Assembly: GCA_963842395.1 (NCBI GenBank)
Contig: CAWJGJ010000002.1
Location: forward strand, 1,397,720-1,461,719
Source: an uncultured Acidimicrobiales bacterium
GTDB taxonomy: Bacteria; Actinomycetota; Acidimicrobiia; Acidimicrobiales; VFJN01
DNA length: 64,000 nt
Direction of reading: 5' to 3'
Shown here: positions 1-64,000 of the stretch, piece by piece
How the letters are laid out: each line of letters opens with the position of its first letter
How positions within the stretch are numbered: position 1 is the stretch's first letter
The notes under the pieces: generated by a model
Databases searched by the model: none
Seen by the model: the letters and a program-made list of their open reading frames with translations, nothing else
Told to the model about the DNA's origin: nothing
Translations under genes and position numbers: made by a program

Positions 1-93
1 GGTCACGATCTCGCAGTCAAGCCAAATCGCAACCACGCCACCGTAAGGTCTTCGGCCCATCACCGGGCCTTCAAGCGGGATCGGAGGGCAGGG

Positions 94-858
94 ATGGCGA
101 TCACGGACTCCTCGCAGGCGGCGACCTCACCGAACCGTGTGGCGGCGGCCACGGTCGACGCAGTCAAGGTGTATGGCAGCGGCTCGACGGAGGTTCGTGC
201 CCTCGATGGTGTGACGGTCGCGTTCGATACCGCACGGTTCAGCGCGATCATGGGGCCGTCCGGCTCGGGCAAGTCGACGCTGTTGCATTGCATCGCGGGA
301 CTCGACTCGCTGACCTCCGGCATCGCGCTCATCGGTGATACGGACCTCAGCGAGCTCGACGACAACCATCTGACGGTCCTGCGCCGCGACCGTGTTGGCT
401 TCATTTTCCAGGCCTTCAACCTGATCCCGACCCTGACCGCGTACGAGAACATCACACTTCCGCTGACGCTCGCGGGACGCAAAGGTGACCGCGGCTGGAT
501 CGACGGTGTGATCGACACTGTTGGGCTCGGTGACCGGCTCGACCATCGTCCGAGCGAGCTGTCCGGCGGGCAGCAGCAACGGGTCGCAGTCGCCCGAGCG
601 TTGGCGAGCAGACCGCAGATCATCTTCGCCGATGAGCCGACGGGCAACCTCGACTCACACGCGGGCGCCGAGGTGCTCTCGTTCGTGCGCCGGGCGGTGG
701 ACGAGATGGGCCAGACGATCGTGATGGTGACACACGATTCGGTCGCGGCCAGCTATGCGGACCGGATCGTCTTCCTGGCCGACGGCCGCGTCGTGGACGA
801 GATGCAGGAGCCGACCGCGGAGCGGGTCCTCGACCGGATCAAGCGGCTCGGAGAGTGA
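94..858 (+). CDS. ABC transporter ATP-binding protein (MacB/LolD type)
   Basis: 254-aa ORF with Walker A GPSGSGKST, ABC signature LSGGQQQRVAVARAL and Walker B IIFADEPT. GGAGGG SD lies upstream. A 3-nt gap separates it from the permease gene. Confidence 0.9.
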   Translation: MAITDSSQAATSPNRVAAATVDAVKVYGSGSTEVRALDGVTVAFDTARFSAIMGPSGSGKSTLLHCIAGLDSLTSGIALIGDTDLSELDDNHLTVLRRDRVGFIFQAFNLIPTLTAYENITLPLTLAGRKGDRGWIDGVIDTVGLGDRLDHRPSELSGGQQQRVAVARALASRPQIIFADEPTGNLDSHAGAEVLSFVRRAVDEMGQTIVMVTHDSVAASYADRIVFLADGRVVDEMQEPTAERVLDRIKRLGE

Positions 859-861
859 CCC

Positions 862-3408
862 GTGCTGCGCACGACGTTCAAGAGCCTCGCAGCCCACAAG
901 TTTCGTCTCTTCGCGACCTCCCTTGCGGTCACGCTGGGCGTGGCGTTCATGGCAGGGACGCTCGTCCTGACCGACACCATCCAAAAGACGTTCGACGACC
1001 TGTTCTCGGACATCTATGACGACACCGACGCCGTCGTGCGGGCCGAGGGCGCATTCGACTCGGCAGGCATCGAGCAACGCGGGCGGCTCGACGCCTCGCT
1101 CCTCGAGACCGTCTCGGACGTCGACGGGGTGGATGTCGCGCAGCCCGACATCCGCGGCTACGCGCAGCTCGTCGACAAGGACGGCGACGCCGTCGGCGAC
1201 CCGGAGAACGGGCCACCCACGCTGGGCGGAAACTGGATCGACTCCGAGGAGCTGAACGGCTTCGAGATCTCGGATGGCAGCCCACCGAGTACCGACGACG
1301 AGGTGGTCATCGACAAGAAGAGCGCGGACGACACGGGTTACCGGGTCGGTGACACGGCGCAGGTGCTGGTGAAGGGCGGGCCACAGGACGTGACCATCAC
1401 CGGCATCGCGCAGTTCGGTGATGCCGACTCGCCTGGTGGTGCGTCGTTCGTGCTGTTCACCCTGGACGCTGCGCAGCGGCTGATCGCCGAGGAGGACAAG
1501 TTCGACAGCATCTTGGTGGTCGCCGACGACGGGATCTCGCCGACCGAGATCGTGCAGCGCATCGCGCCCGAGTTGCCCACTGGCACCGAAGCAGTCACGA
1601 GTGACGAGGTCACCCAGGAGAGCCAAGACGAGATCAAGGAGGGCCTCAGCTTCTTCAACACCTTCATGTTCGTGTTCGCCGCCATCGCTCTGCTCGTCGG
1701 TGGCTTCATCATCTTCAACACGTTCTTCATCACGGTCGCGCAACGCACACGGGAGAACGCGCTGCTGCGTGCGCTCGGTGCCAAGAGGCGACAAGTACTC
1801 ATGGCTGTGCTCGTGGAGGCGCTCGCCGTCGGCCTGATCGCGTCCGCGGTCGGAATCGGTCTGGGCATCCTCGTGGCGGCAGCTCTCAAGTCGCTCCTCG
1901 CTGCGCTCGGCTTCGAGCTGCCTGGTGGGGGGATCGTCCTCACCTCCACCACCGTCATCGTCTCGCTGGTCGCGGGTGTCGGCGTCACACTCGTCGCTGC
2001 GATCTCCCCGGCCCGGCGGGCCGGCAGGGTGCCACCCGTCGCCGCGATGCGCGAGGTCGCCGTGGGCAGCACCGGGTACGGCTCGAAGCAGCGCATCGTC
2101 GTGGGCTGCATGCTCCTCGCAGCCGGCGGCGCAGCGCTCGGCTACGGACTGTTCGGCTCGCCCGGCAGCCCGATCCTGATGGTCGGCGCGGGCGTACTTC
2201 TGGTGTTCTTCGGCGTCGCGGCACTGGGCCGAACCGTGGCCTTGCCTCTGAGTCGGTTCATTGGCTGGCCCCTGCCGCGCCTGTTCGGGATCAGGGGGCA
2301 GCTCGCCCGCGAGAACGCGATGCGCAATCCGAGGCGCACGGCGGCGACGGCGTCGGCGGTGATGATCGGTGTCGGGCTCGTCGCGTTCATCTCGATCTTC
2401 GCGGCATCGGCCAAGGCGTCCTTCGGCACCGTCATCGACCGGGCCTTCACCGGAGACTTCGTCATCACGTCGCCGGCCGGCCTAGCAGGCGGCGGCCTGG
2501 ACCCGAGACTCGCGGCCTCGTTGAACGAGCTGCCCGAGGTCGACGCGGCCGGCGCGATCCGCGCCGGTGTGGCCGAGATCGACGGCAGCGCCACGCAGTT
2601 GCTGGCCGCGAGCGACGAGGCGTTCGACGTCGTGGACGTCGACCCTGTGGCCGGTTCGCCCGCCGACCTCGGCGCCGACACCATTGCGGTGTTCGAGGAC
2701 GTCGCCAAGGACAAGAATCTGTCGATCGGCGACACCGTGTCGGTCGTGTTCAAGGACACGGGTGCTCAGGAGCTGACGGTCGCACTGATCTACGGCGAGT
2801 CGCAGCCGGCCGGCGACTGGCTGCTCGGCACCGAGACGTTCGAGGCCAACGTCGACGACCAATACGACTACCAGGTGTTCGTGAGGAAAGCGGACGGCGT
2901 CGACACTCCGACCGCGCGCGCCGCGATCGAGCAGGTAGCCGACGGGTACCCGGGAGCGAAGGTCCTCGACCAGTCGGGCTACGAGGCCGACCAGACGATG
3001 TTCATCGACCAGCTGCTCGGGCTCATCTACGTCATGTTGTTGCTCGCGATCTTCATCGCCCTGCTCGGCATCGCCAACACGCTCGCCCTGTCGATCATCG
3101 AACGCACGCGGGAGCTCGGCATGATGCGCGCCGTCGGCATGACGCGCGGTCAACTCCGGTCGATGATCCGCTGGGAGTCGGTGATCATCGCGATCCAGGG
3201 CACGTTGCTCGGCATCGTCGTCGGCGTGTTCTTCGGTTGGGCGCTCGTCACCGCGCTGGCAGACGAGGGAATCGAGACGTTCCGGCTTCCCGTCGCCACC
3301 CTGTTGGTCATCGTCGTGCTCGCGGCGGTGGCCGGCGTGCTCGCGGCCGTGTGGCCTGCTCGTCGGGCCGCGAAGTTGGACGTGCTCCGCGCCGTCGTGA
3401 CGGAGTAG
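862..3408 (+). CDS. ABC transporter permease, FtsX/MacB-like with duplicated 4-TM modules
   Basis: 848-aa intact ORF with GTG start. It has two FtsX-type TM bundles separated by large extracytoplasmic domains, and is directly coupled to the ATPase gene. Confidence 0.85.
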   Translation: MLRTTFKSLAAHKFRLFATSLAVTLGVAFMAGTLVLTDTIQKTFDDLFSDIYDDTDAVVRAEGAFDSAGIEQRGRLDASLLETVSDVDGVDVAQPDIRGYAQLVDKDGDAVGDPENGPPTLGGNWIDSEELNGFEISDGSPPSTDDEVVIDKKSADDTGYRVGDTAQVLVKGGPQDVTITGIAQFGDADSPGGASFVLFTLDAAQRLIAEEDKFDSILVVADDGISPTEIVQRIAPELPTGTEAVTSDEVTQESQDEIKEGLSFFNTFMFVFAAIALLVGGFIIFNTFFITVAQRTRENALLRALGAKRRQVLMAVLVEALAVGLIASAVGIGLGILVAAALKSLLAALGFELPGGGIVLTSTTVIVSLVAGVGVTLVAAISPARRAGRVPPVAAMREVAVGSTGYGSKQRIVVGCMLLAAGGAALGYGLFGSPGSPILMVGAGVLLVFFGVAALGRTVALPLSRFIGWPLPRLFGIRGQLARENAMRNPRRTAATASAVMIGVGLVAFISIFAASAKASFGTVIDRAFTGDFVITSPAGLAGGGLDPRLAASLNELPEVDAAGAIRAGVAEIDGSATQLLAASDEAFDVVDVDPVAGSPADLGADTIAVFEDVAKDKNLSIGDTVSVVFKDTGAQELTVALIYGESQPAGDWLLGTETFEANVDDQYDYQVFVRKADGVDTPTARAAIEQVADGYPGAKVLDQSGYEADQTMFIDQLLGLIYVMLLLAIFIALLGIANTLALSIIERTRELGMMRAVGMTRGQLRSMIRWESVIIAIQGTLLGIVVGVFFGWALVTALADEGIETFRLPVATLLVIVVLAAVAGVLAAVWPARRAAKLDVLRAVVTE

Positions 3409-3490
3409 GTCGCCCTGAGGCGCGAGCGCAGATCCGCCGAGGCGTGCCCGAGCATCCGCGGGCACTGCCTCTGCGTTCGCCCGCGTCTAA

Positions 3491-4081
3491 GTGAGATCGA
3501 AGTCGCCGGTGGCACCATGCGCGGATGGCGTGGCAGGACTGGTCGTGAAGGGCCGCGGGCGGCTCGGCGCAGTCGTCGCCGCGGTGGCGGCGCTCGCCAT
3601 CGCCGGACCGGCGGTGGCGGCGCTGTCGGGCGGTGGGGGCGGACCAGGCGACGACGCCACCGGGAGCAAGCCGACGACCGAGACCACCGAATCGGACAAG
3701 CCCGCGCCCGTAGTGACCGAGCCCGAACCCGACCCGCTGTGCGTCGCCCACCAGGCGCGGGTGGCATCGATCACGGCCCTGGGGGCTGTGGACAGCCCCA
3801 CCGACCGTCAGGCCTTCGTCCTCGCCGAGCTGACCTTCTACTCGGCCACCGCGGCGCAGGAACCCGAGCCCGACGCCACCGCCTTCCGGATGTTCGCCCA
3901 GTACTTCGAGGCGCTGCGGGTCTTCTACGAACCCCGCGGCTGGGAGAATGCCGACCTGAGCGAGATCGCCGAGGTGCCCCGGCCGCCGGCCGGCGACTCG
4001 GGGACCAGGACCAACGAGGTCCTCGCCGAACGGTGCGGAGTCGCTGCTCCGACCGACACACCCGTGGAGGTGACGCCATGA
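3491..4081 (+). CDS. hypothetical membrane-anchored or secreted protein
   Basis: 196-aa ORF with GTG start. N-terminal hydrophobic segment LGAVVAAVAALAIAGPAVAAL is followed by a Pro/Thr/Glu-rich linker. Its stop overlaps the next start (ATGA at 4078-4081). Confidence 0.5.
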   Translation: MRSKSPVAPCADGVAGLVVKGRGRLGAVVAAVAALAIAGPAVAALSGGGGGPGDDATGSKPTTETTESDKPAPVVTEPEPDPLCVAHQARVASITALGAVDSPTDRQAFVLAELTFYSATAAQEPEPDATAFRMFAQYFEALRVFYEPRGWENADLSEIAEVPRPPAGDSGTRTNEVLAERCGVAAPTDTPVEVTP

Positions 4082-4905
4082 CGATCGATGTCGAGGCCTT
4101 CGTGAAGTTCGAGGCCGCAGGGTTCTCATCCAAGGCGGCGGCGTACCAGCGACACTTCGGCGATCTCACGGGACAGTTCGCCGAGCCGCTCCTGGACGCG
4201 GCCGGCGTGAGCAAGGGCTCCAGGGTCCTGGACGTGGCCTGCGGCCCCGGCCAGGTCGCCGCGCAGGCGGCGGCGCGGGGAGCGTCGGTCGTCGGGGTCG
4301 ACGTCTCGGCCGGCATGGTCGAGCTGGCGCAGCGGCTGCACCCGGACGTCGAGTTCCGCGTCGGCGACGCGCATCGGCTCGCCGACCGGGACCGGTCGTA
4401 CGACGCGGTGGTGGCCAACCTCGTGGTGCCCCACCTCGCCGACCATGCCCGGGGCGTGGCCGAGATGAGCCGCGTCCTCGTCGACGGCGGCCGCCTGGCC
4501 CTGTCGACCTGGGACGCGCCCGACCGGTCGCCGTTCCCCGGCGTGATGTTCCTGGCCGTGCAGGAGGCCGCAGCTCCTCCGGTCGCAGGTCTACCGGCAG
4601 GTCCGTCCTTCTACGGCTACGCCGACGACGGCACCTTCGCCGCCCTGCTCGCCGACGCCGGGCTGGTCGACGTCGAGGTCCGCGACGCGGCCTTCACGTG
4701 CACGGCGCCGTCGGTCGACGCGGTCTGGGAGTCGTTGCTCGAAGGCACCGTCCGGGCGGCGGCCCTCGTCGAGGGCCAGAGCGCCGCGGTTCGGGGCGAG
4801 ATCCGCGGCGCCTTCGACCGTCTCGTCGCCGCCTACGCCACCGACGACGGGCTGGAGCTCCCGATCGTCGTCAAGATCGCCTCCGGTCGCCGCCCCTCTG
4901 GCTGA
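4078..4905 (+). CDS. class I SAM-dependent methyltransferase
   Basis: Motif I VLDVACGPGQVA and post-I VVGVDVSAGMVELA are present, with good GC3 from ATG 4078. The longer ORF-track start at 3517 is an Arg-rich wrong-frame extension. Confidence 0.85.
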   Translation: MTIDVEAFVKFEAAGFSSKAAAYQRHFGDLTGQFAEPLLDAAGVSKGSRVLDVACGPGQVAAQAAARGASVVGVDVSAGMVELAQRLHPDVEFRVGDAHRLADRDRSYDAVVANLVVPHLADHARGVAEMSRVLVDGGRLALSTWDAPDRSPFPGVMFLAVQEAAAPPVAGLPAGPSFYGYADDGTFAALLADAGLVDVEVRDAAFTCTAPSVDAVWESLLEGTVRAAALVEGQSAAVRGEIRGAFDRLVAAYATDDGLELPIVVKIASGRRPSG

Positions 4906-4969
4906 CGGGTCGCACCGCCGACGGACAGCCCGGCTGACTTTCGCCTTCCGGTAGCGCCAATCTGGAGGC

Positions 4970-7876
4970 ATGGGCGCAACCAGGCGGGTGCTCGAACACA
5001 AGGTCACGGTGCCGCCGACCGCGGGCGCCATCGCCCGGCCCGAGCTGGTGGCTCGCTCGCTCGCATGCCAGGTCGCGTTGCTCACGGCGCCCGCCGGGCA
5101 CGGCAAGACCTACCTGGCGGCCCAGATCGCCGCCGCGAGCGGCGGCCCGACCGCGTGGTTCAGCGCCGACGACCTCGACCAGGACACCCTCGGGGTGGTC
5201 GAGCACATGCTCGCGGCACTGGCGCGCGCCTGGCCCGACGCCGCCAGCCCCTCCGCGACGCTGACCGACGACGCTGCCGCGCTCCCCGTGCTGGCCGCGA
5301 CGATCGAAACTCTGGCCGGGCCGGGTTGCCTGGTGCTCGACAACGCCCACCTCGTCGGCCGGGCCCTGCTCGACGCCGTCGTCGGTGCGGTGCTCGCGGC
5401 CCTGCCCTCCCCCTGCCACCTGGTCGTGTGCACGCGCGACGCCGTGACGCCCGCGCTCCTCGAAGCCGAGGGAGCCCGCCGGGCGGTGATCGTCGGAGCC
5501 GGCGAGCTGGCCTTCACCGTCGACGAGTGCGCAACGATCCGCGGCGTCGATGCCGGCGAGGCGCGCGAGCGGCATCGCCGCACGGGCGGGTGGCCGCTGG
5601 CGGTGGCGCTGGCGAGCGGGACCTCCGGCGCGGACGGCGGCCGCCTCGACACCCTGACCGAGCTGGCGCTCGCCGACCTGCCGGGAGCCGTCAGGCCCCG
5701 CCTGACAGCGATGGCCCGTCTGCCCGATGTCCCGGCCGGCATTCTCGTCGGCTCGGGCGTCACCGCCGTCGACGAGTTCGCCAGCGCCCATCCCGCGCTG
5801 ATCGAACGGCTCGGCGACGACCGCTATGCCGTGCGCGGCTGGCTCCGCCACTCGCTCGGCACCGAGGCCGTCGACGCCTCCGTGGTCACCGAGCTCGCCA
5901 CGCAGCTGCAGCGGTGCGGCGAGGGCGAGATGGCCGCCCATCTCCTGCTGGCCTGCGACCGCACCGGCGACGCCGTGCCTCTCATCGCCGAGCTGGCCAG
6001 GGGCGCAGCACGGGAGGGACGTTGGGAGCGGGTGAGCACGCTGGTCACCCGGATACCGGGACCAACGAGGACGATCGAGCTCGAGATCCTCGCCACACGC
6101 GCGGCCGGCGTGCTCGGCGCCCCGGACGAGCCGGCCCTCGTCGACCTCGTGAACAGGACCGAGGGCGCCGAGCCGAGCCTCTCCCTGCGGGCCCGGGAAG
6201 CCCTCGCCGACCACTACCGGATGACAGGCGACCTGCGATTCCTCGAGGTGTGCGAGGCCGCCCTCGGCGACGTCCTCACTGCTCCCGAGCCCGAGGCGCG
6301 GCTCCTGGACAGGTGGCCCCACACCGACCTCTCCTCCGACGATGCCGCCCTGGCCGGGGAGATGTTGCGCTTCTACGGCCACGGGCTGATCTTCGCCGCC
6401 GACCGCGAGGCCATCGAGCGCGGCCGACGGCTCGTCGTGGCCTCGTTCGCCGTGGCCCGGAGGGTCGGCCGCAGCGTGGTGTCCCCACAAGCCTGGTTCC
6501 TCTACGTCGAGGCGCTGCTCTATCTGCGGCCCCCTGCCGAGGTCGTCCCCCGGATCGCCGCCGTGACCCGATGGCTGCAGGACCGCGGGCACGGCGACGC
6601 CGCCCTTCGCTTGGCCGAGCTGGCCGTCCTCGAGTACGTCATGGGCGACTTCCCCGCGGCGAGCCGCACCGTGGAGATCGGCCTGGAGTGGGCAGATCTC
6701 ACCGGCTACTCGATCGCACGGCCACCGCTGCATGCCGTCGCCGCCGCCGTCGACGTCGTCCGGGGCGGTCACACCCACGATCGCGCCGCCCGGTTCGACG
6801 ACGCGCTGGTCGAGATGGCGTCGGAGCCCCGCCTGGCGTTCTACGTGCCGGCGTACGCGGCCGAGTTCGGGATCCTGCTCGTGGCACAGGGTGCGGTGGA
6901 TGCGGCGCAGCGCTACCTCACGCAGGCGGAGGAGCCGGCGCCGGCCCTCGTCAGCCACCTGTGGACCCTGCGCAGCCGCCGCCTGCGCGGCCTGCTGGAT
7001 CTGTCGGGCCACCGCGCTGCCGAGGGTCGCGCCGTCCTGGAGGCGCTGCGTGAAGAAGCCGCCGCGCACGGACGGATCGCACTCGTCGAGTTGCTCGACG
7101 CCGACTTGTCCCCGGCACCGCAACCGCCAGCCACGCCGGCGACGGCGGATGCGCAGCCACTCGTGACCGTCCGGGTCCTCGGGCCCGAGCTGATCGCCAC
7201 CGTCGAGGGTGAGCCCGTCACCGGCCTGCGGGGGTACCCGGCGAAGCTGCTCGCACTGCTCGTGGCGTCGGGGGGCGTGATGACCGTGGACGCCGCGATC
7301 GAGGGGCTGTGGCCCGACGCCGATCTCGTGATCGGGCGCAACCGCCTGCACGGCATCCTCCTGCGGCTCCGGCGCACCCTCGGCCTCCCCGCCAGCGGTC
7401 CCATCACCTGCGCCGACGACCTGGTCCGGCTCAGCAGGGACGGCCCGCTCGTCGTCGACAGCTGGGCGTTCGAGCGGGCCGGCACCGCGGGCAGCCGCCT
7501 GGCGGACTGGCAGGCCGTCGCGCGCTACGGCGATGGGGTGCTCACCCACCAGTTCGCCTATGACGACGCCATCGAGGCCTACCGCCGGTCGACACGGACC
7601 GCGTTCCTACACACAGCGTCCGAGCTGCTGGCCGACCCGGCGACCGCGCCCGAGCCCGAGGCCGCCGTCGCCCTGGCCTGCGAGGTCGGGCGCCTCGCAC
7701 CCGACAACGAGTCGCTGTGCCTCCTGGCGGTCGACGTGTTGGTCCGCAACGGCCACACCGCCGAGGCGGGCGAGCTCGTCCGTCGCATCGCACATGCGCT
7801 CCACAGCCTCGGGATCGACCCGGCCGGCTTCGCCGCGGCCGCCCGCCGACTCACGGCCGATCGGCCGATGCCCTAG
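4970..7876 (+). CDS. STAND/MalT-like P-loop ATPase regulator with C-terminal SARP-type winged helix plus BTAD
   Basis: 968-aa intact ORF. N-terminal segment ARPELV...LLTAPAGHGKTYLAAQ...WFSADDLDQD resembles the MalT N-terminus, followed by a helical repeat middle. The C-terminal segment VRVLGPELIATVEGEPVTGLRGYPAKLLALLV...GLWPD is OmpR/SARP-like and is followed by a BTAD-like helical region. Confidence 0.7.
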   Translation: MGATRRVLEHKVTVPPTAGAIARPELVARSLACQVALLTAPAGHGKTYLAAQIAAASGGPTAWFSADDLDQDTLGVVEHMLAALARAWPDAASPSATLTDDAAALPVLAATIETLAGPGCLVLDNAHLVGRALLDAVVGAVLAALPSPCHLVVCTRDAVTPALLEAEGARRAVIVGAGELAFTVDECATIRGVDAGEARERHRRTGGWPLAVALASGTSGADGGRLDTLTELALADLPGAVRPRLTAMARLPDVPAGILVGSGVTAVDEFASAHPALIERLGDDRYAVRGWLRHSLGTEAVDASVVTELATQLQRCGEGEMAAHLLLACDRTGDAVPLIAELARGAAREGRWERVSTLVTRIPGPTRTIELEILATRAAGVLGAPDEPALVDLVNRTEGAEPSLSLRAREALADHYRMTGDLRFLEVCEAALGDVLTAPEPEARLLDRWPHTDLSSDDAALAGEMLRFYGHGLIFAADREAIERGRRLVVASFAVARRVGRSVVSPQAWFLYVEALLYLRPPAEVVPRIAAVTRWLQDRGHGDAALRLAELAVLEYVMGDFPAASRTVEIGLEWADLTGYSIARPPLHAVAAAVDVVRGGHTHDRAARFDDALVEMASEPRLAFYVPAYAAEFGILLVAQGAVDAAQRYLTQAEEPAPALVSHLWTLRSRRLRGLLDLSGHRAAEGRAVLEALREEAAAHGRIALVELLDADLSPAPQPPATPATADAQPLVTVRVLGPELIATVEGEPVTGLRGYPAKLLALLVASGGVMTVDAAIEGLWPDADLVIGRNRLHGILLRLRRTLGLPASGPITCADDLVRLSRDGPLVVDSWAFERAGTAGSRLADWQAVARYGDGVLTHQFAYDDAIEAYRRSTRTAFLHTASELLADPATAPEPEAAVALACEVGRLAPDNESLCLLAVDVLVRNGHTAEAGELVRRIAHALHSLGIDPAGFAAAARRLTADRPMP

Positions 7877-7933
7877 TGCCGCGATCGGCATTTTCTTGGT
7901 TCTTCGTTCCGTCCCAGATCCGAGCGCCCCGCC

Positions 7934-8070
7934 CCGTCGGACATCGTCGGAGAGGACGGGTCAGGCGAGCTGGCCGAGACCAAGGAGGTCGTCGGCGGCT
8001 ACACGATGATCACCGCCGAGGACTACGACGAGGTCGCCGAGCTGTGCCGCCGCATCGCCGAGTGCTTGTG
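7934..8070 (+). pseudogene. remnant of a YCII/DGPF-domain protein (C-terminal part only)
   Basis: By hand translation the frame is open from 7877 and reads ...PSDIVGEDGSGELAETKEVVGGYTMITAEDYDEVAELCRRIAECL*. This resembles the DGPF..E.KE..GGF.li.a.d.deA core. There is no usable start codon, and a low-GC patch lies upstream. Confidence 0.3.
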
Positions 8071-8198
8071 AGCGTGCCCGGGTGGCAGGGCCGTGCGCGC
8101 CCCTTGACGTACCCTGACGACCCGGATGCACAAGCCAGCACACGGCGCGCCGATTCATGAGGGCGTGCCCCGGGCCGGGCGTGCGAGGGGGTGAACTG

Positions 8199-8768
8199 AT
8201 GGCTGAGCCTGAAGCAGGCGACAGCGCGACGAGGTTCCGCGGCATGCCGCCGCCACCGCCGCCGATCGTGCCGGTGCCGAGCGTGGAGGCCGCTCAGGGG
8301 CGCGCCGCCGAGGCCACGGGTGGCCTCGAGGCGACGATGCTCCGCGCGACGTCGTTCTGCGACGAGGAGCGCCACCGCAGCGTCAACGACGAGTGGTCCA
8401 CGGTCGACTCGCTGAGGCACGTCGTGCTCATCGTCGATCTGTGGCTGTCGAAGATCATCCTCGGTGAGCAGGATCCGTTCCACCCGATGGCACTCCCACC
8501 CACGTTCATGCCGCCCAAGCTGCCCGGCTCGTCCATCGACCCCGACGCACGGCCCACATTCGACGAGGCGTGCGACGTGGTGGGGAGCCGGCTCGCCACC
8601 GTCCGCACGTACATCGACACGCTCACGCCCGCCGACCTCGAGCGGCCCGTCAACGCGCACGCCAAGACCGTCGGCGGCGCGCTGGATGTGCTCCTCGGCG
8701 AGATGACGGCGCACAACCACTTCATCAACCGCGACCTCGACATCATCGAGGCATCTCAGTCGAGCTAG
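8199..8768 (+). CDS. DinB-family (DinB_2 / mycothiol-maleylpyruvate-isomerase N-terminal-like) protein
   Basis: Segment EWSTVDSLRHVVLIVDLW plus C-terminal HNHFINRDLD are typical of DinB four-helix-bundle proteins. ATG 8199 is preceded by GAGGGGG 7 nt upstream. The ORF-track start at 8157 is an alternative. Confidence 0.65.
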   Translation: MAEPEAGDSATRFRGMPPPPPPIVPVPSVEAAQGRAAEATGGLEATMLRATSFCDEERHRSVNDEWSTVDSLRHVVLIVDLWLSKIILGEQDPFHPMALPPTFMPPKLPGSSIDPDARPTFDEACDVVGSRLATVRTYIDTLTPADLERPVNAHAKTVGGALDVLLGEMTAHNHFINRDLDIIEASQSS

Positions 8769-8838
8769 TGCCGCGTGAGGCAATGGTCGCCCTGTCCAAC
8801 GGGACTTGCGGCGCACCCCTCTGCCAGGCGAGCAGAGC

Positions 8839-8862
8839 GCCGGTCAGGTGCTCCTGACCGGC
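8839..8862. terminator. bidirectional stem-loop between convergent genes
   Basis: Perfect 10-bp stem GCCGGTCAGG/CCTGACCGGC with loop TGCT, located between the DinB-family gene (+) and pafA (-). Confidence 0.5.
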
Positions 8863-8897
8863 GAGATCAGCGTTGTCATCTGGCGTGGGAAGCCGGG

Positions 8898-10256
8898 CTA
8901 GAGGCTGGCGATCAGGCGGTCGACCCGCTCGTCGTGCGAGCGGAGGGGGTCGTTGCAGAGGACCGTGCGCTGCGCTTGGTCGTTGAGCTTCAGGTGGACC
9001 CAGTCGACGGTGTAGTCGCGCTTGCGTTCCTTGGCCCGACGGATGAATTCGCCCCGGAGGCGGGCCCGGGTGGTCTGGGGTGGGACCTCGACGGCCTCGT
9101 CGATCGCCTCGTCGCTGGCCACCCGCTCGACCAGCCCGCGCTCCTGCATCTTGTAGAAGAGGCCCCGGCGTCGGTCGATGTCGTGGTACTGCAGGTCGAT
9201 CAGCGCCACCCGTGGGTCCGACAGCGGCAGCTCGTGCCGGGCGCTGTACGACTCGATCAGCTTGTGTTTGATCACCCAGTCGACCTCACGGTCGAGCGAC
9301 AGCGGGTCGTCGGCGAGACGGGTGAGGCAGTGCTCCCACATCTGCAGCGCCTGGGCCTCCAGCGGCGAGAGGTCGCGGGTCTCGGCGTAGCGCTGCGCTC
9401 GCTCCAGGTACTCGGACTGGATATCGAGCGCGGAGGCCTCCCGCCCGTTCGCCAGTCGGACCAGGCGCTTCATCGTCGGATCGTGGCTGATCTCGCGGAT
9501 GGCCCGAATCGGGTTCTCGAGGGTCATGTCCCGCAGCACGAACGTCGGGTCCTCGAGCATGCGCAGCAGGATCGACGTCGCCCCCACCTTGAGGAACGTC
9601 GCGTACTCGCTCATGTTCGAGTCGCCCACGATGACGTGCAGCCGGCGGTAGCGCTCGGCATCGGAGAGGGGCTCGTCGCGGGTGTTGATGATCGGCCGGC
9701 TGCGGGTCGTCGCCGAGGACACGCCCTCCCAGATGTGCTCGGCCCGCTGGGCGATGCAGAACATCGCACCCCGGGCCGTCTGCAGCACCTTGCCCGCCCC
9801 GGCGTAGATCTGCCGCGAGACGAAGAAGGGGATCAGAACCTCGGCGTAGTGGCCGAAGTCGTCTCGCCGCGAGGTCAGGTAGTTCTCGTGGCAGCCGTAG
9901 GAGTTCCCGGCCGAGTCCGTGTTGTTCTTGAACAGGTAGACGCTGCCCCGGATGCCCTCGTCGCGCAGCTGCTGCGACGCCGAGACCAGGAGCTGCTCGA
10001 GTATCCGCTCGCCAGCCTTGTCGTGGGTGACCAGGTCGAGGATCGAGTCGCACTCGGGCGTGGCGTACTCGGGGTGACTGCCCACGTCGAGGTACAGGCG
10101 AGCCCCGTTGGCCAGGAACACGTTGCTCGACCGGCCCCACGACACCACCCGGCGGAACACGTCGCGCGCCACCTCGTCGGGGCTGAGGCGCCGCTGCCCC
10201 CGCAGGGTGAACGTGATCCCGTACTCGTTCTCGAGCCCAAAGATCCGCCGCTCCAT
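8898..10256 (-). CDS. pafA: Pup--protein ligase PafA
   Basis: 452-aa ORF. It is colinear with my recollection of mycobacterial PafA: GLENEYG..., [115 protein letters not shown]. Confidence 0.93.
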
Positions 10257-10382
10257 GACGGCAACCTACCGCCGCCCACGGCGCTCCCTCGGGCCAGGCA
10301 AAGTCCGGTGTCCCAACGGGCGCCGCCACGGTCTCGGCCGAGCTCCGGCCATCAGACACGATGGAACAGGCGGGCGGCCAGC

Positions 10383-10823
10383 CTACGGCGGTGAATCCCC
10401 CTGGGTTGGTTCGAGGCTCGCGCGTGTCGGCACCTGGCCGGCAGTTGTGTCGTGCGGTGGCGACACGGCGCAGCGCACGCAGCATGTGGTTCCTGGCAGG
10501 GCCTGTAGGCGCGGCCAACCGATCGGCTGCCCGCATCGTCGGCAGGCGCCGTAGCCCTCGTCGTCGATCTCGGTGAGGGCCCGGTCGAGCTGGGTCAGCC
10601 GGGCCTGAGCCTCCGCCGCCAGCGAGGCGACCTGCGCGCGCTCGTAGGCCGTCGTCCCCTCAGGGTCGTGCTCGTCGTCTGGCGGCTCGAGGTCGGCAGC
10701 ATCGACCATCTCGTCGAACGTGCGCTCCAGCGACGACAGCCGCTGCTGCGCCCGAGCCCGCTCGACCACCACTAGCTCACGCAGCGCCGCACGTTCGATC
10801 TCGGTCAGGGGCGCGCCAGACAC
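10383..10823 (-). CDS. TraR/DksA-family C4 zinc-finger protein
   Basis: 146-aa ORF with an N-terminal coiled-coil-like region and the motif CRRCGQPIGWPRLQALPGTTCCVRC. Confidence 0.7.
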   Translation of the reverse strand: MSGAPLTEIERAALRELVVVERARAQQRLSSLERTFDEMVDAADLEPPDDEHDPEGTTAYERAQVASLAAEAQARLTQLDRALTEIDDEGYGACRRCGQPIGWPRLQALPGTTCCVRCAVSPPHDTTAGQVPTRASLEPTQGDSPP

Positions 10824-10983
10824 CCCTGCTGTCTACCGCCGGATCCGGGCGCCGCCCCGGAGCTCCTACGAGGGCAGCGTCGCCCCCCAGTCCTCCGGAG
10901 CGATGTCGGCAACTGACTGGGTGAACGACCAGCGGTGTCCGGCAAGGTCCTCGGCAACCGCAACAGTGCGGCAAAGGAATCCC

Positions 10984-11121
10984 ATCCAGCAAGATGGCGC
11001 GAGCACTGTGGTGCCGGGCCTCTACTTCGTTGGGACGCACTTCTTGCGGAAGCGGAAGTCCTCCACGCTGTTCGGCATGGGGAGGACGCTGAGATCGTCG
11101 CGGCGCGCGATCGCTGAGTGA
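10984..11121 (+). pseudogene. remnant of the C-terminus of a flavin-dependent oxidoreductase or monooxygenase
   Basis: Reads ...IQQDGASTVVPGLYFVGTHFLRKRKSSTLFGMG, and the expected continuation EDAEIVAARI appears in another frame (10935..11117). Only about 45 codons are present with no N-terminal part, in a lower-GC patch. Confidence 0.3.
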
Positions 11122-11225
11122 ATGCGGTACAGGCACTTGGAGGGCGGGGCGCGTGGTGCCAACGACCATGGGCGCACAGAATGACGGTTCGACGGTGTCG
11201 CCGAACGCCGGCCGAGGGGCGGCGC

Positions 11226-11684
11226 CTACGCCGTACGCGCGAGTCGCTGTCGCAGGGTGGCGGCAAGAGCGTTCATTTCTTCCTCCGGCACGCGGTCCTG
11301 TTCCGGAACGCCGAGGAACTGGAACACCCCGGGTCCTCGCTCGTCCTCGGCCATCGCGCTGCTGCGCGGAATGACATGCACGTGGACATGGCGGTGTTGA
11401 GGATGCTCCGCGAACTGCACGACGTAGGTCTTCTCACAGCCGACGAGCTCGTGGAGGCTCCGCGACACGTCACGGAGCAGAGGGCCGAGCGAGGACGCTT
11501 CCTCGTCATCGAGATCCGCAACTGCTGCGACGTGACGACGGGCGACCAAGACGATCCAGCCCTTCAAGCTCGTGCTGTCGCAGTGCACGACGTCCCAGTT
11601 CGCTGTTCGCACGATCGCGTCCCACAGCGGCGCGTCGCCGGCATCGCGTCGTGCAAGCAGATCACAGGTACGGCAGCCGTCCAT
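11226..11684 (-). CDS. HIT-family hydrolase
   Basis: Histidine-triad motif HRHVHVHVIPR. ATG at 11684 (MDGCRTCDLL...) fits a HIT-size protein. The upstream part of the ORF-track ORF has poor coding character. Confidence 0.8.
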   Translation of the reverse strand: MDGCRTCDLLARRDAGDAPLWDAIVRTANWDVVHCDSTSLKGWIVLVARRHVAAVADLDDEEASSLGPLLRDVSRSLHELVGCEKTYVVQFAEHPQHRHVHVHVIPRSSAMAEDERGPGVFQFLGVPEQDRVPEEEMNALAATLRQRLARTA

Positions 11685-11864
11685 CGCCGGAGTCAAACAC
11701 GGTTGTGGCGGCGGTGATCCCGATCGCCGGCTCGGACCCAGGCCACGAACGACGCAACACTTGCCACGCGGCACCAGGGCAGATCCGATCCACGGCGGAA
11801 GGTTGGACACGTCGAGCGTCAGCCGCGACAACACAGCCCGCCGGTCGGGGTCGTTCTCACGGGA

Positions 11865-12677
11865 TCAGTCGGCGCGCCGGCCGGCCCGGAGGACGGTCAG
11901 ATAGCGGCGGGATGCCCTGTCGCCCATTCGCGTGCGGATGCGCTCGGCGATGGCGTCGAGCAGCGGTTCGCGCACGTCGGGACCGAGCCTCCGGTACAGC
12001 GACGTCGAGCGGAGGAGGTCGGCGAAGCCCTCGCCGTCGAACCACTGCACCGTCGGATACCACCGAACGGTGGTGGGGCCGAACAGGGCGCCCGGGTCGC
12101 TGACCAGGCCCCAGCCCTCGTTCGTGGCGCGCACCTCCTCCTCGAGGGGCGGATCGCCCCAGTCGGGGTTGCCGGGCGAGAAGCGCTCGTGGAGATCGGC
12201 GGTCTCGGCGTAGACCTCGGGCTCGCCGGGCCGGCGGACGACGACGTTGCCGAGCAGTGCCATCCAGCCACCGGCGTGGAGCACCTCGTGCGCTCGCCGC
12301 CAACCGACCGACGGGTCGACCCAGTGCCACGACGAGGCCGCGACCAGGACGTGGAAGCGCCGACCCCGGTCGTCCCACGTCTCGAACGACGACGTCTCGA
12401 TCTCGACGTTCGTGGCGGTCGAGAGCCGTTGGCGAGCGAGCGCGGCCATGGCCGTGCCGGCCTCGACCGCGGTGACCGAGCAGCCGAGCCCGGCCAGGGA
12501 AAGCGTGGCCTGCCCGGTGCCGCAGCCGACCTCGAGCACACTCGATCGCTCGTCCATGCCGGTGATGGCGACGAGATCCGAGAACAGCTCGTCCGGGTAG
12601 GTCGGTCGCACCCGGTCGTAGAGCTCGGGCACCTCGTCGAACACCCGGCCGAGGTGACGCCGATCTGTGTCGTCCAT
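11865..12677 (-). CDS. class I SAM-dependent methyltransferase
   Basis: Motif I VLEVGCGTGQATLSLA. The start is taken at the internal ATG (MDDTDRRHLGRVFDEV), which leaves a divergent intergenic region toward 12802. The ORF-track maximum is 12773. Confidence 0.8.
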   Translation of the reverse strand: MDDTDRRHLGRVFDEVPELYDRVRPTYPDELFSDLVAITGMDERSSVLEVGCGTGQATLSLAGLGCSVTAVEAGTAMAALARQRLSTATNVEIETSSFETWDDRGRRFHVLVAASSWHWVDPSVGWRRAHEVLHAGGWMALLGNVVVRRPGEPEVYAETADLHERFSPGNPDWGDPPLEEEVRATNEGWGLVSDPGALFGPTTVRWYPTVQWFDGEGFADLLRSTSLYRRLGPDVREPLLDAIAERIRTRMGDRASRRYLTVLRAGRRAD

Positions 12678-12801
12678 CCCGCGATCCTGCCGTCTCCGTC
12701 CACTTCCCAGCGACCGGCCGGGGCCTCTCCGATCCGGTGACCTCAGGGGTCGCCAGGATCGCGCCGCGTCCATGCCGCGGAGCCCCTACCGTTGTCGGGG
12801 C

Positions 12802-13116
12802 ATGGACATCGAGTTGCTGACGGTTCAGCGGTGTCCCCACCGTGCCGAGGCGCTGGCCCGGCTGGAGGCAGCGTTTGCCAGGGCATTGCCCACCGCCCCG
12901 GTCGTGACCGAGCACGTGATCACGAACGCGGCCGACGCCGCGGCGACCGGCATGCGCGGCTCGCCCACGATCCTCATCGACGGCCGGGACCCGTTCGGAG
13001 CGGATTCTGCGGAGCCGACGATGTCGTGCCGGCTGTACGCCACCGAGGCCGGCGTGGACGGCGCGCCGAGCGTCGACATGTTGGTCGCCGCATTGACCAG
13101 CGAGGAAGCGGGGTGA
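12802..13116 (+). CDS. small thioredoxin-fold protein (single CPH motif)
   Basis: 104 aa: MDIELLTVQRCPH...GSPTILIDGRDPF...SCRLY. The pattern resembles glutaredoxin/thioredoxin-like small proteins. ATG confirmed at 12802. Confidence 0.55.
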   Translation: MDIELLTVQRCPHRAEALARLEAAFARALPTAPVVTEHVITNAADAAATGMRGSPTILIDGRDPFGADSAEPTMSCRLYATEAGVDGAPSVDMLVAALTSEEAG

Positions 13117-13293
13117 CGGGATGGACGATGCGGACGGGATGGACGACGCGTGCGGTGAGGACGTGCACCTCGGCTCTCGGATCATGCGCGGCCGCGCGGG
13201 CCGGTCGGTGACGGTCGCCGGCGCTGCGGCGATCGACCTTGCCAGGTGGCGCGACGTGCCCAGGGTGCTGGGCGCTCGAGAGGGGGATCGGTC

Positions 13294-14571
13294 ATGACGA
13301 GCGACACCGTGACTGGCGAGACGACGACCGGGCAGGCGGGGACGTCGGCGTGTTCGTGCTGTGGCGAGGAGCGCCGCGAATCGGAGCTGGCGAGGCTGGG
13401 GTGCCACAGCGAGGTCGCGCTGTGTGACGGCTGCCTCGACTGGCTCCGCGACCAGCGATCGGCGGCCGGCGGGAGCCAGGTGCGTCGAGCGGTGCCGATC
13501 CTGGCCACCTCGGACGTGACCCGGGCGCTGGAGCACTACGCCGCCCTCGGGTTCGAGACCGAGGCGTGGGGAGGGGGCGGGTACGGGTTCCTGACCCGTG
13601 ACGGGGTCGAGCTCCATCTCGGCTCGGTCGAGGGTCACGATCCGACGACCAACACCGTGAGCTGCTACCTGTTCGTCGGCGACGCGGACGCGCTGCACGC
13701 CGAGTGGGCGGCGGCGGGGGTGGGGGGCCAGTTGGAGGCCCCCACCGACACCGACTACGGGCTGCGCGAGGGTCGTCACGTCGACCCCGACGGCAACGAC
13801 ATCCGCTTCGGCTCGCCGTTGCCCGACGGCCCGACCGACGACGGCTCGGTGCTCCTGGCCGCCGACGATCCGCTGGCGGTCGCCGCCACGGAGGCGGTCC
13901 AGGCCGGCGACCTCGACACGGTCACCCGGCTGCTGGCCGACCACCCCGAGCTGGCGACCGCCCGGATCGGGGACGCGACGACGTCCCGCACGATGGTGCA
14001 CGTCGCGACGGACTGGCCGGGCCACTTCGCCAACGGCGGCCGGATCATCGCGGCGCTCGCCGGGGCGGGCGCCGACGTCAACGCGCCGTTCGCCGGCAGC
14101 CACGCCGAGACACCGCTGCACTGGGCCGCCAGCAGCGACGACGTCGAGGCCCTCGACGCCCTGATCGACGCGGGCGCGGACATCGAGGCGCCCGGGGCGG
14201 TGCTCGGCGGAGGCACCCCCCTCGCCGATGCCGTCGGGTTCGGGCAGTGGCAGGCCGCCCGGCGCCTCGTCGAGCGCGGCGCCGCCACCCGGCTGAAGGA
14301 CGCCGCCGCGCTCGGGATGATGGACCGCATCGGGGCCGGCTTCTCCGGCGACCAGGCACCGCCTCCGGACCACGTCACCGACGCGTTCTGGGCGGCGTGT
14401 CAGGCGGGGCAGCGGGAGGCCGCCGAGTACCTGCTCGACCGTGGCGCAGACCTCAACTGGGTCGGCTGGGACGACCTCACCCCCCTGGACGTGGCCCTCC
14501 GGAGCGACGCCCCCGACCTCGCCGAGTGGCTGCGCGGCAGGGGCGCCAAACCCGCAGCCGAGCTCAGCTGA
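13294..14571 (+). CDS. Cys-rich N-terminus + VOC (glyoxalase/bleomycin-resistance) domain + ankyrin-repeat fusion protein
   Basis: GGGGGA SD precedes ATG 13294. N-terminal CSCCGEE...CHSEVALCDGC, then a VOC-like segment VPILATSDVTRALEHYAALGFE...VDPDGNDIRFG. Ankyrin-type repeats follow (TPLHWAASSDDVEALDALIDAGADIEA, LTPLDVALRSDAPDLAEWLRGRGA). Confidence 0.75.
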   Translation: MTSDTVTGETTTGQAGTSACSCCGEERRESELARLGCHSEVALCDGCLDWLRDQRSAAGGSQVRRAVPILATSDVTRALEHYAALGFETEAWGGGGYGFLTRDGVELHLGSVEGHDPTTNTVSCYLFVGDADALHAEWAAAGVGGQLEAPTDTDYGLREGRHVDPDGNDIRFGSPLPDGPTDDGSVLLAADDPLAVAATEAVQAGDLDTVTRLLADHPELATARIGDATTSRTMVHVATDWPGHFANGGRIIAALAGAGADVNAPFAGSHAETPLHWAASSDDVEALDALIDAGADIEAPGAVLGGGTPLADAVGFGQWQAARRLVERGAATRLKDAAALGMMDRIGAGFSGDQAPPPDHVTDAFWAACQAGQREAAEYLLDRGADLNWVGWDDLTPLDVALRSDAPDLAEWLRGRGAKPAAELS

Positions 14572-14596
14572 CCGTCGACCCCCCGGGCGACGGCGT

Positions 14597-14640
14597 GTCA
14601 GCCTAGGTTGACACACCGGCGACGTCAGCCTAGGTTGACA
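14597..14640 (+). promoter_or_regulatory. duplicated near-palindromic operator overlapping a leaderless-type promoter
   Basis: GTCAGCCTAGGTTGACA occurs twice (14597-14613 and 14624-14640, 27-nt period). TTGACA (14608-14613), a 17-nt spacer and TAGGTT (14631-14636, TANNNT) place a transcription start at about the ATG at 14645. Confidence 0.5.
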
Positions 14641-14644
14641 AGCC

Positions 14645-14872
14645 ATGGAAGAGATGGCCGCGCTCGCCGATGCGGTGGACAGCCGAGACCCCGCGGTGGG
14701 CCTGGCCGCGGTGGCCACGCTGAGGACCCTCGTCGACGAGCTCGAAGTGCTCCACGTCGACAACGCCCGGGCGCGCGGCTGGTCGTGGCAGGCGATCGCC
14801 GAGCGACTGGGTGTCACCCGCCAGTCCGTCCACAAGAAGCACCGTCGAAGCCGGCCACGCGGGAAGGCATGA
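14645..14872 (+). CDS. small helix-turn-helix DNA-binding protein
   Basis: 75 aa with a C-terminal HTH, GWSWQAIAERLGVTRQSVHKKH. Its stop overlaps the next start (ATGA at 14869-14872). Confidence 0.7.
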   Translation: MEEMAALADAVDSRDPAVGLAAVATLRTLVDELEVLHVDNARARGWSWQAIAERLGVTRQSVHKKHRRSRPRGKA

Positions 14873-15495
14873 CCGGCGTGTTCGAGCACCTCGACCCCGA
14901 CGCGCGCCGGACCTTCGCCCTCGCCCAGCACGAGGCCCATGCCCTCGACCACAACTACGTCGGCACCGAGCACCTGCTGGCCGCCCTCGCAGGCCTGGCA
15001 AGCCCGCCGGCCGCACTGCTCGCCGAGCGGGGCTGCGGTCCCGAGGCGATACGCGGCGAGATCGCCGCGATCGTCGGTCGCGGCCATCCCGCTCGGCGCG
15101 ACCCCGACGCCCTCCTGGCGACCCTCGGCATCGACCTCGAGGCGGTCAGGCGACGCGTCGAGTCGACCTTCGGTGCCGCCGCCGTGGTGACCGCGGCCCA
15201 GCGGGCGCGGCCGCGACGCCGGCGCCGTTGGCCCGGCGCGCGGATGTGGCCCGGATGCGATCAGGCACGACCCTGTGAGAGTGCGCTCCTCGGCGACGGC
15301 CGGTTCGGTTTCGCACCACGGGTGAAGCGCGTCGCCGAGATGGCCGTCGCCGCCGCGGCACCGTCGCCCGCGACACCGCTGCATCTGCTGCTCGCCACCC
15401 TCGGCGAGGGCAAGGGCCTCGCCTGCCAGATCCTCGCCCGGCGACACGTCGACCTGCCGGGACTGGCGACCGCGGCACGGGCGAAGCTCACGTAG
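14869..15495 (+). CDS. Clp R (Clp N-terminal repeat) domain protein without an ATPase module
   Basis: FALAQHEAHALDHNYVGTEHLLAAL and a second repeat ATPLHLLLATLGEGKGLACQIL are typical of the ClpA/B/C N-domain double repeat. There is no AAA+ domain. Confidence 0.75.
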   Translation: MTGVFEHLDPDARRTFALAQHEAHALDHNYVGTEHLLAALAGLASPPAALLAERGCGPEAIRGEIAAIVGRGHPARRDPDALLATLGIDLEAVRRRVESTFGAAAVVTAAQRARPRRRRRWPGARMWPGCDQARPCESALLGDGRFGFAPRVKRVAEMAVAAAAPSPATPLHLLLATLGEGKGLACQILARRHVDLPGLATAARAKLT

Positions 15496-15510
15496 CCGTT
15501 CTCCCGATCG

Positions 15511-16528
15511 TCAGGGGCGGTAGGCGTCGGCGACCCCGAAGCGGGCGAGGACGCCCAGCTGGTTGAGCCGGTACATCCAGATGTGCCGCTGGGCCAGGTC
15601 GAGGGCGGACGATCCGGGGACGGTGTTGTCGCCCGAGCCCTCGGCCACCCAGGCGCGGTCGAAGGGTCGCCACCCCTCGGGGAGGTCGTCGACATAGGTG
15701 GCACCGTCCTCGTACCAGTCGACGAGGCCCTGTCGCCACGACGGCGTGATGGCGTCGCGCAGGTACAGCGTCGACCACTGGTGGCGGTCCCGGCCGCCCC
15801 AGCTGGCGTGGTACAGCAGCGGGTCGAAGGCGATGACGTCGCCCGGCTCGGTGGGCAGCACCTGGCCGGGCACGTCGGGCACCTGGACGTCGAGCGAGTA
15901 GAGGTGGCCGAGCGCCGCATTGGCGTCGGGCAGCCGGTGGCTCCCGGGCAGCACCCGCAGCGCACCGTTGTCGGCCTGCAACGGCTCGAGGTAGGCGACG
16001 AACTTGACGGCGCGCACGGCGATGCCGGTGTCGTTGTGCCAGCCGGGGTGGTCGAAGTAGAGGATGCCCTGGGTGTCGCACGGCGAGGGCAGGACACCGC
16101 CGCCCACGAGCCGCTCGGCCAGGCCGACCAGCCGGCGACTGTCGACGAGCTCGACGGTGCGGGGCGCCCAGGGGCCCAGCAGGCAGGTGTAGTGGCCGGC
16201 CATGCCGCTCATGGCCGGGCGCTCGTGATACCGGTCGCCGTGGACGGCCAGCATCGTGCGGACGATCTCGTCGCGCAGCTCCTCGACCAGCGCCGGTTCG
16301 AAGAACCGCGGCAGGACCAGATAGCCGAAGCTGCGGAACCAGTCGACCTGGGCGTCGCCGGTGAAGCCGTCGAACGGGTCGGGGGTCTCGTGCTCCCGAT
16401 CGGCACGGGCGGAGAGCTCGGCGGCGAGCCCAGGATGCGACTGGCCCAGGGCGCCGGCCGCCCGGTCCAGCAGCCGCGCCAGATCGCGGTCGGGCGTGCG
16501 GCTGCATGGTCTCGATGGTCTGTGACAT
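15511..16528 (-). pseudogene. phytanoyl-CoA dioxygenase (PhyH) family protein, one apparent frameshift near the 5' end
   Basis: AGGAGG (16538-16543) lies 9 nt before ATG 16528 (MSQTIETMQPH...). After about 10 codons, coding character and PhyH-like sequence (FGYLVLPRFF, HNDTG, LRVLPGSHR) continue in the +1 frame. The gene length is 3n+1. Confidence 0.7.
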
Positions 16529-16743
16529 GGATGATGGCCTCCTGCGATCAGCGATGCGTTCCTTCCGGGGCACATCAGGTCGCAGGAGGCCCACGGGCGC
16601 TGGTCGAGCGCCCGGCCGTGGCCCATCAACATCGACGCATGGGCCGATGCTAGGCCCGCCAGGGCGGCCGGTGCCGGCGTCGCACCGGCGATGGCGAGGC
16701 CACGTCGGTGTCCCGGGGCGCGGATCGTCCTAAGGTCGGAGCG

Positions 16744-17218
16744 ATGATGAAGCCTGGCGACCTCGTATCCGACTTCGAGCTGCCCGACCAGGACGGCGCG
16801 GCGCGCACGCTGAGCGAGCTCCTGGGCACGGGCTCGGTGGTGCTGTTCTTCTATCCGGCCGCCATGACGCCCGGGTGCACCCGGGAGAGCTGCCACTTCC
16901 GCGACCTGGCGACCGAGTTCGCCGACGCCGGCGCCCAGCGGGTCGGGCATCAGCGCGGACACGGTCGACAAGCAGCGGGAGTTCGCCGACAAGCACGCGT
17001 TCGACTACCCGCTCCTCTCGGACCGGGAGGGAACCGTGGCCAAGGAGTTCGGCGTGAGCCGCTCCATGCCGCTGCTGCCGAACAAGCGGGCCACGTTCGT
17101 GATCGGCAACGACCGCAGGGTCGTCGAGGTCATCACCAGCGAGATCAACATGTCGAAGCACGCGGACCTCGCGCTCGAGGCGCTCCGAGGACAGGCCGCC
17201 ACCGGCGGACAGAGCTGA
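16744..17218 (+). pseudogene. bcp: peroxiredoxin Bcp, one apparent frameshift
   Basis: N-terminal part MMKPGDLVSDFELPDQDG...VVLFFYPAAMTPGCTRESC is in one frame. ISADTVDKQREFADKHAFDYPLLSD...KRATFVIG continues in the next frame, and the break is at about 16948 (gggCatc). Confidence 0.8.
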
Positions 17219-17229
17219 CCGCGAATCCC

Positions 17230-18887
17230 ATGAGCTCGACAGACTCGGGGGGCGACCCAAGCCCGGCCGCGGCGGCGGCGGGGACCGTGCTCGTCACGCT
17301 GGCCGCCGGGCCAGTTCCTGATGACGCTCGACAGCTCGGTGATGAACGTGTCGATCGCGACCGTCGCCAAGGACGTCGGCACGACCGTGACCGGGATCCA
17401 GACCGCGATCACGCTCTACACGCTGGTGATGGCGTCGCTGATGATCACCGGCGGCAAGATCGGCCAGATCCTCGGCCGCAAGCGGGCGTTCGCGATCGGC
17501 TGCGTGATCTACGGCTGCGGGTCGTTCATCACCGCGATCGCACCGAACCTCGGCGTGCTGATCATGGGCTGGTCGGTCCTGGAGGGCATCGGCGCGGCGC
17601 TGATCATGCCCGCCATCGTCGCGCTCGTCGCCTCCAACTTCGCCCGCGCCGAGCGGCCGCGCGCCTACGGGCTGGTGGCGTCGGCCGGCGCGATCGCGGT
17701 CGCCGCCGGCCCGCTCATCGGCGGCCTGTTCACGACCTACCTGTCGTGGCGCTGGTGTTCGCCGGCGAGGTCCTCGTGGTCGTCGGCGATCCTCGCCTCG
17801 CCCGCCGCATGGCCGACGCCGAGCCCGAGGACACGAGTGCGGCTCGACCTCGTCGGGACCGCGCTGTCGGCGCTCGGCCTCGGCCTGATCGTGTTCGGGA
17901 TCCTGCGCTCGGGCGAGTGGGGGTTCATCCAGCCCAAGCCGTCCGCCCCCGAGTGGCTCGGGCTGTCGCCGTCGATCTGGCTGATGCTCGGCGGCGGGTG
18001 TCGTGCTGTGGCTCTTCATGGGCTGGGAGAACCGGCAGCTCGACCGGGGCGCCGAGCCCCTCGTCGACCCGGCGATCCTCAGGAACCCGGTGCTGCGCGG
18101 CGGCCTCACGTCGTTCTTCTTCCAGTACCTGCTGCAGGCCGGGCTGTTCTTCGCCGTGCCGCTGTTCCTGTCGGTGGCCCTCGGGCTGTCGGCGATCGCG
18201 ACCGGCGTGCGGCTCCTGCCGCTGTCGATCACGCTGCTGCTGGCCGCCGCCGGGATCCCCAAGGTCTTCCCCCACGCGTCGCCCCGGCGGGTCGTGCAGC
18301 TCGGCTCCTGGCGCTGTTCGCCGGCATCGTCGTGATGGTCGCCGCGCTCGACGCCGGCGCCGGGCCCGAGATCGTGACCTGGCCGATGCTGCTCGCCGGC
18401 CTCGGCGTCGGCGCGCTGGCGTCCCAGCTCGGGAGCGTCACCGTGTCGTCGGTTCCCGACGAGCAGAGCGGCGAGGTCGGCGGCCTCCAGAACACGGTCA
18501 CCAACCTCGGCGCCTCGATCGGCACGGCCTTGGCCGGCGCCGTGCTCATCTCCACCCTGACCACGTCGTTCCTGACCGGCATCGAGCAGAACCCGGACGT
18601 GCCCGGACGAGGTCACCGCCAGCGCCACCGTCGAGCTGGCCGAGCGGCATCCCGTTCGTCTCCGACGCCGACCTGGAGACGGCGCTCGACGAGGCGGGCG
18701 TGCCCGCCGACCACCGCCGACGCCATCGTCGACGAGAACGCCACGGCGCGCCTCGACGGGCTGCGCGCGTCGCTGTCGGTCCTCGCGCTCATCGCCGTGC
18801 ATCGCCCTGTTCTTCACCCGCAAGCTCCCGACCGAGCAGCCCGCGTCGACCCCGGCACCCGAACCTGCGCAGCCGGTCGGTGCGTAG
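17230..18887 (+). pseudogene. MFS transporter, DHA2/EmrB-QacA type (14-TM), about 9 apparent frameshifts
   Basis: MFS-like TM segments hop between all three frames. Approximate breaks are at 17309, 17754, 17838, 17999, 18305, 18606, 18645, 18711 and 18800. The reconstructed product ends ...LFFTRKLPTEQPASTPAPEPAQPVGA* at 18887. Confidence 0.75.
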
Positions 18888-18941
18888 GTCGGCGGTCGAG
18901 TCGCCGCTGGAGCTCTGCTCGCCCGGACGGCGCCTCGGTCG

Positions 18942-19821
18942 TCAGAGGGACTTGCCGAACCAGCGCTGCGCGTACGGGTTGTCGTCGTTGTAGCGCTCGA
19001 TCGCGCGGTACCCGGCCCGCTCGTACAACGTGATCGCCTCGGACAGCACCTCGTTCGTGTCGAGCACGACCCGCCCGCACCCGAGCGCCCGCCCGCCCGC
19101 CTCGAGCCGGGCCAGCAGGCGGCGGCCCAGCCCGAGGCCCCGCCAGTCGGGATCGATCCACATCCGCTTGATCTCGGCGACGCCGTCGTCGAGCCGCCGC
19201 ACCCCGCCGCACCCGGCCGCGGCACCGTCGCTGCGCACCACCAGGAACGAGCCGCGAGGCGCGGCGCATCGCCGCGTCCCCGGCGGCACCACCCTCGTCC
19301 GGGTCGAAGCCCGCCGGGAACCGTTGCTGCAGCTCCTCGAAGTACCGGGCGACGGCCGAACGGGCGGCGAGCGACCGGGGATCGACGACGTCGAAGGCGA
19401 CGGTCGCGGCGCGCAGCAGCCGCTCAGCGGTGGCCAGGGCCGAGGCCAGCTCGGTGCGCTGGCGGTCGGACAGCGGCTCCACCAGGTCCTGTGCCAACCG
19501 CTCGGCCTGCGTGTCGACCCGCCGCAGCTCGCGCCGACCGTCGGCCGACAACCGGACAACCCGCTGGCGCCCGTCGGCGGGATCCCGTTCGACCGTCACC
19601 AGGCCCTCCTGCTCCAGCTGGCGCAGCAGCCGGCTCAGATAGCCGGAGTCGAGGCCGAGCCGGCGCCGGAGCTCGGCGACCCGCGACCCGTCGGCGCCCA
19701 CCTCGAACAGCACCCGCGACGCCCCCAGCGGACGGCCGGTGTCCAGATAGGACTCGCCGAGCACGCCGATGCGCTGGGTGTAGGACCGGTTGAACCTCCG
19801 CAGCACCGGGACGGCATCCAT
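18942..19821 (-). pseudogene. MarR-family HTH + GNAT acetyltransferase fusion, one apparent frameshift
   Basis: The N-terminal MarR-like wHTH (LGLDSGYLSRLLRQLEQEGLVTVERDPADGRQRVVRLS) is in one frame. The GNAT core (EIKRMWIDPDWRGLGLGRRLLARLE) is in another, with the break at about 19260. Confidence 0.75.
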
Positions 19822-19825
19822 AATT

Positions 19826-19841
19826 GCTGACTTTAGTCAGC
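19826..19841 (-). promoter_or_regulatory. 7-bp perfect inverted repeat (candidate MarR operator) overlapping a TANNNT -10
   Basis: The minus strand reads GCTGACTAAAGTCAGC-AATT-ATG. TAAAGT lies 8 nt before the MarR-GNAT ATG (19821), which implies a leaderless mRNA. A local low-GC patch is present. Confidence 0.45.
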
Positions 19842-20600
19842 GATGTGGCGCAAAGGAAGGCCCCGGCGGCGCCGGGAGCGTCCAGCGGACGTCGTGGAGG
19901 CGTTCGTACATCGGCAGGCACTCCTCGGCCACCGCGGCCGCCGGGCCATCCAGCTGCGGACTCGCGGGGCCGGTACTCGGCGAACCCGGTCGACCTCCAC
20001 ACGGCGTCGTACCAGTACCGGCCCCACACACCGTCGGAGTCCCGAGGACCAGGCGGCCAGGCCAGCATCGCGGCGGCGAAGTCCACGCCCGACGTGGCGG
20101 CACAGGGCGCGGAGGTAGGACTCGGGCTGGAGGAGGAAGTCGCGGCGCGTCGATCACGGGCGGCGGCGTTCCGGCCGCCACCAGCTCGTCGTACAGCTGG
20201 ATCTGCTGGGGAAGGCCGATGTCGTCGGCGGTGACGTCGGCCCGGGAGCGGACGTAGGAGGCCACCACCTCGCGGGGGTCGCGGATCAGCATCACGTTCG
20301 TGAGACCGGCGATCCAGGTCCGCTCGATGCCGGGCAGCAGGTGATGGGCCATGTGCTTCTGGTAGAAGACGCCTGATCCCGTCGGGAACCGGACCGAGCA
20401 GCGCGGCCACGACCTTGCGCCAGTCGGTCTCGCCGGCGCGCGATCACCTCGTCCCGGCCTGGATGGTCCAGCCCGGTGACGTCGAGGTAGTGGGCATACA
20501 GCGGCTCGTCGATCACCATCGTGTCGTGGCGGTTCTCCCACGACCGCATCAGCGCGGTCGAGATGTTGCGCGGGCCCGACCACACCGCCAGCCGGACCAC
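19837..20600 (-). pseudogene. sulfotransferase-like P-loop protein, about 5 apparent frameshifts
   Basis: N-terminal part is MVRLAVWSGPRNISTALMRSWENRHDTMVIDEPLYAHYL. Later segments (VFYQKHMAHHLLPG, LIRDPREVVASY, GVDFAAAMLAWPPGPRDSDGVWGRYWYDAVWRSTGF) are spread over three frames. Breaks are at about 20435, 20380, 20145, 20088 and 19955. Confidence 0.6.
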
Positions 20601-20645
20601 GGGCAGCCGGTCGCCACCGTCAGCGTCGGGCCGCCTCGGCCGACG

Positions 20646-21564
20646 TCACGCTCGACGGCGCGCCTGGTAGAGCGTCCGCAGGCGGTCATGACCGGCCGGC
20701 CGCCTGCACCGTCGCCGATCGTGCGTCCGTCGACCTCGCGGACCGGCACGATGCCGGCGAAGGTGCCGGTGACGAACGCCTCGTCGGCGCCGTACACGTC
20801 GGTCAGGCTGAAGTCGCGCTCGTAGGTCGGGATGCCGGCGTCGCGCGCCACCCGCAGCACCGTTGCCCGCGTGATGCCACCGAGGCAGAAGGCCCCCGAC
20901 GACGTCCACAGCTCGCCTCGCCGGACGACGAAGAAGTGGGTGGAGTTGCACGTGGCGACGAAGCCGTGCGGGTCGAGCATCAACGCCTCGTCGGCGCCCG
21001 CCGAGTAGGCCTGGATGCAGGCGGTGATGTCGTTGAGCTTGCTGTGGGTGTTCAGCTTGGGGTCGAGCACGTCCGGATAGGGGCGCCGCACGTGCACGGT
21101 GAACAGGCGGATCCCGGTGTCGAGCACGGCCTGACTCGGCTGCTTGTACTCGGGGATGATCACGATCGTCGCCGGCCCGACGCGTCATCCGAGGATCCTG
21201 GTACGGCGTCCGCTTCACGCCGCGGGTGACCATGAGGCGCACATGCACGCCGTCGGTCATCCCGTTGGCGCGCAGCGTCTCGTAGATCGCGTCTCGCAGG
21301 TCGTGCCGGCTGAGCCCGATGTCGAGCGCGATGGCCTTCGCGCCCTCGTAGAGGCGGTCGAGGTGCTCGTCGAGGAACACCGGGTGGCCGCCGTGGACCC
21401 GCAGCCCCTCCCACACGCCATCGCCGAGCACGAACCCCGAGTCGAAGACCGAGACCACCGCCTCGGCCCGGTGCTTGAGCTCGCCGTTCACGTAGATCGA
21501 GCACGTCCTCGTTGCGCGGATCGTCGTCGTACTCGTGCACCCCGTGGACCACCGGATCGGTCAC
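20646..21564 (-). pseudogene. class IV (branched-chain/D-amino-acid type) aminotransferase, about 3 apparent frameshifts
   Basis: GAGGAGG lies 6 nt before GTG 21564 (MTDPVVHGVHEYDDDPRNEDVL). The sequence then runs IYVNGELKHRAEAVVSVFDSGFVLGDGVWEGLRV, ...IIPEYKQP...HSKLNDITACIQA...AFCLGGITR, and ends ...RLRTLYQARRRA*. Breaks are at about 21495, 21183 and 20695. Confidence 0.75.
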
Positions 21565-21774
21565 GCCGAACCTCCTCGCCGCCGCGGGGCGACCGCGTCG
21601 CCCGGACGATTCTGCCAAGGACCGGGCGGCGCCGGCGCCCCCGCCCCGCCCGCCGTGCCGGACTGTCACACCCGCGCCGTAGCTTCCTCTGGGGGGACAC
21701 GGCGGTGGACGCGGCGGTGCGCCCACGCATCTCACGACGAGCGGGCGCACCGCGATCTGTCCGGCGGTGGGGGG

Positions 21775-21978
21775 CTACTCGCCGTCGTCGTTCGTGCCCT
21801 CGTCCTGGGCGTCGACCTCTTCCTGGACCTCGTCGCCGACGCTGTCGACGGTGTCCTCGCCCTCCTGGATCTCCTCATCGGTGGTGCCACCGTCGCCGTC
21901 CTCGTCGTCGCCACACGCGGCGACCCCTCCCAGGGCCAGGAGCGCGCTCAGCGACAGCACCGCGGCTCGTCGGATCAT
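21775..21978 (-). CDS. small acidic lipoprotein
   Basis: MIRRAAVLSLSALLALGGVAAC|GDDEDGDGG... has a lipobox-like VAAC followed by an Asp/Glu-rich tail of about 45 aa. Confidence 0.5.
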   Translation of the reverse strand: MIRRAAVLSLSALLALGGVAACGDDEDGDGGTTDEEIQEGEDTVDSVGDEVQEEVDAQDEGTNDDGE

Positions 21979-22247
21979 CGGTGGTTCCTTCCAGCTCGTC
22001 GCCCGCGCCATGACCCACTGGGCGTACCCACCCGCCACTGCGGCATACGACCCGGCGCCCGCATCCCGACCGGTGGGGGCGCCGGTAACGGGATGGCGGG
22101 CGGGCGAGAGGTTCGCCGGCGCGTGGGGTGGTCACGCGCCGGCGCCACCGCCAGGGGCCGGGTGGGCGGCCCACTCGGGGCCGGTCCGACGCGGGTGGGG
22201 CCGCGTCGCACCGGCCGCTGGGCGGTGGGGACTGGCGATCGCGGGCG

Positions 22248-23990
22248 TCAGCCGGTGCCGGTGCACGTGGCCGGCAGCGGCTGGCCGGCGAACCGGGCGG
22301 CGAGGAAGTCGCCGCCGTCGGCCGTGCCGGCGGTGATGCCGCCCAGGTGGTCGACCGGGTAGCTCCGGAACACCACCCGGGCGCCCCGGCCACACCACGC
22401 GCTCGTCAGGGCGGTGGTCTGGGCGAACGGGATCACCTGGTCGTTGGCGCCGTGGTAGGCGAACACGGGCACGGCGGGCGCCCGGGTGCCGATGCGCTGC
22501 TGGTCGATGCGGGCCCGCCAGGCGGGCGTGGCGAGCGGGTCGGAGGTCGTGAGCTCGGCGATGTGCCGCCCCGCCCCCAGCGCCAGCCCGTCGCCGAGGC
22601 AGACGCCGTCGCCGGTGGTGGCCTGGGCGAACAGCGCCTGGCCCTCCGCGTTGAGATAGCTCGACAGGTTCAGCTCGTCGTAGGCCGTGTCGAGGCCGAG
22701 GGCGGCGAACGCCAGGAACGTGAAGTACTGGTTGCCGGGCCCGTCGAGGTGGGCGCTGACGGCGCTCAGCTCGGACGGCGCCGCGCCCGCCACCACGCCC
22801 CGGAGGTCGAGCTCGGGGGCGTAGGTGGCCTCGACCTCGGCCGCTGCCGCGGTGGCCTGGCCGCCCTGGGAGTAGCCGAACAGCCCGACCGGGCTGGCGG
22901 TCGACACCCCCGATCCGGGGATGCGCTGGGCGGCCCGCACCATGTCGAGCAGTGCGTGGGCCTCGGCGTCCTTGACGATGTAGGTGGGGTTGCCGGGCGT
23001 GCCCATGCCCTCGTAGTCGGTCACCGCCACGGCCCAGCCGCGGTCGAGCAGGGCGTTGACGGTGGTCAGCTCGTAGTTGGTGCCCGCCGGCAACGTCTGG
23101 GAGGGCGCGCACGGGTCGCCGGTTCCCTGGGTGCCGGGCGCGAAGCCGACGACGGGCCGGCTGCCGCCCCCCGTCCACGGCGCGGTCGGGACGTAGAGGG
23201 TGCCCGACACGGCGTTGGCGCCGCCGGTGGCGGTGGTCGAGCGGTAGAGCACGGCCGTGCCGGTGGCGTCGCTGCGGCCGCCGAGCGGCACCCCGAGCGT
23301 GCGGATCACGTCGCCGGCCCGGGCCGGCAGCTGGGCGGGCGGCGCGTAGAAGTCCGGGCCCGGTGCGTTCGCGGGCGTGCCCGAGGCCGCCAGGTCGGCG
23401 GTGAGGCTGTTGTTGGCGCCGACGGTGAACAGGTTGACGAAGCCCTCGAAGGCGCCGCAGCCCGCGAAGTTGCCGATGGCGTAGCCGCCGGTCAGGGTGG
23501 CCGCCCCCAGCGACGGGTCGAGCTCGCCGGCCAGGCCGGCCGTGGTGGGCTCGATGGTGCGGCACTCCGTCGCGGCGTCGAGTACCGGTATCCCGAAGAG
23601 GGTGAAGTTGGTGACCACGATGTCGAAGGACAGGTCGGCGGTCACCGACAGGTCGGTGAGGTCGATGGCGCCCGTGACGGGGCCCTCGGGCACGACCTTG
23701 ATCTCCACGGTGACCGGGATGAGGAAGAAGGCGTTGAAGGTCAGGGTGCCCGCGGGGAGGTCGATGTCGCCCTCCAGGGCGCCGGTGCCGAGGTCGACCT
23801 CGCCGCGGAAGGTGCCCTGGGGGAAGGCGACGGTCTGGTTGATCAACCCGCCGACCTGGCTGTCGACGTCGGCCGTCCAGTCGAGCTCGATCGGCGCCGC
23901 CGACGCCGGGGGCGCCGGTCCGACCAGGCCGATGCCGGTGACGGCCAACAACGTGGCCGCGACGGCGCGCGCGGGTCTCCGCAGTCGCAT
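22248..23990 (-). CDS. secreted lipase (LIP/secretory-lipase family) with an N-terminal extra domain
   Basis: 580-aa intact ORF with signal peptide ...GPAPPASA|AP. The nucleophile elbow is GYSQGG and the C-terminal region resembles the secretory-lipase family. A domain of about 190 aa without recognisable family precedes it. Confidence 0.8.
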   Translation of the reverse strand: MRLRRPARAVAATLLAVTGIGLVGPAPPASAAPIELDWTADVDSQVGGLINQTVAFPQGTFRGEVDLGTGALEGDIDLPAGTLTFNAFFLIPVTVEIKVVPEGPVTGAIDLTDLSVTADLSFDIVVTNFTLFGIPVLDAATECRTIEPTTAGLAGELDPSLGAATLTGGYAIGNFAGCGAFEGFVNLFTVGANNSLTADLAASGTPANAPGPDFYAPPAQLPARAGDVIRTLGVPLGGRSDATGTAVLYRSTTATGGANAVSGTLYVPTAPWTGGGSRPVVGFAPGTQGTGDPCAPSQTLPAGTNYELTTVNALLDRGWAVAVTDYEGMGTPGNPTYIVKDAEAHALLDMVRAAQRIPGSGVSTASPVGLFGYSQGGQATAAAAEVEATYAPELDLRGVVAGAAPSELSAVSAHLDGPGNQYFTFLAFAALGLDTAYDELNLSSYLNAEGQALFAQATTGDGVCLGDGLALGAGRHIAELTTSDPLATPAWRARIDQQRIGTRAPAVPVFAYHGANDQVIPFAQTTALTSAWCGRGARVVFRSYPVDHLGGITAGTADGGDFLAARFAGQPLPATCTGTG

Positions 23991-24041
23991 GTGCTTCCCC
24001 TCCCGGACATGCAGACGGGCGCGCAGCGCGCCCTCGTGACC

Positions 24042-24070
24042 ACCCTAGCCACTATTGTGCAACGGGTCAA
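24042..24070 (-). promoter_or_regulatory. candidate sigma-70-type promoter of the lipase gene
   Basis: The minus strand has TTGACC (24070-24065), a 17-nt spacer and TAGGGT (24047-24042), in a low-GC island about 50 nt upstream of the start at 23990. A second ATTGAC copy lies further upstream. Confidence 0.35.
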
Positions 24071-24167
24071 TAATTCCGTGCCGTGCAGATCACCCGTCAA
24101 TAGCCTTGTTGAACGGCGGGGGAACGGGCCGAGGCCGGCGGGTCGGTGCCGCGACCCGCGCGGCCGA

Positions 24168-25270
24168 TCAGGGCCCGGGCAGTGGCGGCAGGTGCGCCAT
24201 CAGCGCCTGCAGGAGCAGCGTCTCGTTGGGGTAGCGCTGCAGCGACACGGCGGCGGCGTCGATGCGGGTCGCCGCCTCGACGAACGAGCGCCGGGCGCCC
24301 CGCTCGACGAGGGCGTCGCGGTAGGCCGCCGCCAGCGTGGCCAGGCCGAAGCGCAGCTCGGCGGTGCGGAACCGGCGCACCTCGCGCTTGTGGCGGGCCT
24401 CGAGGTCCTTCTTGCCCGACCCCCGCAGCCCGTACTGCTCGATCTGCTCGTCGAGCTCGGCGACCTCGGCCGCCTGGACCTGCTGCAGCGGCCCCAACGC
24501 CTCGGCGATCATGGCCTGCAGCTCGGCCACCACGGCGGCCGCCCGATGGCCCGTGCCGTCGAGCCGGCCGGGCGCCTCGCGCCAGGCCTGGTGGCGCAGG
24601 GCCAGGCGATCGTCGCTGGCCAGGGTGCGGGCGCGGTCGAGGTCCCCGCCCGCGGCCGCAGCCGCGGCGGAGGCCCGCTCGGCGTCGACGCCCTCGGCCA
24701 CGAGGCGCTCGGCCACCACCTCGGCCGGCAACGCCTGCAGCTCGATCCGCACGCACCGGCTGGCGATCGTGACCAGCTCCGGTACGACCTCGGTCGCCGA
24801 CAGCACGAAGACGGTCGACGCCGGCGGCTCCTCCACGGTCTTGAGGAGGTAGCCCGCCGCCTCGTCCTCCATGTCCTCGCAACCGTCCGCCACGACCACC
24901 TTGCGGGTGCCCTCGACCGGAGCCAGCGTGGCGTGGCGCACCACCCGCTCGGCGTCGCCCTTGCGGAAGGTGTTGCCCTCGGGCTCGACCACCCGCAGGT
25001 CCGGGTGCTGCTCGGCCAGGGCCAGGCGCAGGTGGCGGCGCCGCTCGTCGTCGTCTCGGCCCCGGCGGCCAGCAGCAGGGCGGCGAAGCCCCGGGCCACC
25101 GCCCGGGCGCCCGACCCCGCCGGCCCCACCAGCAGGTAGGCGTGCACCGGCCCGCGCGCCGCCGCCGTGAGCTGGCGGATCGCCCCGGCCTGGCCCACGA
25201 CCTGGTGCCACGGATCGTCGGGGTCGACGCCCGGGTGGTGGTCGACGGTGGCGGGCCCGGTCGGTGTCAC
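24168..25270 (-). pseudogene. holB: DNA polymerase III subunit delta-prime, one apparent frameshift
   Basis: The N-terminal part (HAYLLVGPAGSGARAVARGFAALLLA) is in one frame. The rest (...KVVVADGCEDMEDEAAGYLLKTVEEPPASTVFVLSA...ASRCVRIEL) is in another, with the break in a C4/G4 run at about 25060. It sits in the conserved topA-tmk-holB order. Confidence 0.8.
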
Positions 25271-25297
25271 GGCGCCAGTCTCGCGTCGCCGCAGGGC

Positions 25298-25978
25298 CTA
25301 CGGGTTCGGCGTGTCGCCGTTGGCGCCGTTGGTCTCGTGACGGGATGGAACGGCCGAGCCGGGCTCCGGCGGTGCCGCCAGGTCCGGGAGGCGGGTGGTG
25401 ACCGCGGACCAGACGGCCGCCTCGACCTCCTCGGGCGGGGCCGAGCCGTCGACGGTCACCCACCGGTTGGCGTCCGCGCTGGCCAGCGCCCGGTAGCCGC
25501 GCGCCACCCGGTCGTGGAAGCGGTCGCCCGCCGCCTCCATGCGGTCGAGCTTCCCGCCCGCGCGGGCCGCCGACACCTCGCGGGGCACGTCCAGCAGCAC
25601 GACGAGGTCGGGCCACAGCCCGCCGGCCGCCCAGTCCGACAGGCGACGCAGCTCCGCGACCGGCAGGCCCCGCCCGTGACCCTGGTAGGCGAGCGAGGAG
25701 CCGATGTAGCGGTCGGACACGACGTGGCGCCCCGCCGCCAGCGCGGGGCGAACCACCTCGGCGACGTGTTGCGCCCGGTCCGCGGCCATGAGCAGTGCCT
25801 CGGCCCGGTCGTCGAGGCCGGTCGTCCGGGCGTCGAGCAGCAGGCCGCGCAGGGCGGTCCCGACGGTCGTGCCCCCTGGCTCCCGCGTGTGGAGCGCGCC
25901 GAGGCGGCGCGCCAGCCGGGCCGACTGCGTGGACTTGCCGCTGGCGTCGCCGCCCTCGAACACGATGAACCGGGCCAC
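25298..25978 (-). CDS. tmk: dTMP (thymidylate) kinase
   Basis: GTG start at 25978. Motifs FIVFEGGDASGKSTQ P-loop, TREPGGT and DRY are present. 226 aa. The ORF-track ORF extends far upstream as a wrong-frame overlap of topA. Confidence 0.9.
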   Translation of the reverse strand: MARFIVFEGGDASGKSTQSARLARRLGALHTREPGGTTVGTALRGLLLDARTTGLDDRAEALLMAADRAQHVAEVVRPALAAGRHVVSDRYIGSSLAYQGHGRGLPVAELRRLSDWAAGGLWPDLVVLLDVPREVSAARAGGKLDRMEAAGDRFHDRVARGYRALASADANRWVTVDGSAPPEEVEAAVWSAVTTRLPDLAAPPEPGSAVPSRHETNGANGDTPNP

Positions 25979-26094
25979 GCGCGCCAGTCTCGCGTGCACC
26001 GCCGGCCCCTCCGGTCGACCCCGCCCGACGAGGCGAGCGGTCGGTCCGACGGCGGCGCGCCCCCGGGCGTCGTCGTGGCCGGGCGCGGGCGAGC

Positions 26095-28878
<2,784 letters not shown>

Positions 28879-29033
28879 CGGCGACAGTTGAAGTGCATCG
28901 CGCCTTCACTGTCAAACACCTGCATGCACGGGCAGTCCCGCCGACCGGCCCGCAGCGCTCATCCGGGCGAGGGGCAGGGCCCGGCGACGGGCACCCTCCC
29001 CACGCGGTGCCGGCGGGCGTTCAGGGATGTGTT

Positions 29034-29075
29034 GGGGTGATCCCCGATGCCCCGACGGGGGGTCAGCCGTAGCCT
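29034..29075 (+). promoter_or_regulatory. GATCCCC-box promoter, copy 1
   Basis: GGGGTGATCCCCGATG (29034-29049), 20 nt, then TAGCCT (29070-29075, TANNNT), upstream of the first IniB-like gene. Confidence 0.55.
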
Positions 29076-29121
29076 GACAAGGTCCCCGGATCGCCGCCGG
29101 GGCGTCAACTCAGGAGGACAG

Positions 29122-29913
29122 ATGGACGGCATGTCACTTCTCGACGTGCTGCGGGGCGTCATGCTCGACCCGGCCGAACAGGCCGCGTACAACGCCAACC
29201 CCGGCGCGTACCTGGAGCACTACGGCTACGACGACGTCGACTCCGCCGACCTGTCCGAAGCCTTCGGCCTCGTGGCCGACACGCTGCCCCCCGAGGTGGC
29301 CCAGACCGCGTGGCAGGCCTCGGCCGACCACGGGGACGAGGCCTTCGGTGGGGTGACCACCGAGTTCGACACCCAGGCCGGCGTCGACGCCGAGCCCGAG
29401 CCACCGCCCGGGGCCGATGCGCCCGGGGCGGCCGACGACGCCGACCCCGCGCTGTCGTTCGGCTACGGCGAGGCCGACGATCAGGACCTCGACGGCGACG
29501 CGTCGGGCGCGGGCCTGCTCGCGGCGGACGCGTCGACCACCAACGGCAGCCACGACGGCGGCGCCTTCGGGGACGCGGCCGTCGACGACCTCGCGGATCC
29601 CGACGACGCCGGAACGTTCGGCGACCTCAGCACCGGAGACGAGAGCGGCACCGGCGACGTCAGCGGCGAGGACGGCGACGACGCCGGCGACGACGCCGGC
29701 CCGGACGGGCCCGCCGCGGACGACGACGGTGCCGGGCCCGGCGACGGCTGGGACGACCTCGGCGACGGCCAGCTCGACGGCGGGCTGGAGGGCGACGACG
29801 GCGGCCTGGGGATCGGCGAGCTCGGCGACGACTCGGCCGAGATCGACGGCCTGAACGACCTCGCCGGCCTCCCGGACGACTCGTCCGACGGCACCGACAT
29901 CGGCTCGTTCTGA
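29122..29913 (+). CDS. IniB N-terminal domain protein with Asp/Gly-rich acidic tail (paralog 1)
   Basis: (MDG)MSLLDVLRGVMLDPAEQAAYNANPGAYLEHYG resembles the IniB N-terminus (SLIDYILSLFRSEDAARSFVAAPG in M. tuberculosis, from memory). AGGAGG at 29112-29117. The alternative start at 29131 (MSLL) aligns better with the paralogs. The tail has one Arg and no Lys. Confidence 0.75.
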   Translation: MDGMSLLDVLRGVMLDPAEQAAYNANPGAYLEHYGYDDVDSADLSEAFGLVADTLPPEVAQTAWQASADHGDEAFGGVTTEFDTQAGVDAEPEPPPGADAPGAADDADPALSFGYGEADDQDLDGDASGAGLLAADASTTNGSHDGGAFGDAAVDDLADPDDAGTFGDLSTGDESGTGDVSGEDGDDAGDDAGPDGPAADDDGAGPGDGWDDLGDGQLDGGLEGDDGGLGIGELGDDSAEIDGLNDLAGLPDDSSDGTDIGSF

Positions 29914-30027
29914 CCCTGCTCTCGGAGCGCGCACGGGCCCACGTCGAGCGTCGCGAACCGTTCGGGCCGCGACGCCGTATCCCGCTCCGTGACAGCACGC
30001 AGGACAGCGCTCTCGCCGCTCTCGATC

Positions 30028-30053
30028 GTGGCCCGGGTACTCACCCGGGCCAC
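30028..30053 (+). terminator. stem-loop downstream of IniB-like gene 1
   Basis: Perfect 11-bp stem GTGGCCCGGGT/ACCCGGGCCAC with loop ACTC. There is no U tract. Confidence 0.4.
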
Positions 30054-30123
30054 CGTCGCGCCCGGCCCCGGCGCACTCCCCGGGACCCCGTCGCGATCCC
30101 CTAAGGGATCCACCGGCCGGCAG

Positions 30124-30165
30124 GGGGCGATCCCCGATGGCCAGCTGACGCCGGAGTCGTAGCGT
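30124..30165 (+). promoter_or_regulatory. GATCCCC-box promoter, copy 2
   Basis: GGGGCGATCCCCGATG (30124-30139), 20 nt, then TAGCGT (30160-30165). Extra half-sites CGATCCCC-TAA-GGGATC lie at 30094-30110. Confidence 0.55.
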
Positions 30166-30224
30166 GCTCCACACGCAAGGTCGCTCGAGAGGCGGGTGGC
30201 CCCAAAACCAGGAGCAACTAAGCG

Positions 30225-31382
30225 ATGTCACTCATCGACACCCTCTTCAACATCTTCAACGACAACGACACCCAGAACGCCTTCCAGAACAACCCTGAGG
30301 GCTTCCTGAACCAGAACGGGCTCGGCAACATCAGCAGCATCGAGGTGCAGGAAGCGATCCCGCACGTCCTGACGGCCCTCCAGGGCAACTCGGGCGGCGC
30401 CACCCAGGGCGGCGCGGCGTCCTTCGCCAGCAGCGGCAACGTCACCCTGCCCCCGCCGCCCCCCGGCGGCGGCGGCGACGACGGCGGCCTGTCGGGCGCC
30501 ATCGAGTCGATCAACCACTACACCAGCGTCCTGAACGAGACGAACCAGACGTTCGAGGACAACGACACCACCAACATCGACGACTCGGACACCCAGGTCG
30601 ACCAGTCGGTCAACCAGGACATCACCGCCTTCGGCGATGTCACCCAGGACTTCGACAACGACGTCGTGTCCGGTGACGGCAACGCCCTGGCCGGCGACAA
30701 CTCGCAGGTCAACAGCGGTGCCGGGGCCGTGCAGGCCGGCGACGACATCGAGGACTCCAACGTCGTCACCGGTGTCGTCAACGACTCGGTCCTGGCCGAC
30801 GACATCGAGGACTCGGTCGTCGGCGACAACAACGAGGCCATCATCGACTCCGAGGTCGGCGCGGCCGCCTTCGGTGACGGCGACGCCACCAACGTCACGG
30901 CCCAGAACGCCAACGTCGGCGACGGCACCCAGATCGTGGGCGGCAACGGCGACGTCAACGCCAACGTGGGCGACGGCGACTTCACCCAGATCGACGACTC
31001 CAACCTGAGCGAGTCGGTCGTGGGCGGCGGCACCGTGCAGTCCAACGACGTCAACATCGAGGCCGACGACGGCGCCGCAGTGGCGTTCGGCGAGGGCTCC
31101 GAGGCCGAGGGCTCGAACGTCGACATCGACGATGTCAGCGGCAACGTCCAGGTGGCCGGCGACGACTCGACCCAGGTCGTGGACCAGTCGACCGACAACT
31201 CGGTCAACGACAGCTTCAACGCCACCGACAGCTTCAACGCCACCGACAACTCGGTGAACGACAGCTACAACATCGAGGACAGCTTCGACACCGAGGTCGA
31301 CGCCAGCGACAACAGCGTCAACATCGATGAGAGCGACAACTCGATCGACGCCAGCGACGACGACGTCGTCGACATCGCCTGA
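30225..31382 (+). CDS. IniB N-terminal domain protein with Asp/Asn/Ser/Val-rich repeat tail (paralog 2)
   Basis: 385-aa intact ORF with AGGAGC 9 nt before the ATG. The N-terminus is MSLIDTLFNIFNDNDTQNAFQNNPEGFLNQNG, followed by a poly-Pro/Gly hinge and about 290 aa of quasi-repetitive acidic sequence. No Lys or Arg anywhere in the protein. Confidence 0.8.
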   Translation: MSLIDTLFNIFNDNDTQNAFQNNPEGFLNQNGLGNISSIEVQEAIPHVLTALQGNSGGATQGGAASFASSGNVTLPPPPPGGGGDDGGLSGAIESINHYTSVLNETNQTFEDNDTTNIDDSDTQVDQSVNQDITAFGDVTQDFDNDVVSGDGNALAGDNSQVNSGAGAVQAGDDIEDSNVVTGVVNDSVLADDIEDSVVGDNNEAIIDSEVGAAAFGDGDATNVTAQNANVGDGTQIVGGNGDVNANVGDGDFTQIDDSNLSESVVGGGTVQSNDVNIEADDGAAVAFGEGSEAEGSNVDIDDVSGNVQVAGDDSTQVVDQSTDNSVNDSFNATDSFNATDNSVNDSYNIEDSFDTEVDASDNSVNIDESDNSIDASDDDVVDIA

Positions 31383-31418
31383 GCCTCCGGCAACGGCACC
31401 AGCAATCCCAGGCATCAT

Positions 31419-31450
31419 CCAGGGCCCCGGCAGCGTTGCCGGGGCCCTGG
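31419..31450 (+). terminator. stem-loop downstream of IniB-like gene 2
   Basis: Perfect 14-bp stem CCAGGGCCCCGGCA/TGCCGGGGCCCTGG with loop GCGT. Confidence 0.5.
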
Positions 31451-31460
31451 CGCGCCCTGG

Positions 31461-31500
31461 CGGGTCGGGGTCGGCCCGGGCGGGTCGGGGTCGGCCCGGG
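31461..31500. repeat. perfect 20-nt tandem duplication
   Basis: CGGGTCGGGGTCGGCCCGGG occurs twice in tandem, directly after the terminator hairpin. Confidence 0.8.
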
Positions 31501-31558
31501 CGGCGGCGATGATCCCCGTCCCGGCGAGCCATCCCCCACGCCACCCTCCATTCACCGC

Positions 31559-31600
31559 GGGGCGATCCCCGATGCCCTCCCCGTCACCTGGGCGTACGTT
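31559..31600 (+). promoter_or_regulatory. GATCCCC-box promoter, copy 3
   Basis: GGGGCGATCCCCGATG (31559-31574), 20 nt, then TACGTT (31595-31600). An additional GATCCCC lies at 31511-31517. Confidence 0.55.
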
Positions 31601-31656
31601 GTCGCCATGGCCTCCCGGATGCGGGTGGAGGTCCCGAGCACCAGGAGTGCCCCGAA

Positions 31657-32878
31657 ATGAGCGTCATCGACTTCCTTCTCGACTACTTCCGCAGCGACGA
31701 GCAACAAGACGAGTTCGCGAACGATCCTGCGGCCTTCCTCGACGCCAACGCCCCCGACGGGCTGACCGCCGAGGCCATCCTCGCCGCCATGCCCGGCGTG
31801 TGCGCCGAGCTGCCCGCCGAGCAGGCCGACTCGCTGCGGACGGCCTACGGGCTGGACGGCTCGTCGGGCGACGGCGGCACCGGCGGCGGCGGTGGCAGTG
31901 GTGGCGGCGGTGGCGGGCGACATCGATCCCGGCTCACAACCCGCTTCCCCCGCCCCCCACCCCGGACCCGGGCGGCGACCCCCTCGAGAACCTGATCGAG
32001 CAGATCAACTACTACACGACCGTCACGAACGTCACGAACCAGACGTTCGAGGACAACGACGTCACGAACATCGACGACAGGGACACGCAGGTCGACCAGT
32101 CGGTCAACCAGGACATCACCGCCTTCGGCGATGTCACCCAGGACTTCGACAACGACGTCGTGTCCGGTGACGGCAACGCCCTGGCCGGCGACAACTCGCA
32201 GGTCAACAGCGGTGCCGGGGCCGTGCAGGCCGGTGGCGACATCGAGGACTCCAACGTCGTGACCGGCGCCGTCACCGACTCGGTCCTGGCCGACGACATC
32301 GAGGACTCGGTGGTCGGCGACGGCAACCAGGCCATCATCGACTCGTCGGTGGGCGCCGCCAGCTTCGGCGACGGCGACGCCACCAACGTCGACGCCCAGA
32401 ACGCCAACGTCGGCGACGGCACCCAGATCGTGGGCGGCAACGGCGACGTCAACGCCAACGTGGGCGACGGCGACTTCACCCAGATCGACGACTCCAACCT
32501 GAGCGAGTCGGTCGTGGGCGGCGGCACCGTGCAGTCCAACGACGTCGACATCACGGCCGACGACGGCGCCGCAGTGGGCTTCGGCGCCGGCTCCTCGGCC
32601 GAGGGCTCGAACGTCGACGTCGACGATGTCAGCGGCAACGTCCAGGTGGCCGGCGACGACTCGACCCAGGTCGTGGACCAGTCGACCGACAACTCGGTCA
32701 ACGACAGCTTCAACGCCACCGACAGCTTCAACGCCACCGACAACTCGGTGAACGAGTCAGCTACAACATCGAGGACAGCTTCGACACCGAGGTCGACGCC
32801 AGCGACAACTCGATCGACGTCGACGCCAGCGACAACTCCGTCGACGTCAGCGACGACGACGGTATCGACGTCGCCTGA
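31657..32878 (+). pseudogene. IniB N-terminal domain protein with Asp/Asn-rich repeat tail (paralog 3), two apparent frameshifts
   Basis: The N-terminus is MSVIDFLLDYFRSDEQQDEFANDPAAFLDANA. The frame breaks in the Gly-codon run at about 31915 and again at about 32757 (aacgagtcagctac versus aacgacagctac in paralog 2). The reconstructed end is ...SDDDGIDVA* with TGA at 32876-32878. Confidence 0.7.
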
Positions 32879-32994
32879 TCGCACTCATTGACGCACCGGC
32901 AACGGGGCCCCGGTTCACTGCTGGGGTCCCGTGCCGCGTGTACTGACACCCACTCGATCCGCGTTAGCGTTGCCGGGTACAAGGAGCTGCGCAC

Positions 32995-34901
32995 ATGGCG
33001 GGGAACCCCAACGCCGGCCAGAGGTCGGCGACCGTCCAACAGGCACTGTCCGTAGTCGACCTCGGGCGACAGGCGAGCACGGCGTACGACCGTCCCGACC
33101 TGGCCAGCCGGCTCGCGTTCACGCGCAAGCGCCTCGCCGACCCCGCCTTCCACGTGTTCGTCATCGGCGAGTTCAAGCAGGGCAAGTCGTCGCTGGTCAA
33201 CGCCCTGCTCAACGCACCCGTGTGCCCCGTCGACGACGACATCGCCACGTCGGTGCCCACCGCCATCCGCTACGGCGACCCGCCCGCCGCGGCCGTCCTG
33301 TTCGACCCGGGTGGCGACCTGTCCGATCCCACCCGCGAGCCGATCCGCGAGACCATCCCGGTCGACCAGGTCGCCCGCTACGTCACCGAGACGGCCGAGG
33401 TCGCCGGCGAGCGCCGGGTCAGCTCGGTCGAGGTGTCCCTGCCCCGCAAGCTGCTCAGCGACGGGCTCGTGATCGTCGACACCCCCGGCGTCGGGGGACT
33501 GGGCTCGGCCCACAGCGCCGCCACCATCGGGGCGCTGCCCCTGGCGGACGCCGTGGTGTTCGTCTCCGACGCCAGCCAGGAGTTCACCGGTCCCGAGCTG
33601 GATTTCCTGCAGACCGCCCGCCGCATGTGCCCCAACGTGGTGTGCGTGCTCACCAAGACCGACTTCTACCCGTCGTGGCGCAAGATCCGCGACCTCAACG
33701 TCGACCACCTGGCCCGCCAGGGGGTCCCGGCCGAGATCCTGTGCGTGTCGTCCTCGCTGCGGGTGCACGCCCTGCGGGCCAACGACCGCGAGCTCAACCG
33801 CGAGTCGGGCTTCCCCGAGCTGGCGGGGTACCTCCAGAACAAGATCGCCGGCAACGCCGAGAAGCTGAGCGTGCGGTCGGCCGTGAACGACGTCGTCGCC
33901 GTCGCCTCTCTGCTCGAGAGCCAGTTCCGCAGCGAGCGCGATGCCCTCGACAACCCCGAGGAAGCCCAGCGGGTGGTCGACAACCTCACCGAGCTCAAGG
34001 CCAAGGCCGAGCGGCTGAAGAGCGGCGTGTCGAAGTGGCAGCAGACGCTCACCGACGGCGTGGTCGACCTGCAGGCCGACGTCGACCACGACCTGCGGGC
34101 CCGGGTCCGGCAGGTGTCCCGCATGTCCGACGAAGCGATCGAGGCCAGCGACCCGGCGGAGACCTGGGAGGAGTTCGAGCCGTGGCTCACCCGGCGGGTC
34201 ACCGAGGAGGTCGTCCACAACTACACCTTCCTCCACGCCGCGCGCCGACGGCCTGATCGAGCGCGTGAGCGAGCACTTCGGCGAGGACGGCGCGGACATC
34301 GTCATCGACCTCGACGTCGCCAACCCCAGGGAGGTGCTGGGGACGGTCGACGCCAACACCGACGTCGAGCTCAGGAAGATGGGCGTCGGTGGGCAGAGCC
34401 TGACCATGCTGAAGGGCAGCTACGGCGGCATCATCATGTTCAGCGTGCTGGGGAGCATGGCCGGCCTGGCGGTCGGCGCGGTCGGCGGTCCCGCCGCGAT
34501 GATGGTCGGCCTCCTCATGGGCCGCTCGGCGCTGAAGGGCGAGAAGCAGCGCCAGCTCGCGAATCGCCGCGCCCAGGCCCGGCAGGCCGTACGTAAGTAC
34601 ACCGACGAGGTGAGCTTCGTCGTGGGCAAGGACTCCCGCGACACGCTGCGCCGCACCCAACGCCGCATGCGCGACTTCTTCGCGGCCCGAGCCGAGGAGC
34701 TGCACCGGTCGACCACGAGCGCGCTCGCCGCCGCCCAGCAGGCGGTGAAGTCCGACGCCTCCAGCCGCCAGAAGCGGCTGCGCGACGTCGACGCCGAGCT
34801 GAAGCGCATCGCGGTGCTGCGCGACCGGGCCTACGCGCTCGGCGCCCGAGCTCAAGGCCGGCGACAAGGCGGCCGGCGCCGCCGGGGGTGGCTCGTCGTG
34901 A
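32995..34901 (+). pseudogene. IniA-like bacterial dynamin-like GTPase, two apparent frameshifts
   Basis: AAGGAG SD. G1 motif VIGEFKQGKSSLVNAL and G3 motif VDTPGVGG are present. A hydrophobic paddle GGIIMFSVLGSMAGLAVGAVGGPAAMMVGLLMG follows. Breaks are at about 34245 and 34846. The reconstructed tail is ...APELKAGDKAAGAAGGGSS*, about 634 aa (M. tuberculosis IniA is about 640 aa, from memory). Confidence 0.75.
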
Positions 34902-36382
34902 ACGCTCGCACCAGCTCGACGCTGCTGGCCAGCGTGCGGCACCTGCTGGAGCAGGGCACGCAGTCTTACGCGCACGTGCCCGAGGCCCGGCAGCGCCTCC
35001 AGGCAGTGCTCGACCGGCTCGACGAGCCGCTGCGGGTCGCCATCGCCGGCAAGGTCAAGGCCGGCAAGTCCACGCTGCTCAACGCCCTGGTGGGCGAGGA
35101 GCTGGCACCCACCGACGCCGGCGAGTGCACCCGCATCGTCACCTGGTACCGCGACGGCATCACCTACCGGGCCACGCTCGAGCCCAAGCAGGGCGAGGCC
35201 CGCCAGGTGCCCTTCGCCCGCGACGGCGGGGCCATCAGCATCGATCTGGGCGGCACCGACCCCGAGGACGTGAACCGCCTGGTCATCGAGTGGCCGTCGT
35301 CGTCGCTGCGGCAGATGACGCTCATCGACACCCCGGGCATCGCCTCGCTGTCGACCGACGTGTCGGCCCGCACCATCGCCTTCCTCACCCCGGGCGAGGA
35401 CCAGGTGACCCCGGCCGACGCGGTGCTGTACCTGATGCGGCACCTGCACGCGTCCGACATCAACTTCCTCGAGGCGTTCCACGACGAGGAGTTCTCGCAG
35501 GCCACGCCGGTCAACGCCGTGGCCGTGCTGTCCCGGGCCGACGAGGTGGGCGTGGGGCGCATCGACTCGATGGCGTCGGCCCAGCGCATCGCCGCCCGCT
35601 ACCGCCACGACCCCAAGGTGCGGCGCCTGGCCCAGACCGTGGTCCCGGTCGCCGGCCTGCTGGCCCAGTCGGGGGCCACGCTGCGCGAGGCCGAGTACAA
35701 GGGCCTCGACGCCATCGCCAACGCACCCCGCGACGACGCCGAGGCGTTGTTCCTGTCGGCCGACCGGTTCGTGCAGGCCGAGACGCCCATCCCTCTCACC
35801 TCGATGGAGCGCGAGCACCTGCTCGACCGCTTCGGCCTGTTCGGCGTGCGGCTGGCCGTGGCGCTCATCCGCCAGGGCGCCGCCTCGACGGCCACCGCCC
35901 TGTCGACCGAGCTGGTGCGGCGCAGCGGCCTGGTCGAGCTGCGCGACGTGCTGCTCAGCCAGTTCGCGCAGCGGCGCGACGTGCTCAAGGCCCGGTCGGC
36001 CCTGCTGGCCCTCGAGTCGGTGTTGCACGAGTTCCCGGTGGCCGACGGCGAGGTCCTGGCCTCCGAGCTCGAGCGCATCACCTCGGCGGCCCACGAGTTC
36101 GCGGAGATCCGCCTGCTGAACGCCCTGCGGGCCAGCGGCATCAAGATCAAGCCGGCCGAGGCCGCCGAGATGGAGCGGGTGCTGGGGGCCGAGGGCAGCA
36201 GCATCCACACCCGCCTCGGCCTCAGCCCCGAAGCCGACGTGTCCGAGGTGCGGCGGGCATTGGGCAACGCCATCGGGCGGTGGCAGCGTCGGGCCGAGAG
36301 CCCTATGTCGTCGCGCGAGGTCGCGGACGCGGCCCGCGTGGTCATCCGATCCTGCGAAGGTCTGCTGGTCTCGCTGGGCTGA
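34898..36382 (+). CDS. IniC-like bacterial dynamin-like GTPase
   Basis: The GTG start overlaps the upstream stop (GTGA at 34898-34901). G1 motif IAGKVKAGKSTLLNALVG and G3 motif IDTPGIASL are present. 494 aa and intact (M. tuberculosis IniC is about 493 aa, from memory). Confidence 0.8.
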   Translation: MNARTSSTLLASVRHLLEQGTQSYAHVPEARQRLQAVLDRLDEPLRVAIAGKVKAGKSTLLNALVGEELAPTDAGECTRIVTWYRDGITYRATLEPKQGEARQVPFARDGGAISIDLGGTDPEDVNRLVIEWPSSSLRQMTLIDTPGIASLSTDVSARTIAFLTPGEDQVTPADAVLYLMRHLHASDINFLEAFHDEEFSQATPVNAVAVLSRADEVGVGRIDSMASAQRIAARYRHDPKVRRLAQTVVPVAGLLAQSGATLREAEYKGLDAIANAPRDDAEALFLSADRFVQAETPIPLTSMEREHLLDRFGLFGVRLAVALIRQGAASTATALSTELVRRSGLVELRDVLLSQFAQRRDVLKARSALLALESVLHEFPVADGEVLASELERITSAAHEFAEIRLLNALRASGIKIKPAEAAEMERVLGAEGSSIHTRLGLSPEADVSEVRRALGNAIGRWQRRAESPMSSREVADAARVVIRSCEGLLVSLG

Positions 36383-36409
36383 GCCTCGCGCTTTTCTGCT
36401 TCCTCGCTG

Positions 36410-38102
36410 GTGGAGATATCTGGGGGACACATCGACATGCCGAGCATGCGTGATGCCGACCGGGACGAGTCGTTGGCCGCCCTCACCGAACGCGACGAGC
36501 CGGCGCCGGGTTCGGCCGACTTCTGGTGGTCGGCGTCGCCGGGGGGCGCCATAGCTCCCCCGCCGCGATCCCCCGCCCCGGCCCCGGGCTCGCCCCTCCC
36601 CGGGACGCCCGTGCCCGACGCCGGCGACCCGGTCCCCGACGCACCCGTGACCGGCGACCCGGTGCCCGGCGCACCGGCCACCGCCACATCGGGCGCCCGC
36701 GCGCCGGACACCGACGAACCTGTCCCCGGCGACCCGGCCTCCTGGGGGCCCGGCGCCGACGATGCCGTCCCGCCGGCGTGGCGGGGGCCGGGGTACGTCC
36801 CGCCCCCGTCACCCGCGTACTCGCCCCCGGTGGTCCCGCCCGTGGCGCCGGTGCGCCCGCCCAGCCCCTACCGCGCGCCCGGTGCCGGAGCCCGAGCACG
36901 AGCCGCTGTCACAGGCCCAGCGGTCACGGCGAGCGGGCGGCCGCCTCCTCGTGGCCGGGGTGTCGCTCGTGGCCATCGCCGCGGGCGTCGTCGTGATCCA
37001 GGGGAGCGGCGGCGGCACCGACGACCCCGATCGCTACGTGTTCGGTCAGGTGGCCGCCACCTCGCCGGGGGTGACCATCCGTGCCGGCGCCGGCGAGGGC
37101 GACGAGCGCCCGCTGGCTCCCGGCGACGACGTCGAGGCCGGATCGGTGCTCGAGACCACCGCCGGCGCCTCGGCGTCCGTGGACCTCGCGCAGGGCGGGG
37201 CGCTACGGGTCGAGGGCGGGGCCCGTCTGGTGTTCGTCGACCTGGCCGCCGACCCCCAGACCGGCGCCGCCGCGGCGCGGGGCAAGCCGGCCATCCAGGT
37301 CGAGGGCGGGCGGGTGTGGCTCAACCCGCAGGGCCGGGAGCCATTCGAGGTGCAGGTGGTGGGGGGAACGGTCGGCACCACCGGCCACCCGGTGGCGATC
37401 GACTGCGACCCCGTGTGCGCGGTCGAGGCCCCCGCCGGCGGCGTGACCGTCACCACCCGGGCGGACGGCCGGTCGACCCCCGCCCCGGGCGAGCTCGTGA
37501 CCATCACCTCCGGAAACAGCTTCGAGGTCGAGCTCGCGGGCGAGCCGTCGGCCTGGGCCACCGAGAACCTGGCCGCCGACGGCGAGGCGGGCATCCCCGA
37601 GGACCCCGACGCCGGCGAGCCCGGCATCAGGGAGTCGGCGCTGTTCGGCGGCAGCTACTCCCTCGACCTCGAGGTGGTCGGGAGCCCCACCGGCGACGCC
37701 ATCCCCGAGCCGCTGCGCTACCCCCAGGGCAGCACCTACAACGTCACGGTGCTGGCCGACGGCACCACCTGTGACGCCCTGCCGTGCGCCGTGCCGGTCA
37801 GCGGCCTCGACGGCGGTGCGGGCTCGGCCGAGCTGGCCGACGCCACCGTCGCCCTCACGCTCGGCCAGACCATCGACTGTTTCGACGAGACCGACACGGC
37901 GGTGGTGGTGCCCGGCATCGGCACCACCACAGTCGACGTCACGCTCACGGTCGACGATGTCGCTTACGAGGGCGGCCGCTGGGTGGTCACGTCGCTCTCC
38001 GGCACGGGCGAGGTGTCGGCGCAGCTCACCAAGGTGTGCAACCCCACCGACGTCCTGGGCACCAGCACGTCGGCCGTGGAGGCGACGGGCGCGGCCAACT
38101 GA
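36410..38102 (+). pseudogene. Pro-rich cytoplasmic segment + single TM + FecR-like extracytoplasmic domain protein, one apparent frameshift
   Basis: High-GC3 Pro-rich coding runs in the first frame to about 36880. It then continues in the next frame with ...RRAGGRLLVAGVSLVAIAAGVVVI (TM) and a FecR-like segment, VTIRAGAGEGDERPLAPGDDVEAGSVLETTAGASASVDLAQGGALRVEGGARLVF. The start is uncertain (36410 GTG, 36437 ATG or 36446 ATG). Confidence 0.6.
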
Positions 38103-38127
38103 CCTCGGCCGGGCGACCCGGCCGAGG
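38103..38127. terminator. bidirectional stem-loop between convergent genes
   Basis: Perfect 11-bp stem CCTCGGCCGGG/CCCGGCCGAGG with loop CGA, starting right after the stop at 38102. Confidence 0.5.
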
Positions 38128-38160
38128 CGCCCGCCCGGAGCCGGTGGGTCGGCGGACGCG

Positions 38161-38210
38161 GACCAGGTGGTCAGCAGACCAGGTGGATCAGCAGACCAGG
38201 TGGATCAGGC
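38161..38210. repeat. 16-17-nt tandem repeat, 3 copies, overlapping the thiolase stop codon
   Basis: The three copies read GACCAGGTGGTCAGCA, GACCAGGTGGATCAGCA and GACCAGGTGGATCAG. The last copy contains the TGA (minus strand) of the thiolase gene. Confidence 0.75.
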
Positions 38211-39392
38211 CGAGAGCAGGATGGCGTCGCCCTGCCCGCCGCCGCCGCACAAGGCGGCGGCACCGGTGCCCCCACCCCGCCGCTTGAGCTCGTGCAGCAG
38301 CGTGAGCGCCACGCGGGTGCCCGACATGCCCACGGGGTGGCCGAGGGCGATGGCGCCGCCGTTGACGTTGACCACGTCGTCGGTGATGCCGAGGTCGGCC
38401 ATCGACGCCAGCCCGACGGCGGCGAACGCCTCGTTCAGCTCGAACAGGTCGATGTCACCCACGGACTTGCCGGAGGACTCGAGCGCGGCGTTGATGGCCC
38501 GCGACGGCTGGGTGAGCAGCGACGGGTCGGGGCCGGCCACCTGGCCGTAGCCGATGACCTCGCCGAGCGGCTCGACGCCGAGGCGCTCGGCCACCGCCTT
38601 CGACACCACCACCACGGCGGCGCCGCCGTCGGAGATCTGCGAGGCGTTGCCGGCGGTGATGTTGCCGGCCTTGTCGAACGCGGGGCGCAGGCCGGACAGC
38701 GACTCGACCGTGGTGCCCGGGCGGACGCCCTCGTCGGTGTCGACCACGACCGGGTCGCCCCGGCGCTGGGGCACCTCGACGGGCACGATCTCGTCGGCGA
38801 AGCGGCCCTCCTTGATGGCCGCGGCTGCCCGCTCGTGCGACTTGGCGGCCAGGTCGTCCTGGGGGGCCCGCTCGAGACCGGCGGAGGCGGCGTACTTCTC
38901 GGTGCCGGCGCCCATGGCCACCTGGTCGAAGGCGCAGAACAGGCCGTCGTACATCATCGAGTCGACCACGGACTTGTCGCCCAGCCGGTAGCCCTCGCGG
39001 GCCCCGGGCAGCAGGTAGGGCGCCTGGGTCATCGACTCCATGCCCCCGGCCACCACGATCTCCGCCGCACCCGCCTGGATGAGCAGGTCGGCGAGGAAGA
39101 TGGCGTTGAGGCCCGACAGGCACACCTTGTTGATGGTGGTGGCGGGCACGGTCATGGGGATGCCGGCGTTGGCGGCGGCCTGGCGGGCCGTGATCTGCCC
39201 GCCGCCGGCCTGGAGCACCTGACCCATGAACACGTAGTCGACCTGGTCGGGGGCGACGCCGGCGCGGTCCAGCGCGGCCTTGATGGCGAAGCCGCCCAGG
39301 TCGGTAGCGGCGAACCCGCCGAGCGCCCCGGAGAGCTTGCCGATCGGCGTACGGGCACCTGCCAGGATCACGGAACCAGCCATGGCGGCCAT
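38205..39392 (-). CDS. acetyl-CoA C-acetyltransferase (thiolase II)
   Basis: 395-aa intact ORF. It has the catalytic Cys region INKVCLSGLNAI, the NEAFAAV motif and C-terminal GGGQGDAILL. Confidence 0.9.
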   Translation of the reverse strand: MAAMAGSVILAGARTPIGKLSGALGGFAATDLGGFAIKAALDRAGVAPDQVDYVFMGQVLQAGGGQITARQAAANAGIPMTVPATTINKVCLSGLNAIFLADLLIQAGAAEIVVAGGMESMTQAPYLLPGAREGYRLGDKSVVDSMMYDGLFCAFDQVAMGAGTEKYAASAGLERAPQDDLAAKSHERAAAAIKEGRFADEIVPVEVPQRRGDPVVVDTDEGVRPGTTVESLSGLRPAFDKAGNITAGNASQISDGGAAVVVVSKAVAERLGVEPLGEVIGYGQVAGPDPSLLTQPSRAINAALESSGKSVGDIDLFELNEAFAAVGLASMADLGITDDVVNVNGGAIALGHPVGMSGTRVALTLLHELKRRGGGTGAAALCGGGGQGDAILLSA

Positions 39393-39498
39393 CCCCCATC
39401 GTTGTGGAACGTCACGAGCGACGCCGAGCCTACCCAGCGGTAGTGAGACCGCCTAAGTCGAGTCCGCGGCAGGGGCCGTCGGCTGAACGCCGTCGCCT

Positions 39499-42060
39499 CT
39501 AGGTCGAGACGGTCGCCGCGGGCGAGGCGTCGGCTGCGGGCGACGCCGTCGGCGTCTCCTCCTCCAGCGGCCGAGCCAGCCGGCGGAGGGTGAGCAGCGC
39601 CACCAGGTACACGATCGTGGCCAGGCCAAGCACCGCGTTGAAGCCGGCGACCATGGCGATGAGCGTGGTGAGCACCGAGCCGATGACCGAGGCGAAGCCG
39701 TTGACAGCCCAGCCCCAGGCGACGTACTCCTCGCCGTGGTCGGTGAGGCCGGACACCGCACCGAGGCCCAGCGGCATGAACATGCCGAGCAGGACGCCGA
39801 GCGGCGCCAGCACCACGAAGGCGACCACGACCCGGAGGGCGAGCGGCGAGGCCAGCAGGGCGTCGGTGAGCACGGGCAGGGCGAAGAGGTACGCCAGGCC
39901 CAGCACCACGACCAGCGGCACCAGCACCTTGACCGCCTGGTCGATGCGGCCCTTGAACCGGGGGCTGAGGAGCGCGCCGACCCCGGTGAAGATGAGCAAC
40001 GAGGCCAGGGTGACGGTCAGCGAGTACGTGGGATAGCCGAGGAAGAGGATGAGCCGCTGGATGAGGGCGATCTCGAAGAACAGGAACCCCAGCCCCAACG
40101 CCGTGAAGTAGAGCGCGGACGTGGCCTTGCGGGGCAGCGAGGTCCACACCTGCCGCATGGTCACGAACGGCAGCAGCAGGAAGATCGCCGCCATCAGGGT
40201 GGCCAGCACGAGCAGCAGCAGGATCACCCGCTCGCCGATGGCGTCCTCGGGGTCGAACCGGTCGATGGGATCGTTGAAGTTCTTGATCACCGAGCCGAAG
40301 CGGGCGAAGTGCCAGAAGAAGGGCCCGTCGTCGCTGATCGAGTCGACGTCGAAGGCGTACGAGTCGAGGTAGGCCGCCTGCTCGTCGGCGGGCAGGGTGA
40401 GCACCTGGGTGACCGAGTTGTCCTGTGCCGGCTCGCCCGGGGCGAACTGGATCTCGTTGCCCTCGACCGCCGCGTCCTGGCCCACGAACTCGTCGATCTC
40501 GTCCTGGGTGAACGGCGTGCGCTTGATGAGCACGGTCGACAGCGAGGTGGTACCGCCGCTGGGCGAGGTCGACACCAGCACGTGCTGGGCGGGGTCCTCG
40601 ACACCGAACTCCTCGAGCGCGGCCCGCACCGTGGCGACGTAGCGGGTGGTGCGGTTGGGCTTGACGTCGAAGTTGATCTCGCCGAACTGCGTAGCGATCA
40701 TCCCGTCGTCGCTGAGGTGGTCGAGGCTCTCCTCGATCGCCTCCCGGGTGTAGAGGTAGCTCTCGGACAGCACGAAGGCCCCGGCGGTCGCCGCGTTGGT
40801 GGCCGAGTAGCTGTCGGGCGCCGGGTACCAGATGAGGTTGAACTCGTCGTCGCTGCGGGCCAGGAACGACCGGCCGTCGCCGTTGACGTAGTTGACGCCC
40901 GGCTGGTCGGCCACGTGGCCGCCGTAGTCGGCGAACCGGTCGGTCACCAGGTCGTACGTCAGCGGGTTGAGCTCGATGGCGTCGATGTTCTCGGCCTCGT
41001 AGTACAGCGAGGCCAGGATCTCGTGGCCACCCGCGGCCCCGATGATCATCACGTTCTCGGGCGCCTCGCTCAGCACGTCGAACGGGAACGAGCGGGGGTC
41101 GTGGTCGAAGTTGAAGCTCTCGCCACCCAGGCTGTCGATGTCACCGTCCCACTTCTTGATGACGGAGCCGAGCTGGCCGTCGTGGTTGAGCAGCAGACCG
41201 GTGCCGAGATCGACGGCGTCGACGCGGAAGATGGGGCTCCACTCCGACGCCACGGCGCCGGTCAGGTCGCCCTTGTCGTCGTCGTGGCGCACGTCGGGCA
41301 GCACGCCCGCGCCCAGGACGCACACCGCCAGCAGGGCGACCAGCACGCCGCCCACGGGCACCAGCCGCGACTTCAGCCGTACGGCCACCAGCACCCCGAC
41401 GCCGGCCAGGATCGCAGCCGACAGCGCGACGATGCGCGGCGGGCCGATGGCCGAGATGAGGAAGACCACCACCGCGCAGGCCAGGCCGGCGCCCAGCAGG
41501 TCGGCGAAGTAGAGCTTGCCGATGCCCTCGGTCTTGCGCCCGAACAGCGTCGACACCATGACGCCGATCCACACGAACGAGGCGAACAGCGCCAGGCAGA
41601 TGATGACGAGCTTGACCAGGTTCGAGAACGAGTCCCCCGTGCCGTAGTCCCACACCGCCAGCGAGGCAATGGGGATGCGGGCGACCACGAGGTAGCCGAT
41701 GATGATGCTGACGGCGCCGAGCAGGCTGCCGGTCATCATGACCGTGTCGGTCTTGGCCCGCTTGAGCCGGGGCGAGATGGCCGTGAAGACGCTGCCGCAG
41801 CCGATGCCCAGCAGTGCCAGGCCGATGACCAGGTACGTGTAGTAGTAGAAGAGCTTGAACGAGACGATGCGCGTGTAGCTGATCTCGAGCAGCAGCGACG
41901 CGAAGCAGATGAGGAAGATCTCGAGGTGGTAGCCGCGCTCGGCGCCGGGGGCGGGCCTTTCGGCCTCCTCGGGCCCCGTGCCGTCGGTCGCCTCGGTGTC
42001 GGTGGCGCCGGCCTCGGGCTGAGAGCTCTCGTCGAGCTGGCCCGACGTGGAAATGGCCAT
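39499..42060 (-). CDS. fused polytopic membrane domain / spermidine-synthase-like aminopropyltransferase
   Basis: ATG 42060 is preceded by GGGGGAAG. 853 aa. About 7 N-terminal TMs are followed by a central SpeE-like Rossmann segment (VMIIGAAGGHEILASL...IDAIELNP...GDGRSFL) and a C-terminal TM bundle. The upstream 160 codons of the ORF-track ORF are non-coding in character. Confidence 0.8.
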   Translation of the reverse strand: MAISTSGQLDESSQPEAGATDTEATDGTGPEEAERPAPGAERGYHLEIFLICFASLLLEISYTRIVSFKLFYYYTYLVIGLALLGIGCGSVFTAISPRLKRAKTDTVMMTGSLLGAVSIIIGYLVVARIPIASLAVWDYGTGDSFSNLVKLVIICLALFASFVWIGVMVSTLFGRKTEGIGKLYFADLLGAGLACAVVVFLISAIGPPRIVALSAAILAGVGVLVAVRLKSRLVPVGGVLVALLAVCVLGAGVLPDVRHDDDKGDLTGAVASEWSPIFRVDAVDLGTGLLLNHDGQLGSVIKKWDGDIDSLGGESFNFDHDPRSFPFDVLSEAPENVMIIGAAGGHEILASLYYEAENIDAIELNPLTYDLVTDRFADYGGHVADQPGVNYVNGDGRSFLARSDDEFNLIWYPAPDSYSATNAATAGAFVLSESYLYTREAIEESLDHLSDDGMIATQFGEINFDVKPNRTTRYVATVRAALEEFGVEDPAQHVLVSTSPSGGTTSLSTVLIKRTPFTQDEIDEFVGQDAAVEGNEIQFAPGEPAQDNSVTQVLTLPADEQAAYLDSYAFDVDSISDDGPFFWHFARFGSVIKNFNDPIDRFDPEDAIGERVILLLLVLATLMAAIFLLLPFVTMRQVWTSLPRKATSALYFTALGLGFLFFEIALIQRLILFLGYPTYSLTVTLASLLIFTGVGALLSPRFKGRIDQAVKVLVPLVVVLGLAYLFALPVLTDALLASPLALRVVVAFVVLAPLGVLLGMFMPLGLGAVSGLTDHGEEYVAWGWAVNGFASVIGSVLTTLIAMVAGFNAVLGLATIVYLVALLTLRRLARPLEEETPTASPAADASPAATVST

Positions 42061-42378
42061 CAATCGCTTCCCCCGTTGACTGTGCCGAATCCTGTCATCT
42101 GCCGTCTGCGCTCCCTTGCCGTGCCGGCGATGCATGCGACACGAACGCTCGGCCGTCGTGACTGCTGGGAGGACACCTCTCGTAGCAGGCCCCCAGCCCG
42201 AGCGGCGAGCATAGCGAGCATGCCCCCACCCCGCCCAGTGCTGTACCGGTGGGTAGCTTGACACCCCGTGTGGTCGGGGGTCGCCGGGCCGGGGCGCGAT
42301 CGTGACGGCGGGACCGGTGCCCGGATCGGGTCGACCCGATCTTGGGCCGCCTCGCGAGGCCGGATAGGTTGCGCAGCC

Positions 42379-43728
42379 ATGCAGGAGATCCTCGAGGCCA
42401 TCGAGGGGGGCGCCTCGGGCGACGAGATCGCCGCGCTCCCCATCCCCGAGAGCTACCGGGCCGCACACGTGCTGCGCGCCGAGCAGGAGATGTGGGAGGG
42501 GGTCGCCTCCGAGGAGAAGGACCCGCGCAAGTCGCTGCACATCGGCGACGTGGCCACGCCCGAGCTGGCGCCCGACGAGGTCTACCTGGCCGTGATGGCC
42601 AGCTCGATCAACTTCAACACGGTGTGGACGTCGATCTTCGAGCCGCTCCCCACGTTCGGGTTCCTCGACCGCCTCGCCCGGGAGTCATCGTGGGCGGCCC
42701 GGCACAAGCAGGACTACCACGTCGTCGGGTCCGACGCCTCCGGGGTGGTGCTGCAGGTCGGCTCCGCGGTGCGCAACTGGAAGCCGGGCGACCGGGTGGT
42801 CGTGCACTGCAACTTCGTCGACGACCAGGACCCCTCCGCGCACGACGACTCGATGCTGGCCGCCAACCAGCGCATCTGGGGCTTCGAGTCCAACTTCGGC
42901 GGCCTGGCCGATCTCTCGATCGTCAAGGCCAACCAGCTCATGCCCAAGCCCTCCCACCTCACCTGGGAGGAGTCGGCGGTGAGCGGGCTGTGCGCCTCGA
43001 CCAGCTACCGCATGCTGGTCGGGCGCCACGCCGCCCGCATGAAGCAGGGCGACAACGTGTTCATCTGGGGTGCGACGGGCGGCATCGGCGCGTATGCCAC
43101 CCAGCTCGTGCTCAACGGCGGCGGCACCCCCATCGGGGTCGTGTCCAAGGACGAGCGGGCCAAGCTGCTGCGGGGCATGGGCTGCGAGAACGTCATCGAC
43201 CGGGCGGCCGAGGGCTATCGGTTCTGGTCCGATGAGCACAACCAGGACGAGGGCGAGTGGCGCCGCCTGGGCAAGAAGGTCCGCTCGCTGGTGGGCGAGG
43301 ATCCCGACATCGTGTTCGAGCACCCCGGGCGCCAGACCATGGGCGCCTCCGTGTTCATCGCCAAGCGCGGCGGCACGATCGTCACCTGCGCCGCCACCAG
43401 CGGCTTCATGATCGAGTACGACAACCGCCACCTGTGGATGAAGCTGAAGCGCATCGTCTCCAGCCACTTCGCCAACTACCTGGAGGCGTGGGAGATGAAC
43501 CGGCTCATCGACCGGGGCGCCATCCAGCCGGTGATGTCGGCCGTCTACCCGCTCGACCAGGTGGGCGAGGCCGCTCGCACGGTGCACCGCAACGAGGCCG
43601 AGGGCAAGCTCGCCGTCCTGTGCCTCGCCCCCGAGGCCGGCGGCGGCATCTCCGACGCCGCCAAGCGCGAGGCCGTCGGCGAGGACCGCATCACCCTCTT
43701 CCAGCGCCACGCCCGCGGCGAGCTCTGA
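42379..43728 (+). CDS. ccr: crotonyl-CoA carboxylase/reductase
   Basis: 449 aa. Typical Ccr sequence is present (SSINFNTVWTSIFEPLPTFGFL, HVVGSDASGVV, WGFESNFGGLA, IWGATGGIGAYATQ, EAEGKLAVLCLAPE). Confidence 0.88.
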   Translation: MQEILEAIEGGASGDEIAALPIPESYRAAHVLRAEQEMWEGVASEEKDPRKSLHIGDVATPELAPDEVYLAVMASSINFNTVWTSIFEPLPTFGFLDRLARESSWAARHKQDYHVVGSDASGVVLQVGSAVRNWKPGDRVVVHCNFVDDQDPSAHDDSMLAANQRIWGFESNFGGLADLSIVKANQLMPKPSHLTWEESAVSGLCASTSYRMLVGRHAARMKQGDNVFIWGATGGIGAYATQLVLNGGGTPIGVVSKDERAKLLRGMGCENVIDRAAEGYRFWSDEHNQDEGEWRRLGKKVRSLVGEDPDIVFEHPGRQTMGASVFIAKRGGTIVTCAATSGFMIEYDNRHLWMKLKRIVSSHFANYLEAWEMNRLIDRGAIQPVMSAVYPLDQVGEAARTVHRNEAEGKLAVLCLAPEAGGGISDAAKREAVGEDRITLFQRHARGEL

Positions 43729-43749
43729 GCGCCACGGCCAGGCGCCGGC

Positions 43750-43860
43750 CCAACCGGCGTTCGCACGTCGCGGTATCCGGCACAGACGAACGCCGGTTCC
43801 GGACGGTCCCCCAACCGGCGTTCGAACGTCGCGGAATCCGGCACGAACGAACGCCGGTTC
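43750..43860. repeat. two tandem copies (61-nt period) of a 50-nt element, each forming a 12-bp-stem hairpin
   Basis: Stems are AACCGGCGTTCG (43752-43763) with CGAACGCCGGTT (43787-43798), and again 43813-43824 with 43848-43859. Loops are about 23 nt. The element lies between convergent ccr (+) and a DUF4235 gene (-). Confidence 0.8.
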
Positions 43861-43872
43861 GAGACGGACCGG

Positions 43873-44157
43873 CTACGGGCGGGTGGAGGCCAGGGCCTCC
43901 GGGTAGTTGCCGGTGGCCTTCTGCCAGACGCCGGCGGCCAGGCGCTGGGCGACGAGGCGCGCGACGCCCACCAGGGCGCCGGTGATCACCGCCCACATCA
44001 GGGCGTCGCGCCAGGCCACGTCCTGGTGGGCCGGGTTGCCGGGCGGCTCCGACCGGAAGGTGACCCGCCACGCCCGCTCGATGAGCGGCCTGGTCGCCAT
44101 CGTCGCCCCGACCGCGGCGCCGCTCGCCACGCCGTTCCACATCTTTTCCTCGATCAC
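43873..44157 (-). CDS. DUF4235-like small membrane-associated protein
   Basis: 94 aa. The pattern WNGVASGAAVGATMATRPLIERAWR...AWRDALMWAVITGALVGVARLVAQRLAAGVWQKATG resembles the DUF4235 family. Confidence 0.6.
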   Translation of the reverse strand: MIEEKMWNGVASGAAVGATMATRPLIERAWRVTFRSEPPGNPAHQDVAWRDALMWAVITGALVGVARLVAQRLAAGVWQKATGNYPEALASTRP

Positions 44158-44356
44158 GGGACCTCCCTGGGCCAGCCGACCTCAGGCCTACCCGGTTTCG
44201 ACCGTCAGGTTCCCTCGGGGACGACCGGCGGGTCGCGCCCCGGGCTCGACCGTGCCTCATCGGGTCGGGCGCCGGCCGGACAGCTCTGCCGTTCCCGTCG
44301 GCGCTGCCGGGTGGTCGCCGCGGCGAGCGGGCTCGGTCGCGTTCTAGCATCCGGGG

Positions 44357-44731
44357 ATGGCCCATCCACGGATGTACCAGGAGGACGACCCCTACCTCGC
44401 CGACGTCCGCAAGGTGTTCCTCGACTTCCCCGAGGCGGTCGAGATCGAGGCCTGGGGCAGACCGACGTTCCGCGCCGGCAAGAAGATCTTCGGCGTGTTC
44501 GCCGGGACCGACGAGCATCCGTGGGGCGTGATCTTCAAGCCCGACGCCGAGGAGCGGGTGGCGCTGCTCGACGACGAGCGGTTCTATTCGCCGCCGTACT
44601 TCGGCCCGGGAGGGTGGCTGGCCCTCGACCTCGAGGCCGCTCCCGTCGACTGGGCGGAGGTGCGCGAGCTGGCCGACGCCTCGTACCGCCAGGTCGCCCT
44701 CAAGCGCATGCTCAGAGCCCTGGACGGGTGA
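44357..44731 (+). CDS. MmcQ/YjbR-family protein
   Basis: 124 aa with FPEAVEIEAWGRPTFRAGKKIFGVF...PPYFGPGGWLALDL, typical of the YjbR fold family. Confidence 0.7.
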   Translation: MAHPRMYQEDDPYLADVRKVFLDFPEAVEIEAWGRPTFRAGKKIFGVFAGTDEHPWGVIFKPDAEERVALLDDERFYSPPYFGPGGWLALDLEAAPVDWAEVRELADASYRQVALKRMLRALDG

Positions 44732-45776
44732 GCGGCGGCGCGCCGACCTGAACGACCGCACCGCCGGCGGCCGCCGAGGCGTAGATGGCGTCGACCACCC
44801 GATGGGCGGGCAGCGCCTCCGCCAGCCCCGGCGACGCGACACCGCCGTCGCGCACCGCGGTGAGGAAGGCCGTCGCCGAGTTGACGGTCGCCGTGTCGCC
44901 CGCCCCGGCGACCGCAGCAGCCAGCGCCCCGCCGGCCAGCACCCGCTCGTCGTCCCCCGTGAACTGCCAGCGGACCGGCCCGGTGAAGTCGCCCTCCAGC
45001 GCGACGAACAGTCCCTCGCACAGCACCTCGACCCGGCGCAGGCTCGGCCGCTCCAGCACGTCGTGCCACACGGAGGTGAGGGTCGCGGCCGCGCCGCGGG
45101 CGAAGTCGAGGCGGGCCACCGCCACGTCGTCGATGCCCGGATGGCCGTGCACCTCCCGGACCGAGCCGCTGACCGCGGCGACGGGCCCCAGGAGCCACTG
45201 CAGGATGTCGACGTCGTGGATGGAGTGCTCGAGCAGCGTGCCCCGCCCGGCCCGCGCCGCGTCGGTCCGCCAGGTCGAGCCGTAGATGCCCTGGTCGGGG
45301 ATGTACTGGTCGTCGCGGAACACGACGGCCAGCACCCGCCCGGCCCGGTCGTCGCCGACCAGGTGCCGCACCCACCGGAACGAGGGCAGGAACCGCAGCA
45401 CCAGGCCCACCTGGTTGACCACGCCCGCGGCCTCGACGGCCGCCACCATGCGCTCGGCGGTGGACGCGTCGACGGCCACGGGCTTCTCACAGAACACGGC
45501 GACGCCGGCCGCGGCCGCCCGCCCGACGAGGCGGGGGTGCTCGGAGGTCCACGTCGTCACGTACACCGCGTCGACCAGACCGGGCAGCTCGTCCTCACCC
45601 ACGACGACAGCACCGTGCTCGGCGGCGAACGCCGTCGCGCGCGCCTCGTCGGGGTCGTGGACCGCGACGATGGCGTGGTCGATGCGGCTCGCGGCCAGCG
45701 AAGCAGCGTGGAACCTGCTGATGAACCCGGCGCCGTAGAAGCCGACGCGCACTCCGGACCCCATGGGCTTCGACAT
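44712..45776 (-). CDS. Gfo/Idh/MocA-family oxidoreductase
   Basis: Rossmann start VRVGFYGAGFISRFH and the EKP motif (VFCEKPVA). The start is taken at ATG 45776 (MSKPMGSG). Its 3' end overlaps the convergent neighbour by 20 nt. Confidence 0.8.
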   Translation of the reverse strand: MSKPMGSGVRVGFYGAGFISRFHAASLAASRIDHAIVAVHDPDEARATAFAAEHGAVVVGEDELPGLVDAVYVTTWTSEHPRLVGRAAAAGVAVFCEKPVAVDASTAERMVAAVEAAGVVNQVGLVLRFLPSFRWVRHLVGDDRAGRVLAVVFRDDQYIPDQGIYGSTWRTDAARAGRGTLLEHSIHDVDILQWLLGPVAAVSGSVREVHGHPGIDDVAVARLDFARGAAATLTSVWHDVLERPSLRRVEVLCEGLFVALEGDFTGPVRWQFTGDDERVLAGGALAAAVAGAGDTATVNSATAFLTAVRDGGVASPGLAEALPAHRVVDAIYASAAAGGAVVQVGAPPLTRPGL

Positions 45777-45800
45777 GGGCCCGAACGCTAGGTTCGGGGC

Positions 45801-46202
45801 GTGCTGCTGACCGAGATCGACCATGTGGCCATCGCCGTGCGCGACCTCGAGGCGGCCATCGACTACTACCGCCAGACCTTCGGCGCCGAGGTCGACCACC
45901 GCGAGGTGGTCGAGTCCGACGGCGTGGAGGAGGCGCTGCTCAAGGTGGCCGACAGCTACGTGCAACTGCTCACGCCCACCCGTGACGACTCACCGGTCGC
46001 CAAGTACCTCGAGCGCCGGGGCGAGGGCCTGCACCACGTGGGCTACCGGGTCGACGATTGCGCCGCCGCTCTCGACGCGGTCAAGGCCCAGGGCGGGCAG
46101 GTCATCGACCAGGCCCCCCGGCCCGGCAGCCGCGGCACCACCGTGGCCTTCGTCCACCCCAAGGGCGCGTTCGGCACGTTGATCGAGCTCGTCCAGGAGT
46201 AA
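45801..46202 (+). CDS. mce: methylmalonyl-CoA epimerase (VOC family)
   Basis: 133 aa with GTG start. It carries IDHVAIAVRDLEAAIDYY...GLHHVGYRVDD...VAFVHPKGAFGTLIELVQ. Confidence 0.85.
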   Translation: MLLTEIDHVAIAVRDLEAAIDYYRQTFGAEVDHREVVESDGVEEALLKVADSYVQLLTPTRDDSPVAKYLERRGEGLHHVGYRVDDCAAALDAVKAQGGQVIDQAPRPGSRGTTVAFVHPKGAFGTLIELVQE

Positions 46203-46289
46203 CGCCGCAGTAACCACACCGCAAAGTGCCCCGGCAGTACCGTCCTCGCACCCGAGCGTTCACACGCTCACGAGGACAGGAGGAAAGCG

Positions 46290-46898
46290 GTGGACTCATC
46301 CGTCGCTCCTACGCCGGGATACCCGGCCACGTTCGCGGTGGATCACCCCGAACGCATCACCAACTGGAAGCCGCTCGTGCAGTGGCTGCTGGCCCTTCCC
46401 CACTACTTCGTGCTGTACGCGCTCGCGCTGGTGGCGGATGTGGTGGCATTCATCGCCTGGTTCGTCATCGTCTTCACCGGCCGCATGCCGGAGGGCCTGG
46501 CGGGGCTGCTGAACCTGTACGTCCGCTACACGAACCGGGTGTTCGCCTACACGGTGTTCCTCCGGGAGGAGTACCCGCCGTTCAGCTTCGAGACCACGGC
46601 CGCCGACCCGGGTGACTACCCCGCCGTGCGGACCGATCTCGCGCCGCAGCTCGACGACCGCAACCGGCTCACCGTGGCGTTCCGCTTCATCCTGGTGATC
46701 CCGCAGTTCATCGTGCTGGGCATCGTGGCGCTCGTCGCCTACTTCTGCGTGCTCATCGCCGCGATCATCGTGCTGTTCACCGGCCACTGGTCGGACGGCC
46801 TGCGCGAGTTCGTGGTGGGGGTCACCCGGTGGGGCACGCGGGTGAACGCCTACGCCCTGTTGCTGGTGGACGAGTACCCGCCCTTCTCGCTCGACTAG
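46290..46898 (+). CDS. DUF4389-like membrane protein (duplicated module)
   Basis: AGGAGG SD and GTG start. There are two repeats of the ...IPHYFVL...FTGR.P.GL..F..GV.R....V.AY..L...EYPPFS pattern. Confidence 0.65.
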   Translation: MDSSVAPTPGYPATFAVDHPERITNWKPLVQWLLALPHYFVLYALALVADVVAFIAWFVIVFTGRMPEGLAGLLNLYVRYTNRVFAYTVFLREEYPPFSFETTAADPGDYPAVRTDLAPQLDDRNRLTVAFRFILVIPQFIVLGIVALVAYFCVLIAAIIVLFTGHWSDGLREFVVGVTRWGTRVNAYALLLVDEYPPFSLD

Positions 46899-46989
46899 CG
46901 CGACCGGGGCGGACCGCGGGGACGCGGTGGTAGCCGGGTCCTGTTCACCCGGCTACCACCCTCCCCATGGGGACCTGTCGCGACGAGGC

Positions 46990-47673
46990 TCAGCCGGCGG
47001 GCGGCAGCATCACGGCGTCGATGAGGTGGACCGTGGCGTTGGCCGTCTGGATGTCGGGCACCACGACCTCGGCCTGACCGCCGACGGTGATCGTCTCCCC
47101 GTCGACGGCGATGGGCAGGGTCGCCCCGCTGAAGGTCATGACCTCGGTCTTGCCCGCCAGGGCGGCGGCGTCGAGCTGCTCGCCGGCAACGACGTGGAAG
47201 CCGAGCACCGAGGTGAGCAGGCCCGTCGGATCGGCGAGGGCCGCGTCGAGGGTGGCCGGGTCGAGCGCCGCGAAGGCGCAGTCGGTCGGGGCGAACACCG
47301 TGAGGTCCTGAGCCGAGTTGAGCGTGTCGACCAGGCCGGCCTCGCCGACCGCGGTGACGAGCGTGGTCAGCACGGGGTTGCTCGACGCGGCGGTGGCCAC
47401 CGGGTCGTCGGTCATGCCGGCGAGGGTGCCCTCCTCGGGCCCGCCCTCCACGGCGGCGACCAGGCCGTCGGTGTCGCAGATGGTGGCGGGGTCGGCCGGG
47501 GCCGGGGTCTCCGGCGCGGGCGACTCCTCGGCGGGCGCCTCGGCCTGCTCGGTGTCGTCGGCGGCGGCGTCGTCGCCACCGTCGTCGCCGCCGCACGCGG
47601 CGACGAGCATCGTCACGGAGAAGAGCACGGCGATGCCGCGCAGGGTCCTGGAGCTACGCATGATGGGTCTCAT
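46990..47673 (-). CDS. fasciclin (FAS1) domain lipoprotein
   Basis: Lipoprotein signal ...VTMLVAAC|GGDD, an acidic linker, then a FAS1 segment ([14 protein letters not shown]...VLGFHVVAG...[15 protein letters not shown]). Confidence 0.85.
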
Positions 47674-47709
47674 CCTTGTGTCGGTTGCTTGCGGTCCCGG
47701 TGAGCGGGG

Positions 47710-49479
47710 TCATGCCGCGGCCTCGCCGTCGGTGACGGTGACGAACAGCGACATCCAGCCGCTGGTGCCGTCGGGCACGACCTCGGCCCGCTCCTCGGTC
47801 TGGGTCACGCCCGTGCCGTCGACAGCCCGCACGACGAGGTCGTGCCGGCCTGGCGTGGCGTCCCACTCGTAGCGCCACTGGCGCCACGACTCGACGGTCA
47901 GCTCGTCCGCGAGCTGGACCGGTTCGAACTCGCCGTCGTCGATCTTGATCTCGACGGCCTCGATGCCCCGGGTCTGGGCCCAGGCGACCCCGCCGATCAC
48001 GACCCGGCCCGCGGGGACGACCTCGAGCGGGCGGGGGGTGTCGATGCGGGCCATGGTCTTGATGGGCGCCTCGGCCGCGTAGCCGCGGGGCACCCAGTAC
48101 TGGTCGAAGGCGTCGAACGTGGTGACCTCGATCTCGGTCAGCCACTTGGTGGCGCCCACGTAGCCGTAGATCCCGGGGGTCACCAGCCGGGCCGGGAACC
48201 CGTGGCGCAGCGGCAGGGGCTCGCCGTTCATGCCGATGGCCACCAGGCACGAGCGGTCGTATGCCGCCGCCAGCGGGAAGCCGCAGGTGTAGCCGTCGAC
48301 CGAGCGGCCCACGATCTGGTCGGCGCCCCGGCGCACGCCCGCCCGGTCCAGCAGGTCGCGGGTCAGGACGCCCAGCCAGCGGGCGTGCCCGACGAGCTCG
48401 CCGCCCACCGGGTTGGACACGCAGGTCATGGTGATGTCGGCCTCGACGACGTCGAGTTCGGCCAGCTCGGCGTAGGTGAGCTCGAAGGGCGCGTCGACCA
48501 TGCCCCCGACGCGGAGCGTCCAGTCCTCGGCCCGCACCTGGGGGACGATCAGCGCGGTGTCGATGCGGTAGAAGTCGCGGTTGGCGGTGACGAACGGGGC
48601 GATGCCGTCGACGCCGGCCTCGACGCCCGCGGGCACCGGCGGCAGCGGGTCGGCCGGCCGCGGCAGGGTGACGTTGGCCCGGGACTCCGCCGCGCTGAAC
48701 CGGCCCCGCAGCGCCCGCCCACTGGCCGCCATGACGGCCGCGCCGGCCGCCACGCCGGCGGTGACCCCGAGGAACGCCCGCCGCGACCCCATGCCACCCC
48801 GGGTCAGGGGGCTCGGGGGAAGGGCTACCGGCGGGCCCGGCGCGTCGGCCCGGGGGACGAGGAGGCGGAGGGCGACGGCGCCGGCCACGCCCGCGGCGAT
48901 GCTGGGGAGCGCCGCCAGGGCGTCGGCGCCGGGGCGGCCCACGGAGGCGGCCACGCCGAGGAGGGCGAAGGCGCCGAAGCCGAGCATCCCGACCCGCGGC
49001 CGGCGCCGGGCCAGCACGCCGAACACCACGCCGAGCACGGCGGTGAGGCTGAGCGTGCCGACGACGAGGGCGAACTTGTCGTTCGTGCCGAAGGTCTCGA
49101 TGGCGAAGCGCTCGACCGACCGCGGTGCACGGTTGATGACCTCGGTGGCCACGGCCTCGACGGGCGAGCTGAAGCCGGACCGCAGCCCGGCCACCAGCTC
49201 GCCCGCTGCGAGGGCCACGGCGGCGCTGACGAGGCCCGCCAACCCGGCGGCCGCGGCACCCACCCGCCCGGCACCCGCGCGCCCGGAGCCCGACGAGCCG
49301 AAGCCCCGACCGCGGCGGCGGCCGGCGCCGTTGCCGGCCTCGCCGCCCGTGCCGTCCGGGCTGTCGTCCTTGGCGCCGTCGCCGACGGCGGGCTGCACGA
49401 CGTCACGGCCCCGCCGGCCGGTGGCGGGCGGTGGGCCGGCCGGGCGGGCCGGCGGTGGGGTGCCGTTGATCTTCGTCAT
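47710..49479 (-). CDS. molybdopterin-dependent oxidoreductase (sulfite-oxidase family) with N-terminal membrane domain
   Basis: 589 aa with a disordered Gly/Arg-rich N-terminus and several TMs. The Mo-binding core has the conserved Cys (ITMTCVSNPVGG), GFPARLVTPGIYGYVGATKW and an Ig-like dimerisation domain. Confidence 0.8.
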   Translation of the reverse strand: MTKINGTPPPARPAGPPPATGRRGRDVVQPAVGDGAKDDSPDGTGGEAGNGAGRRRGRGFGSSGSGRAGAGRVGAAAAGLAGLVSAAVALAAGELVAGLRSGFSSPVEAVATEVINRAPRSVERFAIETFGTNDKFALVVGTLSLTAVLGVVFGVLARRRPRVGMLGFGAFALLGVAASVGRPGADALAALPSIAAGVAGAVALRLLVPRADAPGPPVALPPSPLTRGGMGSRRAFLGVTAGVAAGAAVMAASGRALRGRFSAAESRANVTLPRPADPLPPVPAGVEAGVDGIAPFVTANRDFYRIDTALIVPQVRAEDWTLRVGGMVDAPFELTYAELAELDVVEADITMTCVSNPVGGELVGHARWLGVLTRDLLDRAGVRRGADQIVGRSVDGYTCGFPLAAAYDRSCLVAIGMNGEPLPLRHGFPARLVTPGIYGYVGATKWLTEIEVTTFDAFDQYWVPRGYAAEAPIKTMARIDTPRPLEVVPAGRVVIGGVAWAQTRGIEAVEIKIDDGEFEPVQLADELTVESWRQWRYEWDATPGRHDLVVRAVDGTGVTQTEERAEVVPDGTSGWMSLFVTVTDGEAAA

Positions 49480-49842
49480 GCAGCGGGGTATTCGGCACCA
49501 CCCGCCGCGCGGATGCGGCGCACCGCCTCCGGTGGGCGCGACCCACGTCTGCGCAGGTCACCGGATACGGACGCCGCCGGATCGGCGGGACGCGTGGCCC
49601 CGCCGGGCCCGACGCGGCGTGGCGGTCCCGTGCCGCTTCCGCGCCGGATGCGCCGCCTGCGTGCCGGCCGCCTGCGGGAACGCCAGCGCGGCCCCGCCTG
49701 GTCACGACCGGCGTAACGCGGCGGCGCCCCGCCGGGTGGGCCAGGCGCCGAGTGCCGGCTCACCCCGGCGGAGACGCCGGGCCGACCCGCCCGGAGGGAG
49801 GGGCCGGTCGGCGATCGATGCGGAGGTGGGCGTGGGCCCGCC

Positions 49843-50610
49843 TCAGGCGGGAACGGCGACCTCGCCCTGGCCGACGACCAGGGTGGGCGCCGGCGAGCCC
49901 CCGGCGGGCTCGTTGCTGATCGCGACCTGGGTCGTGCCCTCCGGCAGGGAGACCGCGACCTCGCGGTCACCGCCGGTGCCCAGGAGACCCAGCGACACGG
50001 GCTCGTCGCCGTCGGTCGACCAGAGCTGGTAGGTGCGGTCGGCGGGCAGGGCGGCCGCGTCGGTGAACTCGACCTGGGTGCCGTCCTCGCCCTGGGTCAC
50101 CACCGCGATCTCGCTGCCGGCGTCGGACTCGATGGTCCCGATCGCCACCTCGGGCGCCGGGTCGTCGCCCCCGCCCATCTCGCCCACGACGGCGACGCCG
50201 AGGCCGGCCACGACCACCACCGCGGCCGCGGCGGCCAGCACCCGGGCGAAGCGCCGGGGCGGGCGGGCCTGCCGACCGTCGCGGCGGTGCCGGGCCGACT
50301 CGAGGTCGGACAGGGGCGCCGCGCCGGCGTGCGGGGACGGCTCGTGATCGGGGGACGGCGCCGGCGTACGCGGCGCGGCCTCGGGCCGCGTCTCCTGCAC
50401 GATCCGGTCCCACACGGCCGCCGGCGGGCGCTCGTCGACGATCATCCGGGACAGGACCTCCTCGTGAGTGGCCAGCTCGCGGCGGCACGAGAGGCAGGTC
50501 GCCAGGTGCGACTCGATCGCCCGGCGCTCACTGCCGTCGACGGCGTCGAGGGCGTAGGCCGCCAGGGCGTCGCGGGGGTGGTCGCCGCCGGTGGGGTTCA
50601 CATAGCTCAT
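49843..50610 (-). CDS. rskA: anti-sigma-K factor RskA-like (zinc-binding N-domain, TM, RskA C-domain)
   Basis: The ATG overlaps the sigma-gene stop (ATGA at 50607-50610). It has an HLATCLSCRREL zinc motif, a central TM (VLAAAAAVVVVAGLGVAVV) and a C-terminal YQLWSTDG...SLGLL motif. Confidence 0.7.
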   Translation of the reverse strand: MSYVNPTGGDHPRDALAAYALDAVDGSERRAIESHLATCLSCRRELATHEEVLSRMIVDERPPAAVWDRIVQETRPEAAPRTPAPSPDHEPSPHAGAAPLSDLESARHRRDGRQARPPRRFARVLAAAAAVVVVAGLGVAVVGEMGGGDDPAPEVAIGTIESDAGSEIAVVTQGEDGTQVEFTDAAALPADRTYQLWSTDGDEPVSLGLLGTGGDREVAVSLPEGTTQVAISNEPAGGSPAPTLVVGQGEVAVPA

Positions 50611-51254
50611 GGCGTCAGCCCCTGTGCTTCGAGGGCGCGTCGCAGCCCGGCCAGACCCCGGCGTATGCGCGACTTGATCGTGCCCTCCGGGGCGCCGAGC
50701 AGCGCGGCGGTCTCGCGGTAGCTGTGGCCGCCGAAGTAGGCGAGGACGATCGCGTCGCGTTCGTCGGAGGCGAGGGTGTTGACGGCGCGGCGGACGTCGT
50801 CGGACAGCTGCGCGAGGTGCGCGGCGGCCTCGACGTCGGGCGACGGCGGGGGCGCGTAGTGGGCCTCGCGCTCCTGCCGGCGCTGGCGGGCCGTCTCGGA
50901 CCGCACCAGGTCGACGGCACGGGCATGCGCCTGCGCCACGAGCCAGGGCCGCAGCGCGCCGCGCGAGGGGTCGAACCGCTGGGGACGGCGCCACAGGTCG
51001 ACGAACACGGTCTGGGTGACGTCCTCGGCCATGGCGCGGTCGTTGCAGACGCGGCGGGCCACGCCCCAGACCGCACCCCCGTAGCGGCGGTACAGCTCGG
51101 CCAGCGCGTCGTGGTCGCCCGCCACGAGAGCGGCGACGAGCTCCTCATCCACCGGACCGGCCTGCCCGTCGGGCAGCCGCGCCACATCGACGCGTCGCGT
51201 GGGCAGCGCCGCGACCCCGACGTCGTCGGGGCTCTCGGCCGTGGTCACGAGCAT
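50607..51254 (-). CDS. sigK: ECF sigma factor (SigK-like)
   Basis: Region 2 is AELYRRYGGAVWGVARRV...AEDVTQTVFVDLWRRPQRFDP and region 4 is SYRETAALLGAPEGTIKSRIRRGL. The start is uncertain (51254 ATG preferred, ORF-track maximum 51341). Confidence 0.7.
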   Translation of the reverse strand: MLVTTAESPDDVGVAALPTRRVDVARLPDGQAGPVDEELVAALVAGDHDALAELYRRYGGAVWGVARRVCNDRAMAEDVTQTVFVDLWRRPQRFDPSRGALRPWLVAQAHARAVDLVRSETARQRRQEREAHYAPPPSPDVEAAAHLAQLSDDVRRAVNTLASDERDAIVLAYFGGHSYRETAALLGAPEGTIKSRIRRGLAGLRRALEAQGLTP

Positions 51255-51392
51255 GACCCTGGCCACATGCTGCTTGGGGACTGCCGTCGGACGCGGAACA
51301 TCTCGACGGGCATTCGGCGCCACCTGCGAACCGGATGACAAAAGCGGAACGCATGGTGGGACAGCCCACCGATCCTGCCACCATGGTCGACC

Positions 51393-53006
51393 ATGTTGTC
51401 AGTACGTGGGCTCACGGTCGAGATCGGGGGCACCCTCCTGGTCGAGGGTGCCGGTTTCACCGTGCGCGCCGGCGATCGGGTCGGCCTGGTCGGCCGCAAC
51501 GGCGCAGGGAAGACATCGCTGCTCCGGGTCCTCGGCGGCATGTCGGCACCCAAGGCGGGCGTGATCCAGCGCCCGCAGGCGTTCGGGTACCTGCCCCAGG
51601 ACCCGCGTCTCGACAACATGTCGCCGACGGTCTCGGCGCTCACCCACGTGCTGGGCGGCCGGGGGCTCGACGAGCTGGCCGCCCGCATGGAGGAGCTGCG
51701 CCGCAAGATGGAGGCCCAGCCCGGCGACGAGCGCCTGGTGACCAAGTGGAGCCGCGCCCACGACGCCTTCGAGCACGCCGGCGGCTACGCGGCCGAGTCC
51801 GAGGCCAAGCGCCTGCTGGCCGGTCTCGGCCTGCGCTGCGACCGGGCCGAGCGGCCCATCGCCGTGCTGTCGGGCGGCGAGCGCCGCCGGGTCGAGCTCG
51901 CCCGCATCCTGTTCGGCGGCAACGACCTCCTGCTGCTCGACGAGCCCACGAACCACCTCGACAACGACGCCCGCGAGTGGCTGCTCGACTACCTCCGGGC
52001 TTACCGGGGCGCCCTGGTGGTGGTGAGCCACGACCTCGAGCTGCTCGACGAGTCCATCACCCGCGTCCTCCACCTCGACCGCCCGGGCGAGGCCGACGTG
52101 GGCGAGGTCACCGAGTACAAGGGCACCTACTCGCAGTACAAGGCGGCCCGCGAGCGGGACGAGCTGCGGCTGGCGCGCATCGCCGCCCGCCAGCAGACCG
52201 AGATCGCCCGGCTGCAGACGTTGGTCGACCGGTGGGGTGCCAAGGCCAGCAAGGCCGCGTTCGCCCGGTCGCTGGAGACCCGCATCGACCGCATCCGCCG
52301 GGACGGGGTCGAGGCGCCGACCGCCCGCCGGGGCCTGCGGCTGCGCCTGCCCGAACCCCCGCCGTCGGGCCGGACGTCGGTGAACGTCCGCGGCCTGGCC
52401 AAGAGCTACGGCGACGGTCCCCCGGTGTTCCAGGACCTGGACTTCGAGATCGGCCGGGGCGAGCGCCTGCTGGTTCTGGGCCTCAACGGCGCCGGCAAGA
52501 CCAGCCTGCTGCGCATCCTGGCCGGCAGCACCGATGCCGACGAGGGCTCGGTCGACTGGGGCCACCAGGTCACCGTCGGCTACTACGCGCAGGAGCACGA
52601 GGGCATCCGCGCCGGGGCGTCGCTGCTCGACCACATGGCCGAGGCCTCGCCGGGCCAGGGCGACCAGCTGCGGCGGCGGCTGCTCGGCATGTTCGGCCTC
52701 AGCGGCGACAAGGTGCACCAGGACGCCGCCACCCTCTCCGGCGGCGAGAAGACCAAGCTGGCGCTGTCCCTCCTGGTCGCCGGACGCCACAACCTGCTGC
52801 TGCTCGACGAGCCGACCAACAACCTCGACCCGCCGTCGCGGGAGGCCGTGGCCGCGGCACTGGCCAGCTGGGGCGGCACGATGGTGATCGTCAGCCACGA
52901 CGTCGGCTTCGTGCGGGACCTCGCCCCCGACCGGGCGCTGCTCATGCCCGAGGGCGAGGGCGACCACTGGTCGGACGACCTCCTCGACCTCGTCGACCTG
53001 GCCTGA
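51393..53006 (+). CDS. ABC-F family ATPase (two ABC domains, no TM)
   Basis: 537-aa intact ORF. It has two Walker A motifs (GRNGAGKTS, GLNGAGKTS), two LSGGE signatures and a charged linker between the domains. Confidence 0.9.
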   Translation: MLSVRGLTVEIGGTLLVEGAGFTVRAGDRVGLVGRNGAGKTSLLRVLGGMSAPKAGVIQRPQAFGYLPQDPRLDNMSPTVSALTHVLGGRGLDELAARMEELRRKMEAQPGDERLVTKWSRAHDAFEHAGGYAAESEAKRLLAGLGLRCDRAERPIAVLSGGERRRVELARILFGGNDLLLLDEPTNHLDNDAREWLLDYLRAYRGALVVVSHDLELLDESITRVLHLDRPGEADVGEVTEYKGTYSQYKAARERDELRLARIAARQQTEIARLQTLVDRWGAKASKAAFARSLETRIDRIRRDGVEAPTARRGLRLRLPEPPPSGRTSVNVRGLAKSYGDGPPVFQDLDFEIGRGERLLVLGLNGAGKTSLLRILAGSTDADEGSVDWGHQVTVGYYAQEHEGIRAGASLLDHMAEASPGQGDQLRRRLLGMFGLSGDKVHQDAATLSGGEKTKLALSLLVAGRHNLLLLDEPTNNLDPPSREAVAAALASWGGTMVIVSHDVGFVRDLAPDRALLMPEGEGDHWSDDLLDLVDLA

Positions 53007-53037
53007 GAGGGTCTGAGGAGAGGTACGCCGCTGCGGA

Positions 53038-53058
53038 TTCGGCGGCTTCGCCGCCGAA
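53038..53058 (+). terminator. stem-loop downstream of the ABC-F gene
   Basis: 9-bp stem TTCGGCGGC/GCCGCCGAA with loop TTC. Confidence 0.35.
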
Positions 53059-53167
53059 GGTCGAACGACGCTGTATCTCCGCTCCTGGCGCCTGCGGCGC
53101 CGGGCCGCTGGGCCCCGGCTGGACGACGGCTCGACGGTCGCCGGGCGGCGGCTACGGTCGGCGGCGC

Positions 53168-54034
53168 ATGGATGTGCACCTGGTCGACGGCACCTACGAG
53201 CTGTTCCGCTACCACTTCGCCCCCAACAACCGCGATCCCGACCGGGGGGCCACGACAGGCGTGCTGGCCACGCTGCTCCAGCTGGTGGCCGACGGCGCCA
53301 CCCACGTCGGGGTGGCCACCGACCACGTCATCGAGTCGTTCCGCAACGACCTGTGGCCGGGCTACAAGTCGTCGGCCGGCATGCCCCGCGAGCTGCTGGC
53401 CCAGTTCCCGCTCGTGGAGGCCGCCATGGAGGTGGCCGGGTTCGTGGTGTGGCCCCAGGTCACCCACGAGGCCGACGACGGCATGGCCGCGGCGGCGGTG
53501 ATGGCGGCCGCCGACGAGCGGGTCGAGCGGGTGGTGATCTGCACGCCGGACAAGGACCTCGGCCAGTGCGTCGGCGGCAAGGTGGTCCAGCTCGACCGGC
53601 GCAAGGGCCAGTTCTTCGACGCCGCCGGGGTCGAGGAGCGGCTGGGCGTACAGCCTGCGTCGATCCCCGACCTGCTGTCACTGGTGGGCGACTCGGCCGA
53701 CGGCTTTCCCGGCCTGCCCGGCTGGGGCGCCAAGTCGGCGGCCTCGGTCCTGCGCCGCTGGGGCCACCTCGAGGACATCCCGGCCGACCCCACGACCTGG
53801 GACGCGGGCGTGCGCGGCGCCGCCAAGCTCAACGCCGTGCTGCGCGACCAGTTCGAGCTGGCCCTGCTGTTCCGCCGCATCGCCACCGTCGAGACCGACG
53901 CGCCGGTCAGCGCCACGGTCGACGAGCTGCGCTGGACCGGCCCGCCCGACCCGGAGGGCTTCGCCGCCCTGTGCGACAAGCTCGGCGCCCCCCACCTGGT
54001 CCCCCGCGCCGCCTCTCTCGCCGCCGGGACGTGA
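53168..54034 (+). CDS. 5'-3' exonuclease / flap endonuclease (Pol I N-terminal-domain-like)
   Basis: 288 aa with LVDGTYELFRY, EADDGMAAAA, TPDKDLGQCV and a helix-hairpin-helix segment LSLVGDSADGFPGLPGWGAKSAASVL. Confidence 0.85.
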   Translation: MDVHLVDGTYELFRYHFAPNNRDPDRGATTGVLATLLQLVADGATHVGVATDHVIESFRNDLWPGYKSSAGMPRELLAQFPLVEAAMEVAGFVVWPQVTHEADDGMAAAAVMAAADERVERVVICTPDKDLGQCVGGKVVQLDRRKGQFFDAAGVEERLGVQPASIPDLLSLVGDSADGFPGLPGWGAKSAASVLRRWGHLEDIPADPTTWDAGVRGAAKLNAVLRDQFELALLFRRIATVETDAPVSATVDELRWTGPPDPEGFAALCDKLGAPHLVPRAASLAAGT

Positions 54035-54077
54035 GGTAGGCGAGGACCTCGACGACGCGCTGCCGGCCGACCTGTTC

Positions 54078-54281
54078 GTGCGGGCACCTCTGCCGTGGGC
54101 GGCGGCGTTCCTCGCCGGCAAGTGCTTCCTCGACTACCGCCGCCGCGGCGGCACCCGGCGGTCGCCACTGCCCGACCTCTTCATCGGCGCGCATGCCGCC
54201 GTGCACGGGCTGCGGCTCGTCACCCGCGACGCGGCCCGCTACCGCACCTACTTCCCGCGGGTCGAGGTCGTGGCTCCGTGA
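54078..54281 (+). pseudogene. 5'-truncated VapC (PIN-domain) toxin remnant
   Basis: Only the C-terminal part is present (...AGKCFLDYRRRGGTRRSPLPDLFIGAHAAVHGLRLVTRDAARYRTYFPRVEVVAP). The N-terminal half with the first catalytic Asp is missing, and the upstream frame runs into the exonuclease gene. No antitoxin gene is seen. Confidence 0.6.
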
Positions 54282-54300
54282 CCGATGCGGATCGTCACGC

Positions 54301-55194
54301 TCAGGCGAGCGGGCCGGTGATCCGGAGCGCCGCGAGCTTGTCGGGGTTGACGACGGTGTAGACCTCGCGCACCTTGCCGCCCTCGACGGCGGTCGCCATG
54401 GCCAGGACCGGGCGGTCGTCGGCCAGGACCAGCAGGCCGGGCAGGCCGTTGAGCTCGACGCGCCGGAACGTGACGGCCTCGCGGAACCCCCGCTTGGTCA
54501 GGTTGATCATCAGCCGGCTCACGCGATCCGAGCCGACGACCGGCCGGCGCGCGGCGTGGGTCGTGGGACCGCCGTCGCTCACGAGCACGACATCGGGGGC
54601 GAGCAGCGAGATGACCCGGTCGGTCTGGCCGCCGGCCAGGGCGACGACCAGCTCCTCGGCCACCCGGTCGGCATCGGGCGGCGACCGGTGCCGCGTCGCG
54701 CCCGCCCGCACCCGGCGGCGGGCCCGGGTGGCGATCTGGCGGCACACGTCCGGCGTCTTGTCGACGATGCCGGCGATCTCGGGGAAGGGCACGGCGAACA
54801 CCTCGGCGAGCACGAACACGGCCCGCTCGACCGGCGTGAGCGCCTCGAGCACCCGCAGGAAGCCGAACGTGAGGGACTCCGCGAGCTCGGTCATCTCCGC
54901 CGGGTCCTCGGCGGCGTCGGTGACGACCGGCTCCGGCAGCCACGGGCCCACGTAGGTCTCGCGCCGGCGCTGCGCCGAGCGGAGGTGATCGAGCGCCAGG
55001 CGGGACACCACGGTCGTCAGCCACGCCGCCGGTCGCTCGATCGTCCCGGGATCGACCCGGCGGGCGCGTTCCCAGGCATCCTGCACGACGTCCTCGGCGT
55101 CGACGCGGGAGCCGGTGATCCGGTAGGCCAGGCCCACCAGCCGCGGCCGCTCGGCGGCGAGGGCGTCGACGACGGCGCCCGACCCGTCACCCAT
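54301..55194 (-). CDS. ECF sigma factor with C-terminal SnoaL-like extension (SigJ/ECF41 type)
   Basis: Region 2 is LVGLAYRITGSRVDAEDVVQDAWER and region 4 is PFPEIAGIVDKTPDVCRQIATRARRRV. An extension of about 110 aa ends ...VVNPDKL. ATG 55194 overlaps the upstream gene by 8 nt. Confidence 0.8.
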   Translation of the reverse strand: MGDGSGAVVDALAAERPRLVGLAYRITGSRVDAEDVVQDAWERARRVDPGTIERPAAWLTTVVSRLALDHLRSAQRRRETYVGPWLPEPVVTDAAEDPAEMTELAESLTFGFLRVLEALTPVERAVFVLAEVFAVPFPEIAGIVDKTPDVCRQIATRARRRVRAGATRHRSPPDADRVAEELVVALAGGQTDRVISLLAPDVVLVSDGGPTTHAARRPVVGSDRVSRLMINLTKRGFREAVTFRRVELNGLPGLLVLADDRPVLAMATAVEGGKVREVYTVVNPDKLAALRITGPLA

Positions 55195-56545
55195 GGGCCG
55201 CCAGCCCGGTGCCGAGGTCCGGACCGCCGGAGCCGGCACCGTTGCCGGCACCCGCGCCGCCCCCGGTCGTCGCCGCCGCGGCCCGGTCGGCGGCGAGCCG
55301 CCCCGCGGCCTCGCCCGACACCAGCGCGGCGTCGGCCAGGTGCCCGGTGGGACCCACCCAGTCGCCGGCGGCGAAGACGCCGTCGAGGCCGGTGTCGACC
55401 ACGCCGGGGCGGCCGGCCATCCCGCCGGTCTCCGGCGTCGGCAGCGCGCCGCAGGCCACCATGCGGTGCAGGTAGCGGACGCGCTCGGCCTCGTCGGGCT
55501 CGATGCCGGCCAGCCGTGCGTGCCCCTCGAGCTCGCCGCGCAGCTCGGCGGCGGAGGTGGTCTCGTCCGCGTGCAGGTAGCGCAGGGCGTGGACGACCGC
55601 GGCGCCGGGGGGCGCCAGCTCGGCGGGCGGCCCGTGGGGGATCAGGTAGAGCGGCCGGTCGAGGCCCAGCAGCGCACCCGTGGGCGGGCGGGAGGCCAGT
55701 CCCATGTCGAGGCACGCGGCCCGCACGGGCGGGGCGAGCGCCTGCCAGGCCGGCGGCGACGTCGGGAGGACGGCGGCGCACGCCTCCGGGGTGCCGGCGG
55801 CCACGACCGCCGCGGCCGCGACGATCACGCGCTCGGCCCCACCGTCGTCCACGGTGACCCGCACGCGACCGCCGTCCGGCACCACCGACCGGGCCGGCGC
55901 CGCCGACGCCTCGACGCCGTGGCGACGGCCGGCACCCGCCAGCCCGTCCACCAGCGTCACCCAGCCCCCGTGCAGGTAGTCCACGTTGCCCACCACCGCC
56001 AGGTGCACCTGCACGGCGACCAGGTCGGCCGACACGCGGTCGAGGTCGGCGACGTAGGCCGCGGTGCGGGAGAGCATCTCGACCACCTCGCGGGCGCCAC
56101 CGTCCAGGCCCAGCTCGTCGAACCAGGCCGCCGCCGTCCGGTCGGCCAGGCCCCGGGGGCGGAGCCGGGGGAGCAGCGCCGCCACCCGGGCCAGGCGTGC
56201 CAGGTCGTGGCGCGACACCAGCGGGGTGCGGACCGCCGACAACGGGCCCAGCGGCAACGGGGCCACCACGTCGCCGCGCCGGCCGCGGGCGTGCAGCAGC
56301 GGCGGCCGCTTGCCCGTCACCCGCACGCCCAGCCGGCCGAGCACCGCCCGGCCCGCGCCCCGCCGGTACAGCGCGTGGGCGCCGCGGTTGAAGCGGAACC
56401 GGCCCACCTGGTCGGTGCCCGCCCGGTTGGCCCCGGGGTGGCCGTCGAGCACCAGCACCGAGCGGCCGGCCGACGCGGCGGTCGCGGCCGCCGTCAGCCC
56501 GGCCAGGCCGCCACCGACCACCACGACATCAAGCTGCTCGTCCAT
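55187..56545 (-). CDS. FAD-dependent oxidoreductase (phytoene-desaturase / amine-oxidase-like)
   Basis: 452 aa with dinucleotide-binding start LDVVVVGGGLAGLTAAATAASAGRSVLVLD. It is co-oriented with and overlaps the ECF41 gene. Confidence 0.75.
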   Translation of the reverse strand: MDEQLDVVVVGGGLAGLTAAATAASAGRSVLVLDGHPGANRAGTDQVGRFRFNRGAHALYRRGAGRAVLGRLGVRVTGKRPPLLHARGRRGDVVAPLPLGPLSAVRTPLVSRHDLARLARVAALLPRLRPRGLADRTAAAWFDELGLDGGAREVVEMLSRTAAYVADLDRVSADLVAVQVHLAVVGNVDYLHGGWVTLVDGLAGAGRRHGVEASAAPARSVVPDGGRVRVTVDDGGAERVIVAAAAVVAAGTPEACAAVLPTSPPAWQALAPPVRAACLDMGLASRPPTGALLGLDRPLYLIPHGPPAELAPPGAAVVHALRYLHADETTSAAELRGELEGHARLAGIEPDEAERVRYLHRMVACGALPTPETGGMAGRPGVVDTGLDGVFAAGDWVGPTGHLADAALVSGEAAGRLAADRAAAATTGGGAGAGNGAGSGGPDLGTGLAAHG

Positions 56546-56602
56546 GTCGTCTCCTCCTCGTCACCTACCTGACGCCGGAGGGACCGCGACTGTGACCGCC
56601 GG

Positions 56603-57922
56603 TCAGCCGTTCTTGGGCAGGTCCTTGAACGGCGTGCCCTTCTCGAAGCCGGGCTCCTTGGGCAGGCCCAGCACCCGCTCGCCGATGATGTTGCGCTGCA
56701 CCTGGTCGGTGCCGCCGTAGATGGGCGGGCCCTGGGCGAACAGCGCCATCTCGGTGATGCCCGACAGGAACGGCTGCCCGGTGGCGCGGTCGAGCGCCTT
56801 GCGATCCTCGGGGTCGTAGGCGTGCAGGGTGCCGTAGCCGCCGGCGATGGCGAGGCCCACGTCGCGCGACAGGCGCACGGTGTTGCTCATCAGCAGCTTC
56901 GAGATGTTGGGCAGGCCGGGGATGTCCTGGCCCGCCTGCATCGCCGCCTTGAGGCGCAGGTTGTTGAAGCGGGCCACCTCGCCGATGGTGTGGAGCTTCA
57001 TGAGGTCCTGGCGGATGGCGGGGTTGTCGATCGTGCCGTTGCCCTTGGCCAGCTGGATCAGTCCCTTGGACGAGGCGCCGAACAGGGTGCCGCCCCCGCC
57101 GCCGCGCCGCCCGCCGCTGGTGACGAAGTCGCCGGCCCGCTTGTCGAGGTCGCCGGCGATCTGCCCCGGGCTGGCCAGCGAGGCCGCCGCCGAGCCCCCG
57201 CCCGCGCCCAGGCTGGACCGCTCGAACATGAGGGTGGTGTTGGCCACGCGCCAGCCGTTGTTGAACCCACCGATCATCGAGTCGTCCCGCACGCGGGCGT
57301 CGGTCAGGAAGACCTCGTTGAACAGGGCCCGGCCGGTCATCTCGCGCAGGGGGACGACCTGGACGCCCGGCTGGGCCATCTCGCACACGAAGTAGGTGAT
57401 GCCGGCGTGCTTGGGCTGGTCGGGGTCGGTGCGGGCGATGAGCATGCCCAGGTCGGCCACGTGGCCACCGGAGGTCCACACCTTCTGGCCGTTGACGACC
57501 CACTCCTCGCCGTCCTTCACGGCCCGGGCGTTGAGCCCCGCCAGGTCGGAGCCGGCGCCGGGCTCGCTGAAGAGCTGGCACCAGGCCCGCTGGCCGGTGA
57601 CGATGTCCCGGAGGTAGCGGGTCTTCTGCTCGTCGTCGCCGTGCACGGCGATGGTGGGGCCGGCCAGCATGAGGCCGAGGCCGCCGGGCGCGGGCAGGGC
57701 GCCGAACTCGGTGACGGCCTGCTGGACGCGCACACCCTCGGCCCGGCTCAGGTCCCTGCCGAACCACGCCGACGGCCACGTGGGCACGGCCCAGCCCGAG
57801 GTGCCGAGGCGCTCCCACCAGTCGGCCACCGTGAGGTCGGGATCCCAGTTCTCGGCCAGCCAGTCCTTCACCTCGGCGACGGGGTCGCCGCTGGTGGTGG
57901 TGCGATCGACGGTGTCGGTCAT
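56603..57922 (-). CDS. acyl-CoA dehydrogenase family protein
   Basis: Start at ATG 57922 (MTDTVDR). It carries CQLFSEPGAGSDLAGL, WVVNGQKVWTSGG and a C-terminal IYGGTDQVQRNIIGERVLGLP. Confidence 0.85.
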   Translation of the reverse strand: MTDTVDRTTTSGDPVAEVKDWLAENWDPDLTVADWWERLGTSGWAVPTWPSAWFGRDLSRAEGVRVQQAVTEFGALPAPGGLGLMLAGPTIAVHGDDEQKTRYLRDIVTGQRAWCQLFSEPGAGSDLAGLNARAVKDGEEWVVNGQKVWTSGGHVADLGMLIARTDPDQPKHAGITYFVCEMAQPGVQVVPLREMTGRALFNEVFLTDARVRDDSMIGGFNNGWRVANTTLMFERSSLGAGGGSAAASLASPGQIAGDLDKRAGDFVTSGGRRGGGGGTLFGASSKGLIQLAKGNGTIDNPAIRQDLMKLHTIGEVARFNNLRLKAAMQAGQDIPGLPNISKLLMSNTVRLSRDVGLAIAGGYGTLHAYDPEDRKALDRATGQPFLSGITEMALFAQGPPIYGGTDQVQRNIIGERVLGLPKEPGFEKGTPFKDLPKNG

Positions 57923-58044
57923 CGGTACCTCTCGTGCGTGGTCGTAAGGACGGGGCGCAGCACCCAGGCCCCACCAGCGGACCACGTCTTGACCCGCGGG
58001 TCAAGCTGGGTTCGGAGGGGCCGAAGAGCCTCGGCCGGGTCGGC

Positions 58045-59127
58045 TCACGGCTCCGGGATGCCGAAGATGCTCGACAGCTCGGCGGGGGCGACGGCCTCGA
58101 GCTGGTCGTAGGTGCACTCGGCCGGCAGCTTGTCGTCCCGCCAGCGCAGCAGGCGCGACGCATGGCGGAAGCGCCCGCCCATCACGTGCTCGTAGCGCAC
58201 CTCCGCCACCCGCTCGGGTCGCAGCGGCTCCCAGGTCAGGTCCTTGGTCGCGTTCCAGCGACTGGGCGCGCCCGGCATCAGGCGCCCGCTCTCGTGGGCC
58301 TGGGCCTCGGCCCACGCCCGCCACGGGTGCCCCACCAGCGCGTCCTCGCGCAGCGGGGCCACCTCGTCGACCAGCTCGCGCCGCCGGACGGCCGTGAACG
58401 ACGTGGCGACGCCGACGTTGTGCAGGTCGCCGTCGTCGTCGTACAGCCCGAGCAGCAACGACCCGATGCCCTCGCCGTCCTTGTGCCAGCGGAACCCCGC
58501 CACCACCGCGTCGGCCGTCCGCTGGTGCTTGACCTTGAGCATGGTGCGCTTGTCCTGCTCGTAGGGCCCGCCCGACGGCTTGGCCATCACCCCGTCGAAG
58601 CCGGCGCCCTCGAAGCGGTGGAACCAGTCCTCGGCCACGTCGGGGTCGTCGGTCACCGGGGTGACCCGCACGTCCGGCCGCTGCTCGCCCGGCACCGCCG
58701 ACTCCAGCAGCGCCCGGCGCTCGGCGAAGGACAGGGGGCAGAGGTCGCGGTCGTCGAGCGCCAGCAGGTCGAACGCCACGAACGACGCGGGCGTCTCCGC
58801 GGCCAGCCGGTTGATGCGCGAGCTGGCCGGGTGGATGCGCTGCTGCAGCGCCTCGAAGTCGAGGCCGTCGGCGGTGACGACGACGATCTCGCCGTCGACG
58901 ACGCAGCGCGGCGGCAGCACGGCCAGCAGCGCGTCGACCAGCTCGGGGAAGTAGCGGGTGAGCGGGCGGTCGTTGCGGCTGCCGAGCTCGACCTCGTCGC
59001 CGTCACGGAACACGACGCAGCGGAAGCCGTCCCACTTGGGCTCGAACATCAGCCCCGGTTGCCGGGGCACCTCGTAGATCGCCTTGGCGAGCATGGGCTT
59101 CACGGGCGGGGAGACAGGCAGGTGCAC
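58045..59127 (-). CDS. ATP-dependent DNA ligase (LigC-like, ligase-only)
   Basis: GTG 59127 (VHLPVSPPVKPMLAK). The adenylation motif I is EPKWDGFRC, with further motifs GEIVV and MLKVKHQRTAD and an OB-fold tail RFRHASRLLRWRDDK. 360 aa. Confidence 0.85.
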   Translation of the reverse strand: MHLPVSPPVKPMLAKAIYEVPRQPGLMFEPKWDGFRCVVFRDGDEVELGSRNDRPLTRYFPELVDALLAVLPPRCVVDGEIVVVTADGLDFEALQQRIHPASSRINRLAAETPASFVAFDLLALDDRDLCPLSFAERRALLESAVPGEQRPDVRVTPVTDDPDVAEDWFHRFEGAGFDGVMAKPSGGPYEQDKRTMLKVKHQRTADAVVAGFRWHKDGEGIGSLLLGLYDDDGDLHNVGVATSFTAVRRRELVDEVAPLREDALVGHPWRAWAEAQAHESGRLMPGAPSRWNATKDLTWEPLRPERVAEVRYEHVMGGRFRHASRLLRWRDDKLPAECTYDQLEAVAPAELSSIFGIPEP

Positions 59128-59145
59128 GAGCGCGGAGCGTAGGAG

Positions 59146-59730
59146 TTGCGCGCGCAGCCCGCACGTGCTGGCGTTTCGCGCCGCGGTGGTGTTGACTTCC
59201 CGCCGAGGCGAGCTGGGGACGGAAGGCGAGCGGCTGTCGCAGCCCTGGCATGCGTCGTGGCGTCCGCCGTGATGAGCACGGCCCCGGTGGGCGCCACCGA
59301 CGAGCCGCCGCCCCTCACGGTCACGCCCACGAGCGGCCCCGCCGGCACGGTGGTCACGGTCAGCGGCGACGACTGCGCGTTCAACAGCATCAGCATCTTC
59401 CTGGTGAAGCTGCCGTCCGCCGTCGTCGCCCAGTCCGGTACGGAATCGAACGACGACGGGTCCTGGTCGGGCACCGTCACCGTGCCCCAGGGCGCCGATC
59501 CCGCTGCCGACTACGTCGTCACCGCGCGGTGCTTCATCAGCGCCGGCGAGCAGAGCCAGGTCAAGCACGACTACGAGCAGGTGCCGTTCGACGTGACCGG
59601 CGGGCCCACGCCTACGCCGACCACGACGCCCCCGTCGGAGCCGACCGCCCCGCCGGTCATCGAGCCCGAGGCCGTGCCCGTCGCCCCGGTGGCGGTGGCG
59701 GTGGTCGCCGACCCGGACTTCGCCGGCTGA
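59146..59730 (+). CDS. secreted Ig-like (IPT/TIG-like) domain protein ending in DPDFAG (paralog 1)
   Basis: Signal-like RRAAVAALACVVASAVMSTAPVGA|TDE, a domain LTVTPTSGPAGTVVTVSGDDC...VVTARC, a Pro/Thr linker and C-terminus ...VAVVADPDFAG*. The start is uncertain. TTG 59146 is the only upstream candidate and the first codons have poor GC3. Confidence 0.55.
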   Translation: MRAQPARAGVSRRGGVDFPPRRAGDGRRAAVAALACVVASAVMSTAPVGATDEPPPLTVTPTSGPAGTVVTVSGDDCAFNSISIFLVKLPSAVVAQSGTESNDDGSWSGTVTVPQGADPAADYVVTARCFISAGEQSQVKHDYEQVPFDVTGGPTPTPTTTPPSEPTAPPVIEPEAVPVAPVAVAVVADPDFAG

Positions 59731-59789
59731 GGCTGCGGCCGTCGCCCTCACGTCACCTCCGGCTGAGGCTGCGCGGCCGTCGCCCTGAT

Positions 59790-59824
59790 GTCACCCCCCG
59801 GCCGGTGCTCGGCCGGGGGGTGAC
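59790..59824 (+). terminator. rho-independent-type terminator
   Basis: Perfect 15-bp stem GTCACCCCCCGGCCG/CGGCCGGGGGGTGAC with loop GTGCT, followed by GTCTTTCC. Confidence 0.7.
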
Positions 59825-59996
59825 GTCTTTCCCGGGGACCGGGCCACTACGGTCAGCGTCGATAGTCGGCGGAACAGTTGGGGACAGCCGCGCTGGGGAT
59901 GTGCGACGGGTGCATAGGACCCGTCAGCCCGCGTCTCGACCCGCCTGGGCGCCGGCCGTCGCACCAACCGGCGGGCACCATCTCCGAGGAGCACAG

Positions 59997-60527
59997 ATGA
60001 AGTTCAGACTGGCTGCCGCCACGGCAGCCACCGGCATCGCCGCCGCATCAACGCTGCTGTGGGTCGTCCCTGCTGCTGCGCAGGAGGAGCCGCCGGCGGA
60101 GACGGGCCCCCTGCCCCTCACCGTCGACCCCGCGTCCGGCAGCGATGCGTTGTTCACCGTGTCGGGCACCGGGTGCGTGGGCCCGCAGGGCCCCGGCACC
60201 TTCGACGTGTTCGTCGACGGGTCGCCGCTCACCAACGACGATCCCAACAACCCCGACCTCGCCGACGCCGAGGGCAACTGGTCGATCGACATCAGCCCTG
60301 CCGATCCCAGCGTCCCGCTCAGCCCGGGCGTGCTCGAGATCACGGCCACCTGCTCGGTGAACGACGCCAGCGGCACCGAGATCGTCGAGTACCTCCCGGC
60401 CAGCTACGAGATCACGGCAGCGCCGGCGCCGCCGACCACGGCTCCGCCGACCGGCGTGCCGGCTCCGCCGGTCGTCGTGGCCCCGGCCGCGGTCCCCGTC
60501 GTGGGCGACCCCGACTTCGCCGGCTGA
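59997..60527 (+). CDS. secreted Ig-like domain protein ending in DPDFAG (paralog 2)
   Basis: GAGGAG lies 6 nt before ATG 59997. The signal is MKFRLAAATAATGIAAASTLLWVVPAAAQ, the domain LTVDPASGSDALFTVSGTGC...ITATC, then a Pro-rich linker and C-terminus ...VPVVGDPDFAG*. Confidence 0.75.
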   Translation: MKFRLAAATAATGIAAASTLLWVVPAAAQEEPPAETGPLPLTVDPASGSDALFTVSGTGCVGPQGPGTFDVFVDGSPLTNDDPNNPDLADAEGNWSIDISPADPSVPLSPGVLEITATCSVNDASGTEIVEYLPASYEITAAPAPPTTAPPTGVPAPPVVVAPAAVPVVGDPDFAG

Positions 60528-60549
60528 CGCCCCCGACCGCCACGAGCGA

Positions 60550-60582
60550 ACGGCCCCGCCTCCGATCGGGAGGCGGGGCCGT
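60550..60582. terminator. bidirectional stem-loop between convergent genes
   Basis: Perfect 14-bp stem ACGGCCCCGCCTCC/GGAGGCGGGGCCGT with loop GATC. It is followed by a 17-nt tandem repeat GTTGCGCGTGCGGGGGC, 2 copies plus a partial third (60581-60630). Confidence 0.55.
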
Positions 60583-60637
60583 TGCGCGTGCGGGGGCGTT
60601 GCGCGTGCGGGGGCGTTGCCCGTATGCGCCTGGGGGG

Positions 60638-61411
60638 TCAGGCCGTGATGTGCACCGGGGTGCCGAGGGGCAGGATGCCGGCCAGCTCGGTGATGGCCTC
60701 GTTCGACATGCGGATGCAGCCGTGGCTCACGTCGGTGCCGATGGCCTCGGGCTCGTTGGTGCCGTGGATGCCGATGACGCCGGTGCCGCCGTTGAACTCC
60801 TCGAGCACGTTGGAGTACCCGGACAGCCCGTACGCGTAGGGCCCGTAGGCGCCGTTCGGATCGGGGGGCTGCAACAGCTCCTTCAGGTAGTACCTCCCGC
60901 CCGGGGTGGGCGTCGACGCCGTGCCCACGCCGATGGCCTCGTCCGCGATCACCTCGTCGCCCTTGGTCACCACCAACCGGTGCTCCGACAGGGCGACGTC
61001 GATGCTGTAGGGGTTCTCGGCCACGGTCACGTCGGCGGCCCGGATGAACCCCGTCGAGCCGTTGGGGCGGACCGGCAGCAACACCTTCAGCCACTCGCCC
61101 TGGTCCTCGTCGACCAGGAACACCAGGGGTGCGCCGTTCTCGTTGGGGTTCTCGAGGGTGGCCAGGAGCTGGTCCTCGCCGGCGGTGCCGAACACCTGCA
61201 CCTGGTCGGGCACGGCCTGGGCCACGAGCGCGCCCTGCGGCTCAGCCGGCTCGGACTCGCCGAAGGCGCCCGCGGCGGCCTCGGTGGTGGCGGTGGTGTC
61301 CGCCTGGTCGGCGTCGTCGGCGGTGCTGTCGTCCGATCCGCCGCCGCAGGCCGCCAGGGCGAGGAGCGAGGCGGCCAGCCCCATCGGGATCGCGTGTCGT
61401 CGATGAATCAC
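60638..61411 (-). CDS. L,D-transpeptidase (YkuD domain) lipoprotein
   Basis: GTG 61411 gives the signal VIHRRHAIPMGLAASLLALAAC|GGG. The YkuD catalytic motif is IGIHGTNEPEAIGTDVSHGCIRM. The rest of the 804-aa ORF-track ORF is antisense to pccB. Confidence 0.8.
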   Translation of the reverse strand: MIHRRHAIPMGLAASLLALAACGGGSDDSTADDADQADTTATTEAAAGAFGESEPAEPQGALVAQAVPDQVQVFGTAGEDQLLATLENPNENGAPLVFLVDEDQGEWLKVLLPVRPNGSTGFIRAADVTVAENPYSIDVALSEHRLVVTKGDEVIADEAIGVGTASTPTPGGRYYLKELLQPPDPNGAYGPYAYGLSGYSNVLEEFNGGTGVIGIHGTNEPEAIGTDVSHGCIRMSNEAITELAGILPLGTPVHITA

Positions 61412-61480
61412 GGCGGCGAAGGTAGCCGCCCCGGCCGGTGGTTTAGGGGCGCGGAACGGGCCCCAGGTACCGTGGCAGGC

Positions 61481-63034
61481 ATGGTCGACCATCCGATGAG
61501 CGAGCGGCTCGCTGACCTGGCCAAGCGCAAGGAAGAGGCGCTCGCTCCCGGCACCGACAGTGCGCGCGAGCGCCAGCACAACCGCGGCAAGCTCCTGGCC
61601 CGCGAGCGCATCGAGCTGCTGGTCGACCCCGGCACGTTCCAGGAGCTCGACCTGCTGGCCCGGCGCCCGGCCGAGACCGCGTTCGACGAGCGGCCCTACA
61701 CCGACGGCGTGATCTGCGGCTGGGGCATGGTCGAGGGCCGCAAGGTGTTCGTGTTCTCGCAGGACTTCACGGTGTTCGGCGGTGCGCTCGGCGAGGTCTT
61801 CGCCGACAAGATCCACAAGCTCATGGACCTGGCGCTCAAGGTCGGCGCGCCCGTGGTCGGCATCAACGACGGCGCCGGCGCCCGCATCCAGGAGGGCGTG
61901 GTCAGCCTCGACAGCTACGGCGGCATCTTCTACCGCAACGTGCAGTCCTCGGGCGTGGTGCCCCAGATCAGCGTGATCATGGGCCCCTGCGCCGGGGGCG
62001 CCGTCTACTCCCCCGCGATGACCGACTTCGTGTTCATGGTCGAGGACACCTCGTACATGTTCATCACGGGCCCCGACGTGGTGAAGACCGTCACCGGCGA
62101 GGAGGTCACCCAGCAGGAGCTGGGCGGCGCCATCGCCCACGCCTCCAAGTCGGGCGTGTGCCACTTCACCTCGGCCGACGACGCCGCCTGCCTCGAGGAC
62201 GTCCGCTACCTGCTCGGCTTCCTGCCCGCCAACAACCTGGAGGAGCCGCCGGTCGTCGCCACGGACGACGACCCCGCCCGGCCGTGCCCCGAGCTGCGCG
62301 ACCTCATCCCCGCGTCGTCGAACCAGCCCTACGACATGGTCAAGGTCATCGAGGCGGTCGTCGACGACGGCGACTACTTCGAGTACGCCCGCCGCTGGGC
62401 GCCCAACATCGTGTGCGCCTACGCCCGGCTCGGCGGCCACGTGGTGGGCATCGTCGGCAACCAGCCCATGCACCTGGCCGGCGTGCTCGACATCGAGTCG
62501 TCCGAGAAGGCGGCCCGCTTCGTGCGCACCTGCGACGCATTCAACATCCCGCTCGTCACCTTCGTCGACGTGCCGGGCTTCCTGCCCGGCGTCGACCAGG
62601 AGCACGGCGGCATCATCCGCCACGGGGCCAAGCTGCTGTACGCGTTCTGCGAGTCGACCGTGCCCCGCATCCAGATCGTCACCCGCAAGGCGTACGGCGG
62701 CGCCTACGTGGTGATGAACTCCAAGTCGATCGGCGCCGACCTCGCCTTCGCCTGGCCCTCGGGCGAGCTGGCGGTGATGGGCCCCCAGGGCGCGGTCGAG
62801 ATCGCCTACCGGCGCGAGATCCTGGCCTCGTCCGACCCCGTGGCCCGCAAGGCCGAGCTGGTCGAGGAGTACACCGACCGGTTCGCCAACCCCTACCAGG
62901 CGGCCGATCGGGGTTACGTCGACGACGTCATCGACCCCGCCGACACCCGGATGAAGCTCATCGCCGGGCTCGACATGCTGCGGTCCAAGCGCGAGGAACT
63001 GCCCAAGCGCAAGCACGGCAACGTGCCGCTGTAG
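61481..63034 (+). CDS. pccB: acyl-CoA (propionyl-CoA) carboxylase carboxyltransferase beta subunit
   Basis: 517 aa with GKLLARERIELLVDPGTFQELD, VFSQDFTVFGGALGE, MGPCAGGAVYSPAMTDF and AYGGAYVVMNSK. Substrate specificity is not decidable from sequence alone. Confidence 0.88.
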   Translation: MVDHPMSERLADLAKRKEEALAPGTDSARERQHNRGKLLARERIELLVDPGTFQELDLLARRPAETAFDERPYTDGVICGWGMVEGRKVFVFSQDFTVFGGALGEVFADKIHKLMDLALKVGAPVVGINDGAGARIQEGVVSLDSYGGIFYRNVQSSGVVPQISVIMGPCAGGAVYSPAMTDFVFMVEDTSYMFITGPDVVKTVTGEEVTQQELGGAIAHASKSGVCHFTSADDAACLEDVRYLLGFLPANNLEEPPVVATDDDPARPCPELRDLIPASSNQPYDMVKVIEAVVDDGDYFEYARRWAPNIVCAYARLGGHVVGIVGNQPMHLAGVLDIESSEKAARFVRTCDAFNIPLVTFVDVPGFLPGVDQEHGGIIRHGAKLLYAFCESTVPRIQIVTRKAYGGAYVVMNSKSIGADLAFAWPSGELAVMGPQGAVEIAYRREILASSDPVARKAELVEEYTDRFANPYQAADRGYVDDVIDPADTRMKLIAGLDMLRSKREELPKRKHGNVPL

Positions 63035-63042
63035 GGCGACCC

Positions 63043-63216
63043 GTGGACGCACCCGCCGAGCTCAGCGACGAGGAGGTGGCGGCCATCGTCGCGGCCGTCG
63101 AGATGGTCTGGCCCCGGCCGGCCGTCCCCGGTGACGACGGCGCGCCGCCCCGCTGGCGGTTCTCGGGCCGGTGGTGGACCAAGCCGGTCCCGCTGCGCCG
63201 CAACCGCCCCTGGTGA
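63043..63216 (+). CDS. acyl-CoA carboxylase epsilon subunit
   Basis: 57 aa with GTG start 8 nt after pccB. The sequence ...LSDEEVAAIVAAVEMVW...RWRFSGRWWTKPVPLRRNRPW fits the pattern of small epsilon subunits. Confidence 0.65.
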   Translation: MDAPAELSDEEVAAIVAAVEMVWPRPAVPGDDGAPPRWRFSGRWWTKPVPLRRNRPW

Positions 63217-63248
63217 GTGCCTGCGGCCCCGGGGCGTAGCCTGCCGTC

Positions 63249-64000
63249 GTGGACCTCACGACCGTGGCCGACGACGAGGTGGTGCTGCACGACGGGACGG
63301 CGGTCCACCGCCACGACGGGTTGGCGCCCGGCACGGTGTACGAGCTCGAGGGGCACCGGCTGCGCACGCTCGACCGCCCGCCGGGCGAGCGCCTCGCCAC
63401 GGTGTGCACGGTCAACGACGTGCACTTCGGCGAGGTCGAGTGCGGCATCCTCAACGGCATCGACGACCACCCCGTCTACACGACGGCGCCCGGCGACGAG
63501 CCCTACCCCGACCTGATGAACCGGTGCGCCATCGCCGACATCCGCGGGGCCGACCCCGACGTGGTGGTGGTGAAGGGCGACCTGACCTCCATGGGCACCC
63601 GGGCCGAGTACCAGGCCTTCCTCAATGCCTATGGCCCCGCGTTCGGCGACAAGCTGGTCCACGTCCGCGGCAACCACGACGCCTACCACGGCGAGGTCTT
63701 CGCCGACCACGCCTGCCAGTCGGTGACGCTGCCCGGCGTCGTCCTGGCCGTGATCGACACCTCCGTACCCGGCAAGGCCTCCGGCGGCGTGGCGGCCGAC
63801 ACGCTCGAGTGGCTCGACCAGCTCGCGGCCGACGCCGACCGCCCGGTGCTGGTGTTCGGCCACCACCACGCCTGGAACCCCGACTCCGGCGAGCGGCCCG
63901 AGGCCTACTTCGGCATCAACCCCGACGACTCCGACCGGCTGGTCGACGCGGTGGCCCGCCGGCCCCGCATCGTCGGCTACTTCGCCGGCCACACCCACCG
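63249..64000 (+). CDS. metallophosphoesterase (calcineurin-like), 3'-partial at the window edge
   Basis: By hand translation from GTG 63249 it reads VDLTTVADDEVVLHDG...TVNDVHFGE...VVVKGDLTSMG...VRGNHD...VFGHHHAW...FAGHTH, matching phosphoesterase motifs I-V. It is not in the ORF track because there is no stop inside the window. Confidence 0.75.
   Translation, partial: MDLTTVADDEVVLHDGTAVHRHDGLAPGTVYELEGHRLRTLDRPPGERLATVCTVNDVHFGEVECGILNGIDDHPVYTTAPGDEPYPDLMNRCAIADIRGADPDVVVVKGDLTSMGTRAEYQAFLNAYGPAFGDKLVHVRGNHDAYHGEVFADHACQSVTLPGVVLAVIDTSVPGKASGGVAADTLEWLDQLAADADRPVLVFGHHHAWNPDSGERPEAYFGINPDDSDRLVDAVARRPRIVGYFAGHTH

Follow-up and report, generated by a model that had tools for sequence, protein, structure and literature searches.

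Broken reading frames that accumulate in a few neighbouring genes of an assembled genome may belong to genes in decay or to a faulty consensus sequence. The distinction is of consequence for a stretch of DNA from an uncultured Acidimicrobiales bacterium, 64,000 nucleotides long and hereafter called the window, in which the first-pass annotation had described frame hops in six adjacent genes, proposing either a locally poor consensus or a genuinely decaying accessory block. The hops are found at the same coordinates, both as repeated GC3 phase switching between 16.4 and 21.6 kb and by frameshift-aware alignment, and the identities that had been given to the six genes are correct.

Extent and nature of the indels

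Frameshift-aware alignment against intact homologues places 24 single-base indels, 22 of them robust and 2 probable, between 16500 and 21498, namely 20 insertions and 4 deletions, each of exactly 1 nt; about half of them lie outside homopolymers, in agreement with the earlier remark that several do. The stretch concerned and the genes in it are the following:

16500..21498, no strand assigned: putatively error-rich block, 24 single-base indels at a mean spacing of ~220 nt in six genes on both strands
15511..16528, minus strand: PhyH-family dioxygenase, one 1-nt insertion at ~16500-16520, directly 3' of the start (MSQTIETMQP)
16744..17218, plus strand: bcp (AhpC/TSA peroxiredoxin), one 1-nt insertion (C) at 16948
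17230..18887, plus strand: DHA2-type MFS transporter, 9 robust 1-nt indels and a compensating pair
18942..19821, minus strand: MarR-GNAT fusion, one 1-nt insertion in the linker between the two domains, at 19263
19837..20600, minus strand: Sulfotransfer_5 protein (PF19798), five 1-nt insertions at 20438, 20374, 20145, 20090 and 19961
20620..21564, minus strand: class IV aminotransferase, five indels (insertions at 21498, 21182, ~20662 and ~20640, deletion at ~20688)

The four sites that had been offered as examples (16948, 18800, ~21495 and ~17754) all appear in the alignments. The number of indels per gene is 1 in PhyH, 1 in bcp, 9+2 in the MFS gene, 1 in MarR-GNAT, 5 in Sulfotransfer_5 and 5 in the aminotransferase gene, so that the earlier counts stand for PhyH, bcp, MarR-GNAT and Sulfotransfer_5, while the aminotransferase gene carries five rather than three and the MFS gene nine, possibly 11.

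In the PhyH gene, the start (MSQ/MSR...) of the homologues L078, L074, L077 and L076 lies in one frame of the window and its continuation in another; the other 1 kb of the gene is free of indels. In bcp, the match to the Pfam AhpC-TSA profile is split and changes frame within the gene, from 0 for profile positions 2-64 to +1 for positions 65-123. The MFS gene has insertions at ~17311, 17783, 17832, 17999, 18605, 18644, 18707 and 18800 and deletions at 17753, 17795 and 18299-18305, of which the compensating pair 17783/17795 was added by DNA alignments and the other nine come from protein-to-DNA alignment. In the MarR-GNAT fusion, the domains on either side of 19263, MarR upstream and GNAT downstream, are equally well conserved.

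The left edge of the block falls inside the PhyH gene and the right edge inside the aminotransferase gene, so that genes are cut rather than followed. The block was also considered as a mobile element and this was rejected: flanking repeats, tRNA genes, integrase signatures and Rfam elements were searched for as marks of such an element, and none was found.

Conservation of the repaired genes

Removal of the indels restores full-length open reading frames, and the repaired block proteins are ~91% identical to intact homologues, with no in-frame stops. In particular, 494 of 544 residues of the repaired MFS protein match its homologue (P0001), 219 of 240 residues are identical between the Sulfotransfer_5 protein and an intact orthologue of 240 aa (L070), and the repaired aminotransferase is 91% identical to intact 312-aa homologues (P0122-P0125). 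Near-invariant columns are violated at 2 of 270 positions in the repaired MFS protein (median 1, maximum 6 among the homologues) and at none of 169 in the aminotransferase. The dN/dS comparison that had been suggested for the repaired genes gives 0.14-0.23 for block genes of the window versus homologues and 0.16-0.24 for pairs of intact genes. Nonsense mutations, larger deletions, raised dN/dS and loss of invariant residues were looked for as marks of decay in the six genes, and none was found; purifying selection on the genes, once repaired, is normal.

Close homologues of the block genes (85-92% nucleotide identity) lie in non-syntenic contexts. For the MFS, aminotransferase and PhyH genes, the contexts of the best homologues are not syntenic, except for the pairing of the aminotransferase with Sulfotransfer_5, and, among the matches listed for the MarR domain in GTDB representative genomes, relatives reach at most 72% identity, without synteny.

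Comparison with a sister contig

A comparison with orthologous regions, likewise suggested at the outset, could be made with a syntenic sister contig from a different sample (ENA ERZ25039469, contig_105508; L130), from which 21 of the 24 indels of the window are missing. These include the base at 16500 in PhyH, the insertion at 16948 in bcp, where the sister contig reads gggtcggg-atcagc, and all the indels of the MFS gene. In the same five genes, the sister contig is itself frameshifted at ~41 positions, through 37 insertions and 4 deletions, which differ from those of the window.

Three sites are of equal length in both contigs: 19263 in the MarR-GNAT gene, and 20090 and 20145 in Sulfotransfer_5. 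With 24 and ~41 sites in ~5.2 kb, our own arithmetic gives ~1.3 coincidences within 3 nt expected by chance, so that the three seen are not significant (P ~0.15). They could be shared real mutations or context-specific systematic errors.

The two contigs differ by 0.25-1.3% mismatches in the flanks and by 5.75% at 17.5-21.5 kb; the mismatches favour third codon positions and therefore represent real haplotype divergence. As the contigs are ~6% apart in the block, this comparison taken by itself still leaves some room for real mutations specific to one lineage. The density of 1-nt gaps between the window and the sister contig correlates with that of mismatches (Spearman rho 0.69, p = 6e-9), hinting at either the collapse of a strain-variable segment or a locally low coverage.

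Frameshifts elsewhere in the window

The density of indels is roughly 70 times higher in the block (24 events in 5 kb, about 4.8 per kb) than in the rest of the window (2-4 events in ~59 kb, about 0.05 per kb). It had been argued that the density in the MFS gene would be unusual for uniform sequencing error, and indeed the density is too high for that: the events are clustered, and their frequency follows how far the two assemblies diverge locally. The further statement that long genes elsewhere are uninterrupted holds for the genes that had been named, but not for holB, the iniA-like gene and probably an iniB-like gene:

24168..25300, minus strand: holB (DNA polymerase III delta'), 2-nt insertion (TC on the plus strand) at ~25055-25056
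32995..34950, plus strand: iniA-like dynamin GTPase, 1-nt insertion at ~34243

The P-loop of holB, a normally essential gene, is encoded in one frame and positions 61-160 of PF13177 in the next; the two inserted bases are missing in the sister contig, which reads through in frame. The IniA structure (PDB 6J72) aligns across the junction in the iniA-like gene, over residues 21-616 of the joined protein, and the 705-aa fusion open reading frame that results has been called as a protein in the deposit. The iniB-like gene is probably also broken, at ~31885 and ~32745. At other sites where frameshifts had been suspected (4072, 13107, 13288, 14843, 47690, 50617, 54032 and 55196), a stop followed by a start shows an ordinary boundary between two genes. 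Thus, frameshifts strike irrespective of gene function, the essential holB included.

Probable origin of the indels

Taken together, the sequence comparisons make it very probable that the block is a consensus-error artefact of long-read metagenome assembly rather than a set of decaying genes, and the organism itself probably carries the six genes intact; the artefact is something that we infer rather than observe. Of the two proposals of the first-pass annotation, that of a locally poor consensus is strongly supported by the single-base, insertion-biased indels, most of them missing in the sister assembly, by purifying selection on the repaired genes and by the hit on holB. The frameshifted fragments are called proteins, without names, of the deposited contig of 1,591,189 bp (NCBI and ENA), among them a truncated 204-aa fragment of the aminotransferase; therefore, the frameshifts are present in the public assembly itself.

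The assembly is most likely of the Nanopore-only, Flye/Medaka type, as judged from similar deposits. Contigs of relatives from one and the same ENA accession series are named in the Flye style ('contig_N') and likewise lack protein names, and a published pipeline for such metagenome-assembled genomes (MAGs) is Nanopore-only, with metaFlye and one Medaka round (PMC12313526). It is documented that indels in a consensus can produce frameshifts and that they depend on coverage (PMC9262707). In such a process, the assembler or polisher would have put out spurious single bases, mostly insertions, every ~220 nt, each shifting the reading frame of a probably intact gene. The clustering would most likely stem from variation of the segment among strains of the population that was sampled: reads of haplotypes differing by a few percent would have been piled together, or the effective coverage would have been low, leading to local collapse of the consensus, while the nearly invariant flanks would have been called cleanly.

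How the extra bases came to be chosen is a separate matter. In 16 of 18 insertions, the extra base could be a third codon position written twice, where two-thirds would be expected (p ~0.03), and mismatches to the sister contig show no enrichment within 1-3 nt of the indels. That each insertion is a second SNP allele written beside the first is, thus, an unproven and weakly supported proposal. The strong insertion bias of the block also counts against an artefact, when set against the textbook error profile of Nanopore reads, which consists of homopolymer deletions.

Alternative explanations

If the indels were instead the result of recent pseudogenisation, a block serving detoxification, efflux, acetylation and amino-acid modification would no longer be needed and would be gathering real frameshifts in this strain. 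The genes do look accessory, their close homologues (at the 85-92% identity given above) being found in non-syntenic contexts, the block is the diverging part of two otherwise near-identical contigs, and the sister contig is equal in length at three of the indel sites. Nevertheless, such decay is very improbable. Nonsense mutations, indels of more than 1 nt and large deletions are all absent, and dN/dS and the conservation of invariant residues are indistinguishable from those of intact homologues. Over a span of real neutral evolution sufficient for 24 indels, random substitutions in the order of a hundred would be expected as well, by a rough estimate. The 20:4 ratio of insertions to deletions is the opposite of the deletional bias of bacterial pseudogenes, which Mira, Ochman and Moran reportedly described in 2001. 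Furthermore, 21 of the indels are missing from the sister contig, whose own ~41 are similar in kind but different, the edges of the block run through genes, and holB is broken likewise. The proposal of a genuinely decaying accessory block is, therefore, not supported.

A compromise, in which most indels are artefacts and those at 19263, 20090 and 20145 are real, making MarR-GNAT and Sulfotransfer_5 true pseudogenes in the population, draws on the equal length of both assemblies at these sites and on the frame shift of the sister contig at the equivalent position of the MarR-GNAT linker (AMR/SPRG). It is given as little credence as wholesale decay, because the coincidences do not significantly exceed chance, the GNAT domain past 19263 is conserved no less than the MarR domain, and context-specific systematic errors would recur in two assemblies from the same pipeline. 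The broader claim that the indels are real, in part or in full, as a case of unusually fast, insertion-biased frameshift decay in a strain-variable accessory segment of a soil Acidimicrobiia population, with inactivation of MarR-GNAT and Sulfotransfer_5 by the three coincident sites as its minimal version, is likewise very improbable. Finally, programmed ribosomal frameshifting or transcriptional slippage might be imagined to restore the frames, but nothing was found in favour of this: the 24 sites, spread over both strands and six genes unrelated to each other, have no slippery motif or sequence context in common, the extra bases are missing from homologues, including the closest relative, and no Rfam elements were found, so that recoding can be dismissed for practical purposes.

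Significance

The consensus artefact, as the preferred reading, makes the block a warning about data quality, and no new biology is revealed by it. The deposit shows six genes, holB and the iniA-like gene as fragments, and pseudogene counts, inferences on loss of function and protein catalogues drawn from this MAG would mislead. It would also provide an example of how the residual indels of Nanopore-only metagenome assemblies can cluster in a short strain-variable stretch, instead of being evenly spread, and can be insertion-biased and lie outside homopolymers.

Comparison with known systems

As in the pseudogene clusters of Mycobacterium leprae and of recent host-restricted pathogens, adjacent genes here carry multiple frameshifts. 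Real pseudogenes, however, are marked by nonsense mutations, indels of mixed size biased towards deletion and relaxed dN/dS, and part of their mutations are shared with relatives. The first three marks are not seen in the genes of the block, and for the fourth at most the three sites of equal length come into question. Collapsed strain variation (microdiversity) is a closer parallel in that the error-rich stretch coincides with a segment ~6% apart in contigs that are otherwise at least 99% identical and in that gap density tracks mismatch density, the presence of both haplotypes in the sample of the window being presumed; the model in which both alleles are written into the consensus is without clear support here.

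The fragmentation of genes by indels in long-read assemblies is known as the 'IDEEL' problem and is addressed by tools such as proovframe. Its dependence on coverage and microdiversity has been described (PMC9262707; bioRxiv 10.1101/2021.08.23.457338). Unlike the usual Nanopore pattern, which is associated with homopolymers and more even, the putative errors of the block are extremely clustered, insertion-biased and often outside homopolymers. In the other respects considered, the block resembles the residual consensus indels of Nanopore or PacBio CLR assemblies: single-base indels split conserved open reading frames, the fragments are deposited as separate proteins, and the indels are missing from independent assemblies.

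Indel inventory and gene context

Plots of G+C content by codon phase and a seven-state Viterbi segmentation revealed numerous short same-strand switches of reading frame at 16.4-21.6 kb of the window, the G+C content of which is about 72% with a strong GC3 coding signal, and the closest protein relatives of which belong to Acidimicrobiales/Acidimicrobiia MAGs. Indels were called with a custom protein-to-DNA aligner permitting 1-nt frameshifts, with intact homologues from a large protein database and from related contigs as queries.

Single-base indels in six adjacent genes (window coordinates)
15511-16528, minus strand: PhyH; one indel at about 16500, directly after the start codon
16744-17218, plus strand: bcp; one indel at 16948, positions 2-64 of the AhpC-TSA profile lying in one frame and 65-123 in the next
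17230-18887, plus strand: MFS; nine robust indels and a compensating pair (17783/17795) from DNA alignments
18942-19821, minus strand: MarR-GNAT; one indel at 19263
19837-20600, minus strand: Sulfotransfer_5; five indels
20620-21564, minus strand: class IV aminotransferase; five indels
19837-21564, minus strand: the adjacent aminotransferase/Sulfotransfer_5 pair (10001-11679 on the related metagenome contig L070)

The block (16500-21498) thus contains 22 robust and two probable events, namely 20 insertions and four deletions, each of 1 nt and about half of them outside homopolymers. The gene identities and example sites proposed in the first-pass annotation were essentially right on frameshift-aware alignment to intact homologues, and so were its indel counts, except that the aminotransferase carries five events rather than the roughly three claimed. 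Length differences of 1 nt are also found upstream of the PhyH start, at about 16565 and 16584; the DNA of this region (16530-16600; e.g. the translated string ERIADRRR) is conserved in the related contigs L074 and L076-L078 and, judged from sequence, may be a leader or regulatory site.

The aminotransferase and Sulfotransfer_5 (PF19798) genes form a conserved adjacent pair on several Acidimicrobiales contigs with otherwise unrelated flanks. Close homologues of the other block genes occur in unrelated contexts, as would fit accessory roles. The MFS family is unusually conserved (81-90% identity over about 540 aa in at least 120 database clusters, among them one protein named as from Angustibacter luteus), and its differing genomic contexts hint at horizontal spread. 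Neither tRNA genes, Rfam elements nor flanking repeats were found as mobile-element marks of the block.

Consensus error versus gene decay

The lipase adjoining the block clusters with a protein of identical length on a 58.6-kb contig from another sample and ENA assembly (L130; ERZ25039469 contig_105508), which is syntenic with the window at 12.3-34.1 kb (12309-34123) and allowed the comparison with a closely related region that the first-pass annotation had called for. In pairwise alignment, 21 of the 24 indels are absent from L130, including all four that had been singled out as examples, and L130 is itself frameshifted at about 41 different positions in the same five genes, with an insertion bias of 37:4. 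That the same conserved genes carry mostly different sets of 1-nt insertions in the two assemblies argues for independent consensus errors; on sequence grounds, inherited or selected mutations would not be expected to produce such a pattern. Window and L130 are of equal length at three indel sites (19263, 20090 and 20145), against about 1.3 coincidences expected by chance for 24 and about 41 sites spread over 5.2 kb. A mixed picture with these three alone being real is judged very improbable.

A decaying accessory block, the other reading initially offered, is just as improbable. When the extra bases are removed and missing ones restored, no in-frame stops are left in the MFS and aminotransferase genes, with 494 residues of the former matching an intact 544-aa homologue and the latter sharing 91% identity with intact 312-aa homologues. 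Compared with 120 homologues each, the repaired MFS protein violates two of 270 near-invariant columns (median of the homologues 1, maximum 6) and the aminotransferase none of 169. The dN/dS check that had been proposed, carried out by the Nei-Gojobori method on the MFS, aminotransferase and sulfotransferase genes of the window and their nearest DNA homologues, gave 0.14-0.23 versus 0.16-0.24 for intact-versus-intact pairs, i.e. normal purifying selection. Neither in these repaired-gene tests nor in the alignments was there any sign of relaxed selection, nonsense mutations or indels longer than 1 nt in the block. Bacterial pseudogenes, moreover, show a deletional bias, opposite to the insertion bias of the block. 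A locally degraded long-read consensus, the reading favoured here, is therefore very probably the explanation.

Strain divergence and the probable origin of the indels

The identity of L130 to the window is mosaic, at 99% or more at 15.0-16.5 and 22-24 kb (mismatches 0.25-1.3%) and about 94% at 17.5-21.5 (mismatches 5.75%) and 24-27 kb, which suggests recombination or co-existing haplotypes in the Acidimicrobiia population. The concentration of mismatches at third codon positions (e.g. 49 of 78 in MFS, 48 of 71 in the aminotransferase) indicates real haplotype differences and not noise. Across 250-bp bins, 1-nt gaps are denser where mismatches are denser (Spearman rho 0.69, p = 6e-9), so that the error-rich stretches are the strain-variable ones. 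The most likely cause is a collapsing of reads from diverged haplotypes, or a low effective coverage, over this part of the contig; a specific form of this, with both alleles of a SNP written into the consensus, is weakly supported.

Frameshifts outside the block

Long genes elsewhere had been taken as uninterrupted, and apparent frame switches there are indeed mostly ordinary gene junctions, with intact proteins including topA (927 aa), a 968-aa regulator and an 848-aa permease; holB and an iniA-like gene, however, are broken, which slightly extends the otherwise confirmed frameshift observation. In holB (DNA polymerase III delta'; 24168-25300, minus strand), the P-loop lies in one frame and positions 61-160 of Pfam DNA_pol3_delta2 in the next, owing to a 2-nt insertion at about 25055-25056 in a GAC-repeat context; L130 lacks the two bases and its frame is continuous. 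Within an iniB/iniA/iniC-like operon (31600-36382, plus strand), the gene for the iniA-like dynamin GTPase is interrupted by a frameshift at about 34243, a junction spanned by the IniA structure sequence 6J72 (joined residues 21-616), and the low-complexity iniB-like gene probably by two, at about 31885 (a Gly-codon run) and about 32745. Thus, two to four frameshifts in about 59 kb represent a low background, against which the 5-kb block, about 70 times denser, is a hot spot.

Separately, the usual GC3 signal is missing over 1.65 kb (10263-11917), where codon usage is atypical and the ORFs contain no frameshifts.

ORFs of the stretch lacking the usual GC3 signal
10383-10823, minus strand: DksA/TraR-type zinc-finger ORF
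11226-11834, minus strand: HIT-family ORF

Assembly technology and the public record

By exact look-up, the intact window proteins named above all fall on one public contig of 1,591,189 bp. The called proteins of this deposited contig include frameshifted pieces (a 204-aa aminotransferase and a 705-aa IniA-tail/IniC fusion), so that the errors sit in the public record. Related ENA assemblies of the same accession series have Flye-style contig names and split genes too; on one such contig, L068, adh_short is split into 164 + 98 aa and AMP-binding into 280 + 172 aa (within 1755-2542 and 4871-6322), and such fragmentation is seemingly common in these assemblies. Terrestrial long-read MAGs of this type have been produced by a published pipeline that uses Nanopore reads alone, with metaFlye and one round of Medaka and no short-read polishing (PMC12313526), and consensus indels that cause frameshifts, together with their dependence on coverage, have been documented (PMC9262707).

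What the first reader, a model, noticed from the sequence alone, without database searches (positions are those of the whole stretch)
29034..38102. iniBAC-like cell-envelope stress locus with an expanded, highly divergent IniB component
Three consecutive genes begin with the short IniB N-terminal motif: MSLLDVLRGV..., MSLIDTLFNIFNDNDTQNAFQNNPEGFL... and MSVIDFLLDYFRSDEQQDEFANDPAAFL... This compares with SLIDYILSLFRSEDAARSFVAAPG of M. tuberculosis IniB, quoted from memory. They are followed by two dynamin-like GTPases whose sizes, G1/G3 motifs and hydrophobic paddle match IniA and IniC and which are coupled by a GTGA overlap. A Pro-rich/TM/FecR-domain protein follows. In mycobacteria iniBAC is a single operon induced by cell-wall inhibitors, IniA is a membrane-fission dynamin-like protein, and the role of IniB is unknown. 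Here the Gly/Ala-rich IniB tail is replaced by extremely acidic tails. The gene is triplicated and each copy has its own promoter and terminator. The gene neighbourhood does not look like the mycobacterial ini locus as I recall it, but the taxon cannot be assigned from this window. This looks like a variant, undescribed form of the dynamin-like membrane-repair module in which the enigmatic IniB partner has diversified.
Basis: partly seen in the sequence, partly recalled or inferred. Interest (0 to 1): 0.8.

Follow-up and report, generated by a model that had tools for sequence, protein, structure and literature searches.

The report
IniBAC-type dynamin locus in Acidimicrobiales
This is the Acidimicrobiales version of the actinobacterial ini membrane-stress locus (IniA/IniC dynamin-like GTPases plus three IniB-family proteins), a known kind of system whose very acidic, lysine-free IniB tails are the common form across Actinomycetota rather than a new variant.

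Summary
Three consecutive genes carry the IniB N-terminal domain (NCBIfam NF038175: 42.9, 29.8 and 29.6 bits; cutoff 40). A full-length IniA homologue follows (E 6e-114 to M. smegmatis IniA, PDB 6J72), then an IniC-type partner joined by a GTGA overlap. The last gene encodes a Pro-rich, single-pass membrane protein with a weakly supported FecR-like fold.

The "new variant" reading is only partly right.
- The same gene order, with intact genes, recurs in more than 10 Acidimicrobiales MAGs.
- IniB-N genes sit directly upstream of IniA/IniC across Actinomycetota.
- Acidic, almost Lys/Arg-free tails also occur in Nitriliruptoraceae, Georgenia, Propionibacterium and fast-growing mycobacteria. The Gly/Ala-rich M. 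tuberculosis tail is the exception.
- NCBI and Pfam already name the domain.

New details:
- A dedicated promoter motif (GGGGyGATCCCCGATG-N18-CgTAnnnTG) precedes every IniB-like gene, and a GC hairpin follows each.
- The two long paralogues keep distinct N-domains, but gene conversion homogenises their tails.
- The sixth gene is restricted to this clade, and no IniR regulator lies nearby.

The five frame breaks in the locus are probably assembly errors, because essential holB is also broken. The role of the IniB tails remains inferred.

The parts
29034..29076 (+). Promoter-like motif P1 upstream of g1: GGGGTGATCCCCGATG-N18-CCGTAGCCTG (proposed -10 TAGCCT)
   Evidence: Exact pattern occurs 3 times in the window, 0.00 expected. 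It is conserved 93-104 nt upstream of all 38 non-redundant Acidimicrobiales IniB-like genes examined. Promoter function is inferred.
29131..29913 (+). g1: short IniB-family protein (260 aa), Rv0340/iniB*-like N-domain, acidic Gly/Ala/Asp-rich tail (net charge -68). An alternative start lies at 29122.
   Evidence: IniB_NTERM 29.8 bits, E 4.3e-7, below the cutoff of 40; Rv0340_fam 14.3 bits against a cutoff of 100. Its N-domain scores best against mycobacterial Rv0340-type N-domains. Orthologues of 210-260 aa hold the same position in related loci.
30028..30052 (+). GC-rich hairpin after g1 (possible terminator without a U-tract)
   Evidence: Fold of 30015-30085 gives -45.9 kcal/mol, z -4.28, and 0 of 200 shuffles fold as well. 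Function is inferred.
30095..30110 (+). Palindromic element GATCCC-CTAA-GGGATC upstream of P2
   Evidence: An ATCCCCTA element lies 127-130 nt upstream of the g2-type start in six related loci. It resembles the CCCCTAA repeats upstream of mycobacterial iniB*/iniB.
30124..30166 (+). Promoter-like motif P2 upstream of g2
30225..31382 (+). g2: long IniB-family protein (385 aa) with a 'type A' N-domain and an acidic D/N/S/G/V-rich tail (net charge -78, no Lys or Arg)
   Evidence: IniB_NTERM 42.9 bits, above the cutoff. 270 homologues were found, the best 67% identical, carrying PF27122 'IniB'. In the AF2 model, residues 1-52 form four helices at pLDDT about 80 and the tail sits at pLDDT 30-55.
31419..31450 (+). 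Perfect 14-bp GC hairpin after g2
   Evidence: z -3.58.
31559..31601 (+). Promoter-like motif P3 upstream of g3
31657..32878 (+). g3: long IniB-family protein (about 405 aa after repair) with a 'type B' N-domain (MSVIDFLLDYFRSDE). Its tail is 84% identical in protein to the g2 tail. Two frame breaks: about 31914 (-2) and 32756-32757 (+GT).
   Evidence: IniB_NTERM 29.6 bits. DNA alignment to g2. Indels located against the intact locus L003. Intact orthologues are 391-424 aa.
32903..32931 (+). GC hairpin after g3, conserved in most related loci
   Evidence: -31.6 kcal/mol, z -3.80; alignment of nine loci.
32965..32986 (+). Conserved -10-like TAGCGT (32965-32970) and Shine-Dalgarno AAGGAG (32981-32986) before DLP1. 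The GATCCCCGATG motif is absent here.
   Evidence: G.GTTA.C.T columns are invariant in nine loci. Promoter function is inferred.
32995..34901 (+). DLP1: IniA homologue (636 aa after repair) with G1 GEFKQGKS, G3 DTPG, G4 TKTD and a hydrophobic membrane paddle (GSYGGIIMFSVLGSMAGLAVG...). Frame breaks at 34240 (+G) and 34841 (+G).
   Evidence: M. smegmatis IniA 6J72: E 6.4e-114, residues 21-617 aligned to 8-596. Dynamin_N 78 bits. 92% identity to the intact 633-aa P0121. Indels.
34898..36382 (+). DLP2: IniC-type partner GTPase (494 aa); the GTG start overlaps the DLP1 TGA stop (GTGA)
   Evidence: Dynamin_N 47.8 bits. BDLP 2J68 E 4.9e-8. The best BLASTP hit in each of the 83 related loci with a hit starts close to the end of the IniA-like match, and is 40-44% identical over about 430-500 aligned residues to the mycobacterial one.
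36437..38102 (+). g6: Pro-rich cytoplasmic N-terminus, one TM helix, and an extracytoplasmic beta-rich region with a FecR-like first domain and conserved Cys residues. One frame break somewhere in about 36800-36880.
   Evidence: AF2 model of 36915-38099: pLDDT 89.7. Foldseek top hits 4M0N/4M0H and PupR 6OVK: E 2e-3 to 8e-2, probability 1.0, TM-score (target-normalised) 0.53. Pfam FecR 18 bits against a cutoff of 24 on homologue P0241. Homologues were found only in Acidimicrobiales loci.
38103..38127 (+). Perfect 11-bp GC hairpin after g6, at the end of the locus
   Evidence: z -2.73.

Best explanation
The region is the Acidimicrobiales (class Acidimicrobiia) form of the pan-actinobacterial ini membrane-remodelling locus.

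Shown:
- DLP1 is a full-length IniA homologue, with a GTPase domain, stalk and hydrophobic membrane paddle.
- DLP2 is the IniC-type partner and is translationally coupled to DLP1.
- Three upstream genes encode IniB-family proteins. Each has a roughly 50-residue four-helix N-terminal domain, a Gly/Pro linker, and a polyanionic tail with almost no Lys or Arg that is predicted to be disordered.
- Each IniB-like gene has the same conserved upstream motif and its own downstream hairpin. DLP1-DLP2-g6 has a different conserved -10-like element.

Inferred:
- A dedicated regulator induces the three IniB-like genes through the GGGGyGATCCCCGATG element. It may be IniR-like and encoded elsewhere, because the motif shares a GATCCCC/CCCCGAT core with sites upstream of iniB genes in taxa that do have IniR.
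- As in mycobacteria, the IniA/IniC pair performs GTP-dependent fission or repair of the cytoplasmic membrane, or vesicle release, under envelope stress.
- The IniB N-domains dock the tails to the DLPs or to the membrane. The two long paralogues may use different partners, since their N-domains stay distinct while their tails are kept the same.
- The charged, disordered tails act by steric and electrostatic crowding to promote or regulate membrane bending, which the DLPs then sever.
- g6 is a clade-specific extracytoplasmic FecR-like sensor or accessory protein.
For: Homology of the parts:
- IniA homology: E 6.4e-114 over nearly the full length.
- Dynamin_N hits on both DLPs.
- IniB_NTERM hits on all three upstream genes.

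Conserved gene order:
- Identical order, with intact genes of 636 and 494 aa, in L002, L003 and L004.
- An IniC-type gene follows the IniA-type gene in every one of the 83 related loci that gave a hit.
- IniB-N ORFs lie directly upstream in 66 of 85 sequence sets spanning Acidimicrobiales, Nitriliruptoraceae, Micromonosporaceae, Georgenia, Propionibacterium and Mycobacteriaceae.

Promoter motif:
- 3 exact matches in the window against 0.00 expected.
- Present at 93-104 nt upstream of all 38 non-redundant Acidimicrobiales IniB-like genes.
- In an exact scan of 241 million metagenome records, 36 of 42 instances are followed by an IniB-N ORF.

Other evidence:
- Hairpins after each IniB-like gene.
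- Tails have no TM segment, no periodicity and low pLDDT, yet contain many invariant columns and show dN/dS 0.44.
- Concerted evolution of the tails alongside divergent N-domains.
- Published background: IniA mediates fission (PMC6715688). IniA and IniC are required for vesicle release and IniB is vesicle cargo (PMC10240201). IniR is a dedicated activator and iniB* exists (PMC5760070).
Against: - No expression or functional data exist for this lineage. Induction by stress, the promoter role of the motif and the terminator role of the hairpins are all inferred.
- No IniR homologue lies in the 64-kb window or within 8-10 kb of any Acidimicrobiales locus.
- g1 and g3 fall below the curated NF038175 cutoff.
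- The crowding role of the tails and the docking role of the N-domains are hypotheses with no direct test here. The many invariant tail residues could instead mean a folded or ligand-dependent structure that AF2 misses.
- Five genes or gene parts are frame-broken in this assembly, so loss of function cannot be formally excluded.
Confidence: 0.7

Rival explanations
1. The locus is decaying. g3, DLP1 and g6 are true pseudogenes, so the module is non-functional in this organism.
For: Five frame breaks fall within about 5 kb. The neighbouring topA, thiolase and the 1013-aa membrane protein gene are intact.
Against: - Essential holB (DNA polymerase III delta') is also frame-broken at about 25050-25085.
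- Every fragment keeps GC3 of 0.9-1.0 in the expected frame.
- The repaired proteins are full length (636 and 494 aa) and 92-96% identical to intact orthologues, with dN/dS 0.10-0.15.
- One related contig (L001) has similarly fragmented gene calls, and many relatives are metagenome bins whose naming suggests long-read assembly; the long-read origin is my inference from the names.
Confidence: 0.1
2. The IniB-like tails are not disordered crowding agents. They are folded or cation-induced structures, such as Ca2+/Mg2+-binding beta-rich domains, that are exported in vesicles or to the envelope. There they would act as structural or ion-buffering wall components, as the old 'cell-wall protein' idea for IniB proposed.
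For: - The composition is Asp/Asn/Gly/Ser-rich, and 33 columns of the alignment, nearly all in the tail, are invariant across 76 sequences.
- The g1 orthologue in L002 carries DxDGDGxxD thrombospondin-type-3-like strings and a weak Excalibur hit (E 0.09).
- IniB is reported as extracellular-vesicle cargo in M. tuberculosis (PMC10240201).
Against: - There is no signal peptide or TM segment (maximum hydropathy 0.61).
- DxDxDG-type motifs are not enriched over shuffled sequence, and there is no repeat periodicity.
- AF2 gives pLDDT 30-55 with 76 sequences.
- No Pfam repeat family matches.
Confidence: 0.2
3. The DLP pair works in cell division or septation, like Streptomyces DynA/DynB, rather than in envelope-stress repair. 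The IniB-like proteins would then be division-site accessory factors.
For: Paired actinobacterial DLPs, one with a membrane anchor, have been shown to stabilise FtsZ rings in Streptomyces (cited in PMC6715688). No stress data exist for this clade.
Against: - DLP1 aligns end to end with IniA (E 6e-114), and the locus keeps the ini-specific IniB-N genes.
- Promoter elements related to those upstream of mycobacterial iniB*/iniB are present.
- No division genes are adjacent.
Confidence: 0.1
4. The three small ORFs are chance low-complexity ORFs in GC-rich DNA, and the N-terminal resemblance to IniB is coincidental.
For: The tails are low-complexity, Pfam-A gave no hit, and two of the three fall below the NCBIfam cutoff.
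Against: - E-values of 4e-7 to 3.5e-11 to NF038175.
- 270 homologues with PF27122.
- 506 cluster representatives carry the domain, nearly always at the extreme N-terminus.
- GC3 of 0.93-0.97.
- Conserved position, promoter motif and hairpins.
Confidence: 0.01

Closest known systems
Mycobacterium tuberculosis / M. marinum ini locus (iniR Rv0339c, iniB* Rv0340, iniB Rv0341, iniA Rv0342, iniC Rv0343)
   Same: - The core order is the same: a short IniB-N protein, then long IniB-N protein(s), then IniA, then IniC.
- DLP1 is 37-40% identical to mycobacterial IniA over its full length, and DLP2 is 40-44% identical to IniC.
- The N-terminal IniB domain is shared.
- Promoter regions share CCCCGAT / ATCCCCTA-type elements and a TAnnnT -10.
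   Different: - There are three IniB-N genes instead of two.
- The tails are acidic and D/N/S-rich rather than Gly/Ala-rich.
- Each IniB-like gene appears to be its own transcription unit.
- No IniR lies within the window.
- An extra FecR-like membrane protein (g6) is present.
- The flanks are topA/tmk/holB and a thiolase.
M. smegmatis IniA (PDB 6J72/6J73), a membrane-fission bacterial dynamin-like protein
   Same: The alignment is end to end (E 6.4e-114). The G motifs and the hydrophobic lipid-binding loop region GSYGG...MF..L are conserved.
   Different: Identity is only about 37%. No biochemical data exist for the Acidimicrobiales protein.
IniB-N-domain proteins of Georgenia, Propionibacterium, Nitriliruptoraceae and Mycolicibacterium (annotated only as 'IniB N-terminal domain-containing protein' or hypothetical)
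   Same: - The architecture is the same: N-domain, linker, and an acidic tail nearly free of K/R, placed directly upstream of IniA/IniC.
- The tail core IDDRDT..VDQSVNQ..GDV.Q.FDND...SGDG and the C-terminal DNS/DDD repeats are shared with the first three taxa (tail HMM E 4e-16 to 7e-9).
   Different: - Those taxa have one or two copies, and an IniR homologue lies next to the locus.
- Mycolicibacterium tails are similar in composition but gave no tail-HMM hit.
Streptomyces DynA/DynB and other paired BDLPs (Campylobacter DLP1/2, Nostoc BDLP)
   Same: These are also paired, adjacent dynamin-like GTPases, one of them membrane-anchored. BDLP 2J68 and CjDLP 5OWV are the next-best PDB hits.
   Different: Similarity is much weaker (E 1e-13 to 1e-5, GTPase domain only). 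No IniB-N genes are known next to them; this was not tested here.
FecR / PupR-type anti-sigma sensor domains
   Same: The first extracytoplasmic beta-domain of g6 superposes on 4M0N and 6OVK (rmsd 2.7-3.1 A over about 147 columns, probability 1.0). Both are single-pass membrane proteins.
   Different: The sequence signal is sub-threshold (18 bits against 24). No profile detected an N-terminal anti-sigma domain, and the N-terminus is Pro-rich. A second Cys-rich beta-domain follows. No ECF sigma factor gene is adjacent.

Membership tests
ini locus (iniB*/iniB/iniA/iniC of Mycobacteriaceae) | IniA-type dynamin-like GTPase with a membrane-binding hydrophobic region | tested here: met
   6J72 E 6.4e-114, residues 21-617 aligned to 8-596, paddle region aligned. 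Dynamin_N 78 bits.
ini locus (iniB*/iniB/iniA/iniC of Mycobacteriaceae) | Second, IniC-type DLP immediately downstream of IniA and co-translated with it | tested here: met
   GTGA overlap at 34898-34901. 40-44% identity over about 430-500 aligned residues to the gene after iniA in mycobacterial loci. Present in all 83 related loci that gave a hit.
ini locus (iniB*/iniB/iniA/iniC of Mycobacteriaceae) | One or more IniB N-terminal-domain genes directly upstream on the same strand | tested here: met
   Three genes. The same arrangement occurs in 66 of 85 sequence sets across Actinomycetota.
ini locus (iniB*/iniB/iniA/iniC of Mycobacteriaceae) | Adjacent dedicated activator IniR (AAA+/MalT-like/LuxR STAND protein) | tested here: not met
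   BLASTP with two mycobacterial IniR sequences finds homologues next to the locus in Mycobacteriaceae, Georgenia, Propionibacterium, Actinoplanes, Salinispora and Nitriliruptoraceae. It finds none in the 64-kb window or in any Acidimicrobiales locus. A copy elsewhere in the genome cannot be excluded.
ini locus (iniB*/iniB/iniA/iniC of Mycobacteriaceae) | Induction by cell-wall inhibitors or envelope stress | not testable with these tools
   This needs RNA-seq or qPCR in a cultured relative. Only a conserved dedicated promoter motif was found.
ini locus (iniB*/iniB/iniA/iniC of Mycobacteriaceae) | Gly/Ala-rich IniB tail, as in M. tuberculosis Rv0341 | tested here: not met
   Tails here are 22% D+E, 0% K+R, 22% G+A and 11% N (g2). 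This feature is itself confined to slow-growing Mycobacterium-type loci (54-63% G+A), so it does not define the wider family.
NCBIfam NF038175 IniB_NTERM (domain) | Score at or above the curated cutoff of 40 bits | tested here: inconclusive
   g2 scores 42.9 bits (met). g1 scores 29.8 and g3 29.6 bits, below the cutoff but with E about 4e-7. All three match a custom N-domain HMM (E 1e-16 to 5e-25) and sit in the conserved position.
NCBIfam NF038176 Rv0340 family (equivalog) | Score at or above 100 bits over the whole protein | tested here: not met
   g1 scores 14.3 bits, E 0.048. Only the N-domain resembles Rv0340-type proteins (best pairwise scores), so g1 is a positional and N-domain counterpart, not an equivalog.
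Pfam PF00350 Dynamin_N | Score at or above the gathering threshold of 27 bits | tested here: met
   DLP1 78.2 bits; DLP2 47.8 bits.
Pfam PF04773 FecR | Score at or above the gathering threshold of 24 bits | tested here: not met
   The window g6 gives no hit at E <= 1. The intact homologue P0241 scores 18 bits, E 0.004. The fold resembles FecR-family structures (Foldseek E 2e-3, probability 1.0, TM-score 0.53), so it is FecR-like by fold only.

The most novel reading that the evidence does not exclude
IniB-family proteins may form a modular class found across Actinomycetota. Each would be a small N-terminal docking domain joined to a polyanionic, disordered tail free of Lys and Arg. By steric and electrostatic crowding, the tails would drive or gate the membrane bending that IniA/IniC then sever.

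On this reading, Acidimicrobiales keep two different docking domains, perhaps one per DLP, and gene conversion forces both to carry the same tail. All copies would be switched on through a cis-element (GATCCCC/CCCCGAT core) conserved from Acidimicrobiia to Mycobacteria, implying an ancient dedicated IniR-type envelope-stress circuit. The Gly/Ala-rich M. tuberculosis IniB would then be a late derivative of this design.
Probability: 0.2. Interest if true: 0.65.

Novelty: new member of a known kind. Interest (0 to 1): 0.4.

Why it matters
The role of IniB has been open since 1998, and it has been studied almost only through the atypical Gly/Ala-rich M. tuberculosis protein.

This locus and its relatives point to a different general design. 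The common IniB is a small helical N-domain joined to a polyanionic tail with almost no Lys or Arg, always placed next to IniA/IniC. It has a dedicated promoter element, and in this clade its tails evolve in concert.

That gives concrete handles for experiments:
- testing whether the N-domains bind the DLPs;
- tail-swap experiments;
- testing whether the motif binds a regulator;
- working in tractable non-pathogens such as Georgenia and Mycolicibacterium.

It also suggests that published statements that fast-growing mycobacteria lack iniB deserve re-examination. Several Mycolicibacterium species carry an IniB-N gene directly upstream of iniA. M. smegmatis itself was not examined here.

In itself, however, the locus is an orthologue of a known system that annotation pipelines already label.

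Tried and rejected
- **Generic promoter and terminator scans.** The sigma-70 and T-tract scans found nothing useful on the + strand. A lineage-specific motif and U-less hairpins replaced them.
- **Rfam.** No family matched anywhere in the window.
- **Pfam-A on the three IniB-like proteins.** No hits. PF27122 does not appear to be in the local copy.
- **Tail as a beta-solenoid, RTX or bactofilin-like fold.** AF2 gave pLDDT 30-55, there is no periodicity, and no repeat family matches. Rejected as unsupported.
- **Ca2+-binding DxDxDG motifs.** Not enriched over shuffled sequence. The Excalibur hit (E 0.09) is non-significant.
- **Fold search with the g2 model.** Only non-significant hits (E > 3) to the leader domain of the borosin precursor SonA. 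Treated as chance.
- **One g3-DLP1-DLP2-g6 operon.** I held this view at first, then revised it. A conserved hairpin follows g3, and a conserved -10-like element precedes DLP1. Read-through remains possible.
- **IniR in the window.** None found. The large ORFs at 859-3405 (MacB/FtsX-type permease) and 4955-7873 (no Pfam hit) are not IniR-like.
- **Schlimpert 2017 (DynA/DynB).** The paper could not be read.
- **Tail HMM against Mycolicibacterium IniB-like proteins.** No hit at E <= 10, so homology of those tails is not demonstrated. Only their composition and a short DIVSGDGAVLGDGN-like string are similar.

Full report
**Observation**

The window is high-GC DNA (about 72%). ORF listing and a GC3 frame plot show six + strand genes between topA (26095-28878, - strand) and a thiolase (38205-39392, - strand).
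- g1 is 29131-29913, g2 is 30225-31382 and g3 is 31657-32878.
- DLP1 is 32995-34901 and DLP2 is 34898-36382.
- g6 is 36437-38102.

The coding frame switches without a stop codon at about 31914, 32756, 34240, 34841 and somewhere in about 36800-36880. Against the closest intact relative (L003, about 90% DNA identity), four of these resolve as isolated indels in otherwise conserved sequence: -2, +GT, +G and +G. After repair, DLP1 is 636 aa and DLP2 is 494 aa. These are exactly the lengths of the intact genes in locus L002.

**Domain tests**

- NCBIfam IniB_NTERM (NF038175, cutoff 40 bits) hits all three small proteins. g2 scores 42.9 bits (E 3.5e-11), g1 29.8 bits and g3 29.6 bits (E about 4e-7). 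g1 also weakly touches the Rv0340 family model (14.3 bits against a cutoff of 100).
- Pfam Dynamin_N hits DLP1 (78 bits) and DLP2 (47.8 bits). The IniB-like proteins get no Pfam-A hit, and g6 gets no FecR hit.
- DLP1 aligns end to end with M. smegmatis IniA (PDB 6J72). The E-value is 6.4e-114, with residues 21-617 aligned to 8-596, including the hydrophobic membrane-binding segment.
- DLP2's best solved relatives are Nostoc BDLP (E 5e-8) and CjDLP. No IniC structure has been solved.

The N-termini do hit the IniB model, and the GTPases are bacterial dynamin-like proteins of the IniA/IniC type.

**Taxon and conservation**

g2 has 270 detectable homologues. The best is only 67% identical. Many carry the precomputed Pfam family PF27122 'IniB', and one is named 'IniB N-terminal domain-containing protein [Acidimicrobiales bacterium]'. 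DLP1 is far better conserved, at 92% identity to P0121.

Three independent contigs (L002, L003, L004) show the same order with intact genes:
- holB, tmk and topA on the - strand;
- a short IniB-like gene of 201-239 aa;
- two IniB-like genes of 393-418 aa;
- a DLP of 626-636 aa;
- a DLP of 494-495 aa with a 4-nt overlap;
- a gene of 474-803 aa;
- a thiolase on the - strand.

A scan of one genome per GTDB species, using an IniA-type alignment, returned 80 loci. About 24 are Acidimicrobiales MAGs at 66-85% identity. The rest are Nitriliruptoraceae, Actinoplanes, Salinispora, Luedemannella, Georgenia, Propionibacterium, Pilimelia and many Mycobacterium and Mycolicibacterium.

Across these loci:
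- An IniC-type ORF was the best hit in all 83 related loci that gave one, starting close to the end of the IniA-like match. It is 40-44% identical to DLP2 in mycobacteria.
- A custom N-domain HMM finds IniB-N ORFs immediately upstream, on the same strand, in 66 of 85 sequence sets. Most of the remainder are cut by contig ends. Window coordinates in that output are offset by 20000.
- Copy number is three in Acidimicrobiales, two in mycobacteria (the known iniB*/Rv0340 plus iniB; PMC5760070), two in Georgenia, and one in Actinoplanes and Nitriliruptoraceae.

**The tails**

The window proteins have net charges of -68, -78 and -80, no Lys and 0-3 Arg. They have no hydrophobic segment, no repeat periodicity, and no excess of DxDxDG motifs over shuffled sequence.

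AF2, run with 76 homologues, gives a confident four-helix N-domain (residues 1-52, pLDDT about 80). The tail scores pLDDT 30-55.

- Acidic, D/N/S/G-rich tails with 0-2% K+R and lengths of about 330-480 aa are found in Acidimicrobiales, Nitriliruptoraceae, Georgenia, Propionibacterium and Mycolicibacterium.
- Gly/Ala-rich tails (54-63% G+A) are limited to slow-growing Mycobacterium-type loci.
- A tail HMM built from the Acidimicrobiales family hits the Nitriliruptoraceae, Georgenia and Propionibacterium proteins (E 4e-16 to 7e-9, with sizeable composition bias). The shared core is IDDRDT..VDQSVNQ..GDV.Q.FDND...SGDG, and the C-terminal DNS/DDD strings are also shared.
- Mycolicibacterium tails gave no HMM hit. 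They are similar in composition only.

The acidic tail is therefore the widespread state, and the M. tuberculosis tail looks derived.

**Paralogue evolution**

Within each Acidimicrobiales genome, the two long paralogues have N-domains only 27-40% identical to each other. Each N-domain is 55-95% identical to its orthologue in other genomes. Their tails show the opposite pattern: 72-93% identical within a genome, against 51-80% between genomes.

Synonymous divergence tells the same story. The g2 and g3 tails differ by dS 0.09, while g2 differs from its L003 orthologue by dS 0.26. This is concerted evolution of the tails, by gene conversion, on top of an ancient duplication. It is not a recent triplication.

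dN/dS values against L003:

| Gene or region | dN/dS |
|---|---|
| DLP1 | 0.15 |
| DLP2 | 0.10 |
| thiolase | 0.10 |
| g2 N-domain | 0.72 |
| g2 linker | 0.89 |
| g2 tail | 0.44 |

The IniB-like proteins evolve fast, but the tail is under some constraint. g1's N-domain matches Rv0340-type N-domains best. g2 and g3 both resemble IniB proper.

**Regulation**

The generic promoter and terminator scans were empty, but a specific element emerged. GGGGyGATCCCCGATG-N18-CgTAnnnTG occurs exactly three times in the window, at 29034, 30124 and 31559, against 0.00 expected. Each copy lies 97-101 nt before an IniB-like start codon.
- The element is present at 93-104 nt upstream of all 38 non-redundant IniB-like genes in the Acidimicrobiales loci. 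Positions G2-4, T8, C9-12, A14 and T15 are invariant, and so are T37, A38 and T42 (TAnnnT), while the spacer varies.
- An exact-pattern scan of the metagenome collection found 42 instances. In 36 of them an IniB-N ORF follows at the expected distance. Most of the rest are cut by contig ends or appear out of frame.
- Strong GC hairpins without U-tracts follow g1, g2, g3 and g6 (z -4.3, -3.6, -3.8 and -2.7).
- The g3-DLP1 spacer carries a conserved G.GTTAGCGT -10-like element and an AAGGAG Shine-Dalgarno sequence, but not the upstream motif.

I infer three monocistronic IniB-like units under one dedicated regulator, plus a separate DLP1-DLP2-g6 unit. Read-through between them is possible.

Related elements occur in other taxa.
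- CCCCGAT(G) followed by TAnnnT is found upstream of IniB-like genes in Georgenia, Actinoplanes, Salinispora and Nitriliruptoraceae.
- In 37 mycobacterial loci, 127 of 138 CCCCTAA heptamers lie within 300 nt upstream of IniB-N genes, a region that makes up 3.5% of the sequence.
- One ATCCCCTA element sits 127-130 nt upstream of every g2-type gene examined, including the window palindrome at 30095-30110.

IniR homologues flank the locus in all of those other taxa. None is found in the window or in any Acidimicrobiales locus. The regulator here is therefore unidentified. An IniR-type protein encoded elsewhere in the genome is a hypothesis.

**The sixth gene**

g6 homologues occur only in Acidimicrobiales. 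They were found in 21 loci and as 40 database proteins, all annotated hypothetical, with no Pfam domain.

The AF2 model of the C-terminal 395 residues is confident (pLDDT 89.7). It shows a TM helix followed by beta-rich domains with conserved cysteines. Its best PDB matches are FecR-family anti-sigma sensor domains, 4M0N/4M0H and PupR 6OVK. These give probability 1.0, target-normalised TM-score 0.53 and rmsd about 3 A, but E-values of only 2e-3 to 8e-2. An intact homologue scores 18 bits on Pfam FecR against a cutoff of 24. The protein is FecR-like by fold, and family membership is not established.

**Frame breaks**

Essential holB is also frame-broken at about 25050-25085. All fragments keep strong codon bias, and the repaired proteins are near-identical to intact orthologues. 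One related contig (L001) has similarly fragmented gene calls, and many relatives are metagenome bins; that they come from long-read assemblies is my inference from their names. I therefore read the indels as assembly errors, with a residual 10% chance that the genes are true pseudogenes.

**Mechanism**

Shown here: the identities of the parts, their conserved linkage, the shared cis-element and the hairpins.

Taken from the literature:
- IniA performs GTP-dependent membrane fission (PMC6715688).
- IniA and IniC are both needed for vesicle release, and IniB is vesicle cargo (PMC10240201).
- IniR is a dedicated activator (PMC5760070).

Inferred: the locus is an envelope-stress membrane-remodelling module. 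The N-domains dock the polyanionic, disordered tails to the DLPs or the membrane. The tails promote or gate membrane bending by crowding and charge repulsion. g6 senses or acts on the extracytoplasmic side. The tail mechanism is my preferred hypothesis, but only at about 30% confidence. A folded, cation-dependent or exported structural role is the main rival.

**Verdict**

This is a real, conserved ini-type locus in a soil Acidimicrobiales lineage. It is a new member of a known kind, and domain databases already capture its parts. Its value lies in reframing IniB: the acidic, K/R-free tail as the general design, the concerted evolution of the tails, and the dedicated and apparently ancient promoter element. 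It is not a new system.

Noticed in passing
window 29034-29076, 30124-30166, 31559-31601; L001-L026; L085-L117: A bipartite motif, GGGGyGATCCCCGATG-N18-CgTAnnnTG, precedes every IniB-like gene in Acidimicrobiales by 93-104 nt. In a scan of the whole metagenome collection it is almost exclusive to these genes (36 of 42 instances).
   Followed up: yes
window 30225-31382 vs 31657-32878; paralogue pairs in L002, L003, L004, L006, L008, L013, L026: The tails evolve in concert. The tails of the two long paralogues are 72-93% identical within a genome but 51-80% identical between genomes. Their N-domains are only about 30% identical to each other and track orthologues instead.
   Followed up: yes
L043-L084 (mycobacterial loci), about 70-190 nt upstream of the iniB*/iniB starts: CCCCTAA(T) heptamers occur in 2-3 tandem copies. 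127 of 138 occurrences in 37 loci fall within the 3.5% of sequence lying upstream of IniB-N genes. They are followed by CACCGATC-N-TAGCAT or CCCCGTTTCC-N-CATAACGTG. This is a candidate IniR operator, which I did not find described in the papers read.
   Followed up: partly
L047, L048, L050, L053, L055, L058-L066, L071-L078 and others (Mycolicibacterium / fast growers), gene ending about 100-150 nt before the IniA-like gene: Fast-growing mycobacteria carry an IniB-N-domain gene of 340-380 aa, with a D/N/S/T-rich, low-K/R tail, directly upstream of iniA. Papers state that M. smegmatis and M. phlei lack iniB. M. smegmatis itself was not among the loci.
   Followed up: partly
window about 25050-25085 (- strand): holB (DNA polymerase III delta') is split between two frames. 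This is a sixth frame break, in an essential gene, and it points to assembly indels rather than gene decay.
   Followed up: yes
window 31461-31502: A tandem duplication of a roughly 21-nt GC-rich unit (gcgggtcggggtcggcccggg, two copies) lies in the g2-g3 spacer, between the g2 hairpin and promoter motif P3.
   Followed up: no
window 8901-10265 (- strand): This ORF is a Pup ligase PafA (Pfam Pup_ligase, E 1e-163), so the organism has pupylation. The three IniB-like proteins contain no lysine and could not be pupylated.
   Followed up: no
window 30167-30224, 31602-31656; L003, L004, L006: The roughly 45-55 nt leaders between the proposed -10 element and the start codon are conserved per paralogue type. 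g2-type leaders share ACACGCAAGGTCGCT and g3-type leaders share CCACGGCCTCCCGAG. This may reflect regulation in the 5' UTR.
   Followed up: no
window 4955-7873 (+ strand) and 13159-14568 (+ strand): The first is a 973-aa ORF with strong codon bias and no Pfam hit. The second is an ankyrin-repeat protein, which is uncommon in bacteria.
   Followed up: no
L002 9119-9826 (g1 orthologue): The tail contains DxDGDGxxDxxD strings, resembling thrombospondin type-3 or Excalibur Ca2+-binding motifs (LDRDGDGIADHVDLDG, DADGDGLVDAFDLD). The Pfam Excalibur hit is only E 0.09. The window g1 lacks clear copies.
   Followed up: partly

Follow-up and report, generated by a model that had tools for sequence, protein, structure and literature searches.

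The window, a 64-kb stretch of DNA, carries on its plus strand a gene cluster with the layout of an Ini locus, in which three genes encoding an IniB_NTERM domain are followed by two genes encoding a Dynamin_N domain. This gene order is syntenic in seven loci. The features of the cluster are listed below by their positions in the window.

29021-29027, plus strand: TCAGGGA, extra G-tract half-site upstream of box 1 (ATCGGGGG in relatives)
29034-29049, plus strand: box 1, GGGGTGATCCCCGATG, exact copy, kept in 7/7 syntenic loci and overlapping the gene 1 promoter at -35; predicted LuxR-type/IniR-family operator
29070-29075, plus strand: -10 hexamer of gene 1, TAGCCT, separated from box 1 by 20 nt
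29122-29913, plus strand: IniB_NTERM gene 1, 263 aa, with an acidic C-terminus (NCBIfam NF038175, E 4.4e-7, 29.7 bits)
30028-30053, plus strand: G+C-rich hairpin past gene 1, GTGGCCCGGG-TACTCA-CCCGGGCCAC, read from the sequence
30096-30111, plus strand: distal element upstream of box 2, GATCCCCTAAGGGATC, kept as CCCCTAnGGGA in seven loci
30124-30139, plus strand: box 2, GGGGCGATCCCCGATG, exact copy, kept in syntenic loci
30160-30165, plus strand: -10 hexamer of gene 2, TAGCGT, separated from box 2 by 20 nt
30225-31382, plus strand: IniB_NTERM gene 2, 385 aa, with D/N-rich repeats (NF038175, E 3.5e-11, 42.9 bits)
31419-31450, plus strand: hairpin past gene 2, CCAGGGCCCCGGCAGCGTTGCCGGGGCCCTGG, near-invariant in four loci
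31559-31574, plus strand: box 3, GGGGCGATCCCCGATG, exact copy, kept in syntenic loci
31595-31600, plus strand: -10 hexamer of gene 3, TACGTT, separated from box 3 by 20 nt
31657-32878, plus strand: IniB_NTERM gene 3, interrupted by frameshifts in the window (NF038175, E 9.3e-8, 31.9 bits)
32965-32970, plus strand: -10-like hexamer TAGCGT before the IniA-like dynamin gene, conserved in seven loci
32995-36382, plus strand: IniA-like (frameshift at about 34240) and IniC-like (34898-36382) dynamin-family GTPase genes (Pfam Dynamin_N, tblastn)

Only gene 2 scores above the curated cut-off of the IniB_NTERM family, since this cut-off is set at 40 bits. Gene 1 has a tblastn match to its homologue in one of the syntenic loci (L003), gene 2 has 270 homologues, the named ones of which come from Acidimicrobiales, and the tblastn pieces of gene 3 are split between frames 1 and 3. 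The minus-strand gene upstream of box 1 was considered as iniR according to the mycobacterial layout and rejected, as it is topA.

The box GGGG[T/C]GATCCCCGATG occurs exactly three times across the 64 kb. The copies at 29034, 30124 and 31559 are exact and all lie on the plus strand, and the TANNNT hexamer found 20 nt past each box is likewise exactly where the original prediction had placed it. The distance from the end of the hexamer to the ATG is 46, 59 and 56 nt for genes 1, 2 and 3 (starts at 29122, 30225 and 31657), so that the earlier estimate of 50-60 nt was roughly right. The remaining matches to the box in the window have three mismatches each, which corresponds to the chance level. 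A relaxed scan of the 64 kb (core TCCCCGAT with at most one mismatch, at least three G in the upstream tetrad, N21 and TANNNT) returned the three sites only, against about 0.01 expected from 200 Markov simulations.

The conservation of the box was studied in seven independent syntenic Acidimicrobiales loci (L001-L007), picked by protein similarity and containing 21 promoters in total. The pattern GGGG-N3-TCCCCGAT-N21-TANNNT is kept at 21/21 of these promoters, and the flanks have diverged. Both the box and its spacing, which had been proposed for checking in orthologous loci, are retained ahead of all three genes in 7/7 loci. No further box sites were found in a scan of the 64 kb plus 6 x 21 kb. 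A small regulon may plausibly exist in this genome, of which 64 kb were covered. The description of the box as a near-palindrome holds for GGGG-N4-CCCC, though conservation is lopsided between the halves: all 21 sites share an unaltered promoter-proximal half TCCCCGAT(G), and the left half conserves GGGG alone. In the window lineage the inner GGGG-N4-CCCC is present and the left outer arm (ATC) is missing; many sites in other lineages have both arms, ATnGGGG-N4-CCCCGAT. Because the left half-site is reduced to GGGG, the dimer symmetry in the window lineage is weak, which counts against an IniR-family operator.

The three genes are paralogous, and genes 2 and 3 are about 64% identical over their shared C-terminal part (each compared with L003 homologues). 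These features would suit an origin of the three boxes as leftovers of a tandem promoter-gene duplication with no dedicated factor. Such an origin is very unlikely, being already contradicted by the conservation pattern: the flanks of the boxes are fully diverged, whereas the box, the spacing and the -10 element are invariant in seven lineages, and the same motif precedes unrelated genes in distant taxa, including Mycobacterium.

The palindrome could also act as a hairpin (GGGG-loop-CCCC) in RNA or DNA, e.g., a terminator or processing site of the upstream transcript, and the folding energy of the box (-13 kcal/mol, z = -2.8 versus shuffles) is in line with this. However, better separate hairpins lie upstream, past genes 1 and 2, of which the former is terminator-like without a T tract and is conserved in L003. 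In addition, the invariant part of the box runs beyond the stem (CGAT), the spacing to the -10 element is fixed, and where promoters in other lineages are leaderless, the box is located upstream of the transcript. There is no covariation support for the hairpin, since the stem never varies. Hence, a function of the box as a hairpin is highly improbable. A structured 5'UTR leader was rejected as well, as the three 5'UTRs fold no better than shuffles (z from -0.5 to -1.2), and a search of Rfam families gave nothing meaningful in 28700-33100.

Relative to the transcription start, as deduced from leaderless homologous promoters, the box spans approximately -48 to -33, its palindrome is centred at about -42.5 and the strong half-site TCCCCGAT covers roughly -41 to -34. 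The promoter scan of 28700-33100 revealed no sigma-70-type -35/-10 pair. The arrangement TCCCCGAT-N21-TANNNT is present at nearly all IniB_NTERM genes examined, and CCCCGAT-N21-TANNNT also occurs ahead of IniB-like genes of Pseudonocardia, Brooklawnia and other Actinomycetota. The actinobacterial pattern matches number 56 among the matches listed, most genome-scan loci having been chosen by the box itself. In 13 of these 56 listed matches, the ATG or GTG of an ORF lies 6-9 nt past the hexamer, compared with a rough chance estimate of about 2, and the hexamer is regarded as a real -10 element because these matches show the geometry of leaderless transcripts. The IniA-like gene has its TAGCGT hexamer and lacks the box, in agreement with the original prediction; TTAGCGT followed by AAGGAG is conserved there in the seven loci, and the sequence upstream is variable.

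The rigid spacing between the box and the hexamer would also be expected if the box were the -35 element of a dedicated ECF-type sigma factor with CGTA as its -10 element. The CG directly before TANNNT is indeed conserved in the syntenic sites (C in 21/21, G in 19/21), as in some ECF -10 elements; CGTA is the -10 motif of Bacillus subtilis sigma-W. Moreover, two ECF sigma genes are found in the window (50607-51341 and 54301-55251, both on the minus strand), and one pattern match (L078) is upstream of an ECF sigma gene. Nevertheless, this proposal, which was one of those made originally, is disfavoured and must be considered unlikely. The T at position 6 of the hexamer is invariant and is followed by G, giving TANNNTG in 20-21/21 syntenic sites, and the CG before TA is not conserved in the wider set (CCTA, GCTA, TTTA). 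The gap from CCGAT to CGTA is about 19 nt, with 16-18 nt being usual for ECF promoters, and the conserved block, which is palindromic in other lineages, reaches -48, farther upstream than sigma region 4 by itself would account for. Neither ECF gene of the window is preceded by the box, which leaves no autoregulatory copy within the 64 kb; only 1/121 pattern matches listed precedes an ECF gene, and the box co-localises with LAL genes rather than with sigma/anti-sigma pairs. The evidence sides with the other option put forward, a class II activator-type site, through the position at -48 to -33, the rigid spacing to a sigma-A-type TANNNT and the lack of a -35 hexamer, as well as the dyad symmetry in the wider set and the linkage to IniR-family LAL genes.

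The extra half-sites reported upstream of boxes 2 and 3 are both present. The GATCCCC half-site at 31511-31517, before box 3, is not conserved among relatives. The distal element GATCCCCTAAGGGATC of box 2 resembles the mycobacterial TCCCCTAA repeats seen in Mycobacterium tuberculosis (Mtb). The G-tract half-site of gene 1 lies about one helical turn ahead of box 1, and the gene 1 promoter features a conserved block cgGGG at -19 to -15 from the T of TCCCCGAT. The G-tract and CCCCTA elements ahead of boxes 1 and 2 hint at site arrays bound by an oligomeric regulator, in the manner of MalT promoters.

In many genomes, the box is located directly downstream of a gene for a large AAA/STAND-TPR-LuxR (LAL) regulator. 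An ORF with a GerE domain lies within the same chunk (≤8 kb) in 24/121 pattern matches listed, and 12 of these 24 have regulator and box on one strand, with the stop codon of the regulator preceding the box by -17 to 172 nt. All box-linked regulators subjected to a domain check (10/10) combine GerE with an AAA/STAND NTPase and/or TPR. The box-linked cases include Chloroflexota and WPS-2 loci, where the target genes are unrelated cupins. The box-linked regulators of other Actinomycetota, including Acidimicrobiales, are homologues of Mtb IniR (Rv0339c), with 30-43% identity over 320-850 aa and a shared recognition helix, FISxKTVEHHVA (FISAKTVEHHVARIRQRLG). Both loci picked by an IniR-like protein (L142 and L143) contain GGGGGnA-ACCCCGAT-N21-TAGGTT ahead of the genes downstream of the regulator.

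Among regulator loci selected by protein, the strict box was found in 3/80 only, and a relaxed definition with spacer controls was therefore applied. CC[CG]GAT-N21/22-NANNNT occurs 25-150 nt past the stop codon in 24/77 metagenomic regulator loci picked by protein alone; other spacers gave 0-3 matches, and the regulator coding sequence gave 1 match per 159 kb. The motif is confined to a subset of the regulator family. One regulator subgroup uses another downstream palindrome, TAAGTTAC...GTAAC. A scan of viral contigs yielded 13 single matches and no cluster, which were taken as chance.

Searches with the GerE HMM and phmmer found no LuxR-HTH or IniR-like ORF in the 64-kb window, nor in L001-L007 up to 10 kb from the Ini cluster, which counts against an IniR-family regulator as the binder. 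Nor could any recovered full-length IniR-like protein be placed on the L001-L007 contigs, which also counts against it. In the related MAG JAWKIL01, the boxes are on different contigs from its IniR-like gene. On the other hand, the iniB promoters of Mtb and M. kansasii carry ACCCCGAT exactly 29 nt ahead of TAGCGT, and the offset in the window is identical.

Taken together, the box is probably the operator of an IniR-family LAL activator and would substitute for the -35 element at the three IniB-like genes. A large STAND/AAA-TPR-LuxR regulator of the IniR/MalT-like type would bind via its C-terminal LuxR-type helix-turn-helix to the G4-N4-C4 palindrome, with the invariant half TCCCCGAT at about -41 to -34. 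The bound activator may replace -35 recognition at promoters devoid of a -35 hexamer and recruit RNA polymerase with a housekeeping-type sigma factor to the TANNNT -10 element, exactly 21 nt past TCCCCGAT. Each IniB-like gene would form its own unit of box, -10 element, 5'UTR of about 40-50 nt, gene and hairpin, so that a single regulator could switch on the three of them together, while the downstream dynamin genes would use a separate box-less -10 element. The sequences themselves demonstrate the box with its spacing and conservation, its genomic linkage to the regulator and a geometry in common with the Mtb iniB promoter, while binding by an IniR-family protein, activation rather than repression, and the inducing signal are what we infer; the stimuli to which IniR responds in mycobacteria are cell-envelope stress and trehalose.

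Sites overlapping the -35 position are also able to serve repressors, and the dyad symmetry of the box, along with the second TCCCCGAT just past the gene 1 -10 element in L003, L004 and L006, would fit an operator at which a LuxR-type or other dimer occludes the -35 region and induction proceeds via derepression. This seems improbable, since there is no -35-like hexamer for basal activity, the homologous mycobacterial IniR activates, its expression being enough for induction (PMC5760070), and MalT and PimM sites at the equivalent position activate (PMC7567727, PMC9774167).

Beyond the window, it is conceivable, with a likelihood slightly short of even, that IniR-family regulators throughout Actinomycetota share GGGG-N4-CCCCGAT, placed 21 nt ahead of the -10 element, as their operator code, and that similar LALs with the KTVEHH helix use it in Chloroflexota and Eremiobacterota. 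If so, a widespread undescribed regulon would comprise IniB-like proteins together with cydA, DedA, MMPL and small membrane or secreted proteins. The Mtb IniR operator would be ACCCCGAT, roughly -41 to -34 in the iniB promoter, together with the TCCCCTAA repeats, and in the window lineage a regulator encoded elsewhere in the genome would control three promoters to which it is not linked. In M. tuberculosis, iniBAC is a main response to cell-envelope stress and to isoniazid/ethambutol. The motif represents a testable predicted binding site in mycobacteria and uncultured Acidimicrobiia and may allow the prediction of IniR-type regulons from sequence alone. The envelope module of IniB and dynamins, with its control logic, would go back much further in time and occur much more widely than the literature on mycobacteria suggests. 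A LuxR-type activator acting in place of the -35 element is a well-known mechanism, and what this case adds is a new member along with a usable motif, not a new principle.

Among the closest known systems is the IniR-dependent iniBAC promoter of Mtb and M. marinum, which shares the IniB_NTERM targets followed by two dynamin-like GTPases. The IniR ChIP-seq peak lies directly upstream of Mtb iniBAC, and IniR expression suffices for induction (PMC5760070). The element bound under the peak could be ACCCCGAT or the distal TCCCCTAA repeats. A published IniR operator motif was not found in the literature searched. HpoR was rejected as the binder of the box, as its iniBAC motif, CAGAC-N7-TGTCTG, is unrelated (PMC13413693). 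In mycobacteria, iniR is adjacent and divergent, while the window has no regulator gene nearby. Mycobacterial promoters lack the upstream GGGG at 4-nt distance and have instead CCCCGA-TT-TCGGGG and distal TCCCCTAA direct repeats. In addition, the mycobacterial iniB, iniA and iniC constitute one operon, whereas the IniB-like genes of the window are three separately promoted genes.

Class II promoters of the LuxR/TraR type contain a palindrome of about 18-20 bp near -42.5, where the LuxR-type HTH dimer contacts RNA polymerase. These regulators differ in being quorum-sensing receptors with an autoinducer-binding domain, and their motif sequences are unrelated to the box.

MalT of E. coli, Klebsiella and Actinoplanes sp. 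SE50/110 is similarly composed of a STAND ATPase, a TPR-like sensor and a LuxR HTH, and was compared by architecture and site. The MalT box GGGGA(T/G)GAGG, with its 5' end at -34.5/-35.5 (PMC7567727), is a G-rich half-site comparable to ATCGGGGAT on the bottom strand of the window, and Actinoplanes MalT binds a palindrome overlapping the -35 region (PMC7567727). In both systems the proximal site overlaps or replaces the -35 element and ends at about -34/-35, with several sites per promoter (PMC7567727, PMC10427625). The differences concern the sites, TCATCC-N5-GGATGA or direct repeats against GGGG-N4-CCCCGAT here, and the regulon, maltose and other metabolism against IniB-like envelope proteins. 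PimM and other Streptomyces PAS-LuxR regulators, whose box CTVGGGAWWTCCCBAG sits in the -35 region (PMC9774167), share the inner geometry GGG(G)-AWWT-CCC(C), the activated promoters and the LuxR-type HTH (PMC9774167). PimM, however, is a small PAS-LuxR protein rather than a STAND/LAL regulator, the outer arms of its box are CT...AG instead of ATC...GAT, and its targets belong to polyene biosynthesis.

The 16-nt box GGGG[T/C]GATCCCCGATG occurs in the 64-kb window as three exact copies on the forward strand, at the positions given in the original prediction. As had also been claimed, a TANNNT hexamer follows every copy, with a gap of exactly 20 nt:

29034, forward strand: box copy 1; hexamer TAGCCT; start codon of IniB-like gene 1 at 29122, 46 nt beyond the hexamer
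30124, forward strand: box copy 2; hexamer TAGCGT; start codon of IniB-like gene 2 at 30225, 59 nt beyond the hexamer
31559, forward strand: box copy 3; hexamer TACGTT; start codon of IniB-like gene 3 at 31657, 56 nt beyond the hexamer

The predicted distance of about 50–60 nt between hexamer and start codon thus holds for genes 2 and 3 and is slightly too long for gene 1. No further copies of the box were found in the window, where every other match has three mismatches, as chance alone would produce. A relaxed scan, which tolerated one mismatch in the core and one non-G in the tetrad ahead of it and demanded N21 and TANNNT, returned the same three sites only, against 0.01 expected, and revealed no additional sites in about 190 kb comprising the window and the flanks of related loci. 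Each of the three genes downstream has a match to the NCBIfam IniB N-terminal domain, with the curated cut-off passed by gene 2 only; after them come an IniA-like and an IniC-like gene, both encoding dynamin-family GTPases. The neighbour on the opposite flank of the cluster is topA, not a regulator gene. Two genes are frameshifted relative to intact homologues. IniB-like gene 3 (31657–32878) is split between frames 1 and 3, and the IniA-like gene passes from frame 1 (32995–34236) into frame 2 (34244–34840); the cause is either pseudogenisation or indel errors in the assembly. The stretch from the gene 2 hairpin to box 3 contains a perfect 20-nt tandem duplication (two copies of GCGGGTCGGGGTCGGCCCGG, 31460–31499), which related loci lack.

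Through homologues of gene 2, which belong to Acidimicrobiales wherever a source is named, seven independent loci were retrieved from metagenomes and MAGs. All seven share the layout of topA (reverse strand), three IniB-like genes and two dynamin genes. The box and its spacing, whose retention at orthologous loci had been left to be checked, are kept together with the hexamer in 21 of 21 promoters. In the frequency matrix of these sites, GGGG is present in 20–21 of 21, followed by T (14), G (19) and A (17), then by TCCCCGAT (21/21) and G (18/21); the hexamer end reads C (21), G (19), TAnnnT (21) and G (20). The box has been kept while the sequence outside these blocks has diverged, a signature of selection on the box.

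Conservation extends to further elements. In gene 1 promoters, an additional (A)TCGGGGG precedes the box by about one helical turn; in those of gene 2, ATCCCCTAgGGGA stands about 30 nt upstream of it; and a G+C-rich hairpin lies 3′ of each gene. The IniA-like gene does lack the box, as predicted; at 32960–32990, GCGTTAGCGTTG (TTAGCGT) and AAGGAG are kept in 7/7 loci, with variable sequence upstream, so the dynamin genes may own a separate, regulator-independent promoter. The 5′UTRs (29083–29121, 30173–30224 and 31608–31656) contain blocks kept across seven lineages (GTCCCCGAnCGCCGCCGGGG, GGTCGCTCGAGAGGCGGGTGGCC and GGCCTCCCGAnGCGGGCGGAGG), and their predicted folds are not better than those of shuffled sequences; the gene 1 block holds a second exact TCCCCGAT in three loci (L003, L004 and L006). 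The gene 1 promoter spacer (29050–29064) contains a second small palindrome, CCCCGACGGGG(GG), represented in relatives by CCCC-N2-4-GGGG and recalling CCCCGATTTCGGGG in the same place of the M. tuberculosis iniB promoter. The topA leader (28879–28925, reverse strand) is near-invariant across loci, and its inverted repeat GACAGTTG...CAACTGTC is probably a topA regulatory element. A conserved gene of 362–803 aa without a Pfam hit follows IniC (36762–38102 in the window, and in all seven loci) and may belong to the Ini module.

The same geometry extends well beyond this lineage and beyond mycobacteria. A scan of species-representative genomes with GGGGNNNTCCCCGAT-N21-TANNNT gave at least 121 hits, at least 18 of which have IniB-like ORFs downstream, including those in Brooklawnia, Pseudonocardia acaciae and another Pseudonocardia. 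Further IniB_NTERM genes in the fetched loci, missed by the strict pattern, are preceded by (T/A/G)CCCCGAT-N21-TANNNT. Other downstream genes among the matches listed encode CydA, a PGPGW protein, DedA/VTT, MMPL and small secreted or membrane proteins. Of the 56 actinobacterial hits among these matches, 13 have an ORF starting with ATG or GTG 6–9 nt past the hexamer, an arrangement typical of leaderless transcripts. This speaks for the hexamer being a true −10 element and puts the box between about −48 and −33. Two further explanations are a relic of the duplication that produced the genes and a hairpin acting in the RNA. Both conflict with the pattern of conservation and with the box lying upstream of leaderless transcripts, and each is highly improbable. 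In Actinosynnema (L028, 1204–1245) and Saccharothrix (L084, 608–649), the full palindrome GAATCGGGGACATCCCCGATG stands 21 nt before TATAAC; the next gene is cydA, which is apparently leaderless.

In Pseudonocardia, the ORF after the Ini cluster is large and ends in a GerE (LuxR-type) domain. A domain search of all fetched loci, many of them selected by the box itself, found a GerE-domain ORF in 24 hit chunks out of at least 121. In 12 chunks the ORF shares the strand of the box, and its stop codon is −17 to 172 nt upstream. In all ten ORFs examined, GerE is accompanied by an AAA/STAND NTPase and/or a TPR/MalT-like domain, the architecture of large LuxR-type (LAL) regulators. Box-linked regulators also occur in Chloroflexota and WPS-2 loci, and a cupin-like gene follows the box in three Chloroflexota loci (two confirmed by Pfam); the link is therefore not a mere consequence of IniB genes lying near iniR. 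It also speaks against the proposal that the box is the −35 element of an ECF sigma factor. The conserved CGTA would suit such an element; however, the gap is long, the box is symmetric and reaches far upstream, T at hexamer position 6 is invariant, and the box is absent upstream of both ECF sigma genes of the window, making this reading unlikely:

50607–51341, reverse strand: ECF-type sigma factor gene
54301–55251, reverse strand: ECF-type sigma factor gene with a C-terminal extension of about 130 aa

The loci of M. tuberculosis and M. kansasii were reached via IniB itself. Rv0339c (IniR) shares 30–43% identity over 320–850 residues with actinobacterial box-linked regulators, as well as the recognition helix FISAKTVEHHVARIRQRLG. 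A search of the window, and of the syntenic loci up to 10 kb from the Ini cluster, found no IniR-like gene, and none of the IniR-like proteins from a profile search is encoded on the contigs of those loci. Two proteins from that search lie in loci with IniC, divergent IniA, the regulator and acidic genes of about 291 aa. Each acidic gene is preceded by GGGGGnA-ACCCCGAT-N21-TAGGTT, and one more boxed gene lies nearby. One of the two genomes, JAWKIL01, has boxes on two other contigs as well, so unlinked targets exist.

Among 80 metagenomic loci picked by the regulator protein, the strict box was found in three. The relaxed pattern CC[CG]GAT-N21/22-NANNNT occurs 25–150 nt past the regulator stop in 24 of 77 loci, against 0–3 hits with control spacers and one hit per 159 kb of regulator coding sequence. 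Most of these sites have a G4-5 tract 3–4 nt upstream, and several have distal CCCCTA(A/T) repeats. Seven loci (L156, L161, L167, L176, L178, L186 and L189) carry, 80–200 nt past the stop, a palindrome of the TAAGTTAC-N-GTAAC type in place of the box, together with a membrane-protein gene. The motif thus belongs to part of the regulator family only, and the palindrome suggests a putative second operator type.

The M. tuberculosis iniB promoter reads GGATCAGACCCCGATTTCGGGGTG...TAGCGT, with ACCCCGAT beginning exactly 29 nt ahead of the hexamer, an offset identical to that in the window; the M. kansasii promoter is similar. The Rv0340 promoter has CACCGAAC at the same 29-nt offset. Both promoters carry direct repeats TTTCCCCTAA/ATCCCCTAAC 75–107 nt upstream of the start:

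L140 (mycobacterial ini locus), 7140–7169 and 7840–7859: repeats TTTCCCCTAA/ATCCCCTAAC
L141 (mycobacterial ini locus), 7040–7090 and 7840–7865: repeats TTTCCCCTAA/ATCCCCTAAC

They resemble GATCCCCTAAGGGATC of the window, and similar CCCCTA(A/T) repeats lie 3′ of many metagenomic IniR-like genes; such repeats may be distal regulator sites. IniR comprises a STAND ATPase, a sensor domain resembling that of MalT, and an HTH of the LuxR type; it binds DNA upstream of iniBAC and is sufficient for induction (PMC5760070). The literature search, including that paper, yielded no description of an IniR operator motif, for which the box is a concrete candidate.

The box is real and functional-looking. A promoter scan found no −35 hexamer in the three box promoters of the window; instead, a G-rich palindrome is centred near −42.5, with an invariant proximal half (−41 to −34), a left half-site that is weak in the window's lineage, and a housekeeping-type −10 at a rigid distance. 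Activator-dependent promoters are the best reading. A repressor operator is a poor match to the absent −35 and to the activating role of IniR, and is doubtful. Of the readings first offered, a class II activator or repressor site or an ECF −35 element, the activator site is retained on the missing −35, the rigid −10 and the LAL linkage, and the ECF element is disfavoured. The promoter architecture and the IniR precedent point to an IniR-family protein as the binder; the box is probably a −35-overlapping operator of such a LuxR-HTH/LAL activator. The bound regulator would recruit RNA polymerase to all three promoters individually, presumably upon an inducing signal. The same arrangement is seen in MalT boxes (GGGGA(T/G)GAGG ending at −34.5/−35.5) and in the palindrome overlapping −35 of Actinoplanes MalT (PMC7567727), as well as in PimM boxes, CTVGGGAWWTCCCBAG, located in the −35 region (PMC9774167).
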